From the NCBI GenBank assembly GCA_003233345.1, contig QILK01000073.1, forward strand, positions 6,413 through 70,412: a DNA stretch of 64,000 bases, read 5' to 3'. Made by a program: the position numbers and the translations under genes. Source of the stretch: Gammaproteobacteria bacterium. Lineage in GTDB: Bacteria > Pseudomonadota > Gammaproteobacteria > SZUA-21. Shown one piece after another: positions 1 to 64,000 of this stretch (positions are counted from its first letter, which is position 1; every line of letters begins with the position of its first letter). A model generated the notes under the pieces. It did no database searches. It worked only from the letters and a program-made list of their open reading frames with translations, and had not been told where the DNA came from.

Positions 1-2271
1 TTTACCGGCGAGAATAATCAAAGGCGTATTACTTTGTTGATATTTCATAGCCGCTTCATATAACGACATGACCTCGTCGTCGGGCAAGTAGCGGCTAAAT
101 CCACCTTCTGTGCCTGGGGCGAGTAAATTTCTAAGGCGGATATTAGCAAATGTACCGCGCATCATAACTTCGTGATTGCCGCGCCGGGAGCCATAAGAAT
201 TAAAGTCGGCTTCAGTAACGCCATGGGCTTGAAGATACGTCCCAGCCGGGCTATCCGCTTTGATGGCGCCAGCCGGGGAGATATGATCGGTGGTGACCGA
301 GTCTCCGAGTACGGCCAATACGCGGGCGTCATTGATTTGTGCAACAGGCTCCGGGGTTAATGTCATGCCGTCAAAATAGGGCGGGTTGCGAACGTAAGTC
401 GATTGCTCATTCCATTGATAGCGTTTACCGGTAGGTGATGCTAACGCCGTCCAATGGGACTCGCCTTGGTAAATATCGGCATACGAGCGATGGTATTGCT
501 CATTGGTCACACACTTTAGTACAGTATCATGAATGGTTTTCTGGTTGGGCCAGATATCTTTTAAATAAACCGGTGACCCCTCTTTAGTGGTCCCCAGCGG
601 TTCATTGTATAAATCGATATCCATGCGGCCGGCGATCGCGTAGGCGACCACTAACGGGGGTGATGCCAGATAGTTCATTTTAACTTCTGCGTGGACACGG
701 CCTTCGAAATTTCGATTACCGGAAAGAATAGAGCACACGGTTAGATTGTTTTTTTGTATCGGATCACTAATCTCAGGATTTAACGGTCCTGAATTACCGA
801 TGCAGGTAGTACAGCCGTATCCAACATTATAGAAACCCAACGCATTTAAATCTTTTGTCAAATTAGCTTTATCCAGATATTCAGTTACAACACGGGAGCC
901 GGGTGCTAAAGACGTTTTAACCCAGGGTTTGACCGACAACCCTGAACTAGCAGCGTTGCGGGCCAGTAGTCCGGCACCAACCATCACATAAGGATTCGAG
1001 GTGTTTGTGCACGAAGTAATCGCCGCAATGACGATCGCACCGTCCTGAAGCTTGGCATCAGCAGAGACATTGAGCGTATCGCCTGTTTGTTTTTTGTAAC
1101 TATCGATAAAGTTGGTTTTGGCGTTTTTCAGGGAAATTCTATCCTGTGGTCGTTTCGGACCGGCAATAGACGGTTCGATTGTCGACATATCCAATTCCAG
1201 TGTTTCATTATATTTGGCGACCGGTGAGTCACTGGTTCGGAACATGCCCTGTTCTTTAGCATAGGCGGCCACCAGATCAATTTGCTGCTGTGGACGGCCC
1301 GTTAACTTAAGGTAGTCCAAGGTATCCTGGTCAATCGGGAATATACCGCAGGTCGCGCCATATTCAGGGGCCATATTGGCGATCGTCGCCTGATCTGCCA
1401 AGGATAAATGGTCAAGCCCTTTACCGTAAAATTCGACAAACTTGCCGACCACACCGTGTGCCCGTAACCTTTCGACAATCGTTAGTACCAGATCGGTGGC
1501 GGTCGCACCTTCAGCCAGCTGTCCGCTCAGTTTAAATCCGACGACCGCTGGGACCAACATGGATACCGATTGTCCTAACATCGCCGCTTCCGCTTCAATG
1601 CCGCCAACACCCCAGCCCAAGACGCCTAATCCATTGATCATGGTGGTATGTGAGTCGGTCCCGACTAGTGTGTCAGGAAAAGCCTGCATGATATCGCCGG
1701 ACTCGCGAGCCATCACCACCCGGGCAAGGTACTCAAGGTTAACCTGATGCACGATCCCTGTGTCGGGTGGCACTACCTTGAAGTTTGAAAAGGCTGACTG
1801 ACCCCATTTTAAAAACGAGTAACGCTCGTGATTGCGCTCGTATTCCTTGTCAGCGTTATAGTCAAATGCAGTGGCGCTACCGTATTGATCGACTTGTACT
1901 GAGTGATCAATAACCAGCTCTGCGCTTTGCAGTGGATTGATTTTATCCACATCACCGTTTAACATTTTCATGGCATCACGCATTGCTGCCAGGTCAACAA
2001 TGGCAGGGACACCGGTAAAATCCTGCATCAATACTCTTGATGGCATAAATGAAATTTCTTTGTCAGATTTGCTATCCGCATTCCAATTTTCAAACCAGGC
2101 AATATCCTTCTTGGTAACAGTTTCACCGTCCTCGTAGCGCAGAAGATTCTCAAGCAGTATTTTTAGCGAGTACGGAAGTCGTTCGGAACCTTTGATCGAA
2201 TCGAGCCTGAATATTTCATAGTCTTGTCCGTTTACAGACAAGATGGATCGTGCTTTAAAGCTGTTGCTCAT
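1..2271 (-). CDS. acnA: Aconitate hydratase A (partial; C-terminal end runs off the left edge of the window)
   Basis: Hand translation of the minus strand from the ATG at 2271-2269 gives an open 757-codon frame reaching position 1 ([23 protein letters not shown]...). It contains aconitase hallmarks ([55 protein letters not shown]). It is absent from the ORF track only because no stop codon lies inside the window. Confidence 0.9.
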
Positions 2272-2480
2272 GAATTTTCCTTAAAAAAAGGTGCTGATAT
2301 ATTAGACAATTGTTAAGCCTGATACAATTGTAACAATACCTAGATAATAAATGACTGTATTTTAGATATTTTCTATAAAAATGTAGAGAAATAACAGTGA
2401 AAATCATTAATACCGGGATAGACGTGACAAATTTTACGACTGTGATTGTAAATAATGGAAATATTGGTGTGTTTTTAGCG

Positions 2481-3110
2481 TTAGGTGATGGAATCAAGCA
2501 GCTCGGTTGCCATTTGTATAATTTTAGCTCTGCCAAATAAAAACTGCCAACGGTGACCACCACACTGGCGCCATAAAATCGTGGATCTGGCTCCTGAGAG
2601 TAGTAACGCCCGAATTAAATTGGCGTTGTCTCGGTTAGTCAATATGTTCTTATCGCCTTTAACGGTTATGGTCGGATTCAGCGTGCTGACAGTTTGCTGG
2701 TAGATATCGGCCAATTTAGCGACCACGTTTTCATGGGTTTCACAAAAATATTCAGCCTGTTGACTGGCTTGTTTGATACCAGCGGTTAATGTGTCCATCA
2801 ACAAGGGTTTTTTTACCAGCTTACGTTCGAGGTAAATCAGTGACAGTACATAACGGGTAATCTCCAAATCACGGGCTGACGATTTTTCAAAACCGAGTTG
2901 TACTAACAAGGTTTCCAGCCCCAATTTCAGGCTGTTCAGCCCACCGTACACATCGTCCACACTGTTAGCGTCGACCTTAAACAAACTATGCAAACAGGTG
3001 GTTACAGAGGAGTCGATAAACTTACCTTGCTGTGCTACTTGTCTAACCAGTATGCTGGCTTGATAAATGCCTGCCAGTGCAATAACCCGATCTTTTATTA
3101 TTTTAGCCAT
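2481..3110 (-). CDS. hflD: High-frequency-lysogenization protein HflD homolog
   Basis: 209 aa. The N-terminus (MAKIIKDRVIALAGIYQASILVRQ) and C-terminus (ILWRQCGGHRWQFLFGR) align with E. coli HflD. It sits in the conserved position downstream of mnmA. Confidence 0.75.
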   Translation of the reverse strand: MAKIIKDRVIALAGIYQASILVRQVAQQGKFIDSSVTTCLHSLFKVDANSVDDVYGGLNSLKLGLETLLVQLGFEKSSARDLEITRYVLSLIYLERKLVKKPLLMDTLTAGIKQASQQAEYFCETHENVVAKLADIYQQTVSTLNPTITVKGDKNILTNRDNANLIRALLLSGARSTILWRQCGGHRWQFLFGRAKIIQMATELLDSIT

Positions 3111-3123
3111 GATTGATAGTTAC

Positions 3124-4233
3124 TTAAGTAATAATTCCGCCGCCAATACATTCATCTTCCTTATAAAACACTAATGACTGTCCAGGGGTAACAGCGCGTT
3201 GCGGTTGACTGAAGGTGACCCTTACCCCACGATCTTGATCAGGCTCTACAGTGCATTGTTGATCCGGTTGACGATAACGGGTTTTGGCGGTACAGGTAAA
3301 TATTTTTAAACCAGTATCCTTTTCCGTCGAATCAAACTCTGGACTAGTACCTGAAATCCAGTGCAATTGATTAGCATATAGTATATCGCTAAATAATGCA
3401 GGATGATCTTTTCCCTGGGCGACAATCAGGTGATTTTTCTCCAAATCCTTTTTGACAACATACCAGGGTTGGTTAGAGTCTCCCTGTCCACCGCCTATCC
3501 CCAGCCCTTGTCTTTGTCCGTGGGTAAAAAACGTGAGTCCATTATGATCGCCAATAATTTTACCATCAACCGTGATAATTTTCCCCGGTTTCTCGTCGAT
3601 ATAGGTTTTAAGGAAGTCAGCAAAAGGACGTTCACCGATAAAACAGATACCAGTGCTATCTTTTTTTGATGCCACCGGGAGAGCCAGTTCGACGGCAATT
3701 TCTCTGACCTCAGACTTCTGCATTTCACCAATAGGAAACAATGCTTGTGCTAATTGCTCTTTTGAGAGCAAATACAAAAAATAGGATTGGTCTTTATTGT
3801 TATCCAGGCCTTTGAGGAGTTTTAGATTTTTTCCAGTCCCCATTATTCGGGCATAATGTCCAGTGGCAATGCAGTCGGCACCAAGCGACAGCGCGTAATC
3901 GAGAAACGCGCGAAACTTTATTTCCTTGTTGCACAACACATCTGGATTGGGGGTGCGTCCGGCGCGATATTCATTAAGAAAATGTTTGAATACCCGGTCC
4001 CAGTATTCGGTTGAAAAATTTACTGTTCGCAGTTTAATATTGAGCTGGTCGCAGACAGCCTGGGCGTCCGCAAGATCCTCGCCCGCAGAGCAGAAGTCCT
4101 CGCGATCATCTTCTTCCCAGTTTTTCATAAAAAGGGCTTCGACGTGAAAGCCTTGCTGAAGTAATAGATAAGCGGCGACAGAAGAGTCAACGCCACCGGA
4201 CATGCCCACTATAACTTTTCTGGATGAATTCAC
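3124..4233 (-). CDS. mnmA: tRNA-specific 2-thiouridylase MnmA
   Basis: 369 aa with a PP-loop ([18 protein letters not shown]) and conserved MnmA motifs. hflD-mnmA-nudJ synteny. Confidence 0.9.
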
Positions 4234-4252
4234 AATAGTATAAAATTATGCT

Positions 4253-4696
4253 TTATATTTCTTTAATAAGCTCAAGCGGGAAACGCTTTCCCTGTAAATA
4301 ATCATTGACGCATTGTAACACCATCGGACTGCGTAATCGGTCTCGGTTTTCAAGTAATTCCTCATGGTTTAACCACAGCGTTTCAATAATACCCTCATCG
4401 AGAGTCCGTGTTTTCTCGAAGTCAGAAACTTCCCCGGTAAAGGCGAAGCGAATATAGGTTTGATTATTATGTAAACTTTTCCAGCGATAGATACCAATCA
4501 AATGGCTTGGGTTAAAGTGCCAGGCTGATTCTTCCAGTGTTTCTCGAATAATGGCGTCCACCAATGTTTCATTTTCCTCCAGGTGCCCAGATGGTTGGTT
4601 GATAACGGGTTGTCCATCGGAAACTTCTCTGATTAGTAAAAATTTATCGTTGACTGAGACAATAGCCGAAACGGTGACATGTGGTTTCCAGATCAT
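4253..4696 (-). CDS. nudJ: NUDIX hydrolase (NudJ-like)
   Basis: 147 aa with a Nudix box (GHLEENETLVDAIIRETLEESAW). Position upstream of mnmA matches the E. coli nudJ-mnmA-hflD arrangement. Confidence 0.65.
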   Translation of the reverse strand: MIWKPHVTVSAIVSVNDKFLLIREVSDGQPVINQPSGHLEENETLVDAIIRETLEESAWHFNPSHLIGIYRWKSLHNNQTYIRFAFTGEVSDFEKTRTLDEGIIETLWLNHEELLENRDRLRSPMVLQCVNDYLQGKRFPLELIKEI

Positions 4697-4856
4697 TATT
4701 TATTCCCATTTAGAGCTAACTAGATTAATAAAATTTATCGGTTTAGCCAAAAAAAAGCAAAAAAATATGTTTACTCTGTATATCTGACGTTTTAGTATGC
4801 CGTGTTTTGCATGCTTCAATATGCGGCTCAGTAGCAATAGTTAACCTGGAGAGACC

Positions 4857-6113
4857 ATGACCGAGGAAAAAATTACTGTTAATAGTGATACTAGTTTAAA
4901 TGTTCCTGACCATCCCACTATTCCTTTTATTGAAGGTGATGGTATTGGCGTTGATATTACACCAGTGATGAAAAAAGTCGTCGATTCAGCGGTTTCGCAA
5001 GCCTATCAGCAAAAACGGCAAATAAACTGGTTGGAAATATACGCGGGCGAGAAAGCCACTAGACAATTTTCTAGTCAATACCCCGATAAAAATAGTCAAG
5101 ATGCGTGGTTACCCCCGGAGACCATTGAGGCTGCCAAAGATTATGTCGTGTCCATTAAAGGCCCATTAACCACCCCGGTTGGTGAAGGCATGCGTTCTTT
5201 AAATGTTGCACTTAGACAAACACTGGATTTATTTGTGTGCTTGCGGCCGATACGCTATTTTGCTGGAACCCCGAGTCCGATAAAGCACCCGGAACACACC
5301 AATATGGTTATATTTCGGGAGAATTCTGAAGATATTTATGCGGGTATCGAGTGGCAGGCGGGTAGCGATGATGTCCGCAAAGTGATTAAATTTTTAACCG
5401 AGACAATGGGTGTAAATAAAATCCGTTTTCCTGAGACCTCGGGGATAGGTATTAAACCGGTTTCCGCTGAAGGCTCAAAAAGATTAGTACGCAAAGCAAT
5501 TCAATATGCGATTGATAACGACCGTGACTCAGTGACATTGGTTCACAAGGGTAATATCATGAAGTATACCGAGGGTAACTTCAGAAACTGGGGTTACGAA
5601 TTGGCAACGGAGGAATTTGCTGCCACGGTAATCGATAAAGGACCCTGGTTACAGATAAGCAACCCGAATAATGGTAAGTTGATAACGATAAAAGACGTTA
5701 TCGCTGATGCCTTTCTACAACAAATATTAACGCGACCAAAAGAGTACAGTGTTATTGCCACGCTAAATCTTAACGGTGACTATATTTCGGACGCATTGGC
5801 CGCACAAGTGGGTGGTATTGGCATCGCCCCTGGAGCCAATCTATCCAATTCAGTTGCCATGTTTGAGGCGACTCACGGTACGGCCCCCAAGTATGCCGGT
5901 AAAGATAAAGTCAATCCTGGTTCATTAATATTATCTGCGGAAATGATGCTTAGGCATATGGGCTGGAATGAAGCGGCTGACTTAATTGTTAAAGGGTTAT
6001 CTGGAGCCATCGCCAATAAAGAAGTTACTTATGATTTGGCTCGCTTAATGGATCGCGCCCGCGAAGTGAGTTGCTCAGGGTTTGGTGATTCGATCATTAA
6101 GTATATGCGCTAG
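4857..6113 (+). CDS. icd: Isocitrate dehydrogenase (NADP-dependent, homodimeric type)
   Basis: 418 aa; the [25 protein letters not shown] and [14 protein letters not shown] motifs are typical of prokaryotic Icd. GGAGAG ribosome-binding site before the ATG. Confidence 0.9.
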
Positions 6114-6382
6114 AAAAACCCTCAATATTTCATTCGGAGTTTAAATTTTCAATTTAACATACTGATAAATATAACTATATTATAAAAATTAGTGTAAAAG
6201 TTTGAATTCACTGCTTTCCAGCAGATTTTCAAGCTTATGATGTGGTATGTTTGATGTATACTATGATGGGAACTAACAAATAGATTGTTATCTTGTTATT
6301 TGACCCTATATATATCCATTAGAATCATTTTTATTGCCAGTGAGGAATTTGTTAGACAGTTAATTGTCAAAATATTAAGCCT

Positions 6383-6712
6383 ATGAGCGAGGGTACTGAT
6401 AGACCAGATAAAAATCCAGACGATGGTCTGGTCGTAGAGACGGCAAAGCCAAAACTTAAACAGCCTCCAATGTTTAAGGTTGTTTTGCATAACGATGATT
6501 TTACACCGATGGAATTTGTGGTTGAAATATTAGAAACATTTTTCAGCATGAATAGGGAAAAAGCGGTACAAGTTATGCTTCATGTTCATACCAGGGGTAA
6601 AGGAGTTTGCGGAGTATTTACCCGGGATATCGCGGAGACCAAGGTTGATATGGTCAATAGGTATGCGCGTGATCATCAACATCCATTGCTGTGTGCAATG
6701 GAAGAAGTATAA
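6383..6712 (+). CDS. clpS: ATP-dependent Clp protease adaptor ClpS
   Basis: 109 aa with a ClpS core ([46 protein letters not shown]). Immediately upstream of clpA. Confidence 0.85.
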
Positions 6713-6728
6713 ATAAAGCAGGCGCTAG

Positions 6729-8990
6729 ATGCTAAGTAAAGAACTCGAAGACAGTATAAATAGAGCATTCAGTGACGCTCGAACCAAGCGGCACGAGATT
6801 ATGACAGTAGAGCACTTATTATTGGCGCTGCTGGATAATGATGCGACTACCAATGTACTACATGCGTGCGGTGCAGATTTAGATCAGCTGCGCCAGGATC
6901 TTGAAGATTTCCTTGAAGAATCGATACCGGTACTAAAACCTAATGATGTTAGAGAGCCTCAACCTTCGTTAGGGTTTACCCGTGTACTGCAACGCGCGGT
7001 ATATCACTTACAGTCATCAAGCAGCATTGAAAGCGAAGTGACAGGCCCGAATGTACTTGTGTCTATCTTTAGTGAAAAGGATTCACAAGCAATCTATTTC
7101 TTAAATAAACAGGATATCACCAGACTTGATATCGTCAACTATATTTCCCACGGCATTACCAAGTTCCAGGAAGAAGAACAAGATGATTCCATGTCGCACG
7201 AGTCAGGCGATGAACTGGAACAGGAAGTCTCCACAAAATCGGCTTTGGAAAAGTATGCATCGAATTTAAATGTGATGGCGATCAATGGCAAAATTGATCC
7301 GTTAATCGGCAGAGAACCAGAAATTTTACGTGCTACACAGATATTATGTCGACGGCGCAAGAACAACCCGATTTTAGTTGGCGAAGCAGGTGTTGGCAAG
7401 ACAGCTATCGCCGAGGGATTGGCGAAAATGATCGTTGACAAAGAAGTGCCAATGGTTTTATTGGACAGTGTTATTTATTCACTAGATCTGGGCGCGTTGG
7501 TTGCCGGTACCAAATATCGTGGTGATTTTGAAAAAAGACTTAAGGAAGTTATTTCCTGTTTGCAGGAAGAAGACGGCGCCATACTGTTTATCGATGAAAT
7601 TCACACCATTATCGGCGCCGGTTCGGCATCCGGTGGGGTGATGGATGCATCCAATTTGATTAAACCCGTGTTGGCATCAGGTGAACTCAAATGTATCGGA
7701 TCGACCACCTATCAGGAATTTCGCAATATTTTTGAAAAAGACAGGGCACTGGCGCGCCGATTCCAAAAGATTGACATTGATGAGCCAACCGTCGCCCAAA
7801 CAGTTGAAATTCTAAAAGGCTTAAAATCGCGTTTTGAAGAACACCATAAAATCACCTATAGCAATAAAGCGCTGGAAGTGGCTGCCGAATTATCGGCACG
7901 ACATATAAATGACCGTTTTTTACCGGACAAGGCTATCGATGTCATCGACGAAGCGGGTGCCAATTTTCAACTACAGCCACCGGAAGACCGGCGTGAACAT
8001 GTAGAAGTTAAAGACATTGAATCGATTGTTGCCCATATCGCGCGAATCCCGGAAAAGAGTGTTTCCGCTTCTGATAAAGAGTGTTTAAAAAATCTTGGTC
8101 GCGATTTGAAACTGGTGGTTTTTGGTCAGGATCAGGCAATCGATACGTTATCATCAGCGATCATAATGTCTCGTTCCGGTCTGGGTAATGAAGAAAAACC
8201 GATCGGGTCCTATTTGTTTGCGGGTCCCACCGGGGTCGGTAAGACCGAGGTCACCCGACAGCTTGCCCAGATCATGGGCATCGATTTGATTCGCTTTGAT
8301 ATGTCGGAATATATGGAGCGCCATACCGTTTCCCGACTCATCGGTGCACCGCCAGGCTATGTTGGATTTGATCAGGGTGGATTGTTAACCGACGCTATTA
8401 TCAAGCAACCGCATGCTGTTTTGCTGCTTGATGAAATTGAAAAAGCCCATCCCGATGTTTTTAACTTGTTATTACAAGTGATGGATCACGGTATGCTGAC
8501 GGACAATAACGGACGCAAGGCTGATTTTCGTCATGTCGTTCTGGTGATGACCACCAATGCTGGTGCTGAAGAGTTAGCGAAGCGCTCGATCGGTTTTTCT
8601 AATCAGGACAACTCGTCAGATGCGATGGAAATTATTCGTAAAATGTTTACCCCTGAATTTAGAAATCGCCTGGATACTATTATTCAATTTAAGTCGCTGG
8701 ATCCCAATACGATTAAATATGTTGTTGCAAAATTTCTGGTACAAGCAGAGACCCAACTCGAAGCCAAGGGCGTTACCCTGGACATTGATGAACCGGCCCG
8801 GGAATGGATCGCCATTAAAGGCTACGATCCTAAAATGGGCGCGAGGCCCATGGCTAGAATCATTCAGGAAACGATCAAAAAGCCTTTGGCAGAAGAAATA
8901 TTGTTTGGCAAGCTGGTCAAAGGGGGTGTTGTTACTGTCTCGGTTTCAGAAGATGAAGAGTCCCTGGTACTGGATTTTAAAGAAAAATAG
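6729..8990 (+). CDS. clpA: ATP-dependent Clp protease ATP-binding subunit ClpA
   Basis: 753 aa. Two AAA+ modules, each with Walker A (GEAGVGKTAIAEGLA; GPTGVGKTE) and Walker B, plus a Clp N-domain. Confidence 0.9.
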   Translation: MLSKELEDSINRAFSDARTKRHEIMTVEHLLLALLDNDATTNVLHACGADLDQLRQDLEDFLEESIPVLKPNDVREPQPSLGFTRVLQRAVYHLQSSSSIESEVTGPNVLVSIFSEKDSQAIYFLNKQDITRLDIVNYISHGITKFQEEEQDDSMSHESGDELEQEVSTKSALEKYASNLNVMAINGKIDPLIGREPEILRATQILCRRRKNNPILVGEAGVGKTAIAEGLAKMIVDKEVPMVLLDSVIYSLDLGALVAGTKYRGDFEKRLKEVISCLQEEDGAILFIDEIHTIIGAGSASGGVMDASNLIKPVLASGELKCIGSTTYQEFRNIFEKDRALARRFQKIDIDEPTVAQTVEILKGLKSRFEEHHKITYSNKALEVAAELSARHINDRFLPDKAIDVIDEAGANFQLQPPEDRREHVEVKDIESIVAHIARIPEKSVSASDKECLKNLGRDLKLVVFGQDQAIDTLSSAIIMSRSGLGNEEKPIGSYLFAGPTGVGKTEVTRQLAQIMGIDLIRFDMSEYMERHTVSRLIGAPPGYVGFDQGGLLTDAIIKQPHAVLLLDEIEKAHPDVFNLLLQVMDHGMLTDNNGRKADFRHVVLVMTTNAGAEELAKRSIGFSNQDNSSDAMEIIRKMFTPEFRNRLDTIIQFKSLDPNTIKYVVAKFLVQAETQLEAKGVTLDIDEPAREWIAIKGYDPKMGARPMARIIQETIKKPLAEEILFGKLVKGGVVTVSVSEDEESLVLDFKEK

Positions 8991-9029
8991 TCTGGCCTCC
9001 ATCTATCTGGATTTTAAGTCAGTGGAATA

Positions 9030-9248
9030 TTATCGTGCACGGAAGCTGATTCTGCCTTTGCTTAAATCGTATGGCGTTAGCTCAACCGTGACTTCGTCGC
9101 CGGTTAATATGCGAATATAATTTTTTCTCATTTTTCCGGATATATGCGCAGTCACAATGTGGCCATTTTCCAGTTCAACTCGAAACATGGTATTGGGTAA
9201 TGTTTCTATTACCTTGCCCTGCATTTTTATACAATCTTCTTTTGCCAT
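9030..9248 (-). CDS. infA: Translation initiation factor IF-1
   Basis: 72 aa ([48 protein letters not shown]...), near-identical to the canonical IF-1 S1-like fold. Confidence 0.92.
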
Positions 9249-9481
9249 ATTACACCTGAATTAAGTACTCTGTTGTTTAATAAAACTCATTCTAGAAGTC
9301 GTTTGGAATCTGGCGGAGGCACGACCAAATAACAGCAGGCATTATAATCACAGGATCAGTTAGATAACAGCGAAAGATGATTAATTTATTATGCGTTAAT
9401 ATTAAACACAATATTTTAGTAAATCATATAATTCATATTAAACAGCGGCTTACAATGATTGTTTAAAAAGAGAGAGGCTTT

Positions 9482-10210
9482 TTAAGTCTCCATTAACTCC
9501 CAGCGATTATTAATATATTGCTCAATGGGGCGGTATTGCTTTTTATAGCTCATTTTTGGGCATTCGTTAATAAGATAACCGAGGTATAGATAGTTGAAAC
9601 CCTGGTTCGCGGTTTCCTGTATTTGCCACAAAATGGCATATCCACCCAAACTATGTTTAGCAAGATCAGGATCAAAAAATGTATAAACTGCAGAGTAGCC
9701 ATCTTCCAGTTTATCCATGACAGCGACAGCAACCAGTTTATTGGCAAGATGAAATTCAATAAAAAAAGTTTGCGTCCAATGACAGGTTAGCATTTCCATA
9801 AATTCCCGAGGCTCTGGGTTGTCCATGCCACCATTTGGGTGACGGTTGTTGACGTATTTTTCATACAGGCTGAAATGTTCTTGGTTAAATTCGGGGAGGC
9901 GAATGGTCGCTTCGATTTTGCTGTTTCGTTTCAGAATTCGGGACTGGCCTCGATTAGGACTAAAGTTTTTGACGGGAATTCGAACGGGTATGCAAGAGGA
10001 GCAAAACTTACAATGCGGGCGATAAACCAGTTCACCACTTCTTCGAAATCCGGAGTAAATGAGCTGGCTATAGATATGATTGTCAAACCGTACCAATGGC
10101 TGCGCATAGATTTCCTGGCTGAATTTTCCAGGTAAATAACTGCAAGGGTGCTCGCCGGAAAGAAAGAGCGTTATTTTATCAGTAATATAGTCTGGCTTGT
10201 CTGAATGCAC
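9482..10210 (-). CDS. bpt: Aspartate/glutamate leucyltransferase (arginyl-tRNA-protein transferase-like, Bpt)
   Basis: 242 aa with an N-terminal CxxC...CxxC pattern (HPCSYLP...CKFCSSC) and a C-terminal ATE domain. Directly downstream of aat, as in many Proteobacteria. Confidence 0.75.
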   Translation of the reverse strand: MHSDKPDYITDKITLFLSGEHPCSYLPGKFSQEIYAQPLVRFDNHIYSQLIYSGFRRSGELVYRPHCKFCSSCIPVRIPVKNFSPNRGQSRILKRNSKIEATIRLPEFNQEHFSLYEKYVNNRHPNGGMDNPEPREFMEMLTCHWTQTFFIEFHLANKLVAVAVMDKLEDGYSAVYTFFDPDLAKHSLGGYAILWQIQETANQGFNYLYLGYLINECPKMSYKKQYRPIEQYINNRWELMET

Positions 10211-10932
10211 TAGTCCTCCATCAGCGTATTGAATGAATAAGCAATATCAGTATGCCAAAAACCGCGTTTGCTGGAACCACGGTATTCATCCAGTAGCTGT
10301 ACAAATTTTTCTCTGGGAATATCGATCGCACCAAATGAATCTAGATGCTCTGACTTAATTTGGCAATCAATCATTTTGTAACCCCATATTTTTAGCTGCT
10401 TGACCAGACAGACAAACGCAACTTTTGATGCGTCGCTTACCCGGCTAAACATGGACTCCCCAAAAAAAATATGGCCGAGCGCGATGCCATAAAGCCCACC
10501 AACCAGTGATTCACCCTCCCATGCTTCGATAGAATGTGCGTATCCGTGTGCATGCAAGTGTTCATAGGCTTTAATCATATCGTAGTTGATCCAGGTATTT
10601 GCATCACCCTTTCTCGGTTCGGCACAAGCACGAATAACATCGCTAAAAGCACGATCGGTGGTCACCGAAAGCACTTGCTTTTTTAAGGTCTTTTTCAAAC
10701 TGCGGGAGATTTTGATGGCCTCCGGAAATAAAACAGATCGTGGATGAGGTGACCACCACAAAATAGGCTCGCCTTCCGAATACCAAGGAAAAATACCCTG
10801 ACTGTAGGCGCTTAGTAATCTATCTTTTCCCAAGTCACCTCCCGTTGCCAATAAGCCATTGGGATCGTCATTAGCCAGCGTTACACTGGGAAATTCGTCA
10901 TCATTCTGAATTAAATATACGTGCATTGTCAC
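10210..10932 (-). CDS. aat: Leucyl/phenylalanyl-tRNA-protein transferase
   Basis: 240 aa with the GIFPWYSEGEPILWWSPHPR motif characteristic of Aat. infA-aat adjacency is conserved. Confidence 0.85.
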   Translation of the reverse strand: MTMHVYLIQNDDEFPSVTLANDDPNGLLATGGDLGKDRLLSAYSQGIFPWYSEGEPILWWSPHPRSVLFPEAIKISRSLKKTLKKQVLSVTTDRAFSDVIRACAEPRKGDANTWINYDMIKAYEHLHAHGYAHSIEAWEGESLVGGLYGIALGHIFFGESMFSRVSDASKVAFVCLVKQLKIWGYKMIDCQIKSEHLDSFGAIDIPREKFVQLLDEYRGSSKRGFWHTDIAYSFNTLMED

Positions 10933-10963
10933 CGCTGGTAATATTGATGAAGTTGTTCTTACT

Positions 10964-11181
10964 AATTATTTGACAAAATGGCTGGAATATCAATACTCTT
11001 TGAAAATGTTTTGAAAAACTAGGTAGATACAGGGGAAATCAGGTTTTGGTGCTAAATCGATTCTTGGGAAATAAACAGGTTACGGTATTTTTCAGATAAA
11101 TCGTGATATTCTGAGCCATATTCCATTGCATTTTCATTCATTCGATCAACCCAGAATTCGCCAACAATGGCCCAATCAGCA
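10964..11181. repeat. Direct repeat, copy A (about 217 bp, about 93% identical to 12674-12889)
   Basis: By-eye alignment: copy A (attatttgacaaaatgGCtggaatatcaatactctttgaaaatgttttgaaaAactagg ... ccaacaatggcccaatcagc) matches copy B at 12674-12889, with only a handful of mismatches. Confidence 0.85.
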
Positions 11182-11288
11182 GAATAAACCAGCGTGTACG
11201 GCCAAAGACCGTATGTAAAAGGTGGTATGGAGGCCACAATGACAAGCGCTAATGATTGAAGAATGATGACACTACCAAAGCTAATCAA
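11052..11288 (-). pseudogene. Truncated 3' gene fragment duplicating the C-terminus of the 208-aa protein at 12760-13386
   Basis: The C-terminal 45 aa (ADWAIVGEFWVDRMNENAMEYGSEYHDLSEKYRNLFISQESI) are almost identical to the end of ORF 12760-13386. The N-terminal part diverges and has no counterpart, so the fragment was created by the repeat. Confidence 0.55.
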
Positions 11289-11481
11289 GTAGGCTTATGG
11301 TATTCGAGTGGTTGTGCTAGCAGCCAGAATGAGTGTGTTAAGGAAATATTAAAAGGCGCTGCGGAGAAAAGGCGCACTCTACATCCTACCTATAAGAAAA
11401 AGCTCCACACGTATTGCAATAAAAAATTTAGTAAATAATAAAACGAGTATTTGTATCGCAAAACGTTAATGTGGAGCTTTC

Positions 11482-11742
11482 TTATGGCGCAACTGAGCAA
11501 TCATCCATATCGTATTCATCGAAGACGATCTCTACTACGGCATAGGGCGGGCCATTGAACCAGCTGGAGTTGTCGCTGATCTCGGTTTGCATAACCCGTT
11601 TCTGGCCATTGATCTTGAGACGTGTCACGACATGCGGCTCCAGGCAAATCGCTACCACCACCCGCGACCCGATATCAGTACAGCGCCACCGCTTATTACC
11701 GCAGAGAAATTCATCGCCGATAGAAAAATCCTTAAGCTTCAT
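11482..11742 (-). CDS. Hypothetical protein (86 aa)
   Basis: Clean ORF inside the repeat-flanked cassette; no recognisable motifs. Confidence 0.4.
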   Translation of the reverse strand: MKLKDFSIGDEFLCGNKRWRCTDIGSRVVVAICLEPHVVTRLKINGQKRVMQTEISDNSSWFNGPPYAVVEIVFDEYDMDDCSVAP

Positions 11743-11806
11743 AGTCTTTGATTAATACCGAATGCTCGAGCGCTTAGGGTATTTGGCACATTAAATTTAT
11801 CTCCCT

Positions 11807-12481
11807 TCATTCTTTTTGACTAATAAGAGTGGAAATATATGATTTTCTGTTACTCAAAAAGGTCATTAGTTCTTCGGGATAATCCTTTTTTACAGCTACC
11901 TTTACAGATTGACGAGAATTTAAAGCTTTGCGATAAGCCAGAACTCTAGGTGTCTTATCAAACACCGCAAAATCTGATATTTTTTCAAAAGTATCAAAGT
12001 ATCGAAATACTGTTGGATAAACGGAATCGACCAGATGAAATTTTGCACCGGAAAAAAAAGAACCCTCTTCAATATTACTTTCAAGTTGTTCAAATTTAGT
12101 CATTAAAAAATTACGCCGTTCTTCAAATTCAGCATAACTAGTCGCACTATAAAATTGCCCTATTACATCCAGAATTGATGAACCAAATTCAATCCAAGAA
12201 CGATGTTTGGCTCTTTGAATCGGGTCACTAGGGTGCAAACTCTCAGATGTTATTTCATTTAAAAATTCGCAAATAACAGCCGACTCGAAAATGACCTCGT
12301 TATCAACTATTAGTAGTGGAACTTTAGCAAGAGGGGACATCAATTCAAACCAGTCAGGTGTATTAGATAAATCGATGTACGTTCGTTTGTGAACAATGTT
12401 TTTTTCTTCAAGAACAATAATTGCTCGTTGTACATAAGGGCAGAGATTGTAACTCACTAATTCTAAATTATACTGAAGCAT
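11807..12481 (-). CDS. Glutathione S-transferase family protein
   Basis: 224 aa. N-terminal thioredoxin-like GST fold (SYNLCPYVQRAIIVLEEKNI...KVPLLIVDNEVIFESAVICEFL) followed by a helical C-terminal domain. Confidence 0.7.
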   Translation of the reverse strand: MLQYNLELVSYNLCPYVQRAIIVLEEKNIVHKRTYIDLSNTPDWFELMSPLAKVPLLIVDNEVIFESAVICEFLNEITSESLHPSDPIQRAKHRSWIEFGSSILDVIGQFYSATSYAEFEERRNFLMTKFEQLESNIEEGSFFSGAKFHLVDSVYPTVFRYFDTFEKISDFAVFDKTPRVLAYRKALNSRQSVKVAVKKDYPEELMTFLSNRKSYISTLISQKE

Positions 12482-12673
12482 GTTGTTTTCCTATTAACTT
12501 AACGTGTCAATTCAATAAAAACTTATCTACGGTAACAGCACAAGTTCGAATCAATTCTTCACCACTAGTCTCTCCATTGATCGCCTATACTTCTCTGTCT
12601 TCTTCTCCCGCATACTTTACCCCAGGTAAATCATTGAGGGCTTTGAAAATTACTTGGTAAAGATCACTTCCGA

Positions 12674-12889
12674 TTATTTGACAAAATGGGCGGAATATCA
12701 ATACTCTTTGAAAATGTTTTGAAAGACTAGGCAGATACAAGGGAAACAAGGTTTTGGCGCTAAATCGATTCTTGGGAAATAAACAGGTTACGGTATTTTT
12801 CAGATAAATCGTGATATTCTGAGCCATATTCCATTACATTTTCATTCATTCGATCAACCCAGAATTCGCCAACAATGGCCCAATCAGCG
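12674..12889. repeat. Direct repeat, copy B
   Basis: See copy A. Copy B contains the genuine 3' end of the 208-aa gene at 12760-13386 and about 85 bp downstream of it. Confidence 0.85.
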
Positions 12890-13386
12890 ATATTCATTTC
12901 ATATTGAGCAAGAACGTGATCTTTTTCCAGTCCGCGTTCGGAGGCAATATCAATATGCTCGATTATTTTTACCCACTTTTTAAATGAAACAGGATTAATT
13001 TGATTTTTGCTATTGCTTATGGATTTTGTGGCTGCAGATTTATCTTCGCTACAAAGGACTTGATTGCTTTGATAAGTGCGGCTAGCCGCGACAAAGGCCT
13101 GACTGTAGAGCATCGCAATATCCGCAGATTGATTGCAACTCATTCTTTTTAACCATTCTGAATTAACGGCTTCCCAGGCAATATCATTGAGCCCAGACTC
13201 ATTCAGTATTAGCTCAAGCTTTTCATTATTGGCAAGACGTGCATTGATGTTCGCCCAGGTTTGCAATGAAATTCCCATATAAGATTGTATTTCGCTACAG
13301 GCTTCTTGTTTGCTTGACGCTAGCTCTGTGTGTTGGTTGATTTTGGCATCGTTAAGAAAAGCCTGAAATTTGTCCTTCATGGTCAT
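12760..13386 (-). CDS. Hypothetical protein (208 aa)
   Basis: Long ORF with no recognisable motif. Its last about 45 codons are duplicated at 11052-11186. Confidence 0.55.
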   Translation of the reverse strand: MTMKDKFQAFLNDAKINQHTELASSKQEACSEIQSYMGISLQTWANINARLANNEKLELILNESGLNDIAWEAVNSEWLKRMSCNQSADIAMLYSQAFVAASRTYQSNQVLCSEDKSAATKSISNSKNQINPVSFKKWVKIIEHIDIASERGLEKDHVLAQYEMNIADWAIVGEFWVDRMNENVMEYGSEYHDLSEKYRNLFISQESI

Positions 13387-13832
13387 GGCTGGCTCCTTGT
13401 GTGTCTAATGTCGAATCTATAGTTAGTATCGTCGGATTAAACTTATGCCACGAACAGAAATAGTGACTAATATACTGAATTTATATTTAATTTATTATTT
13501 GAAATAACCTGAATAACATAAGGTTAACGTTAACACGATTTTAGAATAATCTGCATATATTTATGGCCAAAAAGAGCTAGCTAGACCGTTAATTATGCCA
13601 ATAGTGAGCATATAACCCACTATCCCGATTTAAGATCGGTTTTAATCTCAACGGGTAGTTTGCGATACCCTTATTATAATTTTCAAGAGTGTTCTCGAAA
13701 GCCTTTTTGGATTTGGAAAATATTTCATATTATCCAATATTTTTTTCAGTTAGACTTAAGCTATAGTGAAGGGGGTAACTCGTGTTATTTATTTAGAAAA
13801 ATTTTATTAACGGAAGCATTAAATACAAAAAT

Positions 13833-15842
13833 ATGGATATTAAAAAAACAGGTTTTGTGCGTTGCGGGATTATCGGTAGCTTCTTGTTTTTAAGTTTTTC
13901 GTTAATGGCAGCAGATGCGATAAGCAACGCAAAAAAAGCCACCCGTCTTGGACAATATAAAAAAGCATTTGAAATATTCTTATCAGCAGCACAAAAAGGT
14001 AATATCCCCGCTCAGTATCATGTCGGAACATTGTATTTGAATGGCAGAGGAATTAAAAAAGATATTAATGCTGGTGTAAAATGGACTCAGCATGCTGCGA
14101 ATGATGGTTATCCGCGAGCCCAGTATTATCTGGGAACGTTATATAATAATGGTGAACATGTAAAGGTTAATGTCAAGCTAGGAAAAAAGTGGCTGGGAAA
14201 AGCCGCTAAACAAGACTATGCACCAGCGGTCGCTAAGCTTAACGAACTGGATGAAGCGCCAGTGCATGCCCATCAGAAAAAATCGCAAGTGATGCAAGGG
14301 ACTCGCGAAGATAAAATTATTGTGGCTGTTCGCAGAGATAAACTGGATACAGTCAAAATATTACTTAGTTCAGGCGTTTCGGTCGACACCGTTGATACAG
14401 CCAGTCACAAAACGTTATTAATGATTGCGGCAGAAAAAGGGCATAATGATATTGTGTCTTTCCTATTAAAAAATCGGGCCGATGCGAGCAAAAAAGATAA
14501 AACAGGCGGAACGGCGCTTAACCATTCAATACGTAATAATCATACCAAGGCTGCGTTCCTTTTAATTCAGTGGGGTATTAAAATTGATGAACCTAACATC
14601 TATGGTCAGACGCCACTGATTATATCTGTTAAAGCTAAAAAGCTTTTACTGGTCAAAGCATTGGTCGCGAAAAAGGTTAATCTTAATAGCGTCGATAAAA
14701 AGGGTAACACCGCTCTTGACTATTCTCGTATGCTCGAACGGAAACAGATAGAGAAATTTTTATTGGATCATAAGGCGATCGCAAAAAGTACCTTGTCTAT
14801 TGTTCGCACTAACAGTAGCAATATCACCCGTGTTACGCCAACTTATAAAAACTGGACTTTATTGCTGGAGGCTTCCTGGCGAGGACAGGAAGGTTTGGTT
14901 AGCAGATTGTTAAAAAAAGGTGTGAGTATTAATAGCACCGACGAAGATGGTTATTCTGCGCTTATCCGTGCATCCTGGAAAGGGCATTTGCACATCGTGG
15001 AGATTCTGGTTGATGCCGGTGCGGATATTAATTATAAGCAAAAAAGAGGGTTGACCGCACTAATGCTGGCGGCAAAGCATAATCACGTAGAGGTCGTTAA
15101 TTATCTGCTAGCGAAAAACGCCAATGTTGAGCTACGGGATAATTCGGGGTCTAATGCCGTTATTATGGCCACAAAAAATAACAGCATAGATTCACTCAAG
15201 CGTCTGATCCGTGCCAAAGCCGATTTAAACACACGCGATAAAAGTAAACTAACGGCGCTTATGTGGGCGTCACAGAATAATAGTGTCACCATCAGTAAAA
15301 TGCTTGTGCATGGTGGTGCTCGAGTGGATATGCATGATAATAAAAGACAGGTTGCCTTGTGGCACGCAGCGCTCGCTGGATCAGAAAGGGCCTTTGATTA
15401 TTTGATGACAATAAGAATTGATATCAATAGTAAAAACAACGAAGGTGATACATTGTTAATGCGAATGGCCACTTCAGGTAAAGTGAGTATTGTTCGAAAA
15501 TTAATTAGGCGTGGTGCATCAGTAAGGCTAAAAAATAATATTGGTGATACGGCGTTAATGGCTGCCAGCGGGAAAAATAGACTAAAGGTAGTGCAAATAT
15601 TATTAACAGCCAGGTCTGATGTTAACGTAAAAAATAATATTAATAATACTGCGCTGATGATCGCGTCCAAAAAAGGCCATAGTCAGATGGTCAATTTATT
15701 GTTAAAGCATAAAGCCAGGGTCAGGATTCGCAATAAAGACAAAAAAAATGCAAGGGAACTGGCTCAGCAGGGTGGATTCAAGCGTATTGCCAAAATATTA
15801 GAAAAACATGAAAGCAATGGCGGGTTATTCGGTATTTTTTAA
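13833..15842 (+). CDS. Secreted Sel1-repeat / ankyrin-repeat fusion protein
   Basis: 669 aa with a signal peptide (FLFLSFSLMAADA). About 4 Sel1 repeats (AQYHVGTLYLNGRGIKKDINAGVKW; AQYYLGTLYNNGEHV...), then at least 12 ankyrin repeats with the recurring G-TALM-A---GH---V--LL--GA-VN pattern. Confidence 0.8.
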   Translation: MDIKKTGFVRCGIIGSFLFLSFSLMAADAISNAKKATRLGQYKKAFEIFLSAAQKGNIPAQYHVGTLYLNGRGIKKDINAGVKWTQHAANDGYPRAQYYLGTLYNNGEHVKVNVKLGKKWLGKAAKQDYAPAVAKLNELDEAPVHAHQKKSQVMQGTREDKIIVAVRRDKLDTVKILLSSGVSVDTVDTASHKTLLMIAAEKGHNDIVSFLLKNRADASKKDKTGGTALNHSIRNNHTKAAFLLIQWGIKIDEPNIYGQTPLIISVKAKKLLLVKALVAKKVNLNSVDKKGNTALDYSRMLERKQIEKFLLDHKAIAKSTLSIVRTNSSNITRVTPTYKNWTLLLEASWRGQEGLVSRLLKKGVSINSTDEDGYSALIRASWKGHLHIVEILVDAGADINYKQKRGLTALMLAAKHNHVEVVNYLLAKNANVELRDNSGSNAVIMATKNNSIDSLKRLIRAKADLNTRDKSKLTALMWASQNNSVTISKMLVHGGARVDMHDNKRQVALWHAALAGSERAFDYLMTIRIDINSKNNEGDTLLMRMATSGKVSIVRKLIRRGASVRLKNNIGDTALMAASGKNRLKVVQILLTARSDVNVKNNINNTALMIASKKGHSQMVNLLLKHKARVRIRNKDKKNARELAQQGGFKRIAKILEKHESNGGLFGIF

Positions 15843-15903
15843 GTTAGATTGTTTTTTACGTGCTGCCTGTTTGCAGATTTAAACTTAATTGGAATAATTT
15901 TTA

Positions 15904-16971
15904 ATGAGTATTACCTATAACAAAAAAAAGGAAAGATTAACACCGATAGTGCGTGAGCATTCTATAGAGCAGGTTTCACAGCCTCCGCGGGTTTCAGAGG
16001 CTTCACAAGGTTTAGCCGATAAGCTTCCCGACACCGCAAGCAAGCCACCAAAGAAAACCACGCAAAAGAAAACCAAACAAAAGCAAACAAAGCAAAAGAA
16101 AAAGCGCCCCGAATCAGTCATGCTTAAGTTTTTTACACTGGCATTTACTGCGCTTGTTTTATATGTGCTCTTCGATGGCTGGGTTAACCGGGTTGATGAG
16201 CGGTTTCTTCCCAATAAAGGCAGGGGGCTTTACTACGGTATTATTGGTGCGGCCATGATGGTGTTGTTATTGTTATATCCTGTCAGAAAGCACATGAGGT
16301 TTTTTAGAAAGTGGGGGAGGGTAACCTACTGGTTTCGGGCGCATATGATGCTGGGGATTATGGCACCGGTTTTGATATTGTATCATTGTGATTTTAAGTT
16401 GGGTTCATCTTGGAATAGTTTTGTGGCTTTAATGTCGATGTTTCTTGTTGTTTGTAGCGGCATTATCGGAAGATTTATATACCGACAAGTACATAATTTA
16501 AAAAATAGTCATCACTATACTTATGACCAAATGCGCAAAGTACTGGCGACAGAGAAATCAATTTTTGATCAAAGTTTCAAGTTGTCGGACGAGGCTATTA
16601 GTTTAATCAACAACTTTGAACTTTATTTGGGTAAGAAAAAGGGGGTTTTAGCGCATCTGATCTCGTTACCCATTATACACATGAAGGCCAAGGAGTATTC
16701 TGTCCGTTTAATATCCTTGATAAGGAAGCAGGTTTATAGCTCCCCTGAGTATCGCAATTTACCTCGACGTGCAAAGAAAAATATGTTTTTGGAGTATAAG
16801 GTGCTGGTGGATCGATATTTTAAAAATATTCGACGAGCAGCAAACTATTCGATTTACGAAAAACTATTTTCTTTATGGCATGTGTTGCACTTTCCGCTAT
16901 TTATCCTCCTGATATTTAGCTCTGCGCTGCATATTATTATCGGTTTTATGTATGGCTATATTCAATTCTAA
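15904..16971 (+). CDS. Integral membrane protein with polybasic N-terminus (hypothetical; first gene of the cytochrome cluster)
   Basis: 355 aa. The N-terminal about 70 aa are soluble and lysine-rich (KPPKKTTQKKTKQKQTKQKKKRP). Four or more hydrophobic helices follow, with conserved His (RAHMMLGIMAPVLILYHCDF), then a C-terminal soluble segment and a last TM helix. Confidence 0.55.
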   Translation: MSITYNKKKERLTPIVREHSIEQVSQPPRVSEASQGLADKLPDTASKPPKKTTQKKTKQKQTKQKKKRPESVMLKFFTLAFTALVLYVLFDGWVNRVDERFLPNKGRGLYYGIIGAAMMVLLLLYPVRKHMRFFRKWGRVTYWFRAHMMLGIMAPVLILYHCDFKLGSSWNSFVALMSMFLVVCSGIIGRFIYRQVHNLKNSHHYTYDQMRKVLATEKSIFDQSFKLSDEAISLINNFELYLGKKKGVLAHLISLPIIHMKAKEYSVRLISLIRKQVYSSPEYRNLPRRAKKNMFLEYKVLVDRYFKNIRRAANYSIYEKLFSLWHVLHFPLFILLIFSSALHIIIGFMYGYIQF

Positions 16972-17050
16972 TGATCGTTGCCAAGTTATAATTAATGGAA
17001 AGTAATTAAATGACGGCTCAATTGTGGTAAGTGATATCGTTAGAGCTAAA

Positions 17051-18619
17051 ATGTCTATTTATATTAAAAAATTTTTGACGATAGTCTTAATACTGTCCTC
17101 TTTTATTTCACTCAATGCATTTGCTGACCGGGTCGAAGCGTTTGTGATGCCGGGTGAGGTGATTAAAGGGCATGCCAAGCTGGAAACCAATTGTGTCAAG
17201 TGTCACAAACGATTTGATAAGAAAGCACAAACTCGATTATGTCTGGATTGCCATGATAAAATAGACGCTGTTATGAAAAAACGTAGTGGCTTTCATGGAA
17301 AATCACCGATTGTTAGGAAGAACCTGTGTAGTGCGTGTCACACTGAGCATAAAGGCCGCGATGCTGATATCATCAAGTTGGATAAACGTAATTTTAATCA
17401 TAAATTCACCAACTTTCTACTTAAAGGCCAGCATAAGAAACTTGATTGTAACAGTTGTCACCAAGCCGGTAAGAAATATACAGAGGCAAAATCGACAGTT
17501 TGTTATGGCTGTCATAAGAAAGATGACAAACACAAATTACACCTGGGTAAAAAGTGCGAAAAGTGTCACACGGAACAAAAATGGAAAAAAACCAAGTTTG
17601 ATCATGATAAAACCAAATTTAAGCTGACCGGAAAACACAAGGAAATTGTATGTGAAAGTTGTCATGCTAACGAGCGATATAAAGGTATCCCAACGAAGTG
17701 TGCAACTTGTCATAAGATTAATGATGTTCATAAGGGTAAATTAGGCGACAAATGTGACGAGTGTCATACCACCAAAAGTTGGGGGAAAATGTCATTTGAT
17801 CATGATAACGAAACTGAATTTCCGATACGAGGAAAGCATAAACAACTGAAATGTAAGGCTTGTCATAAAAAAGACCCCAAAGACGAGGAACTTGCAAAGC
17901 AATGTTACGCCTGCCATAAAGTTGACGATAAACATAAAAGTAATTTTGGCCAGAAATGTCAAACGTGTCATAGCGAAAAGGGGTGGGATCACTCGAAGTT
18001 TGATCATGACCGGGATACTAAGTTTCGATTGAAAGAAAAGCACACCAAGGCAGATTGCACAGATTGTCATAAAAAACCTTTGTACAAAACCAAGACCAGC
18101 AGCAAATGTTATAGTTGTCATAAAATCGATGATAAACACAAAGGCAGTCAGGGTAAGAATTGCCAGAAATGTCATAACGAAAAAAATTGGAAATCAAAAA
18201 TTGCCTTTGATCATGATTTTACTAAGTTCCCGCTGGTTGGATTACATGCGCTGGTAAACTGCAAAGAATGTCATACGCAGGAAAGTTTTTCCGCTACCAA
18301 AAAAAGCTGTATCAGCTGCCATAGGAAAAAGGATGTACATAAACTAAGATTGGGGACTTTTTGTGAATTATGTCATACCCCAAATGGATGGAAAATCTGG
18401 AATTTTGATCATGACCGGCAAACTGAATATCCATTAAAAGGTAAACATAAAGGTCTTAATTGCATTAAATGTCATAAACGTCCCGTGAACAAAAAGAGTA
18501 TAAAGTTGGACGCAAACTGTTCAAATTGTCATAGTCAAGACGATCCTCATGATGGAAAGTTTGGTAGCAGTTGTGCAAGTTGCCACAAAGTGTCTTCTTT
18601 TAAGGACATAGATATTTAG
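17051..18619 (+). CDS. Multiheme c-type cytochrome: 21 CxxCH motifs in seven triheme c7-like modules, lysine-rich
   Basis: The track ORF starts at GTG 17024, but ATG 17051 gives a classical signal peptide (MSIYIKKFLTIVLILSSFISLNAFA). I hand-counted 21 CxxCH motifs. There are seven repeats of about 72 aa, each shaped like FDHD-T-F-L-GKH----C--CH ... C--CHK-DD-HKG--G--C--CH. My count gives about 98 Lys (about 18%). Confidence 0.85.
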   Translation: MSIYIKKFLTIVLILSSFISLNAFADRVEAFVMPGEVIKGHAKLETNCVKCHKRFDKKAQTRLCLDCHDKIDAVMKKRSGFHGKSPIVRKNLCSACHTEHKGRDADIIKLDKRNFNHKFTNFLLKGQHKKLDCNSCHQAGKKYTEAKSTVCYGCHKKDDKHKLHLGKKCEKCHTEQKWKKTKFDHDKTKFKLTGKHKEIVCESCHANERYKGIPTKCATCHKINDVHKGKLGDKCDECHTTKSWGKMSFDHDNETEFPIRGKHKQLKCKACHKKDPKDEELAKQCYACHKVDDKHKSNFGQKCQTCHSEKGWDHSKFDHDRDTKFRLKEKHTKADCTDCHKKPLYKTKTSSKCYSCHKIDDKHKGSQGKNCQKCHNEKNWKSKIAFDHDFTKFPLVGLHALVNCKECHTQESFSATKKSCISCHRKKDVHKLRLGTFCELCHTPNGWKIWNFDHDRQTEYPLKGKHKGLNCIKCHKRPVNKKSIKLDANCSNCHSQDDPHDGKFGSSCASCHKVSSFKDIDI

Positions 18620-18939
18620 AAAAGGAGTATGCGTGTAGAAATAGAATATATAAGTTGTGCTTGGATTAATATTACTTTATATTAGACGCGTGTGGTTTTT
18701 TCACACCTCATAAAAATTGTTAGTGGTATATGAAGGTAGATCAGATACCGCTATTAGAGAGGTAAAGCAATAATATAAAATTGAATAGTTAAATGATTTA
18801 TTTAAGACTCTATGCTAGCAACCGAAATTTAGTGTGTATTACGCTTATGGACGAAATGAAATTATCAAAAATGTAATTTCATAAATACACAAATAATTAA
18901 CTGGGATAGGATTTCCCACAAAATAAAAAGCGATATCAA

Positions 18940-20688
18940 ATGGACACTTGGGAAAGGACGCTGTGCAGATTGCATTTGAGGGGCTATCTTAAGTTCCTAG
19001 TGCTTGTCCTGCTAACCTTTACCTTTCTCGTTATCTCAAATCCAGTTTCTGCTAAAAAAGTCACTCAGAAATTTAACCACGACAAAACCGGGTATACACT
19101 TGAAGGTATACATGTCTACGCGGATTGTGAAAGCTGTCATGCGCGTGGAATTTTTAAAGGCACACCTAGAACCTGTCAAGGTTGTCATGCACAAGCCGGA
19201 CGTATTACTGCTACACGAAAACCGATAAATCATATATCGTCATCTGCCGACTGTGGCCAGTGCCATACATCAACGGCTTGGAAACCGGCGAAAATTGATC
19301 ATTCAAAAATCACGGATTCCTGTAATAGTTGTCACAACGGCACAACAGCTACGGGTAAATCAAAGAATCATATTACCACCAATGCACAGTGTAACGTTTG
19401 TCATAGTTCACGTGCCTGGGTTCCGGCAAACTTTAATCATAGTACTATCACCAGTGGTTGTATTAAATGTCACAATGGCACAACCGCGATTGGGAAGACA
19501 AAAGGCAAACATCCGCCCTCGAGTAATAGTTGTGAGAGTTGTCACACGATCAATTCGTTTAGCTTTAATCATACCAATGTAAGGGGCGATTGCTTTAGTT
19601 GTCATAATGGTACGACCAGTGGCGGCAAGAAAAGCGCACGGCACGTCGTTAGCGACAACCGTTGTGAAGTTTGCCATAAGAATAATCGTGCTTGGACATT
19701 TACTCACGGTTCAGGCATCACCGGGTGTAGCAACTGCCACTCGGGCCAGACAAAAGGAAAGCAAAAAGGTGCCAAGCATATTGTTACCGTAGCGAGTTGT
19801 GAATCTTGCCATAAAAGTACCAGTACATGGACGTTTGATCACAGTAACGTAAAATCTGGATGTACAAATTGCCACCGGGGACAAACAGCCGGTAGGCAGA
19901 TAAACCCAGCTACTCATGTAAAAGTGGCGCCAACAGTAGATTGCGCGGTTTGTCACGGCAGTAATACATCATGGACTGTCAATGTCGTGGTAAACCATGC
20001 GAGTTTTACTGGTACTTGTAGCGGATGCCACAACAAGAACGCGACGCATATGCCTACTTCCAATAGCTGTGGTGGTTGTCATAAAACAACAAAAGGTGGA
20101 TTTCTAAAAGCAAATACCAATGTCGATCATCGGCAAATTACCGTTTCATGCCAGACTTGTCATACTGGCAAATATGCCACCTCAAAGAAAAGTACAACAC
20201 ATGTTGCGACGACTAACGCCTGTGCAAATTGTCACAAGTCGACTGCCCAAGGTGGTTGGCCAACGAATATAAAGATGGATCATACGCAATTGGTCGGTGC
20301 GGGTGCCTGTGCTACCTGTCATAAGACCGGTGGTGTTGGGACACCAAAGCCGCAGGTACATATGAATACCACACTGGCATGTGATATTTGCCACGACAAG
20401 ACCACGACTTGGGCTATCAGGTCGATCACTTACACCCATCAGGCCGGATTGACTCAAGGTTGGTTTAAACATGGTTCGCTTACGTCTTGTATAGACTGTC
20501 ATGCTTCCAATGGCCTTGTGCAATGGGAAACCGGTCTCTATAAGAAGTCGTGCGCTGGTTGTCATGCCAGGCAGTACGAACCGGAAAATGACCATTTACC
20601 ACCGATTACTTCGATAGAGGCTAATAAACATTGCGGTGGTACTGTACCAGGTGGTACTGGCTGTCATGGTAGAAATCGAGGGTTTTAA
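18940..20688 (+). CDS. Multiheme c-type cytochrome: 21 CxxCH motifs, Thr/Asn/Gly-rich
   Basis: 582 aa with a hydrophobic signal-like segment (LKFLVLVLLTFTFLVISNPVSA). An in-frame TTG near 18976 with a GGA before it would give a shorter, cleaner signal peptide. I hand-counted 21 CxxCH motifs. CxxCHNGTT(A)xGK and NH/KH(x5-7)CxxCH units recur, supplying the distal His needed for bis-His haems. Confidence 0.85.
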   Translation: MDTWERTLCRLHLRGYLKFLVLVLLTFTFLVISNPVSAKKVTQKFNHDKTGYTLEGIHVYADCESCHARGIFKGTPRTCQGCHAQAGRITATRKPINHISSSADCGQCHTSTAWKPAKIDHSKITDSCNSCHNGTTATGKSKNHITTNAQCNVCHSSRAWVPANFNHSTITSGCIKCHNGTTAIGKTKGKHPPSSNSCESCHTINSFSFNHTNVRGDCFSCHNGTTSGGKKSARHVVSDNRCEVCHKNNRAWTFTHGSGITGCSNCHSGQTKGKQKGAKHIVTVASCESCHKSTSTWTFDHSNVKSGCTNCHRGQTAGRQINPATHVKVAPTVDCAVCHGSNTSWTVNVVVNHASFTGTCSGCHNKNATHMPTSNSCGGCHKTTKGGFLKANTNVDHRQITVSCQTCHTGKYATSKKSTTHVATTNACANCHKSTAQGGWPTNIKMDHTQLVGAGACATCHKTGGVGTPKPQVHMNTTLACDICHDKTTTWAIRSITYTHQAGLTQGWFKHGSLTSCIDCHASNGLVQWETGLYKKSCAGCHARQYEPENDHLPPITSIEANKHCGGTVPGGTGCHGRNRGF

Positions 20689-20759
20689 TTAGAGAACGTA
20701 TATCAATTGGATCACACGGCGGTTTAGTAACAACTAGAGACTAAATAGAGCGTATAAAC

Positions 20760-23216
20760 ATGAAATCAGTCATAAGAATAGTATTGGCTTTTAGTATAAC
20801 GGTACTGGGTATCGTTAGTGGTCAAGCGCAAACTGTTACTGAAGAGTTTAACGTTTTAAAAACGCTGGAAGCACGCATTAATATTGCTGTCTCTGAATTT
20901 ACGATACATTTTAACCTGCCCGTAAACTACTTGGGTCATTCGCCAACAAAAGAAGGCAAACACATTATTATTCGTGTTGCCCCAATCGGTCGAAACCCCC
21001 GGGATGTAACCGGATTTACTTCAAGTACCGCTTTGAATAATCCAATGAGTTTTGGTGGAAGGGAAGTTTTGTCCTGGACCGCGACCAAAGAGCTGCCTTT
21101 AACGGAAGTGGAATATGAAGGCACCAATATTGGTGGACCGATTATTGAAGTCAGTTTCACGCGTAGTGTTAAATACAAAGTTGTCCCAAGTAAGGATTTG
21201 CGTAGTCTGACTATTCTGGTCGAAAACGAGAAGCAGGCAAAAAGCACATCTAAGCATAACTACTTGCTTAACCTGTCGACTTCGGGAAAACCCTTTGATG
21301 TTACCAGTTTGGACACTGGAAAATTTCCAGAAAACTATGTTTTTTTCCCTACCCATAGTGTAGTCGACAACAAGTCCGTCAATCACCTGAAAGTGGGGTT
21401 TTTTAAAACCCCAAGGGATATTCGTGAAGCCCTTAAAAAGTTAAAACCCTATTATCCAGATGCAAAGGTAATGTTATCAACGGATGAGGATATAAAGGTT
21501 GCAAAACAATACCAGCGAGATCAGAAGCTAATCGCTAAAACAACACCACTAAAAACCCCCGCCCCCGGAAAAGAATCACCGGCGATAGCAAGTAATTCGC
21601 GCGATATTATGGAAAAGGCAAAGTTTACTTTGCTAGAGGGCAATTATGATAAAGCAATTGAGCAATATACCGTCGTGATTCAAAAAGATCCGAATGGCCA
21701 ATATGCACAGGAAGCCCAGGAATACCTGGGATTAACCCGGCAGCGTAATAATCAGGTTGCCCATGCAATTGCAGAATACAAAAAATATTTGCAAAAATAT
21801 CCGCAAGGCGAGGGCGCCACGCGTGTTAAGCAGCGTCTTAATTCCTTATTAACCGCGTCACATGATCCGCGAGGGAAATTACCGGGGACTACGACGGAAG
21901 ATAAAAAATCACCTTGGCGGCTCTATGGAAATGTTTATGGTAATATCAGGTACGATAATTCTAAAACCGTTATCAAGGCTACTAATACTAAAATCAAAAA
22001 TCAGACGACCACTTATGTTACCAGTTTAAATGCGACTGCCAGAAAAAGAACAGAAAAAAGTGAGACAAAAATACGATTCACTGGTATATATCGAGATGCG
22101 GATGATGGTACAAATCGCAATAACAGAAGTGGACGCGTTAACTATTTTTATGTAGACCATAAAGATAAAGTGCGTAATTATGGTTACCGTATTGGTCGTC
22201 AGGCAAAAAGTAGCGGTGGCGTCTTGGGCCGTTTTGATGGCATATCGGTGGATTATAAAATTAGTTCGCGTTATAAGGTTAACTTCGTTTCTGGTTACCC
22301 CGTCAATTTTACCAAATTTGGACAAATTGAAACTAACCGTTATTTTTATGGTGTTAACACTGACATTTCCACCAAGAATAAATATTTGACTTTTAATGTA
22401 TTTGCTATCAATCAGGTTATTGATGGTATTAGTGATCGGGAGTCAATCGGTGGCGAGGTTCGCTATATGAACCCGAAGCACTCATTGTTTGCATTGGTTG
22501 ATTACGACCATTCTTATCAGGAATTAAATACTGTCTTCGTTTCCAATAACTGGCGCTTTAAAAATAAGGCGGTTGTTAATGTAACTTATGATTATAGAAG
22601 AAGCCCAGTATTAACAACTAGTAATGCGTTGCAAGGGCAGACGGAAGGATCAATAAAAGAGCTTTTACGTCGACTTAGCGAGAGCCAGATCAGACAGTTA
22701 GCCCGTGATCGTACGGCGACCTACAAATCGGTATCGGTGGGAGGCACTTATCCACTTGCCCATGACTTGTATCTAAACGGAAATGTTACGGTTGCTGAGC
22801 TCGAAGGTACAGTTGCGTCGGGTAATGTTGCGGCTGTTCCTGATAGTAGTCAAGAATATTTTTATTCACTACAATTAATAAAAAACAGTTGGTTAAAGGC
22901 CGGTGATGTATCAATATTTGGTATTCAGTTTGCTGATGCAACAACTTATCAGCGGACATCCTATTCGTATGGCATCCGCTATCCTCTAACACCCAGAATC
23001 CGAATTCGTCCAAAGTTTGAATATGATGTACAGGATATAAATGACGGCACTGAAGTCACTACCTACCGCCCCTCTTTACGTGTTGATTATCGTGCGAGCA
23101 ATAGATGGCGTTGGGAACTGGAAAGCGGCTATTCATATGCTGAAATCAGGAATTCTGCCAGTGACAGCGATCAGACCGATTACTTTATCAGTATGGGCTT
23201 TATTTATGATTTCTAA
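20760..23216 (+). CDS. Outer-membrane protein: N-terminal domain, TPR-like repeats, C-terminal beta-barrel (putative porin partner of the cytochromes)
   Basis: 818 aa with a signal peptide (MKSVIRIVLAFSITVLGIVSGQA). TPR-like helical repeats lie in residues about 290-370 (YDKAIEQYTVVIQKDPNGQYAQEAQEYLGLT...AIAEYKKYLQKYPQGEGAT). The C-terminal about 440 aa show alternating hydrophobic/polar amphipathic beta-strand periodicity and end in ...GFIYDF, the aromatic C-terminal residue used as a BAM signal. Confidence 0.7.
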   Translation: MKSVIRIVLAFSITVLGIVSGQAQTVTEEFNVLKTLEARINIAVSEFTIHFNLPVNYLGHSPTKEGKHIIIRVAPIGRNPRDVTGFTSSTALNNPMSFGGREVLSWTATKELPLTEVEYEGTNIGGPIIEVSFTRSVKYKVVPSKDLRSLTILVENEKQAKSTSKHNYLLNLSTSGKPFDVTSLDTGKFPENYVFFPTHSVVDNKSVNHLKVGFFKTPRDIREALKKLKPYYPDAKVMLSTDEDIKVAKQYQRDQKLIAKTTPLKTPAPGKESPAIASNSRDIMEKAKFTLLEGNYDKAIEQYTVVIQKDPNGQYAQEAQEYLGLTRQRNNQVAHAIAEYKKYLQKYPQGEGATRVKQRLNSLLTASHDPRGKLPGTTTEDKKSPWRLYGNVYGNIRYDNSKTVIKATNTKIKNQTTTYVTSLNATARKRTEKSETKIRFTGIYRDADDGTNRNNRSGRVNYFYVDHKDKVRNYGYRIGRQAKSSGGVLGRFDGISVDYKISSRYKVNFVSGYPVNFTKFGQIETNRYFYGVNTDISTKNKYLTFNVFAINQVIDGISDRESIGGEVRYMNPKHSLFALVDYDHSYQELNTVFVSNNWRFKNKAVVNVTYDYRRSPVLTTSNALQGQTEGSIKELLRRLSESQIRQLARDRTATYKSVSVGGTYPLAHDLYLNGNVTVAELEGTVASGNVAAVPDSSQEYFYSLQLIKNSWLKAGDVSIFGIQFADATTYQRTSYSYGIRYPLTPRIRIRPKFEYDVQDINDGTEVTTYRPSLRVDYRASNRWRWELESGYSYAEIRNSASDSDQTDYFISMGFIYDF

Positions 23217-23280
23217 ACATCCAATAATTGGCGCAAATCTGCGCTCGAGTTCGCATTTGTTACTGTAAAGGAATCCGACT

Positions 23281-23658
23281 TTGGCCGCTATAGTGTTTAC
23301 TCATCAACATTGTAGTAGATTCCCCATGCGTATAAATGATCTGTGTGAAGCGATAGAAACAACCAAATGGGATATTGCACTGGAAGCATTGCTGAATGAA
23401 ACCTTCAGTAAAAATCACAGGATTGATCTGGAAATCTTAAGTCAACTGTCAAAGCAATTTTCAATTCGATTTGAAGATTTGGTGGTAACCTTGTTTGAGC
23501 TTACTTTTTGTGAGCAATGGCAATATATGGATATAAACGGAACACCGCAAATGTTAAAACATCAGGATCTGGATAAACTTTATTTAAAAAGCCGGATCTA
23601 CTTAGCCAGCGCTAGCCATCTTACCGGCTATTGGCAACCGCTAGCGGATAAACGATAA
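23281..23658 (+). CDS. Hypothetical protein (125 aa; the start may be the internal Met at about 23326)
   Basis: ORF with no recognisable motifs. Confidence 0.35.
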   Translation: MAAIVFTHQHCSRFPMRINDLCEAIETTKWDIALEALLNETFSKNHRIDLEILSQLSKQFSIRFEDLVVTLFELTFCEQWQYMDINGTPQMLKHQDLDKLYLKSRIYLASASHLTGYWQPLADKR

Positions 23659-23764
23659 TTTTTTAGGGGTTTGCTAACTTTTTTGTTACGGCTAACAAAG
23701 CTGTTATTAGCTTATATAATTAGTAATAACAGAGTTGTTTTATAGCTGAAACAGGAAGAGTAAT

Positions 23765-24271
23765 ATGAGCGAAAAATATCAGGTAGTCTTTAAAGGCGAG
23801 CTGGTTGAAGGCTGTGACCTGGAAGAGACCAAAGTAAAAGTAGCTGCTTTGTTTAAAACGTCGGTCGATGCGATCGATAAACTGTTTTCCGGCTCCCGAG
23901 TCGTTATCAAGGACGACCTGGAAAAAAGTGTTGCTGATAAATATTATGCAGCGTTGTTTAAATGCGGTGCGCAATGCGAAGTTATTAATAAGTCTGAGCC
24001 AAGCGTTACCGCTATTGAAACCGATAAAACTGACAAGAGCGTTGCTGACACTGATTCGTTAGAGAAAGACTCTGATCTACTGGCCCCGCCAGGCGTTATC
24101 ATCATCAAGGGTGAAAAAATACCAAAACCTGTTATTGATACCAGCGCATTTTCGATGGCCGATGTCGGGGAAACGATTATCGAGGCACAAAAGGTGAAAG
24201 AGCCAGAAATAAATATCGAATCGTTGGAAATGGCGGAAATTGGGGCAGATTTACTGTCGTCGAAAGAATAA
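23765..24271 (+). CDS. Hypothetical acidic protein (168 aa)
   Basis: Clean ORF, strongly acidic (D/E-rich). No motif recognised. Confidence 0.45.
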   Translation: MSEKYQVVFKGELVEGCDLEETKVKVAALFKTSVDAIDKLFSGSRVVIKDDLEKSVADKYYAALFKCGAQCEVINKSEPSVTAIETDKTDKSVADTDSLEKDSDLLAPPGVIIIKGEKIPKPVIDTSAFSMADVGETIIEAQKVKEPEINIESLEMAEIGADLLSSKE

Positions 24272-24355
24272 CTAGTCTGTAGAATCTGATTTTTTCAATT
24301 GCCGCTACACTTGAAAATCAAAGCGCGATAAAATAGGGTTTTAATCGCCTTTAAA

Positions 24356-24721
24356 GTGTTAATTTATATGTATATCAAAAAACTGGGTCTCTGGCTGAAA
24401 TTAATTCCGGGCTATCTAAATACGCTACGAAAACTACTGTTTATAAGCGCAATCGTTATTATTGTCTTTCCAGCAGATGCAAATACAGAAATCAGTGTAG
24501 AAGGCTGGGGAATGTTTTCAACGTTAATGATTCCTATTTTTGCACCCATTACTTTTTTTGTTCTATTACTGGATACGATAATGGCAAAGATTGTAATGGG
24601 TGAATACGAAGGCAAGCAACAAGACAAATATAAATCGATCGTTATTCTCGACTTGATTTTAGCGGGTGGTATTTTTGTTGCATGGTATCCCTATTTTGCA
24701 ACTATCATGAGTAGCGGTTAA
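24356..24721 (+). CDS. Hypothetical small membrane protein (121 aa, about 3 TM helices)
   Basis: Hydrophobic helical segments; no motifs. Confidence 0.4.
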   Translation: MLIYMYIKKLGLWLKLIPGYLNTLRKLLFISAIVIIVFPADANTEISVEGWGMFSTLMIPIFAPITFFVLLLDTIMAKIVMGEYEGKQQDKYKSIVILDLILAGGIFVAWYPYFATIMSSG

Positions 24722-24742
24722 GCTTACCTAGACCCTATCAAT

Positions 24743-25510
24743 ATGAATTCAAAACTTATTATTTTGTGGTTAAGCCTGGTTTTTTCATCGTACAGCCATT
24801 CGCAGAATTTATCTAATTCAACGGTGCCCGTTGCTGATAGGCTTCCTTCGGTGTCTGTAAATGACACGTCTAAGAGCAAACTTAATAGCGTTAAAGATAC
24901 ACTTAGCCCGGCTCAGTCTTATCTCAGTTGGAAGGCAGCAGCAGAAAAGGGTGATACTAATTCTCAATATAATCTGGGTCTTGTTTATGAGCAAGGATTG
25001 GGTACAGCCGTTGATCTGCAACAAGCAGCACGTTGGTATAAAAAGGCATCCATGCAGGGACACGCTGTTGCAGCATATAATCTAGCCACAATGGCTCACC
25101 AGGGCCACGGAATGAAGGCAGATATAAAAATGGCGAAGCATTGGTACGAATTTGCTGCCAAAAAAGGCTATTTACTTGCTCAGGCCAGTCTCGGGTTTTT
25201 GTATGCAACAGAAAACACACCTTTTACCGATGTAAAGAAAGCGGTTTACTGGTTTAACAGAGCGGCCAAGCTCGGTCATCCAGAGGCTCAGTTTAATCTT
25301 GGTATGATGTATTCTACTGGCAGAGGAATAGAACTTGATTATATCAAAGCTTATGCTTGGTTCAATGTATCAGGATTTAACCGTTACAAAAATGCGATTG
25401 AAAGTCGAAATTTTGCGGCCGCCCGGCTTACTGTAAAGCAACTTGAATCAGCCCAGGCTCTATCGAATCACTATCGCGAACTCTACTTTAAGAAGCAAAC
25501 GCCTAAATAG
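24743..25510 (+). CDS. Secreted Sel1-repeat protein
   Basis: 255 aa with a signal peptide (LIILWLSLVFSSYSHS). About 5 Sel1 repeats (SQYNLGLVYEQGLGTAVDLQQAARWYKKA; AAYNLATMAHQGHGMKADIKMAKHWYEFAAKKG; AQFNLGMMYSTGRGIELDYIKAYAWFN). Confidence 0.75.
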   Translation: MNSKLIILWLSLVFSSYSHSQNLSNSTVPVADRLPSVSVNDTSKSKLNSVKDTLSPAQSYLSWKAAAEKGDTNSQYNLGLVYEQGLGTAVDLQQAARWYKKASMQGHAVAAYNLATMAHQGHGMKADIKMAKHWYEFAAKKGYLLAQASLGFLYATENTPFTDVKKAVYWFNRAAKLGHPEAQFNLGMMYSTGRGIELDYIKAYAWFNVSGFNRYKNAIESRNFAAARLTVKQLESAQALSNHYRELYFKKQTPK

Positions 25511-25636
25511 CACACCATTACTGCCTACCTAATAGTCAATCGCAGCCGACAATTTGTCAGCAAGCTGGAACCCCGATGGTCTTTTATATAGAATAACGAA
25601 TCGTGATCGGGGTTTAAAATACTAACGAGAAAATTT

Positions 25637-26551
25637 ATGGCATCTGCCGGATCAAAAAAAGTAATCATCGCAGCACTAATTGGCAACGCATTAGTCGCCT
25701 TTTCAAAGTTTATTGCCGCTACAATTACCGGTAGTTCGGCAATGTTTTCCGAAGGAATCCATTCTGTGGTTGATACTGGAAATCAAGCATTATTGCTCTT
25801 CGGTATTTCACGGGCAAAAAGACCACCGACGGAAGAATTTCCATTTGGTTATGGAAAAGAAATTTATTTCTGGAGTTTTGTGGTGGCGATGTTATTGTTT
25901 TCAGTGGGGGCCGGTCTTTCCATCTATGAAGGCATACATCGTATTTATGCTCCTACACCGATTACCAATCCAGTCGTTAATTACATTGTTCTGGGATTGG
26001 CGATTTGCTTTGAAGCGGTCGCATGGATTATGGCCTATAAGCAGTTTTCAAAAGAAAAAGGTTCCTGGAGTATTATAGAAGCGGTCAAACGTGAAAAAAA
26101 TCCAACGACATTTGTTGTGTTGTTTGAAGATACCGCAGCAATTATTGGATTATTGATCGCGTTACTGGGTGTTGCTTTAAGCAGTGTTACTGGAATGGCA
26201 ATCTTTGATGGGATAGCGTCGCTGGTCATCGGTTTGGTTTTAGGATTGACTGCATGGTGGTTAGCAATAGAAACCAAGGGATTGCTTATAGGTGAAAGTG
26301 CCAATAAGGAAGTTGTTGAGCAAATCAGAAAATTGGCACTGTCAAACGAAGGCATCACCCATGTCAATGAATTGTTAACTTTGCATATGGGTCCAGAGTA
26401 TGTGCTTGTGAATATTGCCGTTGATTTTAAGGATCATTTATCAGCAACGGAAATCGAAAGTACCGTAGCGTTATTGGATACAGCGATTAAGCGTAAGCAT
26501 CCGCGGGTAAAACGTGTCTTTATCGAAGCAGAATCCAGGTCAAAAAGGTAA
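25637..26551 (+). CDS. Cation diffusion facilitator family transporter
   Basis: 304 aa with six TM helices. A CDF signature lies in TM2 (HSVVDTGNQALLLFG) and a C-terminal cytoplasmic domain is present. Confidence 0.8.
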   Translation: MASAGSKKVIIAALIGNALVAFSKFIAATITGSSAMFSEGIHSVVDTGNQALLLFGISRAKRPPTEEFPFGYGKEIYFWSFVVAMLLFSVGAGLSIYEGIHRIYAPTPITNPVVNYIVLGLAICFEAVAWIMAYKQFSKEKGSWSIIEAVKREKNPTTFVVLFEDTAAIIGLLIALLGVALSSVTGMAIFDGIASLVIGLVLGLTAWWLAIETKGLLIGESANKEVVEQIRKLALSNEGITHVNELLTLHMGPEYVLVNIAVDFKDHLSATEIESTVALLDTAIKRKHPRVKRVFIEAESRSKR

Positions 26552-27030
26552 TGGTTAGCGTGCTATTTGTATGCCTGGGTAATATCTGTCGCTCTCCATC
26601 GGCAGAAGGCGCTTTTAGAAAAATTGTCGAAGATCGCAGCTGTGATGACTGGATTAATATAGATTCAGCAGGCACACATGCATATCATATAGGATCTGCA
26701 CCCGATAAGCGGGCTCAACAGGTTGCTAAAAAGCGCGGGATCAATATCGCAGGACTTCGCGGAAGACAAGTTGTCTCAGCAGACTTTGAGAAATTTGACT
26801 ATATTTTAGCGATGGATAATGAAAACTATCATAATTTATTAGCGATGTGCCCTGAGCATCTACACGGCGGTATATCAATGTTTCTCAGTTACACTAAAAA
26901 TAATAGCGGAATTTCTGAAGTACCTGATCCTTATTACGGTGGTACAGATGGATTTGAACAAGTATTAGATTTAGTAGAAGATGCATCAAGTGGTTTACTC
27001 GATAAAATAATAACACTGAAAAATAATTAA
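26551..27030 (+). CDS. Low-molecular-weight protein-tyrosine phosphatase / ArsC-like (C-X5-R P-loop)
   Basis: 159 aa; VLFVCLGNICRSPSAEG is the LMW-PTP P-loop. Its start overlaps the CDF stop (TAATG), which suggests translational coupling. Confidence 0.8.
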   Translation: MVSVLFVCLGNICRSPSAEGAFRKIVEDRSCDDWINIDSAGTHAYHIGSAPDKRAQQVAKKRGINIAGLRGRQVVSADFEKFDYILAMDNENYHNLLAMCPEHLHGGISMFLSYTKNNSGISEVPDPYYGGTDGFEQVLDLVEDASSGLLDKIITLKNN

Positions 27031-27154
27031 TTTTTTTTTAGTTTTAACGTTTTTTCGATTCAAATATTACTTAACATTTTTTATACTTCATAAAATAATA
27101 CTGAGAAACAACTAATATTATGACAATGAGGGTAAGCTGAATTACTTTTGTTTA

Positions 27155-27181
27155 CCCGGCGTTCGCTGCGCGAAGGCCGGG
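27155..27181 (+). terminator. GC-rich hairpin followed by a T-rich tract (possibly bidirectional; lies between convergent PTP and rne)
   Basis: cccggcgttcgctgcgcgaaggccggg forms a stem-loop of about 9 bp. It is followed on the plus strand by ttatctgttcttattttatttattt. Confidence 0.45.
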
Positions 27182-27200
27182 TTATCTGTTCTTATTTTAT

Positions 27201-30062
27201 TTATTTATCATCGCCGACCGGTTTTTTGACTGAATTCGAAGATGCGTTCTGGTCTTGAACGGCGCTTCTAAATCCCGGTACGGGTTTACTTGCTTTCTTT
27301 TCGCTGACAATATTTTTTACCTTATTATCGTCGCTAACAATGGCTTTTTCTGGCTGCTTTGCGATCTTATTTACCACTTCCGGCTTGCTTGCTTTTGCAC
27401 TATTGGCCGTTGTGGCTGTTTCTTTCACAGATGCACTGGCATTGCTAGTACCAGCGTTGTTTTTTACTGCCGATCTAAAACCAGAAACGGGTTTAGGCCT
27501 GGGTCTTGTCGCTGCATCAGATTGCTGTACTGGTTTTTTTTCAACAGGTGCGGATTTTTCAACCGGTTTTAGTTCTACCGGTTTGGGGTCTGCTTTTACT
27601 GCAACCGGTTTAGGCGTCGATGCCTGAGTTGTATTTTGCGATGACGTAGACGGAGAAACATTATTTTCGACAACTGTCGTACTCAATGGCTTCACCTTTT
27701 GGCCCCGATCAGCCGGTTTATTATTTGAATCATTTTCACCTTGTGTCGTATTGTTACCCTGATTGCGATTACCTCGTGCATCTTTTCTGTAATTACTACG
27801 TTGACGGTTATCTCTGTTCGGGTTGCGCTGCCTGTTAGTGGGTCTTGAATTATCATTAGTGGGCCTTGAATTACCATCAGCACGTTGATCGCTTGTTTCG
27901 TTTGACTTTGCTAGCGTATTAGCCTGGTTATCACTTTGTTGAGGCCTTTGGCTGGCAGTTTGCTGATCGTTACTATTCGCGTCACTAATATTATTTTGGT
28001 TACGATTATTCTGATTACGATTATTCTGGTTGCGACTATTCTGATTACGATTATCGCGTTGGCGGGTATTTTGTTGCGATCGCGATCGTGCCTGGCGATT
28101 CGAATTTTGGCTACGCCTGTTATTATTTTGCTGGGAATTATCAGACGGGCTAGTATTCTGGTTTTGGGCGGGTTGATTGCCACTATTTTGATTATCCGTT
28201 GCGTTGGCGTTTCTATTGCTATTACCCTGTGCATTTTGTGCATTTGAATCGCGATTGTTATTTCTGTTTCCAGGGCGACGATTTCCAGACCGGTTATTCT
28301 GGTTTCGGCGCGAGCTTGGACGCCGATTTGAATTTTTTCGCTTTGCTGGCGTCACAACCTTTTCACCAAACAATAAAATCCAGATTCGTTTGAACAGTCC
28401 AACCTGCGGACCGTTGCGAGACCGATTTTTGGCGGGTTTCGGTGCCACGGGTGGGGAGGGTGGTGACACAGTCGATACGGCGGCCCTGTCTTCTGTATAT
28501 TTTTGCAAACTAGAAACATTAGTATCGGGACTAGATTCATCTTCTTCCAGTTCCATTTGATAACTGGCTAATGCACCTTCCTCTGCCTGATCTTCTGCGC
28601 GCATTCTTTTTAGTTCAAAATGCGGCGTATCAAGACTGGGGTTGGGTATAAGCACGATGGAGATGTTTTGTCGGCTCTCAATATCATGAACCATATCGCG
28701 TTTTTCATTGAGTAAAAAAGTAGCCACTGACACGGGTAACTGGGCAATGATTCGGTGGGTGTTTTCTTTTATAGCGTCTTCTTCAATAATACGCAAAATG
28801 GATAGTGCCAGCGATTCGGTACCACGAATTTGTCCATGCCCACTGCAACGTGGACAGGAAATTTGTATGGATTCTCCGAGAGAAGAGCGTAGCCGTTGTC
28901 GGGACATTTCCAGCAGTCCGAAACGTGATATGCGGCCAACCTGAACACGGGCCCTGTCCATTTTCAGTGCCTCACGTAAGCGGTTTTCCACTTCACGCTG
29001 GTTTTTGTTCTGCAGCATATCGATAAAATCAATGACAATCAGGCCACCCAAATCCCGAAGACGAAGCTGGCGTGCAATTTCGTCTGCAGCCTCCAGGTTG
29101 GTATTCAGCGCGGTTTCTTCGATATCCGAGCCTTTTGTTGCTCGTGATGAGTTAATATCGATCGATACCAGTGCTTCCGTATGATCGATCACAATAGAGC
29201 CACCAGAATGCAGGCGGACCTGGCGGTTATAGGCGGATTCAATTTGGTTTTCAATCTGAAATCGATTGAAAAGCGGAACTTTCTCGTTAAAAGGTTTAAG
29301 CTTGTGCAGATTATGTGGCATGACCTGCTTGATAAAGTCAGAAGCCTGATTAAATAACTCAGTATTATCGATTATTATTTCACCAATATCATTACGCATT
29401 AAATCACGCAGTGTGCGAATAATGACGTTACTTTCCTGGTAAATTAAAAACGGTGCTGATTTTTCCTTAGAAGCAATTTCAATCGCATTCCAAAGATGAA
29501 CCAGATATTCCATATCCCATTGTAATTCTTCGACTGATCGGCCGACACCCGCCGTGCGAACAATGACACCCATATCCTGAGGAATTTCCAGCTGGCTTAG
29601 GGCCTCGCGTATTTCACTACGGTCGTCACCCTCGATACGGCGTGATACGCCGCCTGCACGTGGATTATTGGGCATGAGCACAAGAAAACGCCCAGCCAGG
29701 CTAACAAAGGTTGTTAATGCTGCACCTTTATTACCACGTTCTTCTTTTTCGACCTGAACGACTAGTTCCTGACCTTCTTTGATAGCATCTTTGATATTAA
29801 GACGCTGACCAGGTACAAATTCACTGAGAAAGTAACTTCGAGATATTTCTTTTAGCGGCAGAAAACCATGGCGCTCAGCACCATAGTCGACAAAAGCAGC
29901 TTCTAGACTGGGTTCAACGCGTGTTATTTTTCCTTTGTATACATTAGATTTTTTTTGCTCTCTTGACGGTGTTTCGATATCCAGGTCAATTAATCTTTGA
30001 CCATCCACAATTGCAACGCGCAACTCTTCGTGCTGAGTTGCGTTTACCAGCATTCTTTTCAT
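27201..30062 (-). CDS. rne: Ribonuclease E
   Basis: 953 aa. The N-terminal about 500 aa form the catalytic domain ([24 protein letters not shown]; S1 and DNase I-like subdomains; CPRCSGHG zinc link). The C-terminal half is an N/Q/R/S-rich low-complexity scaffold. Confidence 0.9.
27998..28057. repeat. 4 x 15-bp tandem repeat inside the rne scaffold region (encodes NRNQN repeats on the minus strand)
   Basis: ggttacgattattct / gattacgattattct / ggttgcgactattct / gattacgattatcgc. Confidence 0.7.
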
Positions 30063-30612
30063 TCTGTCTTCTCACGGGCGTTCTACCATATTTACTGTGT
30101 TTCTCAGGAACGTATATCAATGTTTCATCTTATAATGGAATTCATCAGTCTTACGCCATATCCGAAAAATATTTCTCTAATTTTTGGGTCAATAGTTTAG
30201 CCGTCTACTACTTAGCGTACCTGAAACTTTTGGCGGAAAGGCAAACGCGCGTTATTCAATAATGTGTACTGCTCTGCATGTGCTTTAGGGTTGAGCAATA
30301 TATAAACCCTTCTGAATTTCTTTAAAAAAGACATGTTTATATGTCCTACCTGAAGTATAGTGTCAGGTCACAGGGAATTCAGTATGTCCTTGACTATATA
30401 AGGGTGTCCGTTTCAAATTTAAAGGTTAGCAAAATTAAAGGTTATTAATTAAATCGAAATTAATTATAAAGATCATTTGTGCTATTAAAACTATAGCAGT
30501 GTTATTGCATTGCTTCAATGAAATGTATCTATCTGATTAATTTTCTAGCATATTTTGTTAAAATAAGTATGCTTTTATCAATGTAATAACGTTAGATTTC
30601 TTCTATATCGCC
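30063..30612 (-). promoter_or_regulatory. Long rne 5' leader / divergent rne-rluC promoter region
   Basis: A 550 bp non-coding gap upstream of rne. In E. coli rne has a structured autoregulatory 5' UTR of about 360 nt. Inferred by analogy; no structure was computed. Confidence 0.3.
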
Positions 30613-31533
30613 ATGATCGATTTTACCGTCTCAACAAACGACACCGGACAACGACTGGATAATTTTTTATTAAAGTCACTTCGGGGCGTTCCCAAAAGCC
30701 GAATCTATAAAATGTTGCGCAAGGGTTCAATACGCGTTAACAAAGGTCGGAAAAAGCCAGATTACCGGATTAAAGATGGGGACATTGTCAGGGTTCCCTA
30801 TATTGATGTCACTGAAAAAGCATCGGTAACGATCAATCCAGGTCTGGTTAACAAAATCAAAAATTGCATTCTTTATGAAGATGATCACCTGCTTGTTGTT
30901 GATAAACCGGAAGGACTGGCGGTTCATAGTGGCAGTGGACTCAGATATGGTTTGATCGACATTCTTAGTGCCGGTATTGGCGACAACGATTTTGTGCAAT
31001 TAGCACATCGCCTTGATCGCGATACCAGTGGCTGTATTATTATTGCAAAGTCAATGGCGGCATTGCGTTCCATTCAAGCGCAGATTAATAAGCTAACGGT
31101 CGTCAAGGAATATCTGGCGCTGGTGGCCGGTAACTGGAATCCGGCTAATACCCGTGTTGACATGCCGTTATTAAAAATAACTAAAAGTGGTGAGCGTATG
31201 ATGGTGGTCGATGAGGCGGGTAAACCTGCGGTTAGTCATTTTAAAGTTGTTGATAATTTCGAGATGGCAACTTTAGTGAGTGTCAGACTGGAAACCGGGC
31301 GAACGCACCAAATTCGCGCTCATACGGCCTATAGCGGACATGCGATTGCCGGGGATAGCCGTTATGGCGCTAAAGAATTTAATATCGCAATAAAAAAATT
31401 GGGACTAAAACGGATGTTTTTACACGCGCGGAATATTCGCTTTACGCACCCAGATACCGGTAAAATACTCGATATACATTGCAATCTGCCGGAATCATTG
31501 CGCACAACTATAAATTATTTGGAAGCTCAATAA
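30613..31533 (+). CDS. rluC: 23S rRNA pseudouridine synthase RluC
   Basis: 306 aa with an N-terminal S4 domain and the RluA-family catalytic motif (HRLDRDTSGCIIIAKS). Divergent from rne as in E. coli. Confidence 0.85.
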   Translation: MIDFTVSTNDTGQRLDNFLLKSLRGVPKSRIYKMLRKGSIRVNKGRKKPDYRIKDGDIVRVPYIDVTEKASVTINPGLVNKIKNCILYEDDHLLVVDKPEGLAVHSGSGLRYGLIDILSAGIGDNDFVQLAHRLDRDTSGCIIIAKSMAALRSIQAQINKLTVVKEYLALVAGNWNPANTRVDMPLLKITKSGERMMVVDEAGKPAVSHFKVVDNFEMATLVSVRLETGRTHQIRAHTAYSGHAIAGDSRYGAKEFNIAIKKLGLKRMFLHARNIRFTHPDTGKILDIHCNLPESLRTTINYLEAQ

Positions 31534-31547
31534 AGTTAAAGTCTGTT

Positions 31548-32219
31548 ATGAAAAAATTCAAATTGCTTGTTTTCGACTGGGATGGCACGCTCATGGACTC
31601 GATTGAGCATATTATTAATAGTCTTCAATACGCCATGCGCAAAATGTCGATCGAGGTACTTGATCGGCATGTGACTAAAGATATTATTGGCTTGGGTATG
31701 AAAGAATCGATACAAACACTGTTTCCAGTTTTGGCCCAGGGCAAACACTTTATTAGTGAATTTGTCAGCCACTATCGTGTTAATTTTTTTGACCCAGCGC
31801 AACAGACGGCATTATTTCCGGGTTCAATTCAGACCCTGGAGACACTTTTAAACCAGGACTATGTATTAGCCGTCGCGACCAGTAAAAGCAGACATGGATT
31901 GGATCATGTATTGAAAACATCGAAACTGGGTCATTACTTTAGAACCAGCCAATGCGCTGACGAGACCCGCAGCAAACCGCATCCAGATATGCTCAATAAA
32001 ATTCTTGATGACCTTAAGGTTGCTCGCAAAGATGCAGTGATGATTGGTGATTCTGAATATGATTTAGCGATGGCCAGCAATGCCGGAACGGCGTCGATTG
32101 CAGCGACCTATGGGGTGCATCCACTAGAGCGTTTACTAAAACACAAGCCAATAGCGTGTTTAGATACTATAAGTGATTTGCCTGAAAGGCTAGCCAGTAG
32201 ACCCTCGGCATTCGTGTAG
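31548..32219 (+). CDS. HAD-superfamily phosphatase (phosphoglycolate phosphatase-like)
   Basis: Motif I (LLVFDWDGTLMDS) begins right after the Met at 31548, so I prefer this start to the track start at 31479, which overlaps rluC. Motif IV is GDSEYDLAMASNAG. Confidence 0.7.
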   Translation: MKKFKLLVFDWDGTLMDSIEHIINSLQYAMRKMSIEVLDRHVTKDIIGLGMKESIQTLFPVLAQGKHFISEFVSHYRVNFFDPAQQTALFPGSIQTLETLLNQDYVLAVATSKSRHGLDHVLKTSKLGHYFRTSQCADETRSKPHPDMLNKILDDLKVARKDAVMIGDSEYDLAMASNAGTASIAATYGVHPLERLLKHKPIACLDTISDLPERLASRPSAFV

Positions 32220-32260
32220 AGACTGTCGAACTGATAAACATAACTCGAAAGGATAAAAAA

Positions 32261-32848
32261 ATGCAATACTATATTAGTATTCGTCTCTTACTGTTAGTTT
32301 CACTGTTCCTTGTCGCCAGTACCAGCAGTGCCGCTGCGCAAAAGACCTATAACAAGGATGGGCTAAAATTAAGCTATCCCGCAAAATGGCAAATTACCGA
32401 TGAGCAAAAAGGTAAAAATTATAAAATAGTGGCGATTGAGTCCGAGGATGGGGTCTCGTTATCGATGCAACTATCCGTAAAAAACAAATTTAAGTCACTT
32501 GCCCAATATGCCAAGATCGCGGCCAAACATACCAACAATCAGTTCCGACAGGGATTCGCAAAGGAAAAGAGTCTTAAGGATGTCAAGGTAAGCATCACCA
32601 GCAAATTTAGCAATGAAAAGATACAGATCAATAGTAAGCGCTATAATGCAGTGGTGGAAGAAACAAAGGTGTCTTTAAATGAGGCTACACCTGTTCTTAC
32701 TAACAAAGTTTATTATTTTAAATTCAACAATGGCGATACGGATGCCTATTTATCAGTTGGCAGCGCCAATGACGATAAATCACCGCTAAAACAGTTGATA
32801 CAATCTTCATTAAAAAGTTTTGAGTTTAAGGATCAAAAGTGGAAGTGA
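32261..32848 (+). CDS. Hypothetical secreted protein (195 aa)
   Basis: Signal peptide (LLLLVSLFLVASTSSAAAQ); no motifs. Confidence 0.45.
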   Translation: MQYYISIRLLLLVSLFLVASTSSAAAQKTYNKDGLKLSYPAKWQITDEQKGKNYKIVAIESEDGVSLSMQLSVKNKFKSLAQYAKIAAKHTNNQFRQGFAKEKSLKDVKVSITSKFSNEKIQINSKRYNAVVEETKVSLNEATPVLTNKVYYFKFNNGDTDAYLSVGSANDDKSPLKQLIQSSLKSFEFKDQKWK

Positions 32849-32870
32849 AAACAAAACAATGAATACCGGC

Positions 32871-33446
32871 TTACAATATTTCAAATCCTTCTTCTGCAAA
32901 CATATCAATCAACCGGATTAGTGGTAAGCCAACCAGTGTATTGGGATCGCTACCGTGCAATTCTTCAAACAAGGCGATCCCCAGTCCTTCTGATTTAAAA
33001 CTTCCAGCGCTGTTATAGGGCTGGTCTTTTTGCAAATAGTGACTGATCCAGCTGTCTTTTAGTGATCGAAATTTGACTTCGAAGGGCACGACGTCTGATT
33101 GTATGTTTGTAGTTTTTGCGTTTAATAAACACAAACCGGTATAAAATATAACTGTTTTACTCGAAAGTGATTTAAGTTGTTTCGTTGCGGTTTCGAAATT
33201 TCCCGGTTTTCCGAGTATTTGATTATCAATAACGGCCACCTGATCCGACCCAATAATCAGCGCGTTGGAATAATCGTTAGCAACTTTTTTTGCTTTTGCA
33301 ATCGATAAGCGCTTCACCAGTGCAATCGCGGTTTCGTTTTCCAACGGGGTTTCGTCTATATCGGGTGAGGCTGTTTGAAAAGGGATTTGCAGTTTTTCTA
33401 ACAGGGCTTTGCGATAGGGAGAGGTCGATGCTAATACTATCTTCAT
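32871..33446 (-). CDS. maf: Maf-like nucleoside triphosphate pyrophosphatase (YceF family)
   Basis: 191 aa (MKIVLASTSPYRKALLEKLQIPF...IGSDQV). Conserved position between rluC and yceD. Confidence 0.8.
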   Translation of the reverse strand: MKIVLASTSPYRKALLEKLQIPFQTASPDIDETPLENETAIALVKRLSIAKAKKVANDYSNALIIGSDQVAVIDNQILGKPGNFETATKQLKSLSSKTVIFYTGLCLLNAKTTNIQSDVVPFEVKFRSLKDSWISHYLQKDQPYNSAGSFKSEGLGIALFEELHGSDPNTLVGLPLIRLIDMFAEEGFEIL

Positions 33447-35251
33447 TCTTTGATTTCGATTAGCGCCTCATCCGGACTTATATTTTCGCCTTTTTCTACC
33501 CGAATTTCGATAACTTCACCGCTGACGGCGGCGAGGATTTCTGTTTCCATTTTCATCGCTTCGGTTACCAATAGTGCGTCGCCAGCTTTGACCTTATCCC
33601 CGACCTTGACCAGAATATCGATGATAGTTCCGGGCATGGATGCCGTTACATCACCCGGTTTTGATGCTTTTGGTCGCTTTCCAGCGGCTGCCACCGCGCC
33701 TGATTCGGGTAAAAGCTCGTCAAGGGTTTCCACCATAATTTCTTCGGGTATGCCATCAACGGTTAGATAGTAGGGTCGTGCGACTGCTGATTTTATTCCA
33801 CTGCCCGTTAACTTTATATGATAAGACTCACCGTGCATGGAGACATTAAACTCGACAGGTGTAGCAATACCGTTGTCAATTTTAGATTCTATGGGCTCTA
33901 ATGCTTCAGGAACCAAGGTGCCGTCTTGTCTCTGCTGCAGAAAATCTTTTCCGACTTCAGGAAACATCGCATAAATTAATATATCTTCCGCCGTTTTGGC
34001 TAAATCACCAATCTGTGCCGTGAGGTTATCCATCTCGTCGTTAAGTAGGTCGGCGGGTCTGCAATCGATAACGTCTTCATTGCCGATTGCTTTTTGCCGG
34101 ACGAGCTTGTCAACCTTACCTGGTGCTTTGCCATAACGTCCCTGTAAATATAGTTTTACTTCATTGGTAATGGTTTTATAGCGTTCGTTGGTCATAACAT
34201 TGAATACTGCTTGAGTGCCGACAATTTGCGAAGTGGGGGTGACCAGCGGGGGATAACCTAAATCTTTTCTCACCAACGGAATTTCTTTTAGCACTTCATT
34301 CATGCGTTCGGTTGCGCCTTGCTCTTTAAGCTGGGAAGATAAATTGGAGATCATTCCGCCAGGAACCTGGTTAATCTGTACACGGGTATCGATTCCGGTA
34401 AATTCACTCTCGAATTGGTGGTATTTTTTGCGAACAACATAAAAATAAGCGCCGATTTCCTGAATCAGTTCCAAATCAAGTCCGGTATCGTAATCAGTAT
34501 TACGAAACGCGGCAACCATGCTCTCTGTTGGTGGGTGACTGGCACCATTGGCAAAGCTAGAGATGGCGGTATCAATATGGCGGCAACCGTTTTCGATGGC
34601 TTTTAATTGACATAAGTCGGCCAGTCCGGCAGTCGCATGACTATGCAGGTGTATCGGGGTTTTAACGGTTTTAGAAAGTTGGTCAAATAACTCAGCGGTT
34701 GCATAAGGTGTTAGCAAACCCGCCATATCCTTTATGGCGATACTGTCACAGCCGAGATCTTCCAGGGTTTTTGCCATGGTTACAAATTGAGGAATACCGT
34801 GTACAGGGCTGGTCGTATAGCAAATGGTGCCTTGCGCATGTTTACCGGCTTTTTTAACGGCATCAATCGATACCTGAAGATTCCGGACATCATTAATAGC
34901 GTCAAAAATTCGGAAAACATCAATGCCATTCTCGCAAGATCTGTCAATAAACTCCCGGACCACATCGTCTGAGTAATGGCGATACCCAAGTAAATTTTGA
35001 CCGCGTAATAACATTTGTAGCGGCGTATTTGTTAGCGCTGCTTTTAACTGACGCAATCTTTCCCATGGATCTTCTTTTAGAAAACGGATGCAGGCATCGA
35101 AGGTCGCTCCTCCCCAAACTTCAAGCGACCAAAATCCGACCTTGTCGAGCTTATCGCAGATAGGCAACATATCTTCTGTTCGCAGTCGTGTTGCGATTAG
35201 ACACTGATGGGCATCACGTAAAATGGTGTCGGTAATATAAACTTTATTCAT
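33443..35251 (-). CDS. Pyruvate carboxylase subunit B / oxaloacetate decarboxylase alpha-type carboxyltransferase with C-terminal biotinyl domain
   Basis: 602 aa with a 5S carboxyltransferase TIM barrel (ITDTILRDAHQ...HLHSHATAGLA) and a C-terminal biotin attachment site (EAMKME). Confidence 0.85.
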   Translation of the reverse strand: MNKVYITDTILRDAHQCLIATRLRTEDMLPICDKLDKVGFWSLEVWGGATFDACIRFLKEDPWERLRQLKAALTNTPLQMLLRGQNLLGYRHYSDDVVREFIDRSCENGIDVFRIFDAINDVRNLQVSIDAVKKAGKHAQGTICYTTSPVHGIPQFVTMAKTLEDLGCDSIAIKDMAGLLTPYATAELFDQLSKTVKTPIHLHSHATAGLADLCQLKAIENGCRHIDTAISSFANGASHPPTESMVAAFRNTDYDTGLDLELIQEIGAYFYVVRKKYHQFESEFTGIDTRVQINQVPGGMISNLSSQLKEQGATERMNEVLKEIPLVRKDLGYPPLVTPTSQIVGTQAVFNVMTNERYKTITNEVKLYLQGRYGKAPGKVDKLVRQKAIGNEDVIDCRPADLLNDEMDNLTAQIGDLAKTAEDILIYAMFPEVGKDFLQQRQDGTLVPEALEPIESKIDNGIATPVEFNVSMHGESYHIKLTGSGIKSAVARPYYLTVDGIPEEIMVETLDELLPESGAVAAAGKRPKASKPGDVTASMPGTIIDILVKVGDKVKAGDALLVTEAMKMETEILAAVSGEVIEIRVEKGENISPDEALIEIKE

Positions 35252-35349
35252 TAACTGTCCTAATTTATCCGGTTTGTCTTTATCGATGGTTTATCTTTAT
35301 TTGGCTTATCTTTATCCGATTTATCTGCTATTTCCTGTCACTTACAGAT

Positions 35350-36768
35350 CTACAAGCCACTGTGGGCCACTATCGCAGCGGCTAAAACGGCTGCCAGTTC
35401 GCGTGTTGGTCGGCGTACAGAATAGTTAATTAACTCAGGATGATTTTCCACAAAGCTAGTGTTAAAAACCCCGTTTTGAAACTCTTCAGAGTTTAGTATT
35501 TCCAGTTGATAGGGGATAGTTGTCTTTACGCCGTAAACGACTATATCTTTTAACGCGCGTTTGGCTCTACGAATAAGTTCGTCCCAAGTAAGCGCCCAGA
35601 CGATTAATTTTGCACACATTGAATCATAATACGGTGGAATATAATAGCCAGTATAGATACAGGCGTCAGTGCGTATCCCAGGACCGCCAGGGGATAAATA
35701 GCGGGTAATCCGACCAAAGCTGGGTAAAAAATCATTTTTAGGATCTTCAGCATTGATACGCAGTTCCATTGCATAGCCTCTTTTCTCGACCTGGTCCTGA
35801 GAATAGGATAAGGGCAAGCCTTCTGCGACTCGAAATTGTTGCTGAACAATATCAATACCAGTAATGGCTTCAGAAATAGTGTGTTCTACCTGCAAGCGGG
35901 TATTCATTTCCATAAAGTAAAACTTGTCTTGATCATCGAGTAAAAATTCAACGGTGCCGGCATTGATATAGCCAACTGCCTGTGCAGCACGCGTCGCCAG
36001 TTCGCCGATCATTTGGCGCTGCTTCTCGTTCAGTTGCGGTGACGGGGCCAATTCAATCAGTTTCTGATGACGGCGCTGAATCGAGCAATCGCGTTCAAAC
36101 AGATGTATGGCATTCCCATGTGCATCGGCGAGTATTTGTACTTCGATATGTTTTGGGTTAACAATACATTTTTCCATAAAAATATCGGCACTACCAAACG
36201 CTTTGGTGGCTTCAGACAGCACACGATCATAGTTGTTTTTTAGTTCGTCGGGGCTATTACAACGGCGTATACCACGACCACCTCCACCGGAGGTTGCTTT
36301 TAGCATAACCGGGTATCCAAATTCTTTAGCGACACGCAACGCTTGGGAAAGGTTTTCTAGATTGTCGTCAGTACCGGGAATCACCGGGATACCTGCGGCG
36401 ATCATTGAACGTCGGGCTTCGGTTTTATTACCCATTAACCGAACTACCTTCGCGGACGGCCCGATAAATTTAATGCCGCGTTTCTCGCAGGCAGCGGCTA
36501 GTTCGGGATTTTCAGACAGGAATCCATAACCTGGATGCAATGCATCACAGCCAGTGGCAACCGCTAAATTTACTAGCCGATGAACGTTTAAATAGCCTGA
36601 AATTGAGTCGGGACCAATGTTGTAAGCTTCGTCTGCTTTTTTAACATGTAGGGAATACCGGTCTGGCTCCGTATAAATGGCAGCTGATTTGATACCGGCT
36701 TCTGAGCAGGCCCTGACAAGCCGGACCGCAATTTCGCCGCGATTGGCAATAAGTATTTTTTTTATCAA
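35350..36768 (-). CDS. Biotin carboxylase (pyruvate carboxylase subunit A / AccC-like)
   Basis: 472 aa with an ATP-grasp domain (MIKKILIANRGEIAVRLVRAC...GGGGRGIR...EMNTRLQVEH). Confidence 0.85.
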   Translation of the reverse strand: MIKKILIANRGEIAVRLVRACSEAGIKSAAIYTEPDRYSLHVKKADEAYNIGPDSISGYLNVHRLVNLAVATGCDALHPGYGFLSENPELAAACEKRGIKFIGPSAKVVRLMGNKTEARRSMIAAGIPVIPGTDDNLENLSQALRVAKEFGYPVMLKATSGGGGRGIRRCNSPDELKNNYDRVLSEATKAFGSADIFMEKCIVNPKHIEVQILADAHGNAIHLFERDCSIQRRHQKLIELAPSPQLNEKQRQMIGELATRAAQAVGYINAGTVEFLLDDQDKFYFMEMNTRLQVEHTISEAITGIDIVQQQFRVAEGLPLSYSQDQVEKRGYAMELRINAEDPKNDFLPSFGRITRYLSPGGPGIRTDACIYTGYYIPPYYDSMCAKLIVWALTWDELIRRAKRALKDIVVYGVKTTIPYQLEILNSEEFQNGVFNTSFVENHPELINYSVRRPTRELAAVLAAAIVAHSGL

Positions 36769-37168
36769 AATAGTCGTCCATTAAGCCTGTAAGCAAATAA
36801 TACGTAAGATCTAAATCCGCTAAAATTTGTACGTGAATACGCCTGGAATGTCAATCAGTCTAATGTACTTGTATTGGCAGAATTTTATATTGTCAGTTTG
36901 GCAACGCAACCTGCAAGTTTGGTTATAATAGTCCAAAATCCACTAAATATTGTCAATAGTTTCTTAATTGCCTGTTTTTTCGTCGTTTGTATTCGACTAT
37001 ACTTTAGGCTGAATTTTCATACGATTAGAACAAATTTATATATATAATATAACTTATTGTTTTTATATGATTATTTTGTAATAATTGGATACTTGCTGAG
37101 GGCGTTTAAAATCCCGTAAAACTTATGTTTTTGATAGTACATATTAGTAACTATAAAATTACCGGTTT

Positions 37169-37714
37169 ATGTTAGCATCGTTACCGCCAATCGTTGACGT
37201 GTATAAGTTAGCCAAGCAAAACAAAACTTTGCAAGGCGATTTAGTGCTGGATAAAATGCCGCGCATTGCCAGATTACTCTATTCTAACCAGGGAAGGGTA
37301 ACGGTTAAACTGTCGTTTACCCGAGAATATGGAATTTCGATCTTAACGGGAAAAGTGAGTGCTGAGATTGAATTAATTTGTCAGCGCTGTCTGGAAGCAA
37401 TGCCATTTTCAGTAGTGCTGGATATAAAGTTTGGTTTTAGAAACAAGCATGAGAGAAAAGCAGCAAATAGAAATGAATTTACAGATGATATGGATATACT
37501 AATAATTGATGACGGAAATATTCAATTAAGCGATATTATAGAGGATGAATTGATTTTAGCCTTGCCACTGGTTGCCACGCATGAATTTGACAGTTGTTCT
37601 GCTAGCCAATTCATTCGTAAAAAAAGACTTGTAGATAATGGCGATAAAACGGCAAAAAAATTGGACGCAACCAGCAAACCGTTTGCAGATTTAAAAAATA
37701 AAATGAAAAGATAA
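37169..37714 (+). CDS. yceD: YceD/DUF177 family protein (large-subunit rRNA accumulation)
   Basis: 181 aa with the CQRCLE motif; located immediately upstream of rpmF-plsX. Confidence 0.75.
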   Translation: MLASLPPIVDVYKLAKQNKTLQGDLVLDKMPRIARLLYSNQGRVTVKLSFTREYGISILTGKVSAEIELICQRCLEAMPFSVVLDIKFGFRNKHERKAANRNEFTDDMDILIIDDGNIQLSDIIEDELILALPLVATHEFDSCSASQFIRKKRLVDNGDKTAKKLDATSKPFADLKNKMKR

Positions 37715-37778
37715 AGTTCGAAAATTAAAGTAAAGACAAACCAAAAAATTTAGCAATAAAATATACCGGAGATTTAAA

Positions 37779-37958
37779 ATGGCAGTGCAAAAAAATAGAA
37801 AAACACCTTCCAAGCGTGGTATGCGAAGGTCTCATCAGAAGGCAGGGTCAGCAACCTTGTCAGTTGAAACAGAAACAGGCGAAACCCACATTCGCCATCA
37901 TGTTAGTGCCGACGGATATTACAAGGGCCGAAAGGTCATACATCGATCATCCAGCTAG
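37779..37958 (+). CDS. rpmF: 50S ribosomal protein L32
   Basis: Hand-translated 59 aa ([59 protein letters not shown]). It is not in the ORF track (which lists only ORFs of 60 aa or more); the track lists an overlapping spurious frame at 37816-38007 instead. Confidence 0.85.
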
Positions 37959-38038
37959 GATGGTTGAGATGTTTCTTGGAAATAACAATAAACTATGGTT
38001 TGAGTAGGCATCACGCTATTCAAATGTGGGTTAACTAA

Positions 38039-39100
38039 TTGGACTTCAATACGGAGTGGAAGCATATCTTTCACGGTAAATCCAAAAATGGTTGCTGCAT
38101 AGCTTTGGATGCGATGGGTGGAGATATTGGCCTAGAAATTATCATTCCGGCTGCGCTTAAAATATTAAAAAAACACACCAATGTAAAGTTGATTCTGGTG
38201 GGAGTACAGAGCGAAATAGAATATTTTCTAGATAAAAATAGCTATAAATCCAATGAAAAATTATGTATTCATCATGCTTCCGAAGTCGTTGCCATGGATG
38301 AATTACCGTCAATGGCATTACGGAAGAAAAAAGATTCGTCGATGCGCGTCGCGATTAACCTGGTTAAAGAAGGTCAGGCGGATGCGTGCGTTAGTGCTGG
38401 TAATACCGGTGCTTTAATGGCAACTGCCCGTTATGTTCTTAAAACCTTATCGGTCATTGATAGACCTGCGATTATTAACGCAATACCGTCCATTAGCGGG
38501 CATACTCATATGTTGGATCTGGGTGCTAATGTTGATTGCAACGCAGAACATTTATTTCAATTTGGTGTGATGGGATCTGTACTTTCAAAAGCGATTGATA
38601 ATATTGAAAAACCAAGGGTTGGTTTGCTTAACATTGGCCAGGAAGAAATTAAAGGCAATGACAAGGTAAAAGAAGCATCTGCCATGTTGTCTAGTAGTAG
38701 TCTGAATTATGTTGGTTTTGTGGAAGGAGACGACGTTTATCTTGGTGGTGTTGATGTGGTCGTTTGCGATGGTTTTGTGGGTAATGTAGCGCTTAAAACC
38801 AGTGAAGGGGTTGCAAAAATGATTAGTCACTATATGCGTGAAGAATTTTCGAGAAATATACTGACACGCTTTGTGGGGTTAGTCACCGTCCCGGTATTAC
38901 ATGCGTTCAAGAAAAAAATTGATCCTCGCCGTTATAATGGAGCTAGTCTATTGGGATTACGGGGAATTGTTATTAAAAGTCATGGCAGCGCGGATGTATT
39001 CGCTTTTTCCAATGCGATAGAAATGGCTTTACTGGAAGTGGAAAAGTCAGTGCCCGATAGAATTTCTGATGGCTTGGAAGCGATGTTGGAGAAAGGGTAG
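38039..39100 (+). CDS. plsX: Phosphate acyltransferase PlsX
   Basis: 353 aa ([11 protein letters not shown]...GNTGALMA). The true start may lie a little downstream of 38039. Confidence 0.85.
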
Positions 39101-39108
39101 GCCATAAA

Positions 39109-40077
39109 GTGATTTACAGTAAAATAACGGGGACCGGCTCGTGTCTGCCGCAAAATGTAATGACCAATGTCGACCTTGAAAAAATTGTCGATACCACTGA
39201 CGAATGGATACAGGAACGGACAGGAATAAAACAACGTTATATTGCCACCGATGAAGAATCCACTGGTAGCCTTGGTGTTGGTGCGGCAAAAAAAGCAATT
39301 GAAGCCGCAGGGCTTAGTGCGGATGATATCGATCTTATCATTCTGGCAACGACCACACCCGATAAAATATTTCCAAGTACCGCATGCCTGATTCAAAAAG
39401 AATTGGGAATAAAAAATTGCCCGGCTTTTGATGTGCAAGCTGTGTGCACTGGATTTGTTTATGCACTTTCGATCGCTGACAAATTCATTAAAACCGGATC
39501 GGCTAAAACGGCGTTGGTTATTGGCGCGGAAACGCTCTCACGAATTATTGACTGGAAAGACCGAAATACCTGTGTACTGTTTGGCGATGGTGCCGGAGCG
39601 GTTGTCATACAGGCTAGCGAATCACCCGGCATACTTTCAACACATATCCACAGTGATGGCTCCTACGAACATCTATTGCGCGTTCCGCAGGGGGTTGCGA
39701 CTCCTGAGTTGCATAAAAGCCACAAAAAACCCTTTATTGAGATGAAAGGTAATGAAGTGTTTAAGATGGCGGTTAAAACGCTTGGCCGTATTGTCGATGA
39801 GACGTTGGCAGCCAATAATATGCAAAAAGAGGATATCGATTGGCTGATACCCCATCAGGCCAATATTCGCATCATAGCCGCCACCGCAAAAAAACTAAAA
39901 ATGTCGATGGATAGAGTTGTTGTCACCGTTGACCAACATGGCAATACCTCAGCCGCATCCGTGCCACTGGCGTTTGACTTAGCGGTACGTGAACAGCGGA
40001 TCAAACCTGGGGAAACGTTGCTAATGGAAGCGTTTGGCGGTGGTTTTACTTGGGGTTCGGTATTACTTAAGTACTAA
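39109..40077 (+). CDS. fabH: 3-oxoacyl-ACP synthase III
   Basis: 322 aa with a Cys-His-Asn catalytic triad context ([15 protein letters not shown]...HQANIRII...GGGFTWGS). Confidence 0.9.
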
Positions 40078-40145
40078 ACGGCAAAAGATTGGTTGATATT
40101 AAAAAGTTAAAGTATTCAATAGTCATAAATTAAAGGTTAACAATA

Positions 40146-41072
40146 ATGAAGGTCGCTTGTATATTCCCCGGGCAGGGTTCGCAATCAGTCGGAATGCTCA
40201 ATAGCCTTGCCGATGTTTATCCTCAGGTTGAAAAAACCGTTGCTAGGGCATCGGAAATTCTTGGCTATGATTTATGGAAAATTATAAAAGACGGGCCGGT
40301 CGAAGAACTTAATAATACTGAAATCACCCAACCGGCAATGTTAGTTGCTGGGTATATTGTCGGACAATTATTGTTCGAGGAAAAAGCAATACGCGCTGAA
40401 GTTGTCGCCGGCCATAGTCTTGGCGAATATACCGCGCTGTGTTACGCCGGTTCAATTAAATTTGAGGATGCTGTCAAAATTGTTTCCAGGCGCGGTCAGC
40501 TTATGCAACAAGCGGTTAGCTCAGGGCAAGGGGCAATGGCGGCTATCTTGGGCCTGGACGATCAACAGGTCATTACCGCTTGTGAAAAAGCAGCGCAAAG
40601 TGATGTGGTATCAGCGGTTAATTTTAACTCACCCGGACAGGTGGTTATCGCTGGTGATAAATCAGCCGTTGATAGAGCGATTGAAGAATGTAAAACTGTC
40701 GGTGCTAAAAGGGCTATTATGTTACCCGTCAGTGTGCCATCCCATTGTAGTCTGATGCAACCTGCTGCGGAAAAATTATTGATCGAATTGGAGACGGTTG
40801 AGATAAAACCAGCTGAAATCCCGGTCATACACAATTATAATGTTGAAGTGGCCTCGTCTCCAGATTCAATCCGTGAAGCGTTGATCAAACAACTTTATTC
40901 TCCCGTTAAATGGGTCGATACCATCAATAAAATTAAAGCCATGAAGACGGCAGAGCTAATACTGGAATGCGGACCCGGCAAGGCGTTGACGGGGTTATGT
41001 AAACGCATCGATCGAAAATTGTTAATCAAGGCAGTCAACGACGCTGAATCCCTGGAAAATGTGCCAGGGTAA
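40146..41072 (+). CDS. fabD: Malonyl-CoA-ACP transacylase
   Basis: 308 aa (FPGQGSQSVGM...GHSLGEYTAL). Confidence 0.9.
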   Translation: MKVACIFPGQGSQSVGMLNSLADVYPQVEKTVARASEILGYDLWKIIKDGPVEELNNTEITQPAMLVAGYIVGQLLFEEKAIRAEVVAGHSLGEYTALCYAGSIKFEDAVKIVSRRGQLMQQAVSSGQGAMAAILGLDDQQVITACEKAAQSDVVSAVNFNSPGQVVIAGDKSAVDRAIEECKTVGAKRAIMLPVSVPSHCSLMQPAAEKLLIELETVEIKPAEIPVIHNYNVEVASSPDSIREALIKQLYSPVKWVDTINKIKAMKTAELILECGPGKALTGLCKRIDRKLLIKAVNDAESLENVPG

Positions 41073-41087
41073 ACTGGAGACCAAGTT

Positions 41088-41840
41088 TTGAGTAAAGATA
41101 AATGGGAAGAGCAAATTGCATTAGTGACTGGGGCGAGCCGTGGCATTGGGAAAAGCATTGCCACTAATTTAGGTAAACTGGGTGCTAAAGTAGTCGGTAC
41201 GGCCACATCAGAACAGGGAGCCAGTAACATAACCGCTTACCTAAAAGAGGCCGGCATAGAGGGTCAGGGTTGCGTGCTCAATGTATCTGATCCAGAAAGC
41301 GTCGCTAGCAGTGTCAAAACCGTGTCTGAATTATATGGTGCTATCACGGTTTTGGTAAATAATGCCGGAATTACTCGAGATAACCTATTATTGCGTATGT
41401 CACAAACAGAATGGGATGATGTTATTTCAACCAATCTAACCTCGGTTTATCGTTTATCAAAGGCCGTTCTTAGAGGTATGATGAAATCCCGAAAAGGTCG
41501 AATTATTAGTATTGCATCCGTTGTTGGTTTATCTGGAAATCCAGGGCAGGCAAACTATGCTGCAACAAAAGCCGGTTTGATTGGTTTTAGTAAATCACTG
41601 GCCAGAGAAATAGGATCACGTAATATTACCGTTAATGTTGTTGCCCCAGGATTTATTGATACTGATATGACCAAAGCGTTGGGCGAAGAACAGCGAAAGC
41701 AGTTAACAGAACAGATTCCATTGGCTCGATTGGGCCATAGCGACGATATTGCCAATGCGGTAGCATTTCTTGCATCTGCAAATGCAGGTTATATTACTGG
41801 TGAAACTTTGAACGTTAATGGTGGTATGTATATGCATTAG
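41088..41840 (+). CDS. fabG: 3-oxoacyl-ACP reductase
   Basis: 250 aa with a TTG start preceded by GGAGA (ALVTGASRGIGKSIA...YAATKAG, SDR family). Confidence 0.9.
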   Translation: MSKDKWEEQIALVTGASRGIGKSIATNLGKLGAKVVGTATSEQGASNITAYLKEAGIEGQGCVLNVSDPESVASSVKTVSELYGAITVLVNNAGITRDNLLLRMSQTEWDDVISTNLTSVYRLSKAVLRGMMKSRKGRIISIASVVGLSGNPGQANYAATKAGLIGFSKSLAREIGSRNITVNVVAPGFIDTDMTKALGEEQRKQLTEQIPLARLGHSDDIANAVAFLASANAGYITGETLNVNGGMYMH

Positions 41841-42076
41841 CAAAAAGTCATCAGTTTTAGCAAATATTTTCTAATAGATGAATAAGTAACAGTTATAGAT
41901 ATATAGTTTTAAGATTAATAAATTACCATATATTGTTGAAATATAACAATATATAAGGATAACCATTAATTAGAGATGATGATTATTAAATATGGTAAGT
42001 TGGTTGGTATTTAACTACAATACGGCCCGCAACAAGCCTCATCTATAAATTTTAACCTAAACAATAGGACGATGAT

Positions 42077-42319
42077 ATGAGTAGTATCCAAGAACGCGTC
42101 AAGAAAATAGTCATAGAAAATCTGGGCGCCAAAGAAGAAGATGTAACGAATGAAGCTTCGTTTGTGGATGATTTAGGTGCCGATTCTTTAGATACTGTAG
42201 AGTTGGTTTTAAGCTTGGAAGAAGAATTTGATTGTGAGATTCCTGATGATGTTGCCGACAATATTACCACCGTGCAACAGGTCATAGATTATATCAGTCA
42301 GAATGCAAAAGGCAGCTGA
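42077..42319 (+). CDS. acpP: Acyl carrier protein
   Basis: 80 aa with the [13 protein letters not shown] phosphopantetheine attachment motif. Confidence 0.95.
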
Positions 42320-42347
42320 TAGTAGTATATAGAAGCATAGCAAATCA

Positions 42348-42387
42348 AAGGAATTCCGCCTGAATACTGGTTGATACGGAATTCCTT
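42348..42387 (+). terminator. Hairpin plus T-tract downstream of acpP (acpP-fabF attenuator/terminator)
   Basis: aaggaattccgcc-tgaatactggttgata-cggaattcctt followed by gttctatttc. An attenuating terminator between acpP and fabF is known in E. coli. Confidence 0.5.
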
Positions 42388-42551
42388 GTTCTATTTCAAA
42401 CTATCAGTTAGTCCTTTATTACGAACTTGCATATCTTAGTCAGCGGCCTTATTCATTTGCAAAAAATTAACTGAAATTAGACGATCATCTATAGTATTTA
42501 TTTCGTTAGCACAATTTCCCATGAAACCTGTGCAATTATTAGGAGAGTATT

Positions 42552-43790
42552 TTGTCAAATCGGCGCGTGGTCATCACAGGACTTGGTATCTTGTCTCCAG
42601 TCGGCCTGACGGTTGATGAAAGCTGGAACAACATCTTGGCGGGTAAAAGTGGTATAAGTCCCATTACCAGTTTTGATATAAGCACTTATCCTTGCCGTTT
42701 TGGTGGCATTATTAAAGGGTTCGATGCAAAAAAATATATCAAACCCAAGGATGTTAAAAAAATGGATGGTTTTATCCATTACGGTATCGCTGCTGGTATC
42801 GAAGCTGTCGAGGATTCGGGTATTAGCGTTGAAAATTGTGATGCTGAACGTATTGGTGTTTCTATCGGCTCAGGGATTGGTGGAGTCGCGTCAATCGAAA
42901 ACGGTTATGATACTGTCATCAATCAAGGTCCAAAAAAACTGACCCCGTTTTTTATACCACAATGTATTATTAATATGATTTCTGGCAACCTATCAATTAA
43001 ATACGGTTTTAAAGGACCAAATCTCGCTATTGTAACTGCCTGTACCACGGGTACGCATAATATTGGTCAATCAGCCCGTATCATAAAATACGGTGATGCC
43101 GATGTGATGATCGCTGGCGGCGCTGAGATGGCCAGTACTCATACTGGGATGGCCGGTTTTGCTGCGGCCCGTGCATTGTCTACCCGAAATGACGATCCAC
43201 AACGCGCAAGTCGTCCGTGGGACAAGGATCGTGATGGTTTTGTACTCGGAGATGGTGCCGGTGTATTGGTACTTGAAGAGTATGAGCACGCAAAAAAACG
43301 CGGTGCAAAAATTTATGCCGAACTGAGTGGTTTTGGAATGAGTGGCGACGCATTTCATATGACCAACCCGCTTGCTGGCGGAGAGGGTGCTGCACAATGT
43401 ATGCAAGGTAGTTTTAAAGACAGTGAGATCAATGCCTCTGAAGTCGATTATATCAACGCCCATGGCACCTCGACACCCGCCGGTGATATTGCTGAAACAG
43501 TTGCTATCAAAGCCGCTTTGGGCGAACATGCCAATAAAGTTGCAGTCAGTTCTACCAAATCAATGATCGGCCACTTACTTGGCGCAGCCGGTGGTGTTGA
43601 GGCTGTCTTTTCAATATTGGCTATTCGTGATCAGGTCGCACCACCGACTATCAACCTCGATAATCAAGATCCGGCCTGCGATTTAGACTATGTTCCCAAC
43701 ACCGCCCGAGAAATGAAAATCGATATAGTGTTGTCAAATTCGTTTGGTTTTGGTGGTACTAATGGTTCATTGGTATTTAGAAAGCTATAA
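42552..43790 (+). CDS. fabF: 3-oxoacyl-ACP synthase II
   Basis: 412 aa with a TTG start after AGGAGA ([15 protein letters not shown]...[11 protein letters not shown]...HGTSTPAGD). Confidence 0.9.
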
Positions 43791-43831
43791 ATCGGGTATC
43801 GTTATATCCGCAAAAAAATCCTTTTAGAAAG

Positions 43832-45223
43832 ATGAAGCAGGACAACTTCAAGGTCCAAGAAATACCCGGGCGCGTTCCACTACGACAGTTGCAAGCCGTT
43901 AATAAAGAACGATACCCTTATCTGCTGGAAAGTGTCATTGGCAGCAAAAATGCCAATCAGTTTGATATTCTGTTTGCGTTTCCACAAGAATCGCTGATTT
44001 TAAATAATCAAGGCTGTCTGCAAGGTGCTGTACTTAAATCTAAAGCTAAATCAAAACCGTCTTGCCATTTTCTTGATGTGTTAAATGAATGGATTGGTGA
44101 AAATAAGATAGAACATTCGCAATCACAAACGCTACCTTTTTGCGGTGGCTGGTTTGTTTATCTTGGTTACGAATTGACGCAACAAATTGAAGCCAAAGTC
44201 ACCTTTTTCCAGTCCAGTGACAGTTTTCCGATCGCCTTCGCCACGCGCTGTCCTGCAGCTATCATTGTCGATAAACTGAATAACATAAGTTACCTGTTCA
44301 GTGAAAATAATTTTGTTAAAACGCTTGAAAAAATGCAAGCTGATTTACATGCCTTGCGTGATCATTCTCGACACGATGGTGATATCTCGCAAACCTGTAT
44401 TGAAAAACTAAATGAAGATAACGCCGATCTCTATCTGCGTGGCGTCGAGAAGATTAAAAACTATATCCGTGATGGCGATGTATTTCAGGTTAATTATGCA
44501 CGAACATGGCGGGCGCAATTAAAGCCAGGGGTTAGTGCCAGTGAGGTTTATCATCGACTTTGCGAAAGTAATCCGGCACCGTTTGCCGGATTAATTCATT
44601 GGCAAGATTACGCCATTATCAGTTCCTCGCCCGAACGTTTGGTACAGGTTCAGAATAATATCGTGCAAACACGGCCTATCGCCGGTACCCGGCCGCGGTC
44701 TGACGATGATACTCGAGATGCTGATATGATCTCGGAATTGTTATCGCACCCAAAAGAGATCGCCGAGCATATAATGCTGGTGGATCTGGAAAGAAATGAT
44801 TTAGGACGAATCTGCGTACCCGGTAGCATTCATGTTGATGAGTTTGTTGTACCGGAAACTTATCAGCATGTACATCACATCGTCTCTAATATTCGCGGAC
44901 AACTTATAGCAGACTGTTTACCCGGTGATGTGATCAAAGCGGTGTTTCCAGGTGGAACCATTACCGGCTGTCCAAAGGTACGGTGCATGGAAATTATTTC
45001 TGAATTGGAAAAAACGTCAAGAGGTTGCTATACCGGTTCAATGGGTTATATCAATCGAAACGGCGATATGGATATTAATATTCTGATTCGCACTCTGTTT
45101 AAAGACCATAACAAACTCACCATTAAGGCCGGTGCCGGCATTGTTACCGATTCGATCCCCGAGAAAGAACTGGCTGAAACCCGAGCCAAAGCCAAAGGCA
45201 TGTTAAAAGCGCTATGTCCATAA
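43832..45223 (+). CDS. pabB: Aminodeoxychorismate synthase component I (chorismate-binding enzyme)
   Basis: 463 aa with C-terminal chorismate-utilising motifs (SSSPERLV...GAGIVTDSIPEKELAET). Its location next to pabC favours PabB over TrpE. Confidence 0.75.
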   Translation: MKQDNFKVQEIPGRVPLRQLQAVNKERYPYLLESVIGSKNANQFDILFAFPQESLILNNQGCLQGAVLKSKAKSKPSCHFLDVLNEWIGENKIEHSQSQTLPFCGGWFVYLGYELTQQIEAKVTFFQSSDSFPIAFATRCPAAIIVDKLNNISYLFSENNFVKTLEKMQADLHALRDHSRHDGDISQTCIEKLNEDNADLYLRGVEKIKNYIRDGDVFQVNYARTWRAQLKPGVSASEVYHRLCESNPAPFAGLIHWQDYAIISSSPERLVQVQNNIVQTRPIAGTRPRSDDDTRDADMISELLSHPKEIAEHIMLVDLERNDLGRICVPGSIHVDEFVVPETYQHVHHIVSNIRGQLIADCLPGDVIKAVFPGGTITGCPKVRCMEIISELEKTSRGCYTGSMGYINRNGDMDINILIRTLFKDHNKLTIKAGAGIVTDSIPEKELAETRAKAKGMLKALCP

Positions 45224-46047
45224 TACGCTGCTTGATCAATGGCGAAGACAAGTGCGAAGTGCCGGTTTCCGACAGGGGCCTGCAATACGGGCACGGTGTG
45301 TTTGAAACTATTTTATATAAGTCAGGAAACTTGCAGCTATGGAATAAACATATGCAGCGGTTGCGGTTAGGTTGTGAGCGTCTCGAAATCGATTTACCCG
45401 ATACCCGTACTTTATATCGGGAGGCGAAAAAAATTTGTGACGATGATGATAAGCTAATCCTTAAAATAATCATTACTCGCGGTGACTCAGACAAGGGATA
45501 TTTGCCAGATAAAGGTGCTAAAAGTAGGCGTATTCTCTATACCACAGCCTATTTGCAGCGTTACCAGACAGAAACCCCCCAGGGTATTGATGTCGCACTC
45601 TGTCAGCAGAAACTGACGCATAATCGAAAACTGGCAGGTATCAAGCACCTCAACCGTCTTGAGCAGGTTTTAGCCAGAACTGAGTGGGATGGCGATCAAT
45701 ATGACGAAGGGATTTTGACAGATCTTGATGACTATCTGATTTCTGGCACAATGAGCAATGTCTTTTTTGTTAAAGACAAGACGATTATCACCCCAGATTT
45801 GTCACTATGTGGCGTTAACGGTATCGTTAGAGAATTAGTGCTTGAATTAGCGCCAGAATTAGGATTTGAGACTAATATTAGAAAAATAAAACTGAACGAA
45901 ATATCAACATTTAGGGAAATGTTTTTAACTAATAGCCTTATAAAAATATGCCCAATAAAATCGTTTAATGGAAGGAAGTTTGCAAGCCCTGGTAGGGTTA
46001 CAATAACGTTAATAAATCGATTAATAAATTTCTTAAAAGAACGATAA
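45214..46047 (+). CDS. pabC: Aminodeoxychorismate lyase (class IV aminotransferase fold)
   Basis: 277 aa. Conserved position upstream of mltG, as in E. coli; class IV PLP-enzyme motifs. Confidence 0.7.
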   Translation: MSIIRCLINGEDKCEVPVSDRGLQYGHGVFETILYKSGNLQLWNKHMQRLRLGCERLEIDLPDTRTLYREAKKICDDDDKLILKIIITRGDSDKGYLPDKGAKSRRILYTTAYLQRYQTETPQGIDVALCQQKLTHNRKLAGIKHLNRLEQVLARTEWDGDQYDEGILTDLDDYLISGTMSNVFFVKDKTIITPDLSLCGVNGIVRELVLELAPELGFETNIRKIKLNEISTFREMFLTNSLIKICPIKSFNGRKFASPGRVTITLINRLINFLKER

Positions 46048-46057
46048 CGATAGACAA

Positions 46058-47116
46058 ATGAAAAAACTAATTATTAAAGCAGTGATTATTAATACCCTGG
46101 TGATTGGACTGGTGGCGGGTTGGTTTATTCTTGACTACCAGGAATTTTTATCAACACCCTTGAAACTGGGTGAGCAAGGTGGTTCTCTTTTTGTAAAGAA
46201 GGGGGCGTCCTTTCGTAGCGTTACCAATGATCTGAAAAAAAGAAAGATAATATCGAGTCCAAAGTATTTGGTTTGGCATGCCAGGTTAACAGGTAAAGCC
46301 AATAAACTTCATGTTGGCGAATACATTATTCCAAAAGGCACGACACCCAGAACGTTGTTGCATTTACTGGTAAGTGGTAAAGTGAAAAATTATTCCGTTA
46401 CGTTTGTTGAAGGCTGGACCTTCAAGCAAATGTTAGTCGCAATTAATAATCACCCGGAAATCAAGCAGACGTTAACAGGCCTTAATAAAAAGCAAATTAT
46501 GGAAAAGATCGGTAAACCGGGTCTTGATCCTGAGGGTAGATTTTTTCCCGATACTTATCAATTTCCAAAAGACTTTACGGATGTCGAAATCTTGAAACGC
46601 GCCTACCGGTTAATGGAAGAGAAATTAAATGAGGAATGGGCAAAACGCGAGAAAAATTTACCCATCAAAACACCCTACGAAGCATTAATTCTAGCGTCGG
46701 TAGTGGAAAGAGAAACGGGTACAGCCTCCGAACGCCGTACCATCGCTGGGGTGTTTATAAGACGTCTAAGGATTGGAATGCGCTTACAATCGGATCCGAC
46801 TGTCATTTATGGTATGGGTGATGCCTATAAAGGTAATATCAGGCGCAAAGATCTTAGAAAAGATACTGCACACAACACCTATACTCGCGCAGGATTACCC
46901 ATTACCCCGATAGCGATGCCGTCTGGTAAAGCGATAGAGGCGGTTTTACACCCCGAGCCGGGAAAATCACTTTATTTTGTTGCCCGTGGTGATGGCAGTG
47001 GCACACACAAGTTTTCCGATAACCTTAGACAGCATAATAACGCCGTTATTAAACATCAGCTAAAAGGGCGGAAACGACCCTTTTCGTCTTATCCCGGGAA
47101 AAGCAAGAAGAAATAA
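46058..47116 (+). CDS. mltG: Endolytic murein transglycosylase MltG (YceG)
   Basis: 352 aa with an N-terminal TM helix and YceG domain (SVVERETGTASERRTIAGVFIRRL...LQSDPTVIYG). Confidence 0.85.
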   Translation: MKKLIIKAVIINTLVIGLVAGWFILDYQEFLSTPLKLGEQGGSLFVKKGASFRSVTNDLKKRKIISSPKYLVWHARLTGKANKLHVGEYIIPKGTTPRTLLHLLVSGKVKNYSVTFVEGWTFKQMLVAINNHPEIKQTLTGLNKKQIMEKIGKPGLDPEGRFFPDTYQFPKDFTDVEILKRAYRLMEEKLNEEWAKREKNLPIKTPYEALILASVVERETGTASERRTIAGVFIRRLRIGMRLQSDPTVIYGMGDAYKGNIRRKDLRKDTAHNTYTRAGLPITPIAMPSGKAIEAVLHPEPGKSLYFVARGDGSGTHKFSDNLRQHNNAVIKHQLKGRKRPFSSYPGKSKKK

Positions 47117-47117
47117 T

Positions 47118-47780
47118 ATGCGCACTCGTTTCCCGTTTTTTATTTCCGTTGAAGGATCTGAAGGGGCCGGCAAGACTAGTAATGTTAATTTCGTTAAAGA
47201 GACTTTGCAAGCCAGGGGTTGTAAAGTTTGCGTCACTCGCGAACCGGGGGGCACCGCGATCGGTGAATTACTACGTGAAATTTTATTAGAAAAGCACGAG
47301 AAACCAATTAATGACCAGACCGAACTGCTCATTATGTTTGCTGCCAGAGTGCAACATGTTGAGCAAGTAATTAAACCGGCGTTGGCAAAAGGCGAATGCG
47401 TTCTATGTGACCGTTTTACCGATGCCACTTATGCGTATCAGGGCGGTGGCCGTGGTATTGACCATGACCGGATAAGCGCTTTGGAAAAGTGGACGCTTGG
47501 TGATTTTAAGCCTGATCTTACCCTGTTGCTAGATATTCCAGTAGCAGTGGGCATGCAGCGAATACGCAAACGTGGTGAACTAGACCGGTTTGAAGTTGAA
47601 GATCTTAGTTTTTTTGAAAGAGTGCGCAGTGCCTATCTCGATCTTGCCAATAAACATAACGAGCGTATCCATACAATAGATGCATCGCAAACACTCGAAC
47701 AAGTACAATTGCAAATCAAAGCAGTACTTGATCGTCATTTAGATTTATCGACAGCAAAACATCCAGAGCCATCCTGGTAA
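47118..47780 (+). CDS. tmk: Thymidylate kinase
   Basis: 220 aa with a P-loop (FISVEGSEGAGKTS) and DRF motif. Confidence 0.9.
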   Translation: MRTRFPFFISVEGSEGAGKTSNVNFVKETLQARGCKVCVTREPGGTAIGELLREILLEKHEKPINDQTELLIMFAARVQHVEQVIKPALAKGECVLCDRFTDATYAYQGGGRGIDHDRISALEKWTLGDFKPDLTLLLDIPVAVGMQRIRKRGELDRFEVEDLSFFERVRSAYLDLANKHNERIHTIDASQTLEQVQLQIKAVLDRHLDLSTAKHPEPSW

Positions 47781-48778
47781 TGGAAAATAATTTTTATAGT
47801 GATGATCAGCTATATCCATGGATGAAAACAAATTTTAATCGCTTGTTACTCAGGGCACACAATAACAAGTTACCCAATGCGTTTTTAATTGAAGGCAAAA
47901 GCGGGTTGGGGAAAATCGCATTAGCACGCCAGTTTGCAAAAAAACTGCTTTGTACGGGTAGTGCACTAGCAGGACCCGCCTGCGATACTTGTAATCATTG
48001 TCACTGGTTTAATGCCACAACACATCCGGATTTCACACAGATTAACCCTGCAGAAAAAAGCCATGTGATCAAGGTTGATCAGATTCGATATTTGAATGAT
48101 CGGATTGCTTTAAAAAGTCACGGCGAAAAATATAAAATCGTGATTATCGCTCCAGCGGAATCAATGAATATAAATGCGGCGAATAGTTTACTAAAATCGC
48201 TGGAAGAGCCACCCGGAGATACCCTGTTTCTATTGGTAAGTCACGACGCCGGGCTGCTGCCGATCACAGTTCGCAGTCGATGCCAGCGATTTATTGTACA
48301 CTCTCCGAATAAATCAGATTCGATCACCTGGTTAAAATCACAATCCGTAGCTGATCCCGAGAGATATCTAGCAATGGCGAATGATTCGCCCGTGACTGCG
48401 TTAGATTTTTCAACAAGAAATATGCTCGATCTATACAAAAGCATTATCAAAGATCTGGAATTTGTATTCGAGCAACAGGGTTCTGTTATCAGCATCGCTG
48501 AAAAGTGGCATGGTTATGACTTGCAGCCAGTGTTAACTTGGATGGGGCAATGGATTAGGGAAAGCATTAAGGCACAGCTGTTAGGTACCAAGTCGCCACA
48601 AAAGTCGCCGCTATTCAATATTAAAATGGATCTGCCGTTAATGTTTAGAGCATATACGCAAACGATACAGGCGAGTCATTTGCTTAAGACGGCTGTCAAT
48701 AAACAAATGATACTGGAATCCTTGCTTTTTACCTGGAATGGTCAGTTGCAAGAAAGTAATGGTTTAGGAACAAGGTAA
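47780..48778 (+). CDS. holB: DNA polymerase III delta' subunit
   Basis: 332 aa with an AAA+ clamp-loader fold (GKSGLGKIALARQFAKKLLC) and zinc module (CDTCNHCHWF). Confidence 0.8.
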   Translation: MENNFYSDDQLYPWMKTNFNRLLLRAHNNKLPNAFLIEGKSGLGKIALARQFAKKLLCTGSALAGPACDTCNHCHWFNATTHPDFTQINPAEKSHVIKVDQIRYLNDRIALKSHGEKYKIVIIAPAESMNINAANSLLKSLEEPPGDTLFLLVSHDAGLLPITVRSRCQRFIVHSPNKSDSITWLKSQSVADPERYLAMANDSPVTALDFSTRNMLDLYKSIIKDLEFVFEQQGSVISIAEKWHGYDLQPVLTWMGQWIRESIKAQLLGTKSPQKSPLFNIKMDLPLMFRAYTQTIQASHLLKTAVNKQMILESLLFTWNGQLQESNGLGTR

Positions 48779-48785
48779 TCTCAAT

Positions 48786-49133
48786 ATGAAAATGCCGCAA
48801 CGCCAAGGAATATTGTCGTTAACCATAAAAGACAAGAGCGCGCTTTACGCGGCTTATATGCCTTTTGTTAAAAATGGTGGTTTGTTTATTCCCACGCCTA
48901 AAGTATATAAAATTAAAGACGAAGTATTTATGTTGCTGACACTGATGGAAGAAACTGAGAAAATACCGATAGCCGGAAAAATCATTTGGGTGACACCAAA
49001 AGGTGCGCAGGGAAACCGGGCAGCAGGAATCGGTGTACAGTTTAGTGATCAAGATGGCGGTACGGCACGAAACAAGATTGAGACCTATCTTGGTGGTGCG
49101 TTAAAAGCCGATCGTCCAACGCATACGATGTAA
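48786..49133 (+). CDS. pilZ: PilZ domain protein (type IV pilus assembly PilZ-like)
   Basis: 115 aa (ILSLTIKDKSALYAAYMPFVKNGGLFIPT...). The holB-pilZ adjacency is as in Pseudomonas. Confidence 0.65.
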   Translation: MKMPQRQGILSLTIKDKSALYAAYMPFVKNGGLFIPTPKVYKIKDEVFMLLTLMEETEKIPIAGKIIWVTPKGAQGNRAAGIGVQFSDQDGGTARNKIETYLGGALKADRPTHTM

Positions 49134-49255
49134 TACTACTTCGAATTAAAACCGATTTCCTTTCGTTATTTCTTCAAATCTGTAGGTGAAACCCCTATTT
49201 AGATTGCGTTTTTTAATATATCCGGTATCCTTAATTTTATTGACGCAGTAGAAGA

Positions 49256-50068
49256 TTGATCGCTTGTGATATGACAAAAACCCCTAAAAATTCTTTACTT
49301 TTTCTAGTCCTGGTAAATTCTATGTGTTGGTGGGCGGCTTATGCCCAGGCAGGAAATATAAACAGCAATCCTAACGCAGAAGTGTCTTCTACGAGCGAAG
49401 CGAAAGCCGGTAATCCGCAGGCAACAAAACCGGATCTGGGGAAAGATCAATCAGCTATTGTTGGCGATCAGTCTAGTACCAAAGAAAAAATGCAGCAAAA
49501 TCCAGATCAACAAAACCTGCAAGGTAATGCCGAAGGTACGCCCGCAGGTAGCAGTGTAGTTCAATCGGAACAACAGGAACAACAGGAACAACCATTAGAT
49601 TTACGCTATGATTCTTCTACTGTCAAAGCCAAGCAACCGGTAGAAAAACCTGCTAAAAAACAAAAATTGCCGGATTTTACCCGTACGTACGGATATGATG
49701 CCAATCCCGATATTAAATTCAGACAAAAGAAAGTAGTACCAAAAACGGGCAAGGAAAAAGTAAAAGCGTTCAAGAAAAAGCTTAGACGAAAATTTTCTAA
49801 AACCACAAAAAAGGGCAGCCGATACGGTTTTCAGCGATATACGCGATCTTCGGGCAAAAAAAAGACGGGGTTAGGCTATAGTCGTAAGAATAAGAAGAAA
49901 AAGACTAAAAGCAGCTTAACTCTTCACCAGAATGGACTGAGCTTTGATCGTAAAGTTGATAAATTTAATTACCATATAGGTGTAGACGACAGGTCACCGA
50001 TAACATTGCCTGGAACGGCAGATGATGAACCGACGTATATGTTTTTTGGTATTGGGAAAGCATTTTAG
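49256..50068 (+). CDS. Hypothetical secreted low-complexity protein (Q/E-rich, then K/R-rich)
   Basis: 270 aa with a signal-like N-terminus. No motifs recognised. Confidence 0.4.
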   Translation: MIACDMTKTPKNSLLFLVLVNSMCWWAAYAQAGNINSNPNAEVSSTSEAKAGNPQATKPDLGKDQSAIVGDQSSTKEKMQQNPDQQNLQGNAEGTPAGSSVVQSEQQEQQEQPLDLRYDSSTVKAKQPVEKPAKKQKLPDFTRTYGYDANPDIKFRQKKVVPKTGKEKVKAFKKKLRRKFSKTTKKGSRYGFQRYTRSSGKKKTGLGYSRKNKKKKTKSSLTLHQNGLSFDRKVDKFNYHIGVDDRSPITLPGTADDEPTYMFFGIGKAF

Positions 50069-50195
50069 CAGTCGACAGCCGGGCTTTATCAACGTAGTTC
50101 TTTCGAATATTATCTGGACTGCTATAATCAAGTATAATTAATTGTGGGTTTAAGAGAATTTTTCACCACTGATTTTAGAGAGTAGCAGAACGATT

Positions 50196-50594
50196 ATGGC
50201 ATATTTGATAAACAAAAAAGGCGGTGGCGCGCCGATACAATTTCCCATCGAGAAATCACGGACAACACTTGGCAGACATAAAGATAATGATATCTGTGTG
50301 GATGATTCACTCGTGAGTAAGACGCATCTTTTTATTGAAATTAAAGAAACTGAAAAAGACTGTGTCGAATTTTATATAGAAGATCTTGGCAGTACTAATC
50401 AGACTTTCGTTAACAATCGAAAAATAACCCGAAAAAAACTGCGAAATAACGATGTTATTCGGGTTGGTATTACGTTGTTTGTCTTTATCGAATACGAAGA
50501 GCAGTCCTATGATACGACCGCAATTATCAAAAAATCATGGATTCCGGGTGTCTACTATACCAATAAAAAAAAGGATTCTAAGAAAGACAATTAG
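50196..50594 (+). CDS. FHA domain protein
   Basis: 132 aa (TTLGRHKDNDICVDDSLVSKTHLFIE...EDLGSTNQTFVNNRKI), the FHA phosphothreonine-binding signature. Confidence 0.6.
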   Translation: MAYLINKKGGGAPIQFPIEKSRTTLGRHKDNDICVDDSLVSKTHLFIEIKETEKDCVEFYIEDLGSTNQTFVNNRKITRKKLRNNDVIRVGITLFVFIEYEEQSYDTTAIIKKSWIPGVYYTNKKKDSKKDN

Positions 50595-50811
50595 TGTAGA
50601 TATTCCTTTCATTTAAATTTGCTGGCTATGTCCAGCCATATCGCGGTAAAATTAAACTATAAAACTCAAAATACCTAGTGGATAAATAGGCCAGTAAATT
50701 TTGTTATATGTTTGTTTTCCCACTATTGTTACATGGTTAAGCTATAAAAAATAGTACGCTAATTTATATCAATTCAGCATCCCTCTAAAAATCACGAGGT
50801 GAAAGAATTGC

Positions 50812-51318
50812 TTGTTAATTTGGAGGTTAATAATGTTATATCGAATTCGAATGCAGCGCTATGTTGCGATGGCTATAGTCACTACTTTATTCTTACTGTC
50901 GGCCAGTTGTGCCCAGGATGGAAAAAAGGAAAGAAGTGGACGCGTGGTTGGTGGCATACTGGGTGCTGTTGCAGGGGCCGCTCTTGGTGGAAAGAATCAC
51001 CGTGGTGTTGGGGCAGTATTAGGGGCTGTTGCCGGTAGCATGATCGGTGGTAGTGTTGGTAAATCCATGGATGCCAAAGATCGGCGACAAGCTGAAAGAG
51101 CTCTGGAACATAATCAAACGGGACAGACTAGTGCCTGGAAAAATCCGGATACGGGCAACTCGTATCGAGTCACACCAGTCAAAACCTATAGGAGTGTGGG
51201 ATCTGGTTTAGCCTGTCGAGAATATAAAACCGAAGCTATTGTTGATGGACGACGTGAAGTTATTCATGGACGCGCTTGCCGTACTGCTAGCGGTGGTTGG
51301 AAAGAAGATAAAGGTTAA
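50812..51318 (+). CDS. Glycine-zipper outer-membrane lipoprotein (17 kDa surface antigen family-like)
   Basis: Probable real start at the internal Met at 50854 or 50866 (lipobox LLSASC). Glycine zipper: GGILGAVAGAALGG...GAVLGAVAGSMIGG. Confidence 0.55.
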   Translation: MLIWRLIMLYRIRMQRYVAMAIVTTLFLLSASCAQDGKKERSGRVVGGILGAVAGAALGGKNHRGVGAVLGAVAGSMIGGSVGKSMDAKDRRQAERALEHNQTGQTSAWKNPDTGNSYRVTPVKTYRSVGSGLACREYKTEAIVDGRREVIHGRACRTASGGWKEDKG

Positions 51319-51373
51319 GGTTAACAAATTCCGGCTATAAAATAACCAGATATATAATAACCGGATATATAAT

Positions 51374-51405
51374 AAAAAGGCATCTTAATAAACGATGCCT
51401 TTTTA
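51374..51405. terminator. Bidirectional intrinsic terminator between convergent genes
   Basis: aaaaaggcatc-ttaataaac-gatgccttttt: a 9-bp stem with A/T tracts on both sides. Confidence 0.55.
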
Positions 51406-52056
51406 GGGCCAGTTGTCACGGGCTTTTATCGCTTCGTCATTAGCCGGTTCAGCAGATAACCCGCCTTGATTGATATGCACACGATAATGGGCCTTGTTGG
51501 CCAGAGGCATATAGACACTGCCACCAAACATCGTATCAAAATAGGGTAGCTGGTTTTTATATTTCTTGGTGAAATCCCAAACCTTAAGCCCAGGGTCTTT
51601 GTTAAGCTGATATGCAGTACGCCCGGAGTTACTGACTTCTTGAGTCAGTTTTTCATAACGGCCACTTAATCGCTCCAGTCGATAGATAGAATTAAACCCC
51701 AATATATTTCCTTGTGGTTTCCATTTAATGACCCGCACATCTAGTCGCCATTGATCGCCATTCACATCAAATTCATTTTTTTTGCCATCGGGTAAAACTA
51801 ATAAAAGTCGATAACGTTGATTGTCGATTTTATAAGCATGGACATCGGCAATGGTTTGCTTGTATACGAGTCGATCATATGTATAGAAATTGAGTCCAAT
51901 GGCAGCGAACAATGCACCAATTGACAGCATCACCACTGAAAACATTGAATGCCCGGCAGCGGCCAGTACATGTCTTTTTACAAGCCGCCGAAGTGCGGTA
52001 ATAAAAAAGGTCAGCCCCAATACAAAAAAGATTATCGCTATGATCGTTAGATTCAT
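51403..52056 (-). CDS. Hypothetical membrane-anchored protein (217 aa, two N-terminal TM helices)
   Basis: ORF with hydrophobic N-terminal helices; no motif. Confidence 0.45.
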   Translation of the reverse strand: MNLTIIAIIFFVLGLTFFITALRRLVKRHVLAAAGHSMFSVVMLSIGALFAAIGLNFYTYDRLVYKQTIADVHAYKIDNQRYRLLLVLPDGKKNEFDVNGDQWRLDVRVIKWKPQGNILGFNSIYRLERLSGRYEKLTQEVSNSGRTAYQLNKDPGLKVWDFTKKYKNQLPYFDTMFGGSVYMPLANKAHYRVHINQGGLSAEPANDEAIKARDNWP

Positions 52057-52250
52057 TATTTATAGTTACGAAGATAAAAAAGATATTATGCCCTAGCTTA
52101 ATACATATTGAAAATATTGTCGGGATTGCGGTCGCTACAAGCAGTTTGCAATTGACTTATATATTAGTATAAGCTAATATTTGTCGAGGTCAGATATTAG
52201 GCAAATATTATTAAATTCAGATAGATACGGTAAATATTTGAGGTAAGTTA

Positions 52251-53033
52251 ATGAGTCAATCTAGCGATTTAACATTTCAACAAAAAAGTTTATTTCAACA
52301 AGGCTATCAGCAGTACTCAGCCAAAGAGTTAAAACAACTCGAATGGGGATTGAGATTTACGCCAGCGGTCTGTTCTGTTTTAACGGCGATTGCTTTGCTT
52401 GGCCAATCACCGGTGTTGCTCTTTGTTGTAGCTGCTCTGGGGATCTGGGCATTCTTTTTTCCGGCGGGTCATCCGATGGATTTATTATACAATCACTTCG
52501 TTCGGCACATGTTTAAATCCATCAAGCTACCGCAAAATCCCTTTCAAAGACGCTTGGCGTGTTTTGCCGCCGGTGTAATGAATGCTATTGCGGCAGTGCT
52601 TCTATTGTCAAACCTGCCTGTAGCGGCATGGATAGTTGGAGGGGTGTTGCTGGCATTACAAGCGATAGTAATAAGCACTCATTTTTGCACACTGTCTTGG
52701 ATGTATGAGGGTGTGATGCGTTTATTCGGTCAATGGAATAAACCCGTGGAGCAACAGAAGGCCAATCAATTGTTGTCACAAGGTGCAATATGGGTCGACG
52801 TAAGAAGCCCGAATGAATATAGCAAGGGCTCTGTTAGCGGATCGATAAACTTGCCACTGGAAGAGCTGGAAAATAATATTGATAAGTTCAAAGCGGAAAA
52901 ATGCTTGTTATTTTGTAACAGTGGCACACGAAGTCATATCGCCCATAAAAAACTGGAAAATCTCGGTATTACTCATACTTATAATATCGGAACATTAACA
53001 AGAGCCCAGAATATCGCCAATGCTTCTGTGTAA
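52251..53033 (+). CDS. Membrane protein with DUF4395-like N-terminal domain and C-terminal rhodanese domain
   Basis: 260 aa. Rhodanese fold with an active-site Cys loop (IWVDVRSPNEYSKGSVSGSINLP...LLFCNSGTRS). Confidence 0.6.
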   Translation: MSQSSDLTFQQKSLFQQGYQQYSAKELKQLEWGLRFTPAVCSVLTAIALLGQSPVLLFVVAALGIWAFFFPAGHPMDLLYNHFVRHMFKSIKLPQNPFQRRLACFAAGVMNAIAAVLLLSNLPVAAWIVGGVLLALQAIVISTHFCTLSWMYEGVMRLFGQWNKPVEQQKANQLLSQGAIWVDVRSPNEYSKGSVSGSINLPLEELENNIDKFKAEKCLLFCNSGTRSHIAHKKLENLGITHTYNIGTLTRAQNIANASV

Positions 53034-53043
53034 ATAAATCAAT

Positions 53044-53073
53044 CTGTCATTCCGGCGTATGCGGGAATGACAG
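53044..53073. terminator. Hairpin between convergent rhodanese and carbonic anhydrase genes
   Basis: ctgtcattcc-ggcgtatgc-gggaatgacag, a perfect 10-bp stem. Confidence 0.4.
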
Positions 53074-53108
53074 GATGACGAACACTTTTCACATGGAATA
53101 ACTTTCTA

Positions 53109-53864
53109 TTATTTCTGTGATGTTTTAATCTGGCGGCTACCAATTTTTTGCACGGGTCTGGCATTCATTGAAAATATTTTCTTAAAGCGCTCTATTTGCG
53201 CTTTTGACATTTCGATAGGTTCTTTTATAACAATCCAGTTAACACCCTCGCTGCAAGGCGGCGTCGTCAGGGAACCGGAATAATTATAATATACATTCAT
53301 GTTAGACGGTTGGATCGCCTTCCCGTTGACCATCGTGGATTTAACCGATTTTTCACCGACTTTAGTCGGCGCATTTTCCAAAATTGCGGCAAACGTTTTA
53401 TTGGCTTTACCTTCCTTAATCATAACACCTATGACCGCCAGTTCTTTTTTATCATTGGCATGAACAAAGTGTGCTTCGATTGGAAATGTTTTACTTTTAA
53501 CTTTATGTTCACTGGGAGTATGAAAATGAAATTGTAATAGATTGAATTTGTTTTTACCGATTAATAATGTACTGCCAGCTTTATAATTTACCTGCAAAGT
53601 ATGGCCATTATTAACGATATTCAAAGGAGTATCGGCATAATTAAAGGTTAATTTTTTTGTTTCTTCTTTTTTGACATTAACAATATCAATAGGTGACTGC
53701 TTTAATCCTTTTTTACAAAGATGAAATTTTTTGTCTAAGTCTCCCCAGTTTGATGGGCCAGCTTTTCCGTTATAGCCCCAATGAACGCCTTTGGCAAAGC
53801 TGCTTGTAGATGCAAATATACATAGCACTAATAAACAGATTTTATTAATCGATCTGGTTCTCAT
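53109..53864 (-). CDS. Alpha-class carbonic anhydrase (secreted)
   Basis: 251 aa with a signal peptide. The WGY-GPSNW, QSPIDI and FHFHTPSEH motifs are diagnostic for alpha-CA. Confidence 0.85.
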   Translation of the reverse strand: MRTRSINKICLLVLCIFASTSSFAKGVHWGYNGKAGPSNWGDLDKKFHLCKKGLKQSPIDIVNVKKEETKKLTFNYADTPLNIVNNGHTLQVNYKAGSTLLIGKNKFNLLQFHFHTPSEHKVKSKTFPIEAHFVHANDKKELAVIGVMIKEGKANKTFAAILENAPTKVGEKSVKSTMVNGKAIQPSNMNVYYNYSGSLTTPPCSEGVNWIVIKEPIEMSKAQIERFKKIFSMNARPVQKIGSRQIKTSQK

Positions 53865-54088
53865 AGTTATCCTCTAAGTAAAAACAAACGTTTAGGTGTT
53901 TTTAGATTATTGGCACCATCGTTTCGAGAAAGGGATTGCAACCGAGAAATGATTTGCTGTTTTGAGCGCCCCGTCCGACACAATAACGCCACGGTTATAG
54001 TTTATTTTCTGAAAACGCATTATAAGAATTGACAACTATAGATTCAAGAAAAATCTGACGTGAAATGCTCCGTAATCATTACCAAATG

Positions 54089-55963
54089 TTAATGTCCTTG
54101 ATACATTTCCTCTATTTTGCTTGCATACTTTGCATTGATTTGCTTACGACGCAACTTAAGCGTGGGTGTTAACATACCGTTTTCGATTGACCAGGGCTCT
54201 TGACACAGTGCGACATTATGTATTTGTGCATAACCTGGAAACTCCTTAATTCGATTTTTAATTTGCTGCAGAAATATTTTGTTTCTTTTTTCGACAGGAA
54301 TATTGAATAAGTCTTTATTTTCATTGGCTGGATCTTGCTTCCACGCGTCATTATTTGCCACAATCAGTGCGGTTAGATAGGGCCGTTGTTCGCCAATAAG
54401 CATTACCTGTTCGATTAAAATGTCTTGTTGAATGGCCATTTCCAGATCAGAGGGAGGTACTTTTTCGCCATTAGACATAACAATAATTTCTTTTAGTCTA
54501 CCGGTAATAAATATATGTTTATCACGTATTTCGACGATATCGCCAGTCGACAACCAGCCTTCATGATCAATCAGTTCGTCGGTTGCATTCTTGTTGTTTA
54601 GGTAACCCATCATAACGGAAGGTCCACGGACCATCAGTTCACCGACATCGCTGGTTTTAACTTCTACGCCTGGTAATGGTATACCAACACTTTCAGGAAT
54701 ATTGTTTTGAAGACGGTTAACGCTAATAATAGGGCTGTGTTCTGTTAAACCGTAACCTTGTAAAATAGGTAAACCGAGTCCAATAAACATGCGTGATATC
54801 TGTGGGGAGAGTGCGGCGCCACCGCAAATACACAATCGAATACTACCGCCAAACTTGGCTAGTATTTTCTTCGATACCAGTTTCCGAAGTATGGGTAACA
54901 TTAAGAATGATGCATGCCAGCTGCCTCGTTTTTGTTTCGATAAAAATTGCTGATAACCGATCTCGACAGCGTCAGTAAAAAGATTCCTGGCGGTATTGGA
55001 CTTCCCCAGTAATTGCTCCTGAATCTTGTTATGAATTCTTTCGAAAATACGTGGTACAGTTATCATGACAGTCGGCTTAGTGGTCAGCATATCTTCCGCT
55101 AAATCAGCAATAGAACGTGCATACGATACACTAGCGTTAGCGCAGATGGGTAGGTAATATCCAACAGTACGCTCAAAAGTGTGGCATAGCGGCAAGAAAG
55201 ACACAAACCGATCTGAAGGGTATATCGTGACGCTATTCAGCGCGCCTTTTATATTCCACAAGATGTTTCGATGGCTTAACATAACACCTTTAGGTCGACC
55301 GGTAGTCCCAGAGGTATAGACGACGGTTGCCAATGCGTCGGATTTAATATCGCTGTGCTTCAGCTCACATTTATCTTTTGGTAACCAGTCACTGATCCAG
55401 CGTAAACGGGTATCGTGTGGTGCGCCGGTCATGGATGATAATGAAAGAATACGTTTCAAACTAGTCACATTATTTAGTGTTTTATAAAATTCATTCCACT
55501 GCTCATCATTGTCAATTAGCAATAACTGCACATTGGCGTCATTTAGAATATAGGATACGTTATCAGGTCTGTCTTCGGTATAGAGCGGGATAACCACTAA
55601 ACCCATACTCAATGCAGCGATATCAAATATGGCCCACTCACGGCAATTGCGTATCATAATTGCGACGGCATCACCGGCGATAAGTTGTTCGCTTTTGAAT
55701 GCTGCTTGCCAACACGCGATATCATCGGCTACATCAGCCCAACTATAGTTTCCCCACAAACCCGTAGACTCATCATACTGTTTGTAGGCGAGTGAGGCGG
55801 GTGATCGATTAAGACGTTCGCAAAATAGTTGAAACAAATTGTCGATTGAATCTGTATCGATATAGTCTGTAACATCCTTCATATTTTTTTTCCGTACTTT
55901 GGGTTGGTCCTTGGTATTTTTGACAAGCGTTCGGGATACGTTATGAAATTTGGCAATATTCAT
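54089..55963 (-). CDS. fadD: Long-chain fatty-acid-CoA ligase (AMP-dependent synthetase)
   Basis: 624 aa with AMP-binding motifs (YTSGTTGRPKGVMLSH; GYGLTE). The true start is probably the internal Met near 55885. Confidence 0.8.
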   Translation of the reverse strand: MNIAKFHNVSRTLVKNTKDQPKVRKKNMKDVTDYIDTDSIDNLFQLFCERLNRSPASLAYKQYDESTGLWGNYSWADVADDIACWQAAFKSEQLIAGDAVAIMIRNCREWAIFDIAALSMGLVVIPLYTEDRPDNVSYILNDANVQLLLIDNDEQWNEFYKTLNNVTSLKRILSLSSMTGAPHDTRLRWISDWLPKDKCELKHSDIKSDALATVVYTSGTTGRPKGVMLSHRNILWNIKGALNSVTIYPSDRFVSFLPLCHTFERTVGYYLPICANASVSYARSIADLAEDMLTTKPTVMITVPRIFERIHNKIQEQLLGKSNTARNLFTDAVEIGYQQFLSKQKRGSWHASFLMLPILRKLVSKKILAKFGGSIRLCICGGAALSPQISRMFIGLGLPILQGYGLTEHSPIISVNRLQNNIPESVGIPLPGVEVKTSDVGELMVRGPSVMMGYLNNKNATDELIDHEGWLSTGDIVEIRDKHIFITGRLKEIIVMSNGEKVPPSDLEMAIQQDILIEQVMLIGEQRPYLTALIVANNDAWKQDPANENKDLFNIPVEKRNKIFLQQIKNRIKEFPGYAQIHNVALCQEPWSIENGMLTPTLKLRRKQINAKYASKIEEMYQGH

Positions 55964-55969
55964 AATAAC

Positions 55970-58048
55970 TCACGAAGCCTTTTTGACCGAATCCCAACCG
56001 GAATCGGGGTGAAAGCGATCGCCAAATGCTTGCTCCAGTTCTTTAAAATGTTCAATCTGGGTTTCGAATCCAATTTTTTCCGAGTAATGCATCGGACCAC
56101 CGCGGAAGGGCGCAAAACCAGTCCCATAGACAATACCGGCATCGAGTAAATCTGAAGAGGACACGACTTTCTCACGCAAGCAAGTCATGGCTTCATTTAG
56201 CAAACGAAATACTAGGCGTTCGCGGATAACTTTATCGGGTTTATCATCGTTGACAGTACTATTGCGAATAAGCTTAGCATTCTTATACCGATAAAATCCA
56301 ATGCCCGATTTTTTACCCAATTCTTTAGCGACCACCTTGTCTTTTAATAGTTGTGGAACCTTGCCACCCAATCGCTGCGATAGTATTTCTGCAACTGAAA
56401 GACAAATATCTAAGCCGACAGTATCGGCTAGTTCTACCGGGCCCATTTTCATTCCAAAATCAATGGCCACAGCATCAATCGTCTCGGGTGCCACACCTTC
56501 CGCCAGCAGTTCAACCGCTTCGAGTAAATATGGCATTAAAATTCGATTGATGAGAAATCCCGGCGTACTTTGCACCGGCAATGGCAGTTTGCCGATTTGT
56601 CTGGCAAACGCGGCAACCGCTTTAACACTATCAGGGTCACTCTGTTGTGTTGATACGATTTCAATTAGCATCATCTGCGCTACCGGGTTAAAAAAGTGAA
56701 GCCCGACCAGGCGATTTGGAAATTTTAACGCCGTGCCCAGTTCTTCGAGCGGAATGCTTGAGGTATTGCTTACCAGTAAAGCGCCTTCTTTCATTTGTGG
56801 TTCAATGACTTTATATAACGCATGTTTGGCTTCTTTATTTTCGTAAATTGCTTCAATGATAATATCCGCTTCCTTAACGCCCAGTCCTTTTTCATCGGGA
56901 ATCAGTTGGTCCATGGCTTGTTGTATTAATCGCGGTTTTTTCAGGCGTCTTTTAAAAAGTTGATAGGCACGCTTAATGGCAGGCGCGATGACCGCCGCAG
57001 ACCGGTCTTGTAAAGTCACCTTTAATCCTTTTAATGCACACCATGCCGCGATATCCCCACCCATGACGCCAGCACCGACAACGTGAACCTGTTTCGCTCT
57101 GAAGTCACTTTGATTACCTTGTGCTTTAAGTTTTTCTTGTAAAAAGAAAATCCGGACCAGGTTTTGCGCGGTTTCACTGACCAGTAATTTTGAGATTGAC
57201 TTGGCTTCTTTTAACGTCATTACATCCTTATCGTGTGAGTGATTTTTCCATAATTCAATAATGGCAAAGGGCGCAGGGTAATGCTTCCGCGAAACTTTTT
57301 TCGATACTTTTTTTGTCAGTAGTGTTGCAACCAGCGGACGTACAGGTTTTAAACTAAGTAATTTATTAATCAGTGGTAATCTGGGTTTTTTCGGAGGATT
57401 TTTAACAACCTGAACAGCAGCGGTCAACAGATGGCGTCTGGGAGTTGTATAATCAACCAGACCGATTTTTCTAGCCGCCCGTGCCGAAACCGGCCGGCCG
57501 ACCAACATCATATTCATGCTTGTGAATACGCCTACCAGCCCAGGCAAACGCACGGTACCGCCAAATCCAGGATGGATACCAAGATTGACTTCGGGTAAGC
57601 CTAACCGGGTTTTATCATCGTCGCAGGCAATTCTGTATTGACAAGCCATCGCCAGCTCCAGCCCGCCACCCAGGCAAATACCGTCGATTAAGGCAATAGT
57701 AGGGCAGGCGATCGTTTCTATTCGGTCAAACAGCGTTTGCGATGAGCGGATATATTCGTAGACTTCATTTTCGCCACTAAATTGTGTAAATTCGTTAATA
57801 TCGGCACCAGCGATAAAACTGGTGTTTTTTTCGGAATAAATAATTAACCCGGTTGGGACTGATTTTTCCAGATTTTCAATGCAGGTTTGCAGTTCCTGTA
57901 GTACCGGTTGTGATAATACGTTAACGCTTGAGTCTTTTTTGTCCAGTCCAAGCCAAACGATACCGTCGCTGTCGATACGCGTTGTCCAGTGCACAAGTTT
58001 TAGGTTAATCAGTGACATTTTTATTCTCCATCTTTGTATCTGCTGCAT
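55970..58048 (-). CDS. fadJ: Fatty-acid oxidation complex alpha subunit (enoyl-CoA hydratase / 3-hydroxyacyl-CoA dehydrogenase, FadJ/FadB type)
   Basis: 692 aa with an N-terminal crotonase fold and C-terminal NAD-binding motif (VHVVGAGVMGGDIA). Probable real start at the MSLINLK Met (58018). Confidence 0.85.
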   Translation of the reverse strand: MQQIQRWRIKMSLINLKLVHWTTRIDSDGIVWLGLDKKDSSVNVLSQPVLQELQTCIENLEKSVPTGLIIYSEKNTSFIAGADINEFTQFSGENEVYEYIRSSQTLFDRIETIACPTIALIDGICLGGGLELAMACQYRIACDDDKTRLGLPEVNLGIHPGFGGTVRLPGLVGVFTSMNMMLVGRPVSARAARKIGLVDYTTPRRHLLTAAVQVVKNPPKKPRLPLINKLLSLKPVRPLVATLLTKKVSKKVSRKHYPAPFAIIELWKNHSHDKDVMTLKEAKSISKLLVSETAQNLVRIFFLQEKLKAQGNQSDFRAKQVHVVGAGVMGGDIAAWCALKGLKVTLQDRSAAVIAPAIKRAYQLFKRRLKKPRLIQQAMDQLIPDEKGLGVKEADIIIEAIYENKEAKHALYKVIEPQMKEGALLVSNTSSIPLEELGTALKFPNRLVGLHFFNPVAQMMLIEIVSTQQSDPDSVKAVAAFARQIGKLPLPVQSTPGFLINRILMPYLLEAVELLAEGVAPETIDAVAIDFGMKMGPVELADTVGLDICLSVAEILSQRLGGKVPQLLKDKVVAKELGKKSGIGFYRYKNAKLIRNSTVNDDKPDKVIRERLVFRLLNEAMTCLREKVVSSSDLLDAGIVYGTGFAPFRGGPMHYSEKIGFETQIEHFKELEQAFGDRFHPDSGWDSVKKAS

Positions 58049-59429
58049 TGGTATCTGTTGTTATTGGCGATTTCCCCTCGGCTTTACTTGTGGTTGTTTT
58101 AGTCTTTGCTTTAGTTTCTTTTTTATCACGTTCTACTAGTATAGCGCCACCTTGACCACCGCCAATACATAAACTGGCGATTCCGCGATATTTATTGTTT
58201 CTTTTCAAGGTCTGTAACAGATGCAATACGATTCTGGCGCCACTGGCACCGACGGGATGACCAATACTGACACCACCGCCATCAACATTGAGCTTATCCT
58301 GGTCTATTTCTCCAACGGCCTGGTTAAATCCAAGCTCGGACTGGCAATAGTCTTTATCTTTCCAGGCTTCGATGCATGCCAATACCTGACCGGCAAAGGC
58401 CTCATTGATTTCCCAGTAGTCGACACTATCAAGCTTTAGATTACGTCGTTGCATGATAGGTGACATCGCGTGTACCGGGCCGAGTCCCATTTGCGTCGGA
58501 TCAAGTCCAGCCCACTGTGAGTCGACTAATCGTCCCATGACCGGAAGATTGTATTTCTCTACCGCCTCTGCGCTGGCGAGTACCAGCAATGCCGCACCGT
58601 CGGTAATTTGCGCACTATTGCCCGCGGTTACTTTGCCAAAATTTCGGTCAAAGACCGGTTTTAGTTTGCCAAGCTTTTCCAGTGTACTATCGGCTCTGAC
58701 GCCATTATCATGATCATGATAGTTTCCGTCCGTTGTATAGATGGTTTCCATTTCATCATGAAAGTATCCGTTTTTTTCTGCCGCTGCCAGTCGATGGTGA
58801 CTGCGCATCGCGAAGCTATCCATCATTTGCCGCGAAATAGCAAAGCGATGAGCGATTTTTTCCGCTGTCTGTCCCATTGACATGCCGACAATCGGATCAC
58901 TCAAACCTTTTAGTAAACCAATAACCGGCGCAAAAAAAGCAGGGCGTAGCGCAAATAGGCTTTTACTCTTGGCAACAACCCCTTTGGCTCTAAGCCATCC
59001 CGCCAACCAGTTAACCATGGCAGCATTAAGCAGTATGGGTGCCCGGCTCATTGATTCGGTACCACCGGCTAAGACCAGGTGAGCATTTCCGCTGGCAATA
59101 TCGCGGGCGGCGGTGTCCAGTGCCTGCATTCCCGATGCGCAATTTCTTTGTACCGTGAAAGCCGGAACATGCTCGTCAAACCCCAAACGCAAAGCAATTA
59201 TGCGAGCTATATTGACCTCGTCCGGGCTTGGCATGACACAACCGATGATGACTTCATCAAATGCGTTGCTTGGAAAAGGCAGACGTGCAATAAGGGCACG
59301 ACCCGCCAGTACCGCCAGATCCGATGCGCTAAACGAACCAGGTTTTCCACTGGTTTTTAGAAAAGGTGTTCGACTACCGTCTACCACGTAGACGGATTTA
59401 TTCGCATAAGATTTTTTATTGCTTTGCAT
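58005..59429 (-). CDS. fadI: 3-ketoacyl-CoA thiolase (FadI/FadA type) with K/T-rich C-terminal tail
   Basis: 474 aa with thiolase motifs (NCASGMQAL; GGGVSIGHPVGASGARI; CIGGGQG). Thiolase-then-alpha-subunit order matches fadIJ. Confidence 0.85.
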   Translation of the reverse strand: MQSNKKSYANKSVYVVDGSRTPFLKTSGKPGSFSASDLAVLAGRALIARLPFPSNAFDEVIIGCVMPSPDEVNIARIIALRLGFDEHVPAFTVQRNCASGMQALDTAARDIASGNAHLVLAGGTESMSRAPILLNAAMVNWLAGWLRAKGVVAKSKSLFALRPAFFAPVIGLLKGLSDPIVGMSMGQTAEKIAHRFAISRQMMDSFAMRSHHRLAAAEKNGYFHDEMETIYTTDGNYHDHDNGVRADSTLEKLGKLKPVFDRNFGKVTAGNSAQITDGAALLVLASAEAVEKYNLPVMGRLVDSQWAGLDPTQMGLGPVHAMSPIMQRRNLKLDSVDYWEINEAFAGQVLACIEAWKDKDYCQSELGFNQAVGEIDQDKLNVDGGGVSIGHPVGASGARIVLHLLQTLKRNNKYRGIASLCIGGGQGGAILVERDKKETKAKTKTTTSKAEGKSPITTDTNAADTKMENKNVTD

Positions 59430-59477
59430 TTAACGTCTCCAGGTAACCACTTCTGACCATAATACAGGCTTGAGGTT

Positions 59478-61970
59478 TTAACTGCTACGGGTAGCCTTTT
59501 TTAACGCGCTACTCGTACTGCTTAGCGAAGGATCGCTAGCCATCAAGCCTAGATCGGCTGGGAAATCATCAACTGCGATGACTTCTTTTCGCGCTTTAGC
59601 GGCAACCATCACTAGGTTGGCTTCAGCTTCAGTAATAACATTTAGTTTTACCGCGACGGCGAGCAGCGCATGTGATCGAATTTCCTTAAGCAAGCCTTCG
59701 GCTTTTGCTTTGCGAATTTTTTTCTCGACTTTTTCCGCAGCAATAACTTTTTCCAGTGTGGCGTCCAGTCGCCCCATCACCTGAGTGACATCTTTTGGTG
59801 CATAAATACCCTTGGTTAATCTTTCCCGGGTATCAGAGGGTGATAATAGTAATAGCGCCACTTTGTGGCCCAATTTGTCACTGGGTTTTCGATAGGTCTG
59901 GCCAAACGGAAAAACCATAATACGCAGAAAATGCGCGAGCGAGCGTATTGGATAATTGCGAAATAATTCGATCAGGCTTTCCTGAATGGTAAATAATGAA
60001 TTTTCGCAAACCCATTGCAGGAGCGGCAAATCAGCTTCGGGCGAACCATCATCGCGAAAACGTTTTAGTGTGGCTGACGCCAGATACAAATGACTCAAAA
60101 CATCTGCCATACGACCGGATAACCTTTCTTTACGTTTTAGCTCACCCCCCAACGCTAACATAGACATATCCGATGCCAATGCCAATGCGGAACTCATTCG
60201 GGTTAACTGTCGATAGTATTTTGCAACCGGACCCTGAACCGGTTTTTTGACAAAGAGTGCGTGGCTTAATCCTAGAAAAAACGACCTGGCCATGTTGCTG
60301 ATGGTAAAGCCTGCGTGTTTAAACACAATCTTGTCAAATAGAATTTTTCCTTGAGTCGTATCTGGATTTGAAGCAGCATCGAGTTCCTGCAACACATAGG
60401 GATGACAGCGAATCGCCCCTTGTCCAAAAATAATGAGACAGCGGGTGAGAATATTTGCGCCTTCAACGGTAATACTAATCGGCAAAGCTTGATAGCTGCG
60501 GGCGAGAAAATTGCGCGGACCCAGGCAAATACCAGCGCCACCCTGTATATCCATCGCATCATTGACGACTTTACGCATCGATTCTGTTAGGTGGTATTTG
60601 GCAATTGCCGATATCACAGCGGGTTCTTCCCCAATATCCAACGCACCAGCGGTCATTAGACGCACTGAGTCGATCATATAGGTTAACCCGCCAATGCGCG
60701 CCAAGACCTCCTCGACGCCCTCGAATTTTCCAATGGGTAATTTAAACTGTCGACGAATGCGCGCATAGGCACCTATCGCCCGGGTAGCGAGTTTACTTGC
60801 GCCCGCGCTGAGCGCAGGCAATGAAATTGAACGCCCGGCGGCCAGACATTCCATTAACATTCGCCAACCTTGCCCGGCTCGTTCCTGTCCGCCAATTAAC
60901 CAGGTCATGGGAATAAAAACATCCTTGCCACTATTTGGACCGTTCTGAAATGGAATATTGATTGGAAAATGCCTTCGACCTATGACCACCCCTTTGGTTT
61001 TAGTCGGAATCAAGGCAACGGTAATGCCTAATTCTTCTTCCGAACCTAATAGCTTATCGGGGTCATACAGTTTAAAAGCCAATCCTAACAAAGTGGCGAC
61101 AGGCCCCAATGTAATATAACGTTTATCCCAGCTGACTCTGATGCCAAGTACATCCTTTTGGCCTTCAAACTCCTGGCGACACACGACGCCTCGGTCGGGA
61201 ATAGAACTGGCATCGCTGCCAGCTTCAGGTCCTGTTAATGCGAAACAGGGTATTTCGTCGCCGCGCGCCAATCGAGGCAGGTAGTAGCTTTTTTGCTCAT
61301 CCGTGCCATAGCGTAGCAACAGTTCCGCCGGTCCCAATGAATTGGGTACCATGACCGTTACCGCAGCAGTGACGCTACGGCTGGCGATTTTTTCGACGAC
61401 ACACGAATGCGCTATCGCAGAAAACCCGAGGCCGCCATAACGCTTGGGAATGATCATACCAAACAGGCCATTTTTCTTGATAAAATCCCATACATCTTCA
61501 CTTAAGTCATGTTGCAGGTGTGATATTTCCCAGTCATTCAGCAAAGCACATAGTTGCTCAACGGGACCGTCAATAAAATCCTGCTCTTCTTTGGAAAGGC
61601 CTGGCTTCGCAATTTTGTGTAGATTTTCCCAGTTGGGTGCGCCGCTAAATAACTCACCGTCCCACCAAACGCTCCCGGCTTCCAGTGCATCCTGTTCGGT
61701 TGCGGACATGGATGGGATGATTTTTTTAAAAGCAGAAAATATAGTATTAGTGATTAACTGTCGACGAATGGGCCGCACATTTAACACGATTGCAATGGCA
61801 GCAAAAATAATCCAGGATAAACTTTGTAGTATTGTTGAATTTTTATCTATCCCTGTCCAAACGCTTAAACAAACAAAAATAAGAACCGTCCAAAGTGCCA
61901 GGGATGCTCTAAAATAAAACAGACTCCAGACAAATCCTGATACCGCCAAAATCGCTACTAAAGCAATCAT
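59478..61970 (-). CDS. fadE: Acyl-CoA dehydrogenase FadE (large membrane-anchored type)
   Basis: 830 aa with an N-terminal hydrophobic anchor and ACAD domains; size and architecture match E. coli FadE. Confidence 0.85.
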   Translation of the reverse strand: MIALVAILAVSGFVWSLFYFRASLALWTVLIFVCLSVWTGIDKNSTILQSLSWIIFAAIAIVLNVRPIRRQLITNTIFSAFKKIIPSMSATEQDALEAGSVWWDGELFSGAPNWENLHKIAKPGLSKEEQDFIDGPVEQLCALLNDWEISHLQHDLSEDVWDFIKKNGLFGMIIPKRYGGLGFSAIAHSCVVEKIASRSVTAAVTVMVPNSLGPAELLLRYGTDEQKSYYLPRLARGDEIPCFALTGPEAGSDASSIPDRGVVCRQEFEGQKDVLGIRVSWDKRYITLGPVATLLGLAFKLYDPDKLLGSEEELGITVALIPTKTKGVVIGRRHFPINIPFQNGPNSGKDVFIPMTWLIGGQERAGQGWRMLMECLAAGRSISLPALSAGASKLATRAIGAYARIRRQFKLPIGKFEGVEEVLARIGGLTYMIDSVRLMTAGALDIGEEPAVISAIAKYHLTESMRKVVNDAMDIQGGAGICLGPRNFLARSYQALPISITVEGANILTRCLIIFGQGAIRCHPYVLQELDAASNPDTTQGKILFDKIVFKHAGFTISNMARSFFLGLSHALFVKKPVQGPVAKYYRQLTRMSSALALASDMSMLALGGELKRKERLSGRMADVLSHLYLASATLKRFRDDGSPEADLPLLQWVCENSLFTIQESLIELFRNYPIRSLAHFLRIMVFPFGQTYRKPSDKLGHKVALLLLSPSDTRERLTKGIYAPKDVTQVMGRLDATLEKVIAAEKVEKKIRKAKAEGLLKEIRSHALLAVAVKLNVITEAEANLVMVAAKARKEVIAVDDFPADLGLMASDPSLSSTSSALKKATRSS

Positions 61971-62073
61971 ACTTTGCCACCTGATCTATCGTGATGATTG
62001 AAATCTAATAAAACCTTAAGTCACTACTGGTTCGTAGAATACTATTAAGCTTAGTCAATCTTTGATCGAACCA

Positions 62074-63048
62074 CTATTTTTCGCTCTTCTTTTTTAAGAC
62101 TTCCTGTGTCAATAAATCAATTGCCAAGTTACTTACCGGATAATATAAAGCCGGGCCTGCCGCTTGTGATGGATCTTTAGCCTCTACTGGCTGAATATTT
62201 ATACCATTATTCGCATCCAACTGAATAGGTTCGGGCAAATAACAATCATTTTCATCGCCATTACAAACCCGACCTTTTCGATCCCAGGGTAAACGTCGGT
62301 ATATCGCTAAATCTTCAAAGCCAAGATAAGGATATTTTATAATGTCGAAATAGGGTGAATAATCAAAATCTCTTGGCGTGTAAAGTCGCTCATTGCGTTT
62401 AAAAAGCCTGACTTTCCCATTAGCCATCTTCTGAATAACCGGCATAATGGGAAAATGTACCGACGAAAACGCAGTGGCGATCAAAGAGGAGCAAACGGTT
62501 TGCGTAGGATCGCCAGCATTATGTTGAAACAAACTGGATCGCCAGCGTCTCGGTAAAATATTGTAGGGGAACATAAAGCGGGCTAGATCGAGAAGCTGGC
62601 GTACATTATAACCTTTGCCCAAGTGATCGATCGCAAAGGCGACTACCTTTTTTACGTCGTTTCGACTAATGCCATGGGGTCTACAGATACGCACATGGTC
62701 AGTTTGGTATTTACTCAGTGGAACGATGATGGTGCCTTCACCGAGCATGGCTTCCATTAACAATTGGGTATTTGGGTCGCCATCGAAATGCGCTTCGATA
62801 CGCTTTTTCAATATGGGATCGTCAATATCATGCAGTCGCCCCAGATAAAGCGCTGAATGCGTCCAGGCACTTTGGGTAATGCTCTTGATGACATCACTGA
62901 CTTTACTTCTGCCTTCAATCAGCAATACATCACACTGCTTGATTTCATAACTAATTCTTTCAAAGTCACATAGTGGTGTGCCCTGCAGTTCCCGGTCTTT
63001 GGTTAACCAGTGGCTAAGTTTTTTAACTAACCAGTTTTTGATTTGCAT
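62074..63048 (-). CDS. Hypothetical protein, possibly permuted papain-like amidase (YaeF/YiiX family)
   Basis: 324 aa. The His-containing motif (WTHSALYLG) precedes a Cys motif (CSSLIATAF), the order expected for permuted papain-fold enzymes. The assignment is tentative. Confidence 0.4.
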   Translation of the reverse strand: MQIKNWLVKKLSHWLTKDRELQGTPLCDFERISYEIKQCDVLLIEGRSKVSDVIKSITQSAWTHSALYLGRLHDIDDPILKKRIEAHFDGDPNTQLLMEAMLGEGTIIVPLSKYQTDHVRICRPHGISRNDVKKVVAFAIDHLGKGYNVRQLLDLARFMFPYNILPRRWRSSLFQHNAGDPTQTVCSSLIATAFSSVHFPIMPVIQKMANGKVRLFKRNERLYTPRDFDYSPYFDIIKYPYLGFEDLAIYRRLPWDRKGRVCNGDENDCYLPEPIQLDANNGINIQPVEAKDPSQAAGPALYYPVSNLAIDLLTQEVLKKKSEK

Positions 63049-63273
63049 GGTATACCTCTACGTGTTAAGTATTTAGATTGCAAGTATCCCTATTAATTCA
63101 ATTAGTCTAATCCAAAGCTATTATTTCGTGTTTAAATAAGGTTTTATTGCGCAAATATTCGTTGAAAAGTGTAAATAAGTATCATTTAACGATATTTAGA
63201 CATTAGCACTTAAATGAATCTGGTTTTCTGTTAACGAGCAGCCGGGTTGACTTTAGGTGCCGAATCCATGGCA

Positions 63274-64000
63274 TTAGCCCTTTAAATGCAATATTAAGTC
63301 CAAAACGTGGCTTATTTCCTCTGTTGAGTTATAGAAGTGAGGCGAAAAGCGGATACCCCCTTCCCGCCGCGCGCAGACGACCCCGCGATCAAGCAAATAC
63401 TCATATAATTCATTATTGTTTATATGTTTATGTCGAAAGACAAATATCCCGGAAAGCCTATCAGGGTCATCATCGATTAAAATTTGTAAATTCGGGTGTT
63501 TCGAAAATTGCTCAATCATATAGGTGATATTGCGATTGATAAGATTACTGATGGCGTCAATGCCAGCGTCACGGATTAGCGATAGGCTGGCATTAAAGGC
63601 AAAAGTGCCAAGCGTATTTGCGCTGCCACATTCAAAGCGCCGCGCAGATGTTGCAATTTCCCAATCGCGATTATCAAAATCAAAATGTTGTTCCACCATA
63701 TGCCAGCCGTATTGTTGTAACTGTAATTGCTCGCGAACAACGGGGTCACAGTAAAAGAGTGCCAGACCCTCCGGACCCATCATCCATTTATGGGCATCAG
63801 CCATCACAAAATGTGCACCATTATTTTGTACATCGAATGCCTGGGCGCCTAATTGCTGAATAGCATCGACACAAAACAAGATATTATTTTGGCGACAAAA
63901 CGCACCAAGTTTTTCCAAGTTTAGTTTCAGGCCAGACGCAAACTGGACAGCGCTAACCGACATGATGCGGGTATTAGGGTCACAAGCTTTGATTAGCGCA
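63274..64000 (-). CDS. Class V aminotransferase / cysteine desulfurase-like PLP enzyme (partial; N-terminus beyond the right edge)
   Basis: The frame stays open to the window end. ADAHKWMMGPEGLALFYC contains the PLP-lysine context typical of class V aminotransferases. Confidence 0.65.
   Translation of the reverse strand, partial: ALIKACDPNTRIMSVSAVQFASGLKLNLEKLGAFCRQNNILFCVDAIQQLGAQAFDVQNNGAHFVMADAHKWMMGPEGLALFYCDPVVREQLQLQQYGWHMVEQHFDFDNRDWEIATSARRFECGSANTLGTFAFNASLSLIRDAGIDAISNLINRNITYMIEQFSKHPNLQILIDDDPDRLSGIFVFRHKHINNNELYEYLLDRGVVCARREGGIRFSPHFYNSTEEISHVLDLILHLKG

What the first reader, a model, noticed from the sequence alone, without database searches (positions are those of the whole stretch)
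10964..12889. About 217-bp direct repeats flanking a 1.5-kb cassette (GST gene plus 86-aa ORF), with a duplicated 3' gene fragment
Copy B (12674-12889) carries the authentic last about 45 codons plus downstream sequence of the 208-aa gene at 12760-13386. Copy A (10964-11181) is a roughly 93%-identical duplicate sitting about 30 bp upstream of aat, and creates a chimeric 78-aa ORF (11052-11288).

The segment between them encodes a glutathione S-transferase and a small unknown protein. This is the footprint of an insertion or duplication by recombination, and the repeats could mediate excision or amplification of the cassette. Copy A also replaces the native sequence upstream of aat, so it may supply the aat promoter.
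Basis: seen in the sequence. Interest (0 to 1): 0.55.

Follow-up and report, generated by a model that had tools for sequence, protein, structure and literature searches.

The report
Strain-specific gene insertion flanked by duplication
A 1.5-kb piece of foreign DNA carrying a glutathione-transferase gene and a small unknown gene was inserted between two chromosomal genes of an uncultured bacterium. The insertion duplicated a 216-bp junction segment, so both neighbouring genes stayed intact; this is a real but fairly ordinary footprint of recombination.

Summary
Window 10965-11180 (copy A) and 12673-12888 (copy B) are 216-nt direct repeats with 9 mismatches (95.8% identity, blastn E 5e-98). 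It is the only long repeat in the 64-kb window.

Each copy holds the last 42 codons and the stop of the 208-aa gene, followed by the 87-nt intergenic stretch that ends at a promoter-like site in front of aat.

Two related metagenome contigs are empty sites. In L081 (95-97% nt) and L082 (83% nt) the 208-aa gene is followed directly by aat, with one copy of the segment and no cassette. So the 1492-nt cassette (11181-12672) is an insertion that came with a 216-bp target duplication.

The cassette is a mosaic:
- an omega/DHAR-like Cys-GST (34% GC);
- a conserved 86-aa beta-rich protein of unknown function (51% GC);
- a strong hairpin downstream of both genes.

It has no integrase, no transposase and no terminal repeats.

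Copy A is the native aat upstream region.

The most likely origin is one homologous plus one illegitimate joint, either a Campbell-type circle or homology-facilitated illegitimate recombination. This step is inferred, not shown.

The 78-aa chimeric ORF has no independent homolog and no ribosome-binding site.

Interest is low to moderate.

The parts
10965..11180 (-). Repeat copy A. It holds the displaced 3' fragment of the 208-aa gene (42 codons plus stop, 11052-11180) and the 87-nt intergenic segment (10965-11051), in its native position in front of aat.
   Evidence: repeat; contiguous with aat in L081, L082 and L090.
12673..12888 (-). Repeat copy B. It is the functional 3' end of the 208-aa gene plus an 87-nt duplicate of the intergenic/promoter segment, which now faces the cassette.
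11181..12672 (-). Inserted cassette of 1492 nt. It is absent from the empty sites in L081 and L082. It has no terminal inverted or direct repeats and no recombinase gene.
   Evidence: absent in L081; L082; no terminal repeats; no other copy in the window; mosaic GC.
11807..12481 (-). 224-aa glutathione transferase with a Cys active-site motif (CPYVQR). Its closest solved relatives are omega-class GSTs and DHARs. GC is 34%.
   Evidence: Against the L087 homolog dN/dS is about 0.1 and dS is 0.36.
11482..11742 (-). 86-aa conserved protein of unknown function, a small beta-rich fold. GC is 51%.
   Evidence: 163 homologs, no Pfam domain; AF2 pLDDT 91.8; no solved relative.
11388..11488 (-). Long hairpin that starts at the stop codon of the 86-aa ORF and is followed by a U-run. 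It is probably the terminator that insulates aat from the cassette transcript.
   Evidence: dG -33.5 kcal/mol, z -5.3, 0 of 200 shuffles fold as well.
11052..11288 (-). Chimeric 78-aa ORF with a TTG start: 36 hydrophobic cassette-encoded residues fused to the 42 duplicated C-terminal residues. It is probably not a gene.
   Evidence: the only full-length hit is the same ORF; no SD; Kyte-Doolittle hydropathy about 2.3 at the N-terminus.
10965..10993 (-). Sigma-70-like site TTGATA-17-AATAAT formed by the last 29 nt of copy A, 32-38 nt upstream of the aat start. Candidate native aat promoter.
   Evidence: 10 of 12 matches; the total number of sites in the region is not above chance; the block is conserved in L081, L082 and L090.
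12673..12701 (-). Duplicate of the same promoter-like site at the end of copy B, 192 nt upstream of the GST start. It is the only such site on this strand between the 208-aa gene and the GST.
12760..13386 (-). 208-aa gene of unknown function, predicted all-helical and almost an orphan. Its 3' end was duplicated.
   Evidence: 2 homolog clusters among 5.8 billion proteins; sub-threshold DUF6620; dN/dS about 0.23; poor model.
10210..10926 (-). aat, leucyl/phenylalanyl-tRNA-protein transferase, the downstream neighbour. It is followed by ate and infA.
   Evidence: (238-aa call).

Best explanation
This is a strain-specific insertion. In the ancestor, the 208-aa gene was followed after 125 nt by aat. 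That arrangement is still seen in L081 and, with a 141-nt gap, in L082. In the lineage of the window a 1492-nt two-gene cassette (Cys-type GST plus an 86-aa conserved protein, followed by a hairpin) became inserted.

At the same time, a 216-bp segment was duplicated to both sides of the cassette. This segment runs from codon 167 of the 208-aa gene to the -10 hexamer of the promoter-like site in front of aat.

Three consequences follow from the layout:
- The 208-aa gene keeps a complete 3' end (copy B).
- aat keeps its complete native upstream region (copy A).
- A second copy of the aat promoter-like site now points into the cassette, 192 nt upstream of the GST. The hairpin after the 86-aa gene separates the cassette transcript from aat.

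The most likely way to get this layout is recombination with one homologous joint inside the 216-bp segment and one illegitimate joint. The incoming DNA would come from a related strain in which the cassette lay directly downstream of the 208-aa gene. Two routes give the same product:
- The DNA circularised and integrated by a single (Campbell-type) crossover.
- It integrated as a linear piece by homology-facilitated illegitimate recombination, with the illegitimate end landing upstream of the end of the homology. That displaces the resident 3' end downstream.

Shown here: the repeat, the empty sites, the intact neighbours, the mosaic cassette and the absence of mobility genes. Inferred: the recombination route, promoter use, terminator function, and that the 78-aa ORF is a by-product.

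My confidence is about 0.85 that this is an insertion with duplication, and about 0.4 for the specific recombination route.
For: Repeat and anatomy.

Empty sites:
- The L081 blastn blocks overlap by exactly the repeated segment and lack the cassette.
- L082 has the gene directly followed by aat.

Polarity:
- The more distant L082 is also empty.
- Copies A and B share a derived synonymous G (CTG), where L081 has A, L089 has C and L082 has A.

Foreign, mosaic cassette:
- GC is 34.1% for the GST and 50.6% for the 86-aa ORF, against 42.0% for the window.
- The nearest GST DNA (L087, 90.7% nt) lies next to a MazG-like gene in a different context. Its dS of 0.36 compares with about 0.1 for the flanking core genes.
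- Homologs of the 86-aa protein sit in unrelated contexts.

No self-mobility:
- No integrase or transposase among the cassette ORFs or among the 46 larger ORFs scanned across the window (all 42 of at least 170 aa on either strand, three of 159-168 aa, and the 72-aa infA was not scanned).
- No tRNA gene and no terminal repeats.

Promoter-like site and hairpin; the site is conserved in L082 and L090.

A donor allele fits the divergence pattern. Eight of the nine A/B differences are non-coding. Copy B's spacer equals that of L081 and L089, while copy A carries 6 private changes.

Against: - No donor with the arrangement '208-aa gene, segment, cassette' was found, so neither the homologous nor the illegitimate joint can be inspected.
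- No microhomology is visible at either junction against the ancestral sequence.
- The shared derived G in A and B fits an in-lineage duplication at least as well as an imported copy.
- The promoter-like sites in the region are no more numerous than in shuffled sequence (9 found, 9.7 expected), so promoter use rests on position and conservation only.
- All relatives are short, low-coverage metagenome contigs.
- The window itself is a metagenome-derived contig whose reads I could not see.
Confidence: 0.6

Rival explanations
1. An in-lineage replicative rearrangement with two illegitimate joints. A stalled or broken replication end switched template to a distant locus, copied about 1.5 kb, and switched back 216 nt upstream of where it had left. 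The segment was thereby re-replicated. This is a templated insertion flanked by a duplication, of the MMBIR or fork-stalling type.
For: - Copies A and B share a derived synonymous site not seen in L081, L089 or L082, as expected if both copies arose from one resident sequence.
- No recombinase and no terminal repeats.
- The six private changes clustered in 35 nt of copy A could be a mutation cluster left by error-prone synthesis. That link rests on my own knowledge of break-induced replication, not on a test.
Against: - The cassette is itself a mosaic of 34% and 51% GC genes, and no second copy of any part of it lies in the 64-kb window. A single intragenomic template is therefore unproven.
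- The donor locus is unknown, so microhomology cannot be checked.
- If both copies were identical at the event, copy A's coding part should have decayed along with its spacer, yet it has 0 private changes against 6 (Fisher p = 0.004).
Confidence: 0.17
2. A remnant or non-autonomous form of a site-specific integrative element that targets the 3' end of the 208-aa gene. It would carry its own copy of that 3' end, as prophage e14 does with icd. The two repeats would be attL and attR, and the recombinase would have been lost or would act in trans.
For: - The layout is the same as for e14 in icd. There the element supplies the 3' terminal codons, and a 163-bp pseudo-3' fragment is left as a duplicate at the other end (PMC6379469).
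- The target gene stays intact.
Against: - No integrase in the cassette or in the window.
- The unit is only 1.7 kb and carries no phage or conjugation genes.
- The duplication runs 87 nt past the stop codon to the end of a promoter-like site, which restoring the gene does not require.
- The cassette was not seen at this site or as a unit anywhere else.
Confidence: 0.07
3. An assembly artefact. The chromosome has the empty site, and the assembler threaded in a separate molecule or strain variant that carries one copy of the segment joined to the cassette. That could be a 1.7-kb circle or a different locus in a co-occurring strain.
For: - The window comes from a metagenome-derived 73.6-kb contig.
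- A loop at a 216-bp repeat is a classic graph ambiguity.
- The two copies look like two alleles.
- In the ERZ508539 sample, contig L089 ends inside the segment.
Against: - Both cassette junctions must exist in reads.
- The copies differ at 9 positions, so the repeat is not collapsed.
- The variants are spaced so that ordinary read pairs could phase them.
- A 1.7-kb circle with no replication gene could not persist on its own.
Confidence: 0.08
4. The repeat-cassette-repeat arrangement is old, and L081 and L082 lost the cassette independently by recombination between the repeats. On this view the empty sites are secondary.
For: RecA-dependent deletion between 216-bp direct repeats restores a perfect empty site, so empty sites cannot by themselves give the polarity (inference).
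Against: - It needs at least two independent losses, including one in the 83%-identical L082 lineage.
- Copy A's displaced coding part has no private change, although dS along this lineage is about 0.05 per site. About 6 changes would be expected and 0 are seen (P about 0.002), which argues for a recent event.
- It still requires the same kind of insertion event earlier.
Confidence: 0.08

Closest known systems
Campbell-type single-crossover integration of a circular DNA carrying a homology segment (as in insertion-duplication with suicide plasmids)
   Same: The product is homology segment, insert, homology segment in direct orientation. Genes that end or start inside the segment remain intact on one side each. 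The event is reversible by recombination between the repeats.
   Different: This is a natural event with no plasmid backbone and no replication or selection genes. A circular intermediate was not observed. The comparison rests on established knowledge, not on a test here.
Homology-facilitated illegitimate recombination and C-terminal displacement at Rhs, CDI and T6SS effector loci (PMC5361080 and the references it cites: de Vries & Wackernagel 2002; Jackson et al. 2009)
   Same: Incoming DNA is anchored by homology in a conserved gene part and brings new downstream genes. The resident 3' end is pushed downstream and survives as an orphan fragment.
   Different: In those loci the displaced ends are divergent toxin or immunity modules, and arrays build up. 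Here the two 3' ends are 99% identical in the coding part, and the cargo is a GST plus a small protein. There is no toxin or immunity signature.
Prophage e14 (and phage 21) integrated in icd of E. coli (PMC6379469, citing Hill et al. 1989)
   Same: The 3' end of the target gene is duplicated (163 bp in e14, 129 nt of coding sequence plus stop here). The gene stays functional and a pseudo-3' fragment remains at the far end of the insert.
   Different: e14 is a prophage of about 15 kb (size from my own knowledge) with its own integrase and a short crossover core. This insert is 1.5 kb without a recombinase, and the duplication extends 87 nt into the intergenic region.
Minimal mobile elements of Neisseria (Saunders & Snyder 2002; from my own knowledge)
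   Same: Whole-gene cassettes without mobility genes are present or absent between the same two conserved chromosomal genes in different strains.
   Different: Minimal mobile elements are exchanged by double homologous recombination in the flanking genes and leave no flanking duplication.

Membership tests
Insertion by one homologous plus one illegitimate joint (Campbell-type circle or HFIR) | Relatives show an empty site with a single copy of the duplicated segment | tested here: met
   L081 and L082.
Insertion by one homologous plus one illegitimate joint (Campbell-type circle or HFIR) | Direct repeats of the homology segment flank the insert, and the neighbouring genes are intact | tested here: met
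Insertion by one homologous plus one illegitimate joint (Campbell-type circle or HFIR) | A donor exists in which the homology segment and the cassette are contiguous, with microhomology at the illegitimate joint | not testable with these tools
   No donor was found.
Site-specific integrative element in the 3' end of a gene (e14/icd type) | attL/attR direct repeats that include the 3' end of the target gene and restore it | tested here: met
Site-specific integrative element in the 3' end of a gene (e14/icd type) | Tyrosine or serine recombinase encoded in the element | tested here: not met
   The cassette ORFs are a GST and an 86-aa protein with no recombinase domain. There is none elsewhere in the window.
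Transposon or insertion sequence | Transposase gene and terminal inverted repeats | tested here: not met
   (terminal inverted-repeat score not above shuffles, p = 0.15).
Transposon or insertion sequence | Short target-site duplication of a few bases up to about 15 | tested here: not met
   The duplication is 216 bp.
Integron gene cassette | attC recombination site at the cassette end and an intI integrase with attI nearby | tested here: not met
   - No integrase in the window.
- The hairpin after the 86-aa ORF lacks the RYYYAAC/GTTRRRY core sites on reading the sequence.
- No formal attC model was run.
Glutathione transferase, omega/DHAR-like Cys type (cargo gene) | Thioredoxin-like GST N-domain with a CPxxxR active-site motif and a helical C-domain | tested here: met
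   - Pfam GST_N_2/GST_N_3/CLIC-like_N.
- Best solved relatives are GSTO1 (E 2.4e-22) and DHARs.
- The motif CPYVQR is read at residues 14-19.
- Activity was not tested.

The most novel reading that the evidence does not exclude
The duplication is not a passive scar but part of how a tiny recombinase-free cassette installs itself. It would carry a copy of the host gene's 3' end plus the neighbour's promoter. That would let it integrate by homology without harming either neighbour, borrow the duplicated aat promoter for its own GST operon, and remain excisable or amplifiable as a 1.7-kb unit.

Alternatively, the 78-aa ORF is a newborn gene: a membrane-anchored copy of the conserved 42-residue C-terminal module of the 208-aa protein, kept by purifying selection. 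It has 0 private changes in 129 nt, against 6 in the adjacent 87 nt.
Probability: 0.08. Interest if true: 0.55.

Novelty: new member of a known kind. Interest (0 to 1): 0.25.

Why it matters
It is a clean natural example, with empty-site controls, of how bacteria add accessory genes between core genes without any mobile-element machinery and without damaging the neighbours. The duplicated segment preserves the end of one gene and the promoter region of the next.

Such repeat-flanked cassettes are also natural substrates for RecA-dependent loss or amplification. The GST may therefore be a variable-copy trait in the population.

Beyond that it does not open a new question. The cargo is ordinary and the structure fits textbook recombination.

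Tried and rejected
**Searches for relatives**
- The genome-contig scan with aat returned only distant relatives (63% aa identity or less).
- Exact look-ups of window proteins found nothing on record.
- The metagenome scan with the 208-aa protein returned only the contig already known as L089.

**The chimeric ORF and the ERZ508539 contigs**
- The exhaustive HMMER search with the 78-aa ORF gave only itself (P0256, TTG read as L), P0002 through the shared C-terminus, and two spurious repeat proteins. There is no independent evidence for the chimeric gene.
- The ERZ508539 contigs cannot settle filled against empty. L089 ends inside the segment. L090 has unrelated sequence upstream of the last 28 nt of the segment and loses similarity inside aat, at about 1x coverage, so it is possibly chimeric.

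**RNA, mobile-element and defence checks**
- Rfam found no match in 9000-14500 at E up to 1.
- No tRNA gene in the window.
- The plasmid collection gave only a weak GST-gene hit.
- PHROGs gave only a GST-like family of unknown function, and PADLOC gave nothing.
- The 87-nt spacer has no significant RNA structure in either copy.
- No over-represented uptake-sequence-like word in the window.
- A third 12-nt match to the promoter block at 2027-2038 looks like chance.

**Structures**
- The 208-aa protein model was unusable (pLDDT 44).
- The 86-aa model is confident but has no significant PDB match (best E 0.15) and no sequence match to solved structures.

**Hypotheses considered and rejected**
- Integron cassette, IS or transposon, and prophage remnant; see the membership tests.
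Full report
**1. The observation**

The repeat finder, a pairwise alignment and blastn of the region against the whole window agree. Window 10965-11180 (copy A) and 12673-12888 (copy B) are direct repeats of 216 nt with 9 mismatches and no gaps. Identity is 95.8%, E is 5e-98, and the spacing is 1708 nt. It is the only repeat longer than 90 nt in the 64-kb window.

All genes here lie on the minus strand. In gene orientation the order is:
- the 208-aa ORF (13386 to 12760), whose last 42 codons plus stop, and the next 87 nt, form copy B;
- a 1492-nt cassette (12672 to 11181) holding a 224-aa GST (12481-11807), an 86-aa ORF (11742-11482) and about 300 nt without a convincing gene;
- copy A;
- after 32-38 nt, aat (start 10932 GTG or 10926 ATG), then ate and infA.

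Copy A fuses in frame to 36 cassette-encoded codons, which gives the 78-aa ORF 11052-11288.

**2. Related sequences give an empty site**

The 208-aa protein is nearly an orphan, with two homolog clusters among 5.8 billion proteins.

- *L081.* The contig encoding the 94%-identical P0001 (L081, Logan SRR25425414) carries the 208-aa gene, then aat 125 nt later, then ate and infA. In blastn, L081 1-867 equals window 13531-12672 (95.4%) and L081 651-2550 equals window 11180-9281 (97.2%). The segment is present once in L081 and twice in the window, and the cassette is absent from L081.
- *L082.* This more distant contig (about 83% nt) also runs from the gene's end straight into the start of aat.
- *ERZ508539.* A third sample is uninformative. 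L089 stops inside the segment. L090 (about 1x coverage) has unrelated sequence upstream of the last 28 nt of the segment.

Two empty sites, one of them in the outgroup, make an insertion in the window's lineage the parsimonious reading. Copies A and B also share a derived synonymous G (CTG) where L081 has A, L089 has C and L082 has A.

**3. What the cassette is**

- *The GST.* It has a CPYVQR motif. Its best solved relatives are omega-class GSTs and dehydroascorbate reductases, and it has thousands of homologs.
- *Its nearest DNA relative.* L087 is 90.7% identical over window 12503-12042, but there it lies next to a MazG-like gene in a different context. Between the two GSTs dS is 0.36 and dN/dS is about 0.1. 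The flanking core genes give dS of about 0.1 between the window and L081. The GST is thus functional and comes from a more distant source than the strain-level relatives.
- *The 86-aa ORF.* It belongs to a real but unnamed family (163 homologs, no Pfam, NCBIfam, PHROG or PADLOC match). The AlphaFold model is confident and shows a small beta-rich fold (pLDDT 91.8), with no significant PDB match. Its homologs sit in unrelated neighbourhoods, once beside a ParE/antitoxin pair and transposases.
- *Composition.* GC is 34.1% for the GST, 50.6% for the 86-aa ORF and 42.0% for the window, so the cassette is a mosaic.
- *The hairpin.* A long hairpin followed by a U-run begins at the stop of the 86-aa ORF (11388-11488, dG -33.5 kcal/mol, z -5.3).
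- *Mobility.* The cassette ends carry no inverted or direct repeats. There is no integrase or transposase in the cassette or among the 46 larger ORFs scanned across the window. These cover all 42 ORFs of at least 170 aa on either strand and three of 159-168 aa; the 72-aa infA was not scanned. The window is core chromosome: hflD, mnmA, icd, clpA, infA, ate, aat, multihaem cytochromes, rne, the fab cluster and fad genes. There is no tRNA gene and no Rfam match.

**4. What the duplicated segment contains**

Its last 29 nt in gene orientation are TTGATA-17-AATAAT, the best sigma-70-like match on this strand. In copy A this lies 32-38 nt upstream of the aat start. The block is conserved in L081, L090 and even L082, whose surrounding spacer has diverged strongly.

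The duplication ends exactly at the -10 hexamer.

Copy B places a second copy of the site 192 nt upstream of the GST start. It is the only such site on that strand between the 208-aa gene and the GST.

The caveat is that promoter-like sites in the region are no more frequent than in shuffles (9 found, 9.7 expected). Promoter function is therefore inferred from position and conservation only.

**5. Mechanism**

A 216-bp target duplication around a 1.5-kb insert without a recombinase does not fit three known kinds of element:
- transposition, which gives a short duplication and needs terminal repeats and a transposase;
- an integron cassette;
- an autonomous integrative element.

The layout is what one homologous joint plus one illegitimate joint produces. 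One route is a circle carrying the segment plus the cassette that integrates by a single crossover. The other is a linear fragment anchored by homology in the 208-aa gene, whose other end joins illegitimately upstream of the end of the homology. That second route displaces the resident 3' end downstream. Such displacement has been proposed for T6SS effector and Rhs loci (PMC5361080). The formal resemblance to e14 in icd, which leaves a 163-bp pseudo-3' fragment (PMC6379469), is close. However, the defining recombinase is missing here.

An in-lineage replicative template switch (two illegitimate joints) is the main rival. I could not find the donor arrangement, so the route remains inferred.

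**6. An unexplained asymmetry**

Polarised with L081 and L089, the changes fall as follows:
- Copy A has 6 private changes, all within the 35 nt after the displaced stop codon.
- Copy A has none in the 129 nt of coding sequence plus stop (Fisher p = 0.004).
- Copy B has 3 private changes: one A-to-V replacement and two adjacent bases in the promoter spacer.

If copy A had been a pseudogene for as long as its spacer suggests, about 6 coding changes would be expected at dS/2 of about 0.05. None is seen (P about 0.002).

Four readings remain possible:
- Copy A is the native allele and copy B came in with the cassette from a donor with the L081/L089-type spacer. The event would then be recent. This fits the preferred model.
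- Gene conversion has been limited to the coding part.
- Purifying selection acts on the 78-aa ORF. Only about 1.2 synonymous changes would be expected, so this cannot be rejected statistically.
- A mutation cluster arose in the spacer.

Several points argue against a functional 78-aa gene:
- It has a TTG start without a Shine-Dalgarno sequence.
- It lies downstream of the hairpin, with no promoter-like site of its own.
- No protein elsewhere shares its 36 N-terminal residues.

In its favour, that N-terminus is strongly hydrophobic, with a Kyte-Doolittle value of about 2.3.

**7. Verdict**

The feature is real and correctly located. It is a strain-specific accessory-gene insertion with a long flanking duplication that preserves both neighbours. 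The kind of event is known, while this instance is undescribed. It comes from an uncultured proteobacterium known only from metagenome contigs.

An assembly artefact cannot be excluded without reads, but it is made less likely by the nine differences between the copies. Excision or amplification through the repeats is plausible and untested. Interest is low to moderate.

Noticed in passing
window 12760-13386 (-): The 208-aa protein next to aat is almost an orphan, with only two homolog clusters among 5.8 billion proteins, all from the same small group of metagenome lineages. It is predicted all-helical and has a sub-threshold DUF6620 match. Its dN/dS of about 0.23 shows it is a real gene. Its last roughly 80 residues are the most conserved part.
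   Followed up: partly
window 11482-11742 (-); loci L083-L086: The 86-aa cassette protein belongs to a widespread family (163 homologs) with no Pfam, NCBIfam or PHROG model. It has invariant F6, F12, T22, D23, G64, P65, E71, D75 and C82, and a confident small beta-rich AlphaFold model with no PDB match. In L085/L086 it lies next to a ParE/antitoxin pair.
   Followed up: partly
L090 1-67 and 688-1497 (ENA ERZ508539): In this marine-sediment relative, the sequence upstream of aat keeps only the last 28 nt of the duplicated segment and is then unrelated. Similarity also stops inside aat, which is followed by a SpoU methylase gene instead of ate. This is either a second rearrangement with a breakpoint at the -35 box or a chimeric 1x-coverage contig.
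   Followed up: partly
L087 (ENA ERZ508539) 312-774: A GST 90.7% identical in DNA to the cassette GST lies downstream of a MazG-like gene. It diverges abruptly after codon 147, ending in a premature stop. This is a different genomic context, and possibly a disrupted copy.
   Followed up: partly
window 10996-11018 and 12704-12726; L081 814-835: Just upstream of the -35 hexamer there is an AT-rich palindrome. It is perfect in L081 (TCTTTCAAAA-CA-TTTTGAAAGA) and has one or two mismatches in the window's two copies. It could be an operator for aat regulation.
   Followed up: no
window 13833-15842 (+) and 24743-25510 (+): A 669-aa protein combines Sel1 repeats with many ankyrin repeats, and a second Sel1-repeat protein lies 9 kb away. 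This eukaryote-like repeat architecture is typical of host-associated bacteria (from my own knowledge).
   Followed up: no
window 17024-23216 (+): A cluster of large multihaem cytochromes (cytochrome c7/c3 repeats, one with an MtrC/MtrF-like domain) is followed by an 818-aa protein with no Pfam match. This is a possible extracellular electron-transfer module.
   Followed up: no

Follow-up and report, generated by a model that had tools for sequence, protein, structure and literature searches.

What does an exported protein built from Sel1 and ankyrin repeats do next to a cluster of multiheme cytochrome genes? Ankyrin and Sel1 repeats are in general enriched in host-associated bacteria, and a sequence-only reading of the DNA analyzed here, a 64-kb stretch of a gammaproteobacterial contig (hereafter the window), had left two interpretations standing: a secreted effector of a host-associated organism, or a periplasmic scaffold for the neighboring cytochrome machinery. 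The gene in question, which we refer to as Sel1-ANK, is the open reading frame at 13833–15842, on the forward strand, as are the cluster genes and the second Sel1 gene considered below; as had been described, it starts with ATG and encodes 669 amino acids.

Profile searches place both types of repeat above the Pfam cut-offs, with Ank_2 (PF12796) at 251 bits (E = 8.3e-76, cut-off 27.3), Ank (PF00023) at 222.8 bits (E = 2.1e-68, cut-off 21.1) and Sel1 (PF08238) at 59.6 bits (E = 3.1e-16, cut-off 30.7), which bears out the proposed fusion. The accompanying repeat number, at least 12 ankyrin repeats, was an undercount, since 15 are present in an AlphaFold2 model of the protein (mean pLDDT 84) that was built from a five-sequence alignment. 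The N-terminus, MDIKKTGFVRCGIIGSFLFLSFSLMAADA, combines a basic n-region, a hydrophobic core and an AxA-like site, so that the Sec-type signal peptide suggested earlier is recovered by a hydrophobicity heuristic at residues 1–27 (13833–13913; pLDDT below 50 in the model). It is followed by a Sel1 domain of approximately three repeats (residues 28–141; 13914–14255), seen as helix pairs in the model; two Sel1 stretches in the protein are significant against Pfam, the best at residues 94–129. A disordered linker (residues 142–155) leads to the first ankyrin block, repeats 1–5 (residues 158–312; 14304–14768), and a short hinge separates this block from the second, repeats 6–15 (residues 343–662; 14859–15818), both blocks being delimited by the Pfam profiles, the model and the alignment of orthologs. 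The 15 predicted helix pairs are spaced at 33 residues and stacked as a solenoid with pLDDT mostly above 85, and mostly above 90 in the second block, which opens with the family-specific motif YKNWTLLLEASWRGQ. The protein ends in a disordered tail, ...GGLFGIF (15819–15839; pLDDT below 50 at residues 664–669).

A search of the PDB by fold matched the ankyrin part to generic long ankyrin solenoids only, including ankyrin-1/B and DARPins, and found no bacterial periplasmic analogue; when the second block is overlaid on ankyrin-1, it fits the C-terminal half of that solenoid with a TM score of 0.69 and an rmsd of 4.0 Å. The membrane-binding domain of eukaryotic ankyrin-R/B, with its 24 repeats, is likewise a long continuous solenoid, a likeness that is confined to the fold (20–25% identity), compartment and partners being different. 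That domain holds extended segments of its partners along the inner groove, and by analogy a similar mode of groove binding is plausible for Sel1-ANK.

The cytochrome genes noted previously in the vicinity are indeed there, at 17024–18619 and 18940–20688, each encoding 21 CxxCH motifs. Judged by motifs, heme counts and gene order, they appear to belong, with the genes on either side, to a four-gene cluster (15904–23216) that matches the published definition of PCC3 and its I-P-E-O order (He, Barco, Emerson & Chan 2017, PMC5566968; Gallionellaceae pangenome, PMC9900912). The definition comprises an inner-membrane protein of about 300 amino acids that has five transmembrane helices, with SGxxG in TM4 and a Wx3Hx13H motif in each of TM3 and TM5, a periplasmic cytochrome with a median of 21 hemes, another large cytochrome with multiple hemes, and a porin (PMC5566968). 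The window's inner-membrane protein I (15904–16971, 355 aa), a putative di-heme b-type electron carrier by its diagnostic motifs and hydrophobic segments, carries W143x3H147x13H161 and S185-G186-x-x-G189, invariant in a four-sequence alignment, and a C-terminal WHVLH-x13-H recognized by inspection. The periplasmic cytochrome P (17024–18619, 531 aa) has a signal peptide and matches the cytochrome c7/c3 Pfam families; it is 38–50% identical to its homologs in 80 genome loci, and it also retrieves betaproteobacterial loci with a 24-heme P (Thiobacillus, Burkholderiales), which is consistent with their forming one family. The second 21-heme cytochrome E (18940–20688, 582 aa), the "extracellular" multiheme cytochrome of PCC3 nomenclature, has a signal peptide and, at residues 58–251, a DmsE/MtrA-like decaheme region that scores below threshold. 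Finally, the putative outer-membrane protein or porin O (20760–23216, 818 aa) has a signal peptide, the C-terminus ...IYDF and a periplasmic TPR-like segment with a weak TPR/YfiO/YbgF match at residues 279–354, and its homologs occupy the same position in other PCC3 loci. PCC3 is without a demonstrated function to date, and Fe(II) does not induce it in Sideroxydans.

The association of Sel1-ANK with this system is strong and bidirectional, and it is seen in several phyla, at more than 100 independent loci in all. Starting from the cytochrome, 48 of the 80 PCC3 loci retrieved from named genomes with the 21-heme P contain a Sel1-ANK ortholog, as do 28 of the 38 that are covered for at least 6 kb upstream and at least 9 kb downstream. 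In the opposite direction, a metagenome scan with a six-sequence alignment of Sel1-ANK yielded 58 genes encoding both Sel1 and ankyrin repeats, 53 of which have as neighbors PCC3 genes or F, the gene for a membrane-anchored Fe-S flavoprotein; the proportion is 20/20 for those with at least 5 kb on either side. Such neighbors accompany only 2 of 22 ankyrin-only matches, used as a negative control, and both of these are orthologs truncated by the end of a contig. The divergence of Sel1-ANK also parallels that of the PCC3 components, with pairwise Mantel correlations, which include the shared species phylogeny, of r = 0.93 for P, 0.92 for O, 0.86 for I and 0.85 for F, and in close relatives (ClpA 86–87% identical) the order ANK-I-P-E-O is unchanged. 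Approximately one quarter of the well-covered PCC3 loci, mainly of the 24-/27-heme subtype (Betaproteobacteria, Hyphomonas, Nitrospira), are devoid of Sel1-ANK, so that not every PCC3 can depend on the gene. A chance juxtaposition of the cytochromes with a generic and unrelated periplasmic repeat protein, to which the 446-bp AT-rich spacer upstream of the gene and the lack of the usual partner F in the window might point, is refuted by these linkage statistics together with the co-divergence, and deserves next to no credence.

Published PCC3 has four components, to which Sel1-ANK and, in most loci, F can be added as conserved members; both occur mainly in the 21-heme subtype. The terms "Ankyrin", "Sel1", "TPR", "FAD" and "4Fe-4S" are absent from the main text of PMC5566968, a 2026 preprint on extracellular electron transfer in peat mentions neither PCC3 nor ankyrin, and the open literature that we searched yielded no relevant paper on an ankyrin-repeat partner of PCC3 or of periplasmic multiheme proteins. 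F usually precedes the Sel1-ANK orthologs; in the window, including the spacer, tblastn gave only chance-level matches (E > 1) to F or to a remnant of it. The spacer itself (13387–13832), which had been described correctly as AT-rich and non-coding, has a GC content of 31% versus 42% across the window and is presumed to hold the promoter region of the ANK-I-P-E-O string. A scan of 13300–17100 for promoters and terminators, including sigma-70-like sites, gave counts not above shuffled expectation. The spacers of two close relatives, L085 and L086, have in common the element TTATTTGACATAA...TGGAATATCAATA, with a weaker counterpart in the window, TTATTTGAAATAA; a weak TTGACA-like element is all that the window's spacer has in common with those of its close relatives.

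Downstream of the cluster, the second secreted Sel1 protein indicated by the sequence-only reading was also recovered (24743–25510, 255 aa; three Sel1 stretches, E = 4.6e-31; signal-like N-terminus). Its membership in the PCC3 system is uncertain. No specific ortholog of it was found in other PCC3 loci, where what it matches is the ankyrin protein's own Sel1 domain, and because neither this gene nor the three small open reading frames at 23281–24721 have counterparts in those loci, they were left out of the system.

The architecture of Sel1-ANK is conserved across distant lineages, including its domains, its export signal (as called by the heuristic), its fixed length and its number of repeats. 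All 15 repeats are retained in an alignment of 47 orthologs that are 623–687 amino acids long and on average about 30% identical, with column occupancies of 99% over the ankyrin repeats and 98% over the Sel1 domain, and a signal-like N-terminal segment is found by the same heuristic in 52 of 53 homologs. A C-terminal phenylalanine is present in 17 of the 47 orthologs, and roughly two-thirds, as judged by eye, have a hydrophobic tail such as LFGIF, LFGVF, LFDFL or LFKLFN. Mapping of conservation over the orthologs revealed no candidate for a binding site or for a heme ligand; a binding site could not be pinpointed because almost all conserved residues are positions of the repeat framework. Net charge and pI, compared over 44 loci, revealed no consistent charge complementarity between the ankyrin protein and the 21-heme cytochrome, both of which follow genome composition in these properties.

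On the basis of these data, we consider Sel1-ANK to be, somewhat more probably than not, a Sec-exported periplasmic solenoid dedicated to PCC3 as an accessory protein, acting as a scaffold or as a factor of assembly or stabilization. The periplasmic scaffold proposed from the sequence is thus sustained as far as the PCC3 linkage, the conserved signal peptide and the co-divergence reach, whereas its physical mechanism is an inference. The conduit would consist of a di-heme-b-like inner-membrane protein, the 21-heme P, the second multiheme cytochrome and the outer-membrane porin. Sel1-ANK may work through protein-protein binding in the periplasm, where it would keep one or both of the long, heme-packed cytochromes in a set position between inner-membrane protein and porin, and one partner might bind to the Sel1 domain and one to each of the ankyrin grooves; the fixed length of 15 repeats suggests a defined geometry. 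Exported alpha-solenoids are known from AlgK, MotX, ExoR and the TPR-porin fusions BcsC, PelB and PgaA, the last of which also invite comparison with the TPR-like segment of the window's porin. AlgK, MotX and the TPR-porin fusions link inner- and outer-membrane parts of envelope-spanning machines. Unlike Sel1-ANK, these scaffolds, ExoR included, are not known to have ankyrin repeats or cytochrome partners.

A more specific and more tentative version of this role, possible but to our minds considerably less likely, would make Sel1-ANK a structural subunit, present in stoichiometric amounts, of a PCC3 supercomplex that crosses the cell envelope. As a strut or sheath of fixed length, it would span from the inner-membrane heme-b protein to the porin and would dock, align or shield the 21-heme "wire". 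Together with the membrane-anchored, NAD(P)H-type F, this would make a six-component, NOX-like conduit through which electrons of the pyridine-nucleotide pool in the cytoplasm could leave the cell.

Alternatively, the protein could handle heme, binding hemin or delivering or retaining heme for the cluster. PMC10294975 summarizes work on ankyrin proteins encoded beside heme proteins, AnkB with KatB in Pseudomonas aeruginosa, AnkB with CatB in Xanthomonas and Cj1386 with KatA in Campylobacter jejuni, that are not host effectors and are required for full activity of the heme enzyme: AnkB, which is periplasmic, supports KatB, and Cj1386 takes part in hemin traffic to KatA, roles for which Flint & Stintzi 2015 and Howell et al. 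2000 are cited there. These pairs are also a precedent for the accessory role that we favor. Sel1-ANK resembles AnkB and Cj1386 in being an exported ankyrin protein encoded near heme proteins, which is a functional analogy only, the sequence likeness being limited to the ankyrin fold; those proteins serve catalase rather than multiheme c-type cytochromes, and profile searches found no catalase gene in the window. A role in heme handling would also agree with the strict linkage of Sel1-ANK to heme-rich proteins, with their extreme heme load (at least 42 c-type hemes per P and E pair) and with the dedicated CcmH/CycH-like TPR maturation gene present in some PCC3 loci, an indication that the cluster recruits maturation helpers. 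However, attachment of c-type heme is normally the task of the Ccm system, no conserved histidine, tyrosine or cysteine stands out beyond the framework positions, and the 24-/27-heme PCC3 variants, which have even more hemes, do without Sel1-ANK. The catalase-linked proteins, moreover, are much smaller, with few ankyrin repeats and no Sel1 domain. Taken together, these points make a heme-handling function unlikely.

Two further roles appear distinctly improbable, and equally so. Repeat proteins are frequently regulatory, and Sel1-ANK might switch a sensor or the conduit itself from the periplasm, in the way that the Sel1 protein ExoR acts on ExoS/ChvI. Its likeness to ExoR, MotX and AlgK is, however, a weak one at the level of the Sel1 repeats, far under the cut-offs (21–28 bits against the NCBIfam models for AlgK, MotX, ExoR and MerG, with cut-offs of 330–700), genes for sensor kinases, sigma or anti-sigma factors are not conserved in the cluster, and a structural role is a better fit to the fixed 15 repeats and to the close bicistronic linkage with the gene of a redox enzyme. 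The protein might instead be an adaptor at the cell surface, carried over the outer membrane after Sec export, for example by type II secretion, where it would anchor or organize the extracellular cytochrome or let the cell attach to minerals or to partner cells. Its hydrophobic C-terminal tail, which is conserved, could serve in docking or anchoring, and the size of cytochrome E differs greatly between PCC3 loci while that of the ankyrin protein is constant; yet secretion genes are not linked to the cluster, the protein has no lipobox, and its divergence follows P and O most closely.

The interpretation of Sel1-ANK as a host-directed effector, and with it of the bacterium as host-associated or intracellular, is largely refuted, and we give it very little weight. 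The best names in NCBIfam are indeed those of Dot/Icm ankyrin effectors of Legionella and Coxiella, with which the protein has its ankyrin repeats in common, but the scores (AnkY 138, AnkH 136, AnkG 128 and AnkX 110 bits, in a range of 33–138) fall far below cut-offs of 450–1400 (600, 600, 500 and 1400 for these four). In contrast to such effectors, Sel1-ANK bears a Sec signal at its N-terminus and not a T4SS-type signal at its C-terminus, and its gene sits next to an electron-transfer cluster within a core housekeeping region; a Dot/Icm or other type IV system and a type I system, whose presence the sequence-only reading had suggested looking for, have no genes in the 64-kb window. By the neighbors of its ClpA, the window's own organism falls among uncultured Gammaproteobacteria of marine or vent type. 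Among the named genomes, the 48 loci with an ortholog come from Gammaproteobacteria, from MAGs of Nitrospinaceae and "Deltaproteobacteria", from Hyphomicrobium and from cultured members of Marinagarivorans and Zhongshania, for example M. algicola Z1 and Z. aquatica BJYM1. Orthologs of the same architecture are widespread in free-living lineages (Thioalkalispiraceae, Ectothiorhodospiraceae, Thiohalobacter, Methylococcaceae, Steroidobacteraceae, Nitrospinaceae, Marinagarivorans, Zhongshania), from sediment, groundwater, peat, hydrothermal settings and seawater, and they consistently lie beside PCC3, which is the kind of distribution that the earlier reading had itself named as telling against a host-directed role.

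PCC3 is among the most widespread of the predicted extracellular-electron-transfer systems, and Sel1-ANK as its conserved partner has no description in the open literature searched. Two further conserved genes that accompany its main, 21-heme subtype, Sel1-ANK and F, change the parts list for structural and genetic studies, and F suggests a connection to NAD(P)H in the cytoplasm, which in turn gives a clue to the way in which electrons run. As a candidate assembly factor, Sel1-ANK could, by its absence, hinder the heterologous expression of the giant cytochromes. If it proves to be a structural subunit, it would be the first ankyrin-repeat protein in a bacterial electron conduit within the literature searched. 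It also provides a clear counter-example to the practice of reading a host-associated lifestyle from the ankyrin and Sel1 proteins of a bacterium.

The gene at 13833-15842 (+) opens with an ATG and encodes a protein of 669 aa, as the sequence-only reading had it, and the proposed fusion of Sel1 and ankyrin repeats is borne out by a Pfam profile search in which both repeat types score well over the curated thresholds (Ank_2, E=8.3e-76, 251 bits; Ank, E=2.1e-68; Sel1, E=3.1e-16, 59.6 bits against a cut-off of 30.7). The number of ankyrin repeats, given as at least 12, has to be revised to the 15 seen in an AlphaFold2 model (mean pLDDT 84) built from a five-sequence alignment. In this model, a low-confidence N-terminal segment (residues 1-27) is followed by the Sel1 domain (28-141), a disordered linker (142-155), ANK repeats 1-5 (158-312), a short hinge (about 313-342), ANK repeats 6-15 (343-662) and a disordered tail (664-669). 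The N-terminus, MDIKKTGFVRCGIIGSFLFLSFSLMAADA, is Sec-like, in agreement with the suggested signal peptide, by a heuristic call rather than a dedicated predictor. The 446-bp spacer is AT-rich (31% GC), the existence of the second Sel1 protein (24743-25510) is confirmed, and the cytochromes flanking the gene contain 21 CxxCH motifs each.

The next four genes, all on the same strand, encode a polytopic membrane protein of 355 aa that belongs to no Pfam or NCBIfam family (15904-16971, +), cytochromes of 531 aa (17024-18619, +) and 582 aa (18940-20688, +) with 21 hemes each, and an exported protein of 818 aa (20760-23216, +) that ends in ...IYDF and has a weak TPR/YfiO-like segment. They match the inner-membrane protein (I), periplasmic cytochrome (P), second, 'extracellular' cytochrome (E) and putative outer-membrane porin (O) of PCC3, the porin-cytochrome cluster that He et al. 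2017 (PMC5566968) predicted. The PCC3 inner-membrane protein is described as having five TM helices, an SGxxG motif and two Wx3Hx13H motifs, with two b-hemes proposed as in the ferric-reductase domain (PMC5566968); the 355-aa protein carries W143-x3-H147-x13-H161, S185-G-x-x-G189 and a C-terminal WHVLH-x13-H. The electron-conduit function of PCC3 is putative and unproven, and both PCC3 clusters of Sideroxydans ES-1 are down-regulated on Fe(II). The two cytochrome genes of the window are separated by 320 bp (18620-18939), the other gaps in the cluster being far shorter (52-72 bp). Beyond the porin, on the same strand (23281-25510), lie small ORFs of 125, 168 and 121 aa, the last with three hydrophobic segments, and the gene for the exported second Sel1 protein (255 aa); none of these has a counterpart at the other PCC3 loci examined.

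A whole-database search returned no close relative of the Sel1-ANK protein, the best matches being generic ANK proteins at ~30% identity; the full Sel1+ANK architecture and length were common to four proteins, and PCC3 genes adjoin the gene on three of the four contigs, the fourth being too short to judge. Linkage was then examined in both directions. When 80 loci were retrieved with the 21-heme cytochrome from one-genome-per-species bacterial genomes, and their ORFs (called mechanically, with the longest start) were searched with the window's proteins, a Sel1-ANK ortholog, by BLAST bit-score thresholds of our own choice, was found at 48 loci, incomplete contigs included, and at 28 of the 38 loci that extend 6 kb or more upstream and 9 kb or more downstream of the cytochrome. 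Conversely, among 80 metagenome loci retrieved with an alignment of the orthologs, 58 encode a Sel1+ANK relative, and 53 of these have PCC3 genes or the gene for an Fe-S flavoprotein (F) in the available flanks, as does every one of the 20 flanked on each side by 5 kb or more. In both directions many of the loci are related, so that the locus counts do not equal independent evolutionary events. In the negative control, ANK-only metagenome matches, PCC3 neighbours occur in just 2 of 22, both being orthologs cut by the contig end. We place the Sel1-ANK protein in the PCC3 cluster, to which its gene shows dedicated linkage. Its carriers include Thioalkalispiraceae, Ectothiorhodospiraceae, Thiohalobacter, Methylococcaceae, Methylophagaceae, Steroidobacteraceae and Cellvibrionaceae-type genomes, Nitrospinaceae, 'Deltaproteobacteria' MAGs, a Hyphomicrobium MAG and the cultured Marinagarivorans algicola and Zhongshania aquatica, from groundwater, sediment, peat, sea caves, hydrothermal settings and seawater.

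The 47 full-length orthologs span 623-687 aa at a mean identity of ~30%, with a column occupancy of 98-99% across the Sel1 domain and each of the 15 ANK repeats. Repeat proteins are rarely so constant, and this speaks for a defined geometry. A hydrophobic signal-like N-terminal segment is present in 52 of 53 homologs, commonly followed by an AxA-like site. The C-terminal residue is Phe in 17 of the 47 orthologs, and a short hydrophobic tail after basic residues (LFGIF, LFGVF, LFDFL, LFKLFN and others) was recognized by eye in roughly two-thirds of them; this motif, which lies in the disordered tail (15819-15839 in the window) and is missing from Steroidobacteraceae-type orthologs, may act as a docking peptide or as a membrane anchor. 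Other conserved residues are mostly framework positions. The more two loci differ in ANK, the more they also differ in P (r=0.93), in O (0.92), in I (0.86) and in F (0.85; Mantel p<=0.001 in each case, uncorrected for shared species phylogeny); this shows joint inheritance of a single module rather than contact between the proteins. Variants of the accessory protein (L033:3242-7396, L036:3092-6183, L012:6124-9015, L014:4506-7325, L041) include shorter ANK-only genes (355-379 aa) beside a large opposite-strand Sel1-matching ORF and extended forms of 939-963 aa; the 1215-aa form at L041, which overlaps the F ORF, is probably an ORF-calling artefact.

The presence of ANK tracks the cytochrome subtype: P has 21 hemes at 46 of 50 ANK-positive loci and 24 at seven of ten well-covered ANK-negative loci, and the Nitrospira loci combine a 27-heme P with the absence of ANK. 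The heme number of P rises by threes (18, 21, 24, 27), the Sel1-ANK gene being nearly restricted to the 21-heme form and absent from the 24- and 27-heme forms of Betaproteobacteria, Hyphomonas and Nitrospira (loci set against the ANK-positive ones: L054, L056, L058, L062, L063, L067-L070, L072, L074, L079, L080). A CcmH/CycH-like TPR gene occurs at L003:2946-3887 and at L032, L042, L044, L048-L050, L052, L053, L055, L066 and L069, mostly just 5' of the inner-membrane protein gene (3' of the porin in L066), which suggests a dedicated apocytochrome chaperone for the giant cytochromes.

The window has a GC content of 42%, compared with 56-60% in the nearest relatives of this uncultured gammaproteobacterium. 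In these (L085-L087) synteny is the same and ClpA is 86-87% identical, with the PCC3 and Sel1-ANK proteins just 42-58% identical to those of the window, which points to a strong compositional shift and to a cluster evolving fast relative to housekeeping genes. Two extra minus-strand genes, one (11807-12481) for a GST-like protein and the other (12760-13386) for a protein of 208 aa that matches DUF6620 weakly, are inserted at 11807-13386 relative to L085:13434-14522 and L086:13387-14571, where the Sel1-ANK gene directly follows aat.

The Sel1-ANK protein has an export signal, a solenoid structure of constant length and a dedicated linkage to PCC3, and a periplasmic role with the cytochrome machinery, one of two offered by the sequence-only reading, is supported by the signal and the linkage. 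We infer that, in the periplasm, it binds parts of PCC3 and would assist in assembling or stabilising the very long cytochromes, or in holding them in place between the inner-membrane protein and the porin. Periplasmic TPR/Sel1 scaffolds serve envelope-spanning machines. Exported ankyrin proteins also support heme enzymes, as in AnkB-KatB of P. aeruginosa, AnkB-CatB of Xanthomonas and Cj1386-KatA of C. jejuni (PMC10294975), and these two kinds of precedent back such a role by analogy; charge complementarity between ANK and the 21-heme cytochrome was uninformative. Participation in heme handling, for which the hemin trafficking of the Cj1386-KatA case is the precedent (PMC10294975), is rated lower, given that c-heme attachment is normally performed by the Ccm system and that the PCC3 variants with more hemes lack ANK. 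The other role offered, a secreted effector of a host-associated bacterium, is contradicted by the scores against Dot/Icm Ank effector models (33-138 bits, NCBIfam cut-offs 450-1400), a likeness at the level of the repeats only, by the core chromosomal setting (hflD-mnmA-icd-clpSA-aat ... rne-rluC, plsX-fabHDG-fabF-pabC-mltG-tmk-holB-pilZ and fad genes), with no secretion-system genes within the 64-kb window, and by the orthologs in free-living lineages, whose wide occurrence the sequence-only reading had itself listed as grounds for refutation.

At most loci (F is encoded at L001-L003 and L007-L083, e.g. L021:7478-8797 and L007:17025-18329) the F gene, of about 435-450 aa, lies directly upstream of ANK. 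In 45 of 49 same-strand pairs its stop codon is within 90 nt (median 25 nt) of the codons for the hydrophobic core of the ANK signal peptide, so that the two genes form a tight bicistron, which is divergent from I-P-E-O, collinear upstream of it, or downstream of the porin. F without ANK is found in Thiobacillus and other Betaproteobacteria, Hyphomonas and one Enterobacterales MAG. F is missing from the window and from its close relatives, which have a direct ANK-I-P-E-O order; in this clade the inner-membrane protein, shorter at F-containing loci, has an extra cytoplasmic N-terminal extension of ~70 aa (window 15904-16120, aa 1-72; L085:16571-, L087:9721-) that starts with a conserved M..ITYNK and in the window contains a low-complexity stretch rich in Lys, Gln and Thr; the extension may stand in as a docking site for some other cytoplasmic partner.

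PCC3 has been described with four components (PMC5566968 among others); the main text of PMC5566968 does not mention an ankyrin, Sel1, TPR, FAD or 4Fe-4S partner, the accessible PCC3 papers do not mention F, and open-access papers and bioRxiv full text yielded nothing relevant on an ANK-PCC3 partnership. The ANK-bearing loci represent PCC3 clusters with one, usually two, further conserved components, ANK and F, not described in that literature. The features of F are an N-terminal TM helix with basic residues behind it, the absence of a twin-arginine signal, a 2x[4Fe-4S] ferredoxin domain and a thioredoxin-reductase/YpdA/ferredoxin-NADP-reductase-like flavoprotein domain with a pyridine-nucleotide module; it is thus probably a membrane-anchored enzyme on the cytoplasmic side, with ANK in the periplasm. 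Together with the ferric-reductase-like inner-membrane protein, F suggests a split NOX-like route that would run from NAD(P)H in the cytoplasm to the outside of the cell.

Follow-up and report, generated by a model that had tools for sequence, protein, structure and literature searches.

The PCC3 porin-cytochrome class was described from genomes by He et al. in 2017 (Front Microbiol 8:1584; PMC5566968) and occurs in hundreds of species; examples are Sideroxydans lithotrophicus ES-1 (Slit_0867-0870 and Slit_1446-1449), Leptothrix cholodnii SP-6 and the Riftia endosymbiont. Its definition includes an inner-membrane protein (IMP) of ~300 aa with five transmembrane (TM) helices, SGXXG on TM4 and WX3HX13H on both TM3 and TM5, a periplasmic multihaem cytochrome (MHC) with a median of 21 haems, and an extracellular MHC that is T/S/A/G-rich and repeat-rich (PMC5566968). 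In the Riftia endosymbiont, the periplasmic MHC has seven 66-aa repeats with 21 haems (26 aa per haem), and at Slit_1446-1449 the gene order is IMP (Slit_1446), periplasmic cytochrome (Slit_1447), extracellular cytochrome (Slit_1448) and porin (Slit_1449). None of the PCC3 clusters has been functionally verified (10.1101/2025.02.27.639646), and both clusters of S. lithotrophicus ES-1 are downregulated on Fe(II) (PMC8788666).

Here, we analysed a cluster in a 64-kb stretch of gammaproteobacterial DNA (the window), which has the following layout.

13833-15842, + strand: Sel1-ankyrin (Sel1-ANK) gene, 669 aa, beyond the coordinates of the initial annotation
15904-16971, + strand: IMP gene, ORF of 355 aa
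17024-18619, + strand: gene of the first cytochrome (MHC1), ORF of 531 aa, probable start ATG at 17051
18620-18939, no strand: AT-rich spacer of 320 bp between the MHC1 and MHC2 genes
18940-20688, + strand: gene of the second cytochrome (MHC2), ORF of 582 aa
20760-23216, + strand: outer-membrane protein (OMP) gene, ORF of 818 aa

The initial annotation had described four co-oriented genes, from the IMP to the OMP, with gaps of 79, 320 and 71 bp. The ORFs match these genes exactly, the second and third gaps are as described, and 79 bp is given by the MHC1 start at ATG 17051. Its statement that no close homolog of this organisation has been described does not stand, since the same four components, in the same order, make up the PCC3 cluster of He et al. 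2017 (PMC5566968); the order is that of Slit_1446-1449, and here all four genes are co-oriented. The IMP carries the PCC3 signature of five TM helices, SGXXG on TM4 and WX3HX13H on TM3 and TM5; MHC1 corresponds to the periplasmic MHC (21 haems in seven 67-68-aa repeats, 25.3 aa per haem), and MHC2 to the second MHC (T/S/A/G-rich, with short repeats that each hold one haem). The L. cholodnii PCC3 porin is reported with 22 TM regions, and the OMP barrel is of the same 22-strand class. Homologs were found in Sedimenticolaceae, to which, as we assume, the tubeworm endosymbionts belong; no named PCC3 reference organism was among the homolog matches listed. Taken together, the motifs, repeat structure, gene order and Sedimenticolaceae homologs link the cluster indirectly to the reference members and indicate that it is PCC3 by the published definition, and an additional member of that class, not a new system. 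With a probability of roughly 0.7, we interpret 13833-23216 as a five-gene PCC3-type trans-envelope multihaem cytochrome module that works by the electron path proposed below.

To judge conservation, we used the 40 loci with at least 7 kb upstream of the OMP gene (informative loci). The IMP was present in 38 of these and at least two multihaem ORFs in 38. The same succession of genes, from the IMP through a 21-haem and a variable cytochrome to the OMP, was seen in 38 of the 40, across several phyla. Co-occurrence of the cytochromes and the OMP in other genomes, a check named by the initial annotation, was thus borne out. Many loci are gammaproteobacterial (Thiogranum, Thiohalobacter, Sedimenticola, Woeseiaceae, Chromatiaceae), and others are from Desulfuromonadaceae, Thermodesulfobacteriota, Myxococcota, Nitrospirota, Leptospirillia and Binatia. 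The OMP is 30-37% identical to most homologs and 52-53% identical to those of two MAGs. The cluster had been taken to lie in an accessory-looking stretch; its composition is not anomalous (GC of 0.385-0.43 versus ~0.42 for the 64-kb window), and synteny is kept with a relative in which the OMP shows only 52% identity.

The IMP had been noted as a polybasic membrane protein with conserved His in its helices, and we found a K-rich N-terminus, the helices and four invariant His. Five TM helices were read from the AF2 model; by hydropathy, four reach the threshold and TM3 is below it. Residues 1-70 form a polybasic, lineage-specific N-terminal extension, and the protein is longer (355 aa) than the PCC3 norm of ~300 aa because this extension is not conserved. 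The motifs are W143-H147-H161 on helix 3, S185GIIG on helix 4 and W325-H329-H343 on helix 5; the two WX3HX13H motifs and SGXXG are invariant among 30 homologs, including His147, His161, His329 and His343. The loop between TM4 and TM5 (~125 aa) is helical and would be cytoplasmic. The predicted structure resembles di-haem b bundles. Like the IMP, the ferric-reductase/NOX TM domain (FRD, PF01794), cytochrome b561 and E. coli CybB have two His pairs, spaced 13 residues apart on two helices, and the pairs of the IMP would suit the stacking of two b haems across the membrane as in those proteins. In contrast to them, the IMP has five TM helices and the long TM4-TM5 loop, and it gave no Pfam match to PF01794 or cytochrome b561. 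These results suggest that the IMP would bind haem b and is probably a di-haem b-type transmembrane cytochrome.

MHC1 contains exactly 21 CXXCH motifs and neither CX3CH nor CX4CH. The initial annotation's reading of a secreted cytochrome with 21 haems in seven c7-like triheme modules is correct: we counted seven triheme repeats of 67-68 aa (register 43/128/196/263/331/399/466), and the protein matches Pfam Cytochrome_C7 (E 2.9e-26), is K-rich and secreted, and has 25.3 aa per haem. An alignment of 37 orthologs brings all 21 haem motifs into register, and precisely 42 His reach a conservation of at least 90%, which implies that each haem has two His ligands. Of the 40 informative loci, 31 contain an ORF with exactly 21 haems. 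We propose that MHC1 is a periplasm-spanning wire.

MHC2 likewise has exactly 21 CXXCH and no CX3CH or CX4CH, and its different repeat architecture, also claimed earlier, was seen as monohaem repeats of ~23 aa (27.7 aa per haem) versus the triheme repeats of MHC1. It is T/S/G/N-rich (38% T+S+A+G) and has a Sec signal (VSA|KK) without a lipobox; a lipobox was likewise not found in 60 of 62 MHC2 homologs. Residues 58-251 are weakly similar to the DmsE/MtrA family (E 2e-20, 73.3 bits, with a TIGR03508 cut-off of 192.2), and the protein shows similarity to MtrC/MtrF domain II/IV (E 1e-14) and local similarity to OmcA (PDB 4lmh, E 1.3e-8). Its orthologs share an N-terminal F[DN]HxxTG[FY]xLxGxH motif and the same haem register, with haem counts of 13-73. 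The spacer upstream (18620-18939) contains no ORF and no Rfam match, its consensus promoter and terminator matches are not above shuffle expectation, and it is not conserved with the spacers of two related loci (L001, L005).

The OMP has a signal peptide, weak TPR matches at residues 280-360 and a C-terminal YDF, and the AF2 model contains a barrel, so that the earlier description of an 818-aa protein with TPR-like repeats and a C-terminal barrel ending in YDF is confirmed, as is the barrel that it had proposed to seek by structure prediction. The structure models are of single apo chains. The domains are as follows.

20856-21224, + strand: beta-sandwich, aa 33-155
21261-21533, + strand: SPOR-like domain, aa 168-258
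21597-21857, + strand: YbgF/BamD-like TPR domain, aa 280-366
21915-23213, + strand: ~22-strand beta-barrel, aa 386-818 (386-817 in the AF2 model)
22605-22715, + strand: highly conserved helical insert of the barrel, aa 616-652

The barrel had been set apart from the 20-28-strand type as TPR-containing; with ~22 strands it falls within that range, and the TPR is a separate periplasmic domain. Since a TPR-plus-barrel layout recalls BcsC and PgaA, we considered whether the OMP exports a polymer, as BcsC, PgaA or AlgK/AlgE do, or is a generic porin, and merely neighbours unrelated respiratory cytochromes. Foldseek does place AlgE and usher barrels among many generic barrels (E ~1e-8 to 1e-10, TM-scores of 0.3 or less), but the best large structural alignments of the ~22-strand barrel are to 22-strand TonB-dependent transporters, comparison of the OMP with Pfam, NCBIfam and PDB sequences matched none of BcsC, PgaA, AlgE and AlgK at the thresholds used, and no synthase or glycosyltransferase genes surround the OMP gene in the window. 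An orthology to BcsC or PgaA, which the initial annotation had named as grounds for refutation, was therefore rejected; the neighbours are cytochromes, not synthases. With synteny to the cytochromes and the IMP kept across phyla, we regard the exporter explanation as highly improbable.

The same envelope domains bear on a second alternative, in which both cytochromes form a high-capacity periplasmic buffer or link redox enzymes of the inner membrane and the periplasm, with the OMP only as a scaffold anchored to peptidoglycan and the outer membrane that conducts no electrons to the outside. This would fit the SPOR-like and YbgF/BamD-like TPR domains, which are peptidoglycan- or envelope-associated, and the conserved helical insert (aa 616-652) might block the barrel. 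The two cytochromes are not lipoproteins, and the cluster has no type II secretion genes next to it; PCC3 is not induced by Fe(II) in ES-1 (PMC8788666), and Hoover et al. also raised a capacitor role. However, a mere anchoring role would hardly explain why, in 38 of 40 loci, a 22-strand barrel is conserved beside a cytochrome gene. The haem count of MHC2 ranges between 13 and 73 and that of MHC1 stays at 21, a pattern that fits one partner being confined to the periplasm and the other not. MHC2 also resembles the barrel-embedded MtrA and the surface cytochromes OmcA/MtrC more than MHC1 does. A purely periplasmic store or wire is thus unlikely in our judgment, and we favour the trans-envelope module, in which MHC2 is proposed to thread through the barrel as far as the cell surface. 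Surface exposure of MHC2 is an assumption, because the protein lacks a lipobox and the surroundings of the cluster contain no secretion-system genes.

The Sel1-ANK protein contains ~2 Sel1 and ~15 ankyrin repeats (Pfam Ank_2 E 8e-76, Sel1 E 3e-16) and has a signal-peptide-like N-terminus. A profile of a ~670-aa family adjoining the IMP in 32 loci matches it (E 2.8e-188); four other loci show the same Sel1-then-ANK architecture, family members elsewhere also have signal-like N-termini, and the family is present in 30 of the 40 informative loci. By sequence, it is a conserved and apparently exported fifth component of the module. The cluster had been called bracketed by Sel1/ankyrin proteins, but the upstream gene belongs to the module itself, in free-living sediment and vent lineages. 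Effectors of intracellular bacteria often have Sel1 and ANK repeats, and PCC3 was noted in tubeworm endosymbionts by He et al. (PMC5566968), so that the locus could be a host-interaction island whose Sel1/ankyrin proteins are secreted eukaryote-targeting effectors and whose cytochromes serve a symbiotic or pathogenic lifestyle. The NCBIfam similarity to Legionella Ank effectors is weak, however, with all matches far below cut-offs and at the repeat level only. In 30 of 40 loci the ~670-aa protein is encoded next to the IMP, and the related loci belong to MAGs of many phyla from sediment, groundwater and vents; its Sec-type signal does not suit an effector context, and the rest of the window holds housekeeping and fatty-acid metabolism genes and no secretion-system genes. 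We therefore give the host-interaction explanation very little credence.

In the trans-envelope module, two b haems between TM3 and TM5 of the IMP, one ligated by His147/His329 towards the cytoplasm and the other by His161/His343 towards the periplasm, would carry electrons across the inner membrane. MHC1, a rigidly conserved chain of seven c7-like modules with 21 haems, all putatively bis-His, would bridge the periplasm. MHC2 would take over at the outer membrane, with its MtrA-like conserved N-terminal part in the lumen of the ~22-strand barrel, and its 23-residue monohaem repeats, the number of which depends on the species, would reach the cell surface. The beta-sandwich, SPOR-like and TPR domains of the OMP may hold the complex at the peptidoglycan and provide a docking site for the wire, and the exported Sel1-ANK solenoid may serve as a scaffold or chaperone for assembly. 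The scheme put forward in the initial annotation, with one component in the inner membrane, a haem wire in the periplasm and a barrel in the outer membrane, withstood the refuting observations that were examined, given co-occurrence in 38 of 40 loci and the predicted barrel.

Of the 40 informative loci, 31 have a conserved membrane-anchored FeS-flavoprotein, the gene of which is absent from the 64-kb window. In most related loci it is cytoplasmic and NAD(P)-binding with 2x[4Fe-4S], and its gene adjoins the IMP gene. An IMP homolog on an Emticicia plasmid (Bacteroidota) is followed by a flavoprotein homolog and then by 23- and 40-haem cytochromes. We lean slightly towards outward electron flow, in which the cell would pass electrons to an extracellular acceptor. 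As in NOX, an NAD(P)-binding flavoprotein accompanies the TM component in related loci, but as a separate polypeptide, and of the TrxR/YpdA type with a ferredoxin domain instead of the FNR-like NOX dehydrogenase domain. We tentatively raise the possibility, which is somewhat doubtful, that PCC3-type systems are larger than four genes, comprising the Sel1-ANK protein and the flavoprotein, and that the flavoprotein feeds the IMP directly. In that case, the flavoprotein would have been lost or relocated in a streamlined lineage represented by the window, which would therefore couple to a different donor or acceptor and keep the ankyrin scaffold; PCC3 would then be a quinone-independent, NOX-like wire that brings electrons to the cell surface from NAD(P)H in the cytoplasm, or from a donor at the ferredoxin level.

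Shewanella MtrCAB, MtoAB and PioAB are alike in that a periplasmic multihaem cytochrome gene adjoins a large outer-membrane barrel gene. MHC2 is weakly similar to the DmsE/MtrA family and MtrC/OmcA domains, and a haem wire inserted in a barrel is the same idea as proposed here. The MtrB barrel has 26 strands, and no MtrB homology of the OMP was detected; the barrel here has ~22 strands, and there are 21+21 haems versus 10+10. Against the MtrA/DmsE decahaem family (TIGR03508, cut-off 192.2), MHC2 scores 73.3 and MHC1 16 bits, and compared with the surface decahaem lipoproteins MtrC/OmcA, MHC2 lacks a lipobox and the TIGR03507 score is 25 bits (cut-off 209). The inner-membrane partner of MtrCAB is a CymA-type tetrahaem quinol dehydrogenase, whereas here it is probably a di-haem b-type protein. 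The Geobacter OmbB-OmaB-OmcB and Ext clusters also join a barrel with a periplasmic and a surface cytochrome, and Geobacter periplasmic or polymeric cytochromes share the c7-type triheme blocks (Pfam Cytochrome_C7); there is no family-level match (GSU2203-type decahaem, 41 bits versus a cut-off of 325), haem numbers and the IMP differ, and He et al. treat PCC3 as non-homologous to the Geobacter type (PMC5566968). PCC4 of He et al. 2017 (PMC5566968) has the same IMP signature (five TM helices, SGXXG, double WX3HX13H) and a porin gene, as well as an Fe-S protein in subgroup II, but three small periplasmic cytochromes and no extracellular MHC, in contrast to the two 21-haem cytochromes here. The published PCC3 description makes no mention of the Sel1-ANK protein, the FeS-flavoprotein or the SPOR, TPR and beta-sandwich domains of the porin. 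Within PCC3, the cluster of the window represents a divergent low-GC gammaproteobacterial branch, with a polybasic N-terminal extension of ~70 aa on its IMP and a short MHC2 of 21 haems versus a median of 34.

The mechanical ORF list and its translation agreed exactly with the four co-oriented ORFs that the initial annotation had placed here, which encode an inner-membrane protein (IMP), two multihaem cytochromes (MHC1 and MHC2) and an outer-membrane protein (OMP):

15904-16971, plus strand: IMP, 355 aa
17024-18619, plus strand: MHC1, 531 aa
18620-18939: AT-rich spacer of 320 bp between the MHC1 and MHC2 genes
18940-20688, plus strand: MHC2, 582 aa
20760-23216, plus strand: OMP, 818 aa

The MHC1 ORF starts with GTG, and the 79-bp gap reported in front of it corresponds to the use of the ATG at 17051 as the start. 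IMP has the polybasic N-terminus and the helix-borne histidines first noticed, with the motifs W143x3H147x13H161, S185GIIG and W325x3H329x13H343 on predicted helices 3, 4 and 5, respectively. The count of 21 haems per cytochrome was confirmed by exactly 21 CXXCH motifs in each, and both proteins carry a Sec-type signal peptide. MHC1 has a lysine content of 18.5% and is built of seven triheme repeats of 67-68 residues, with a match to Pfam Cytochrome_C7 (E 2.9e-26) and zero sequence matches in the PDB. In MHC2, T, S, A and G together account for 38% of the residues, and the haem motifs are spaced by about 23 residues. No RNA family, convincing promoter or terminator, or sequence conservation was detected in the 320-bp spacer, which we treat as a plain spacer. 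The spacer between the cytochrome genes of L001 (GCA_054014035.1), the closest long relative, is of comparable length.

OMP has 158 scored relatives in a 90%-clustered protein set, relatives in 507 genomes of a one-genome-per-species collection, and 1366 matching clusters at 50% identity (E<=1e-30), and the nearest relatives are from Gammaproteobacteria MAGs. We analysed 84 fetched loci; the informative set comprised those 40 in which 7 kb or more of sequence precedes the OMP gene. An IMP homolog is present in 38/40 of these loci, at least two multihaem ORFs in 38/40, and 31 contain an ORF with exactly 21 CXXCH; the order IMP, 21-haem cytochrome, variable cytochrome, OMP is found in nearly all such loci. 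The genes therefore do co-occur, and the proposal of a trans-envelope conduit is a reasonable one that is now backed by synteny. The sole exceptions are L064 (CP070738.1), where an OMP homolog has neither an IMP nor a multihaem ORF within 10 kb, and L074, which has a 47-haem ORF and neither an IMP nor a 21-haem ORF. Among the hosts are Thiogranum, Thiohalobacter, Sedimenticola, Woeseiaceae, Chromatiaceae and Methylococcaceae, as well as Desulfuromonadaceae, Thermodesulfobacteriota, Myxococcota, Nitrospirota, Leptospirillia and Binatia. In L001, positions 6440-8053 of the plus strand hold a 537-aa ORF with 21 CXXCH, and the deposited gene call at 6566-8020 (minus strand) is an antisense 484-aa ORF with no Pfam match; the lysine-rich 21-haem cytochrome gene of L001 appears to be mis-annotated in public gene calls. 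Seemingly conserved ORF families on the strand opposite MHC1 and OMP were artefacts of the mechanical ORF list.

The window otherwise carries housekeeping genes (mnmA, icd, clpA, ate, aat, rne, rluC, plsX, fab genes, tmk and holB) and beta-oxidation genes; no rRNA, tRNA or Rfam match was found in its 64 kb. The cluster had been described as lying in an accessory-looking stretch, which is not borne out: GC in this region does not stand out, and synteny with L001 extends from clpA/aat to rne and takes in the small ORFs downstream of OMP. A genomic island is ruled out on the same grounds, and the synteny indicates that the cluster is old and vertically kept in a low-GC gammaproteobacterial lineage. 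Between 52251 and 61970, where the GC content (0.45-0.47) is above that of the rest of the window, lie a DUF4395-rhodanese fusion, an alpha-type (eukaryotic-type) carbonic anhydrase and a fadD/fadB-like/thiolase/FadE-like beta-oxidation block.

An alignment of 37 MHC1 orthologs brings all 21 haem motifs into register, and exactly 42 His are kept in at least 90% of the proteins, which implies that every haem would be bis-His ligated. The invariant 21 haems suggest that periplasmic width dictates the length of MHC1, as Hoover et al. also point out. An N-terminal motif, F[DN]HxxTG[FY]xLxGxH, and a haem-motif register (+18, +34, +60, +84, +107 ...) are common to the MHC2 orthologs. Their haem number ranges from 13 to 73, with MAG counts being lower bounds, since the assemblies of L002, L030 and L055 have masked or N runs within the repeat-rich MHC2 gene and some MHC2 genes are broken up into several ORFs. 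Similarity to the DmsE/MtrA family is stronger in MHC2 (E 2e-20) than in MHC1 (6e-3), both below the cut-off, and OmcA shows local similarity to MHC2.

The structure of OMP was predicted using AlphaFold2 with 42 homologs, which gave a confident model (mean pLDDT 82.7) with the following layout:

N-terminus: signal peptide
residues 33-155: beta-sandwich
residues 168-258: beta-alpha domain, SPOR-like
residues 280-366: TPR
residues 386-817: barrel of 22 strands
residues 616-652 (window 22605-22715): three-helix insert between barrel strands 13 and 14

The family profile matched the DamX SPOR domain (E 5.7e-5) and the TPRs of BamD/CpoB/YbgF, and had no sequence match to solved barrels; Foldseek returned only generic barrels (ushers, porins, AlgE) with TM-scores <=0.3. 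A barrel is therefore indeed predicted; it was thought to be an unusual TPR-containing type, and instead is of ordinary size, with the TPR as a separate periplasmic module. The SPOR-like and TPR domains may serve as tether and docking site of the complex. Conservation across the family is highest in the TPR and in the 616-652 insert (consensus SPxLTTSNALQGQ...EDEIRQLAxDRTA); the insert, the most conserved segment of all, may act as a plug, as a constriction loop or as a site where a cytochrome docks. MtrB, BcsC and PgaA gave no match to OMP at the thresholds used and were not among the top structural matches listed. That OMP is a polysaccharide exporter, as BcsC, PgaA and AlgE are, is contradicted by its sequence, its 22-strand barrel and its cytochrome neighbourhood.

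When all ORFs of the loci were clustered against one another, three additional conserved families emerged beside the core genes: an exported protein of about 670 aa in which about two Sel1 repeats precede the ankyrin repeats (Sel1-ANK), a flavoprotein, and a stand-alone beta-sandwich protein. Sel1-ANK is encoded in 30/40 informative loci; its gene immediately precedes that for IMP or belongs to a divergent operon. The Sel1/ankyrin proteins that had been noted as bracketing the cluster are of two kinds:

13833-15842, plus strand, upstream of IMP: Sel1-ANK gene
23281-25510, downstream of OMP: three small ORFs (125, 168 and 121 aa; no Pfam match) and a 255-aa Sel1 protein

The first matches the family profile (E 2.8e-188) and has the family architecture plus a signal peptide, and is therefore part of the module. 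The second group is kept only in L001 and not in other loci of the PCC3 type (the porin-cytochrome gene cluster class of He et al. 2017, PMC5566968), and so consists of lineage-specific neighbours outside the module. That the Sel1/ankyrin proteins mark a host-effector island is contradicted by the conservation of Sel1-ANK as a module component; its solenoid may scaffold or chaperone assembly. The flavoprotein (about 436 aa; 31/40 loci) bears a membrane anchor at its N-terminus and combines a 2x[4Fe-4S] ferredoxin domain with an NAD(P)-binding flavoprotein domain of the TrxR/YpdA kind; a profile search of the whole 64-kb window did not find it, and it is also absent from L001. The stand-alone protein, a paralog of about 160 aa of the OMP beta-sandwich domain, occurs in 22/40 loci, and in the window its profile hits only the OMP N-terminal domain. 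On the Emticicia oligotrophica (Bacteroidota) plasmid pEMTOL02 (NC_018749.1), region 5851-17649 holds a fused ccsA followed by the genes, in this order, for an IMP homolog that has both WX3HX13H motifs, a flavoprotein homolog (E 1e-171) and cytochromes with 23 and 40 haems. It has no OMP homolog, and a 538-aa hypothetical protein there is unrelated to OMP; the association of IMP, flavoprotein and cytochromes therefore outlives a change of outer-membrane partner, and this region looks like a distant PCC3-like module with another such partner.

The N-terminal anchor of MHC2, its MtrA-like similarity, the adjacency of the barrel gene and the free-running repeat number suggest that the N-terminal part of MHC2 would sit in the barrel and the remainder project outward. 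Alternatively, the cytochromes could form a wire or capacitor confined to the periplasm and anchored to the barrel, in line with the lack of a lipobox (found in almost no MHC2 ortholog), the lack of secretion genes nearby and the possible plug-like insert; we consider this improbable. For the trans-envelope conduit, the data show the sequence features and the synteny alone; haem b binding, threading of MHC2, surface exposure and the direction of flow are inferred. The flavoprotein partner in related loci and the all-bis-His haems favour outward electron flow for the family, and do so weakly for the window cluster, where the flavoprotein gene is absent.

[quoted passage not shown] Its extracellular MHC is T/S/A/G-rich and repeat-rich (median 34 haems), its periplasmic MHC has a median of 21 haems, and its IMP (about 300 aa) has five TM helices, with SGXXG on TM4 and WX3HX13H on TM3 and TM5, and was likened to the ferric-reductase/NOX domain (PMC5566968). 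The periplasmic MHC of the Riftia endosymbiont has seven 66-aa repeats and 21 haems, at 26 aa per haem (He et al. 2017 supplement, PMC5566968). In Sideroxydans lithotrophicus ES-1, Slit_1446-1449 encode IMP, periplasmic cytochrome, extracellular cytochrome and porin in that order; PCC3 was not induced by Fe(II) in ES-1 (PMC8788666). PCC3 is present in many Gallionellaceae (Hoover et al.), is called "functionally unverified" (10.1101/2025.02.27.639646), and is among the most widespread predicted extracellular-electron-transfer modules, with a role yet to be demonstrated by anyone. He et al. (PMC5566968) make no mention of ankyrin, Sel1, TPR or pyridine-nucleotide proteins, and literature searches on PCC3 with ankyrin or porin-cytochrome with tetratricopeptide, and on Slit_1445, Slit_1450 or ankyrin (supplements included), found nothing relevant. 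None of the named PCC3 reference organisms was among the best 120 of 4482 relatives of a Thalassolituus IMP homolog.

The window cluster adds little alone; the comparison it prompted yields hypotheses that can be tested across the class. MHC1 would be a periplasmic ruler fixed at 21 haems, all of them bis-His ligated; the second cytochrome would join a conserved anchor to 23-residue haem repeats in variable number; SPOR-like and TPR domains would tether the 22-strand barrel; and two unreported conserved partners, the periplasmic Sel1-ANK and the cytoplasmic FeS-flavoprotein, suggest a mode of assembly and an electron source. If the flavoprotein link is true, electrons from NAD(P)H could reach minerals or partner cells with the quinone pool bypassed. 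The organisation was at first thought to have no described homolog, yet its components, order and motifs fit PCC3 (He et al. 2017). Judged by motifs, repeat structure and gene order against the published description, every defining feature of which it shows, the window cluster is a further PCC3 member and not an undescribed system, and it is chiefly of value for opening a way to the Sel1-ANK and flavoprotein partners of that class, which have not been reported before.

Follow-up and report, generated by a model that had tools for sequence, protein, structure and literature searches.

A 21-haem cytochrome built of triheme modules as the predicted periplasmic component of a PCC3-type electron conduit

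Introduction

What does a protein do that carries one haem-binding motif for about every 25 residues, and where in the cell envelope would it work? The question was raised by an open reading frame in a stretch of 64,000 nucleotides (contig QILK01000073.1, positions 6,413 to 70,412; hereafter the window) from an uncultured gammaproteobacterium. An original prediction made from this DNA described the product, here cytochrome 1, as seven tandem triheme modules similar to the GSU1996-type haem wires of Geobacter, with an extreme lysine content that suggested docking to an acidic partner. Haem motifs, repeat structure, relationships to known cytochrome families, gene neighbourhood and charge were analysed in turn.

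Gene, start codon and haem count

Cytochrome 1 is encoded on the plus strand at 17051..18619 and was annotated as a 21-haem c-type PCC3 periplasmic MHC from its CxxCH count, its Pfam matches (Cytochrome_C7, Cytochrom_c3_2 and Cytochrom_CIII) and its orthologs. It comprises 522 aa from ATG 17051 or 531 aa from GTG 17024. The ambiguity between these starts, pointed out originally, persists in the DNA: both codons are in frame, and NCBI annotates the ATG, IMG the GTG. It does not extend to the mature protein, which is identical from either start, with cleavage between AFA and D. An alignment with 68 homologs starts at the ATG-derived Met. The predicted Sec-type signal peptide (MSIYIKKFLTIVLILSSFISLNAFA, followed by D; 17051..17125, plus strand) was assigned by reading the sequence, and the N-termini of homologs align with it. 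No lipobox Cys was found in it by inspection, and cytochrome 1 has no membrane anchor.

Automated counting reproduced the earlier hand counts, with exactly 21 CxxCH motifs and 98 Lys (about 18.5%) in 531 aa. The expected density of one haem per about 25 residues was likewise recovered (24.9 aa per haem for the 531 residues, about 23.7 once the signal peptide is removed). The 531 residues further include 42 Cys and 44 His, and the automated count returned 0 CxxxCH, CxxxxCH or CxxCK variants in cytochrome 1. After shuffling with preserved composition (20,000 trials), a mean of 0.28 and a maximum of 4 CxxCH motifs were obtained, versus the 21 observed.

Triheme modules and haem ligation

The proposed organisation into seven groups of three was borne out. 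CxxCH spacings recur as 16–19, 18 and 32–33, self-identity peaks at lags of 68 and 135, and the haem motifs fall into triheme modules. Several details of the suggested module had to be corrected. The canonical unit measures 67–68 aa (modules 2–6) and module 7 has 74 aa, instead of about 72 aa throughout; GKH and the first CxxCH are separated by 4 residues instead of 6; and the FDHD pattern, thought to occur in every module, does not extend to the divergent module 1, which lacks the FDH element.

Module 1 is an N-terminal triheme unit of 85 aa (aa 35–119 in GTG numbering; 17126..17380, plus strand). Similarity to c3_2 and DmsE was seen in this module, and H41, H82 and H100 (ATG numbering) were assigned as its distal His. 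The six canonical modules, delimited by module alignment, occupy 17381..18616 on the same strand: module 2 at 17381–17584, module 3 at 17585–17785, module 4 at 17786–17989, module 5 at 17990–18193, module 6 at 18194–18394 and module 7 at 18395–18616. Their consensus is FDHDxxTxFxLxGKH-x4-CxxCH-x11-14-CxxCHKxDDxHK-x3-G-x2-3-CxxCH-x3-W. In the module alignment F, T, G, D, 6 Cys and 6 His are invariant. Because the modules are only 35–48% identical in protein and 45–61% in DNA, a recent duplication was ruled out.

Among 38 orthologs of cytochrome 1, conservation reaches at least 97% at 42 Cys and 42 His, and the alignment of these sequences contains no conserved Met usable as haem ligand. The mature protein holds 3 Met only, and the sole conserved one (aa 42) lies ahead of the first haem of module 1. 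Judged from these patterns, all 21 haems appear to be bis-His ligated. In orthologs with 18 or 24 haems one central module has been lost or gained, around aa 280–393.

Comparison with known triheme families

The suspected resemblance to c7/c3 triheme domains was supported by PF14522 (Cytochrome_C7), which matched six stretches with 91.8 bits (cutoff 24.8). When a profile of the modules was aligned with PpcA, the order of the three haem motifs agreed (hhalign probability 79%, E 1.6e-5). Further class-III matches of this profile in the PDB were weak (Hmc, 5e-5; nine-haem cytochrome, 7e-5; GSU1996 chains, 0.009–0.09), and a phmmer search of PDB sequences with cytochrome 1 gave 0 matches. Profile comparison thus supports cytochrome 1 as a putative polymer of triheme class-III (c3/c7-clan) modules.

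PpcA (PDB 1OS6) is similar in size (about 70 aa), in its three bis-His haems and in being lysine-rich (24% Lys). It differs in the order of its distal His: H-x2-H, haem I, His, haem III, haem IV in PpcA, and H-x10-H, haem 1, haem 2, His, haem 3 in the modules of cytochrome 1. PpcA is moreover a monomeric shuttle, whereas cytochrome 1 is a polymer. The Geobacter cytochrome c7 model NF043011 (CytC7_Geobact) gave 11.8 bits on cytochrome 1, below its cutoff of 120.

With GSU1996 (PDB 3OV0) cytochrome 1 shares a single chain of tandem c7-like triheme domains, a periplasmic location (predicted here) and a very low ratio of residues to haems. The label "GSU1996-type" could nevertheless not be kept. 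The NCBIfam model nanowire_3heme (TIGR04257) scored 10 bits on whole cytochrome 1, 10.3 on a single module and 18.2 on a register-shifted unit, all below the cutoff of 40. GSU1996 has four domains instead of seven, each with one His-Met haem (PMC10138318), for which cytochrome 1 shows no sign; the profile match is confined to the weak E-values given above, and GSU1996 is not part of a dedicated IMP/porin cluster.

MtrA and MtoA (MtrCAB/MtoAB) resemble cytochrome 1 in proposed role, a periplasmic wire that enters an outer membrane (OM) porin and is joined to a surface cytochrome. Cytochrome 1 has twice the haems and a modular triheme repeat, and its partner is an inner-membrane protein (IMP) of candidate di-haem-b type instead of a CymA/NapC-type quinol dehydrogenase. 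The MtrA/DmsE decahaem model TIGR03508 reached 16.8 bits on cytochrome 1, in the N-terminal module only (cutoff 192).

The PCC3 gene cluster

The decisive context of cytochrome 1 is a predicted PCC3 gene cluster. PCC3 was defined by an IMP, an MHC, a T/S/G-rich MHC and a large OMP (He et al. 2017, PMC5566968). According to that definition, the conserved IMP, of about 300 aa, carries a pair of WX3HX13H motifs together with SGXXG (He et al. 2017, PMC5566968); the periplasmic MHC has a median of 21 haems, a low residue/haem ratio and repeat units; and the same cluster encodes a second, extracellular-type MHC enriched in T/S/A/G and a large OM beta-barrel porin (PMC5566968). The IMP motifs, a high-haem repeat MHC and a T/S/A/G-rich second MHC are all found in the window.

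Directly upstream of cytochrome 1, the IMP gene (15904..16971, plus strand) encodes 355 aa, a candidate di-haem-b transmembrane electron relay with W143-x3-H147-x13-H161, S185-G-I-I-G189 and W325-x3-H329-x13-H343. The four motif His are invariant in 22 homologs. The expected helices are present in an AF2 model, a predicted fold compatible with di-haem-b proteins. Downstream, cytochrome 2 (18940..20688, plus strand) is an extracellular-type MHC of 582 aa with 21 CxxCH, 38% T/S/G/A and a pI of 9.2. It is followed by a candidate OM porin-like protein of 818 aa (20760..23216, plus strand), assigned from homologs at the same position and TPR/BamD-like matches. Besides a signal peptide, this protein shows a TPR segment (about aa 280–360) and the C-terminus ...FIYDF. 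Full-length homologs of it, 33–36% identical, are encoded at the equivalent place in 48 loci, and its PDB matches span the TPR segment only. A secreted Sel1 and ankyrin-repeat protein of 669 aa (13833..15842, plus strand; Pfam Ank and Sel1 matches) is encoded by a gene that ends 61 bp upstream of the IMP gene and is a probable accessory gene of the cluster.

No Rfam family was matched in the cluster, the 320 bp that separate cytochromes 1 and 2 included. Promoter-like sites were not enriched in the cluster (31 versus 31.3 in shuffled sequence), and on its coding strand no terminator-like match lies at a gene boundary.

The four-gene architecture, with the 818-aa protein as candidate porin, and the IMP motifs are those of the PCC3 clusters of Sideroxydans lithotrophicus ES-1 (Slit_0869, 21 haems; Slit_1447, 24 haems; He et al. 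2017), whose periplasmic MHCs also match cytochrome 1 in haem count, residues per haem and repeat-rich sequence. The window differs in its host, an uncultured, low-GC (42%) gammaproteobacterium that is not a known iron oxidiser, in the ankyrin/Sel1 gene directly upstream, and in the absence of the Fe-S/FAD oxidoreductase present at most other loci.

Haem counts and gene order across the family

Full-length orthologs of cytochrome 1, 45–51% identical, lie directly downstream of the IMP gene in 79 of 80 loci; compared with other orthologs, cytochrome 1 reaches an identity of only 45–56%. Homologs of cytochrome 2 occur in 76 and of the candidate porin in 48 of the 80. The nearest relative has the cluster in common with the window, and also the chromosomal regions that flank it. 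Of the IMP-adjacent cytochromes at 70 related loci, 36 have 21 haems, 17 have 18 and 13 have 24 (66 of 70 together), and relatives reach 94 CxxCH. The seven modules, singled out originally as special, are thus no novelty, since they are the commonest form among the 70 loci; 21 haems had also been reported for PCC3 periplasmic cytochromes (PMC5566968, PMC9900912). Given that gene order, IMP motifs, haem counts at related loci and homologous loci agree, cytochrome 1 was assigned to PCC3, and it is an ordinary member of this already described system.

A bona fide PCC3 locus (L085) has a 33-haem IMP-adjacent cytochrome. Its existence weakens the idea of a periplasm ruler, in which periplasm width would set the number of haems at 18–24, so cytochrome length is not strictly tuned to that width. 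Other homologs with 30–39 haems stand in a different context (DUF6502-DUF5666-MHC-NHL).

Of the first 600 matches to the IMP marker pattern listed in GTDB species genomes, at least 557 proved to be relatives, and the cytochrome 1 family comprised 1,136 cluster representatives at E≤1e-30. PCC3 is among the most widespread of predicted trans-envelope electron conduits. To it the window adds an instance from a probably marine or vent host with no known link to iron oxidation. Homologs of ClpA are labelled only as uncultured Gammaproteobacteria, and the closest named matches come from a hydrothermal vent metagenome (79%), Thiotrichales (75%) and Thiogranum (72%). The analysis adds an explicit grammar of triheme, all-bis-His modules and the finding that 21 haems are modal.

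Proposed role and alternative placements

Cytochrome 1 probably serves a PCC3-type trans-envelope electron conduit as its periplasmic multihaem component, a function predicted from its sequence and neighbours. Following export through Sec and maturation by Ccm, it would carry 21 covalent bis-His c-type haems in one divergent and six canonical c7-like triheme modules, at about 24 residues per haem. The haems would form one continuous chain of roughly 17–21 nm, as scaled from GSU1996 (12 haems in 12 nm), and this chain would move electrons between the upstream di-haem-b IMP and the downstream OM porin with its 21-haem surface cytochrome. The conserved terminal modules may act as docking ends and the central ones as spacers that can be gained or lost; the loss or gain of a central module in the 18- and 24-haem variants supports the spacer idea. 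Against this reading count the 33-haem ortholog and the downregulation of both PCC3 clusters of Sideroxydans ES-1 on Fe(II) (PMC8788666), and PCC3 is still described as functionally unverified in papers of 2025–26.

An improbable alternative is that cytochrome 1 is a soluble, freely diffusing periplasmic capacitor for 21 electrons that forms no fixed bridge. Such a role has been proposed for GSU1996-type poly-triheme cytochromes (PMC10138318) and raised for PCC3 haems by Hoover et al.; the protein has no membrane anchor, and the 33-haem ortholog argues against a strict length requirement. Against this stand the near-universal, tight adjacency of the gene to those of the IMP, porin and surface cytochrome, the retention of terminal modules while central ones vary, which suggests defined docking ends, and the position of cytochrome 1 outside the GSU1996 domain family. 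A swapped topology, with cytochrome 1 threading the porin or reaching the surface and cytochrome 2 in the periplasm, draws on the Sec-type signal peptides without lipobox on both proteins and on a published localisation of PCC3 MHCs made by prediction only (PMC5566968), and is very unlikely: cytochrome 1 is conserved, quantised in length and invariably a neighbour of the IMP, in agreement with that published assignment, whereas the T/S/G/A-rich cytochrome ranges from 7 to 57 haems across loci, as for a surface-exposed part.

A bolder reading is rather doubtful. A rigid wire of about 20 nm, made of a single polypeptide, would plug the di-haem-b IMP directly into the OM porin, so that electrons pass the whole envelope over 2 b-type plus 42 c-type haems and need no diffusible carrier. 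In most lineages, this one not included, the conduit would be fed by cytoplasmic NAD(P)H via the Fe-S/FAD oxidoreductase. If true, PCC3 would work as an electron exhaust of a split, NOX-like kind, in place of the conduit for quinone-coupled Fe(II) oxidation that the literature proposes.

Lysine content and charge

With the highest Lys content of the 45 ORFs in the window (18.6% versus a median of 6.9%), cytochrome 1 is not explained by mere genome composition, and among 70 orthologs it ranks 2nd for Lys and 4th for K+R. A very high pI had been anticipated; the computed value of 9.3 is high but not extreme. The apoprotein carries a net charge of +47 against 42 haem propionates, leaving about +5 for the holoprotein. 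The nearest relative has 47K/61R versus 95K/15R in cytochrome 1: 32 Lys are replaced by Arg and the basic total is held (108 versus 110).

Cytochrome 1 is, by these counts, polybasic, and AT bias would set K over R. Its ~110 basic residues may mainly offset the 42 haem propionates and be written as Lys, not Arg, in an AT-rich genome. This reading of the lysine as charge compensation in AT-rich codons is likewise added by the analysis. The original prediction of a functional polycationic surface for an acidic partner (an acidic cytochrome 2, LPS/EPS, nucleic acid or mineral) has the high Lys and K+R ranks in its favour and is hardly credible given that cytochrome 2 is itself basic, that orthologs range over pI 4.2–9.7 and 0.2–19.4% Lys (19.4% in the 21-haem ortholog of a Sideroxydans MAG, L077), that Lys and Arg stand in for each other between cytochrome 1 and its nearest relative, that the holoprotein is near neutral and that the canonical c7 PpcA exceeds cytochrome 1 in Lys.

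Genes linked to PCC3 loci

In 29 of 82 loci, a homolog of the Ank/Sel1 protein with coverage of 80% or more is encoded only a few kb from the IMP gene; among the 36 well-flanked loci this holds for 15. The linkage of this protein and of the Fe-S/FAD oxidoreductase to PCC3 is apparently undescribed, and these genes could alter the current picture of how the system works. The oxidoreductase, which is membrane-anchored, is tightly linked to PCC3 in 31 of the 36 well-flanked loci.

PCC3 cluster and gene context

The protein encoded at 17024..18619 (+), an ORF confirmed as real, is one more PCC3-type cytochrome, of a kind defined bioinformatically and with an architecture already known. The observation in the original prediction is confirmed and its interpretation partly supported. 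Gene context is the decisive evidence. Four genes run in the same direction (+), with cyt 1 in second place: a 355-aa inner-membrane protein (IMP, 15904..16971), cyt 1 (17051..18619), the second cytochrome cyt 2 (18940..20688; 582 aa, exactly 21 CxxCH motifs, 38% T/S/G/A) and a secreted 818-aa protein in porin position (20760..23216) with a TPR segment and the C-terminus ...FIYDF. Cyt 2 has a Sec-type signal peptide and lacks a lipobox. This set is a PCC3 cluster, a type that He et al. 2017 (PMC5566968) defined by bioinformatics: an IMP of ~300 aa carrying WX3HX13H twice and SGXXG once, a periplasmic multihaem cytochrome with a median of 21 haems, a T/S/A/G-rich multihaem cytochrome outside the cell and a very large porin. 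All three motifs are present in the IMP of the window, and the four His of its WX3HX13H motifs are invariant in 22 homologs.

The gap between cyt 1 and cyt 2 (18620..18939) is unusually long (320 bp) and AT-rich; the corresponding gap measures ~385 bp in the relative L082 and ~40 bp in one other related locus inspected (L014). An Rfam scan of the gap in the window gave no match, and the gap holds no more than a weak GTGTG/CACAC hairpin. An internal promoter or regulatory region may lie there.

Family, distribution and host lineage

PCC3 relatives were collected from GTDB species genomes using the IMP as marker. Among the first 600 pattern matches listed, at least 557 encode IMP relatives, and these relatives belong to Gamma-, Alpha- and Betaproteobacteria, Nitrospirota, Thermodesulfobacteriota, Binatia and Verrucomicrobiota. 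In 80 fetched loci, a cyt 1 homolog almost always stood directly after the IMP, with a T/S/G/A-rich cytochrome and an ORF of porin size behind it. Seventy cases were complete: the cytochrome next to the IMP carried 21 haems in 36 of them, 18 haems in 17 and 24 haems in 13, and its partner carried 7 to 57. Periplasmic PCC3 cytochromes with 21, 24 and 27 haems have been published for Gallionellaceae (PMC9900912), and a 21/18-haem complex for Sideroxydans ES-1 (PMC8788666). Seven modules, singled out in the original prediction, are thus the commonest form in an already known family.

The host is an uncultured gammaproteobacterium. Its ClpA shares 86-87% identity with that of two MAGs, 79% with a protein from a hydrothermal-vent metagenome and 72-75% with Thiotrichales and Thiogranum. 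The nearest relative (GCA_054014035.1) shares both the cluster and the flanks icd-clpS-clpA-infA-ate-aat with the window, which argues for vertical inheritance of the cluster.

The wider cyt 1 family comprises 1,136 cluster representatives (50% identity) at E<=1e-30 and extends to giants that carry as many as 94 CxxCH in 2,321 aa (P0363), at ~25 aa per haem as in cyt 1. The giants P0363, P0367, P0389 and P0364 have the same triheme unit with a repeated 32/16/25 spacing, and several giant relatives contain <1% Lys. Nitrospira-type homologs with 30-39 haems (L083 5570..12029; L084 5723..11671) have no adjacent PCC3 IMP. They lie in a conserved DUF6502 - DUF5666 - cytochrome - NHL-repeat protein context, which suggests a second, distinct system with the same poly-triheme wire.

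Module organisation of cyt 1

Automated counting gave 21 CxxCH motifs, 42 Cys, 44 His and 98 Lys in 531 aa, matching the earlier hand counts of motifs and Lys exactly; the computed pI is 9.3. A scan of cyt 1 for variant haem motifs found none. Shuffled sequences contained a mean of 0.28 and a maximum of 4 CxxCH (20,000 trials) vs 21 observed. Motif spacing recurs as 16-19 / 18 / 32-33 residues and self-identity is maximal at lags 68 and 135, in agreement with the predicted periodicity. The proposed 7 x 3 organisation holds in that the 21 motifs fall into seven triheme modules, but the N-terminal module 1 (85 aa) is divergent and of a different subtype. Modules 2-7 are canonical, with a last module of 74 aa and five preceding ones of 67-68 aa; the canonical unit is therefore shorter than the ~72 aa estimated by hand. 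The consensus is FDHDxxTxFxLxGKH-x4-CxxCH-x11-14-CxxCHKxDDxHK-x3-G-x2-3-CxxCH-x3-W. The duplications are old, since modules are only 35-48% (protein) and 45-61% (DNA) identical.

Both of the start codons previously considered are in use (ATG by NCBI, GTG by IMG). N-termini of homologs align to ATG 17051, from which a 25-aa Sec-type signal peptide is read (+); no lipobox was found in cyt 1. The ambiguity is immaterial, as cleavage between AFA and D leaves an identical mature protein from either start.

Long antisense shadow ORFs lie inside cyt 1 of the window, e.g. 17792..18175 (-). In the nearest relative, the + strand 21-haem ortholog (L081 11014..13077) is uncalled in the public record, and two antisense ORFs (102 and 484 aa) are annotated in its place. 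Repeat-rich genes of this type appear prone to mis-annotation.

Haem ligation and comparison with c7 and GSU1996

Six His are invariant in every module; three belong to the CxxCH motifs and the other three are distal. Among orthologs that likewise carry 21 haems (n = 38), conservation reaches >=97% at exactly 42 Cys and 42 His, and the sole conserved Met precedes the first haem, from which we infer that all 21 haems are bis-His ligated. The predicted c7 likeness was borne out: the modules match PF14522 (Cytochrome_C7, Pfam) at 91.8 bits, and the three haem motifs of the module profile align in the same order with PpcA (hhalign 79%; PpcA sequence checked against 1OS6). The distal His positions differ from those of c7. 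Scores on cyt 1 stayed below cutoff for TIGR04257 (GSU1996 nanowire domain; 10-18 bits vs 40), NF043011 (Geobacter c7; 11.8 vs 120) and TIGR03508 (MtrA/DmsE; 16.8 vs 192). GSU1996 has a His-Met haem in every domain (PMC10138318), a feature absent from cyt 1. The suggested GSU1996 type therefore applies to the build, a polymer of c7-like triheme modules, but not to family membership.

Lysine content

At 18.5-18.6% Lys (median 6.9%), cyt 1 is the richest of 45 long ORFs in the window and ranks second among 70 orthologs. Orthologs range from 0.2 to 19.4% Lys and from pI 4.2 to 9.7, so basicity is not a family property. Across orthologs, locus GC correlates with Lys at Spearman rho -0.41 and with Arg at +0.40. 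Basic residues number 110 in cyt 1 (K95 + R15) vs 108 in the nearest relative (K47 + R61; genome ~59% GC), where Arg stands opposite 32 of the cyt 1 Lys. With 42 haem propionates counted, little remains of the apoprotein's net charge of +47. Canonical c7 PpcA contains 24% Lys, and cyt 1 uses 65 AAA and 32 AAG codons in a gene of 37.5% GC. Given the ortholog range, GC trend, K/R exchange and propionates, Lys richness is best read as mundane: a way of compensating charge, and a polybasic trait of the lineage that is spelled in AT-rich codons. The special docking role proposed for Lys is not supported, and cyt 2, taken as a possible acidic partner, is basic (pI 9.2).

Proposed role in electron transfer

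The IMP is a putative di-haem-b protein, and in genomes cyt 1 is almost always paired with it, a porin and a second cytochrome. Cyt 1 would connect the IMP with the porin and the surface cytochrome, the periplasmic role proposed by He et al. (PMC5566968) and Hoover et al. (PMC9900912). Its 21 haems may form one continuous chain of roughly 17-21 nm, scaled from GSU1996, where 12 haems span 12 nm. The 18- and 24-haem variants have one central module fewer or more, around aa 280-393, and keep the terminal modules, which fits a view of terminal modules as putative docking ends and central modules as spacers. One PCC3 locus (L085) has a 33-haem cytochrome adjoining the IMP, which weakens any strict reading of haem number as a periplasm ruler. 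PCC3 is downregulated on Fe(II) in Sideroxydans ES-1 (PMC8788666) and is still described in the literature as functionally unverified.

Linked genes

What remains of interest is the PCC3 system itself, together with two linked genes apparently undescribed for it. Neither ankyrin/Sel1 nor Fe-S/FAD genes are named for PCC3 in the main text of He et al. (PMC5566968), and a literature search for PCC3 and ankyrin returned nothing relevant.

A membrane-anchored oxidoreductase of ~436 aa with 2x[4Fe-4S] and Pyr_redox_2/3 (FAD/NAD(P)) domains (e.g. L005 8366..9676, -) is linked to the IMP in 55/82 loci (31/36 well-flanked), usually divergently and at a median distance of 630 bp. It is 54-69% identical across loci, more than any PCC3 core component. 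It is absent from the 64-kb window, its closest relatives (L001, L081, L082) and the Sideroxydans and Nitrospiraceae loci. One possible role is that of a cytoplasmic module for electron input, in a split NOX-like arrangement. Alternatively, the enzyme could be tied to cytochrome maturation, a possibility sustained by ccmE/F/G/H/I within 10 kb of about 19 of 85 PCC3-type loci, directly beside the oxidoreductase in L083 (14148..18715) and L085 (1..886). The window contains no ccm genes.

A secreted Sel1 and ankyrin-repeat protein of 669 aa (13833..15842, +) is encoded 61 bp upstream of the IMP. Full-length homologs (>=80% coverage, 24-47% identity) are encoded no more than a few kb from the IMP at 29 of the 82 related loci and at 15 of the 36 well-flanked ones. 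The protein may serve the long cytochromes as a scaffold or chaperone in the periplasm.

Two small ORFs, at 23281..23658 and 23765..24271, come directly behind the putative porin gene; neither has a homolog at the related loci. They are followed by a second Sel1-repeat protein (24743..25510, +) and a CDF-family cation-efflux transporter (25637..26551, +), a pair also found downstream of the cluster in L081.
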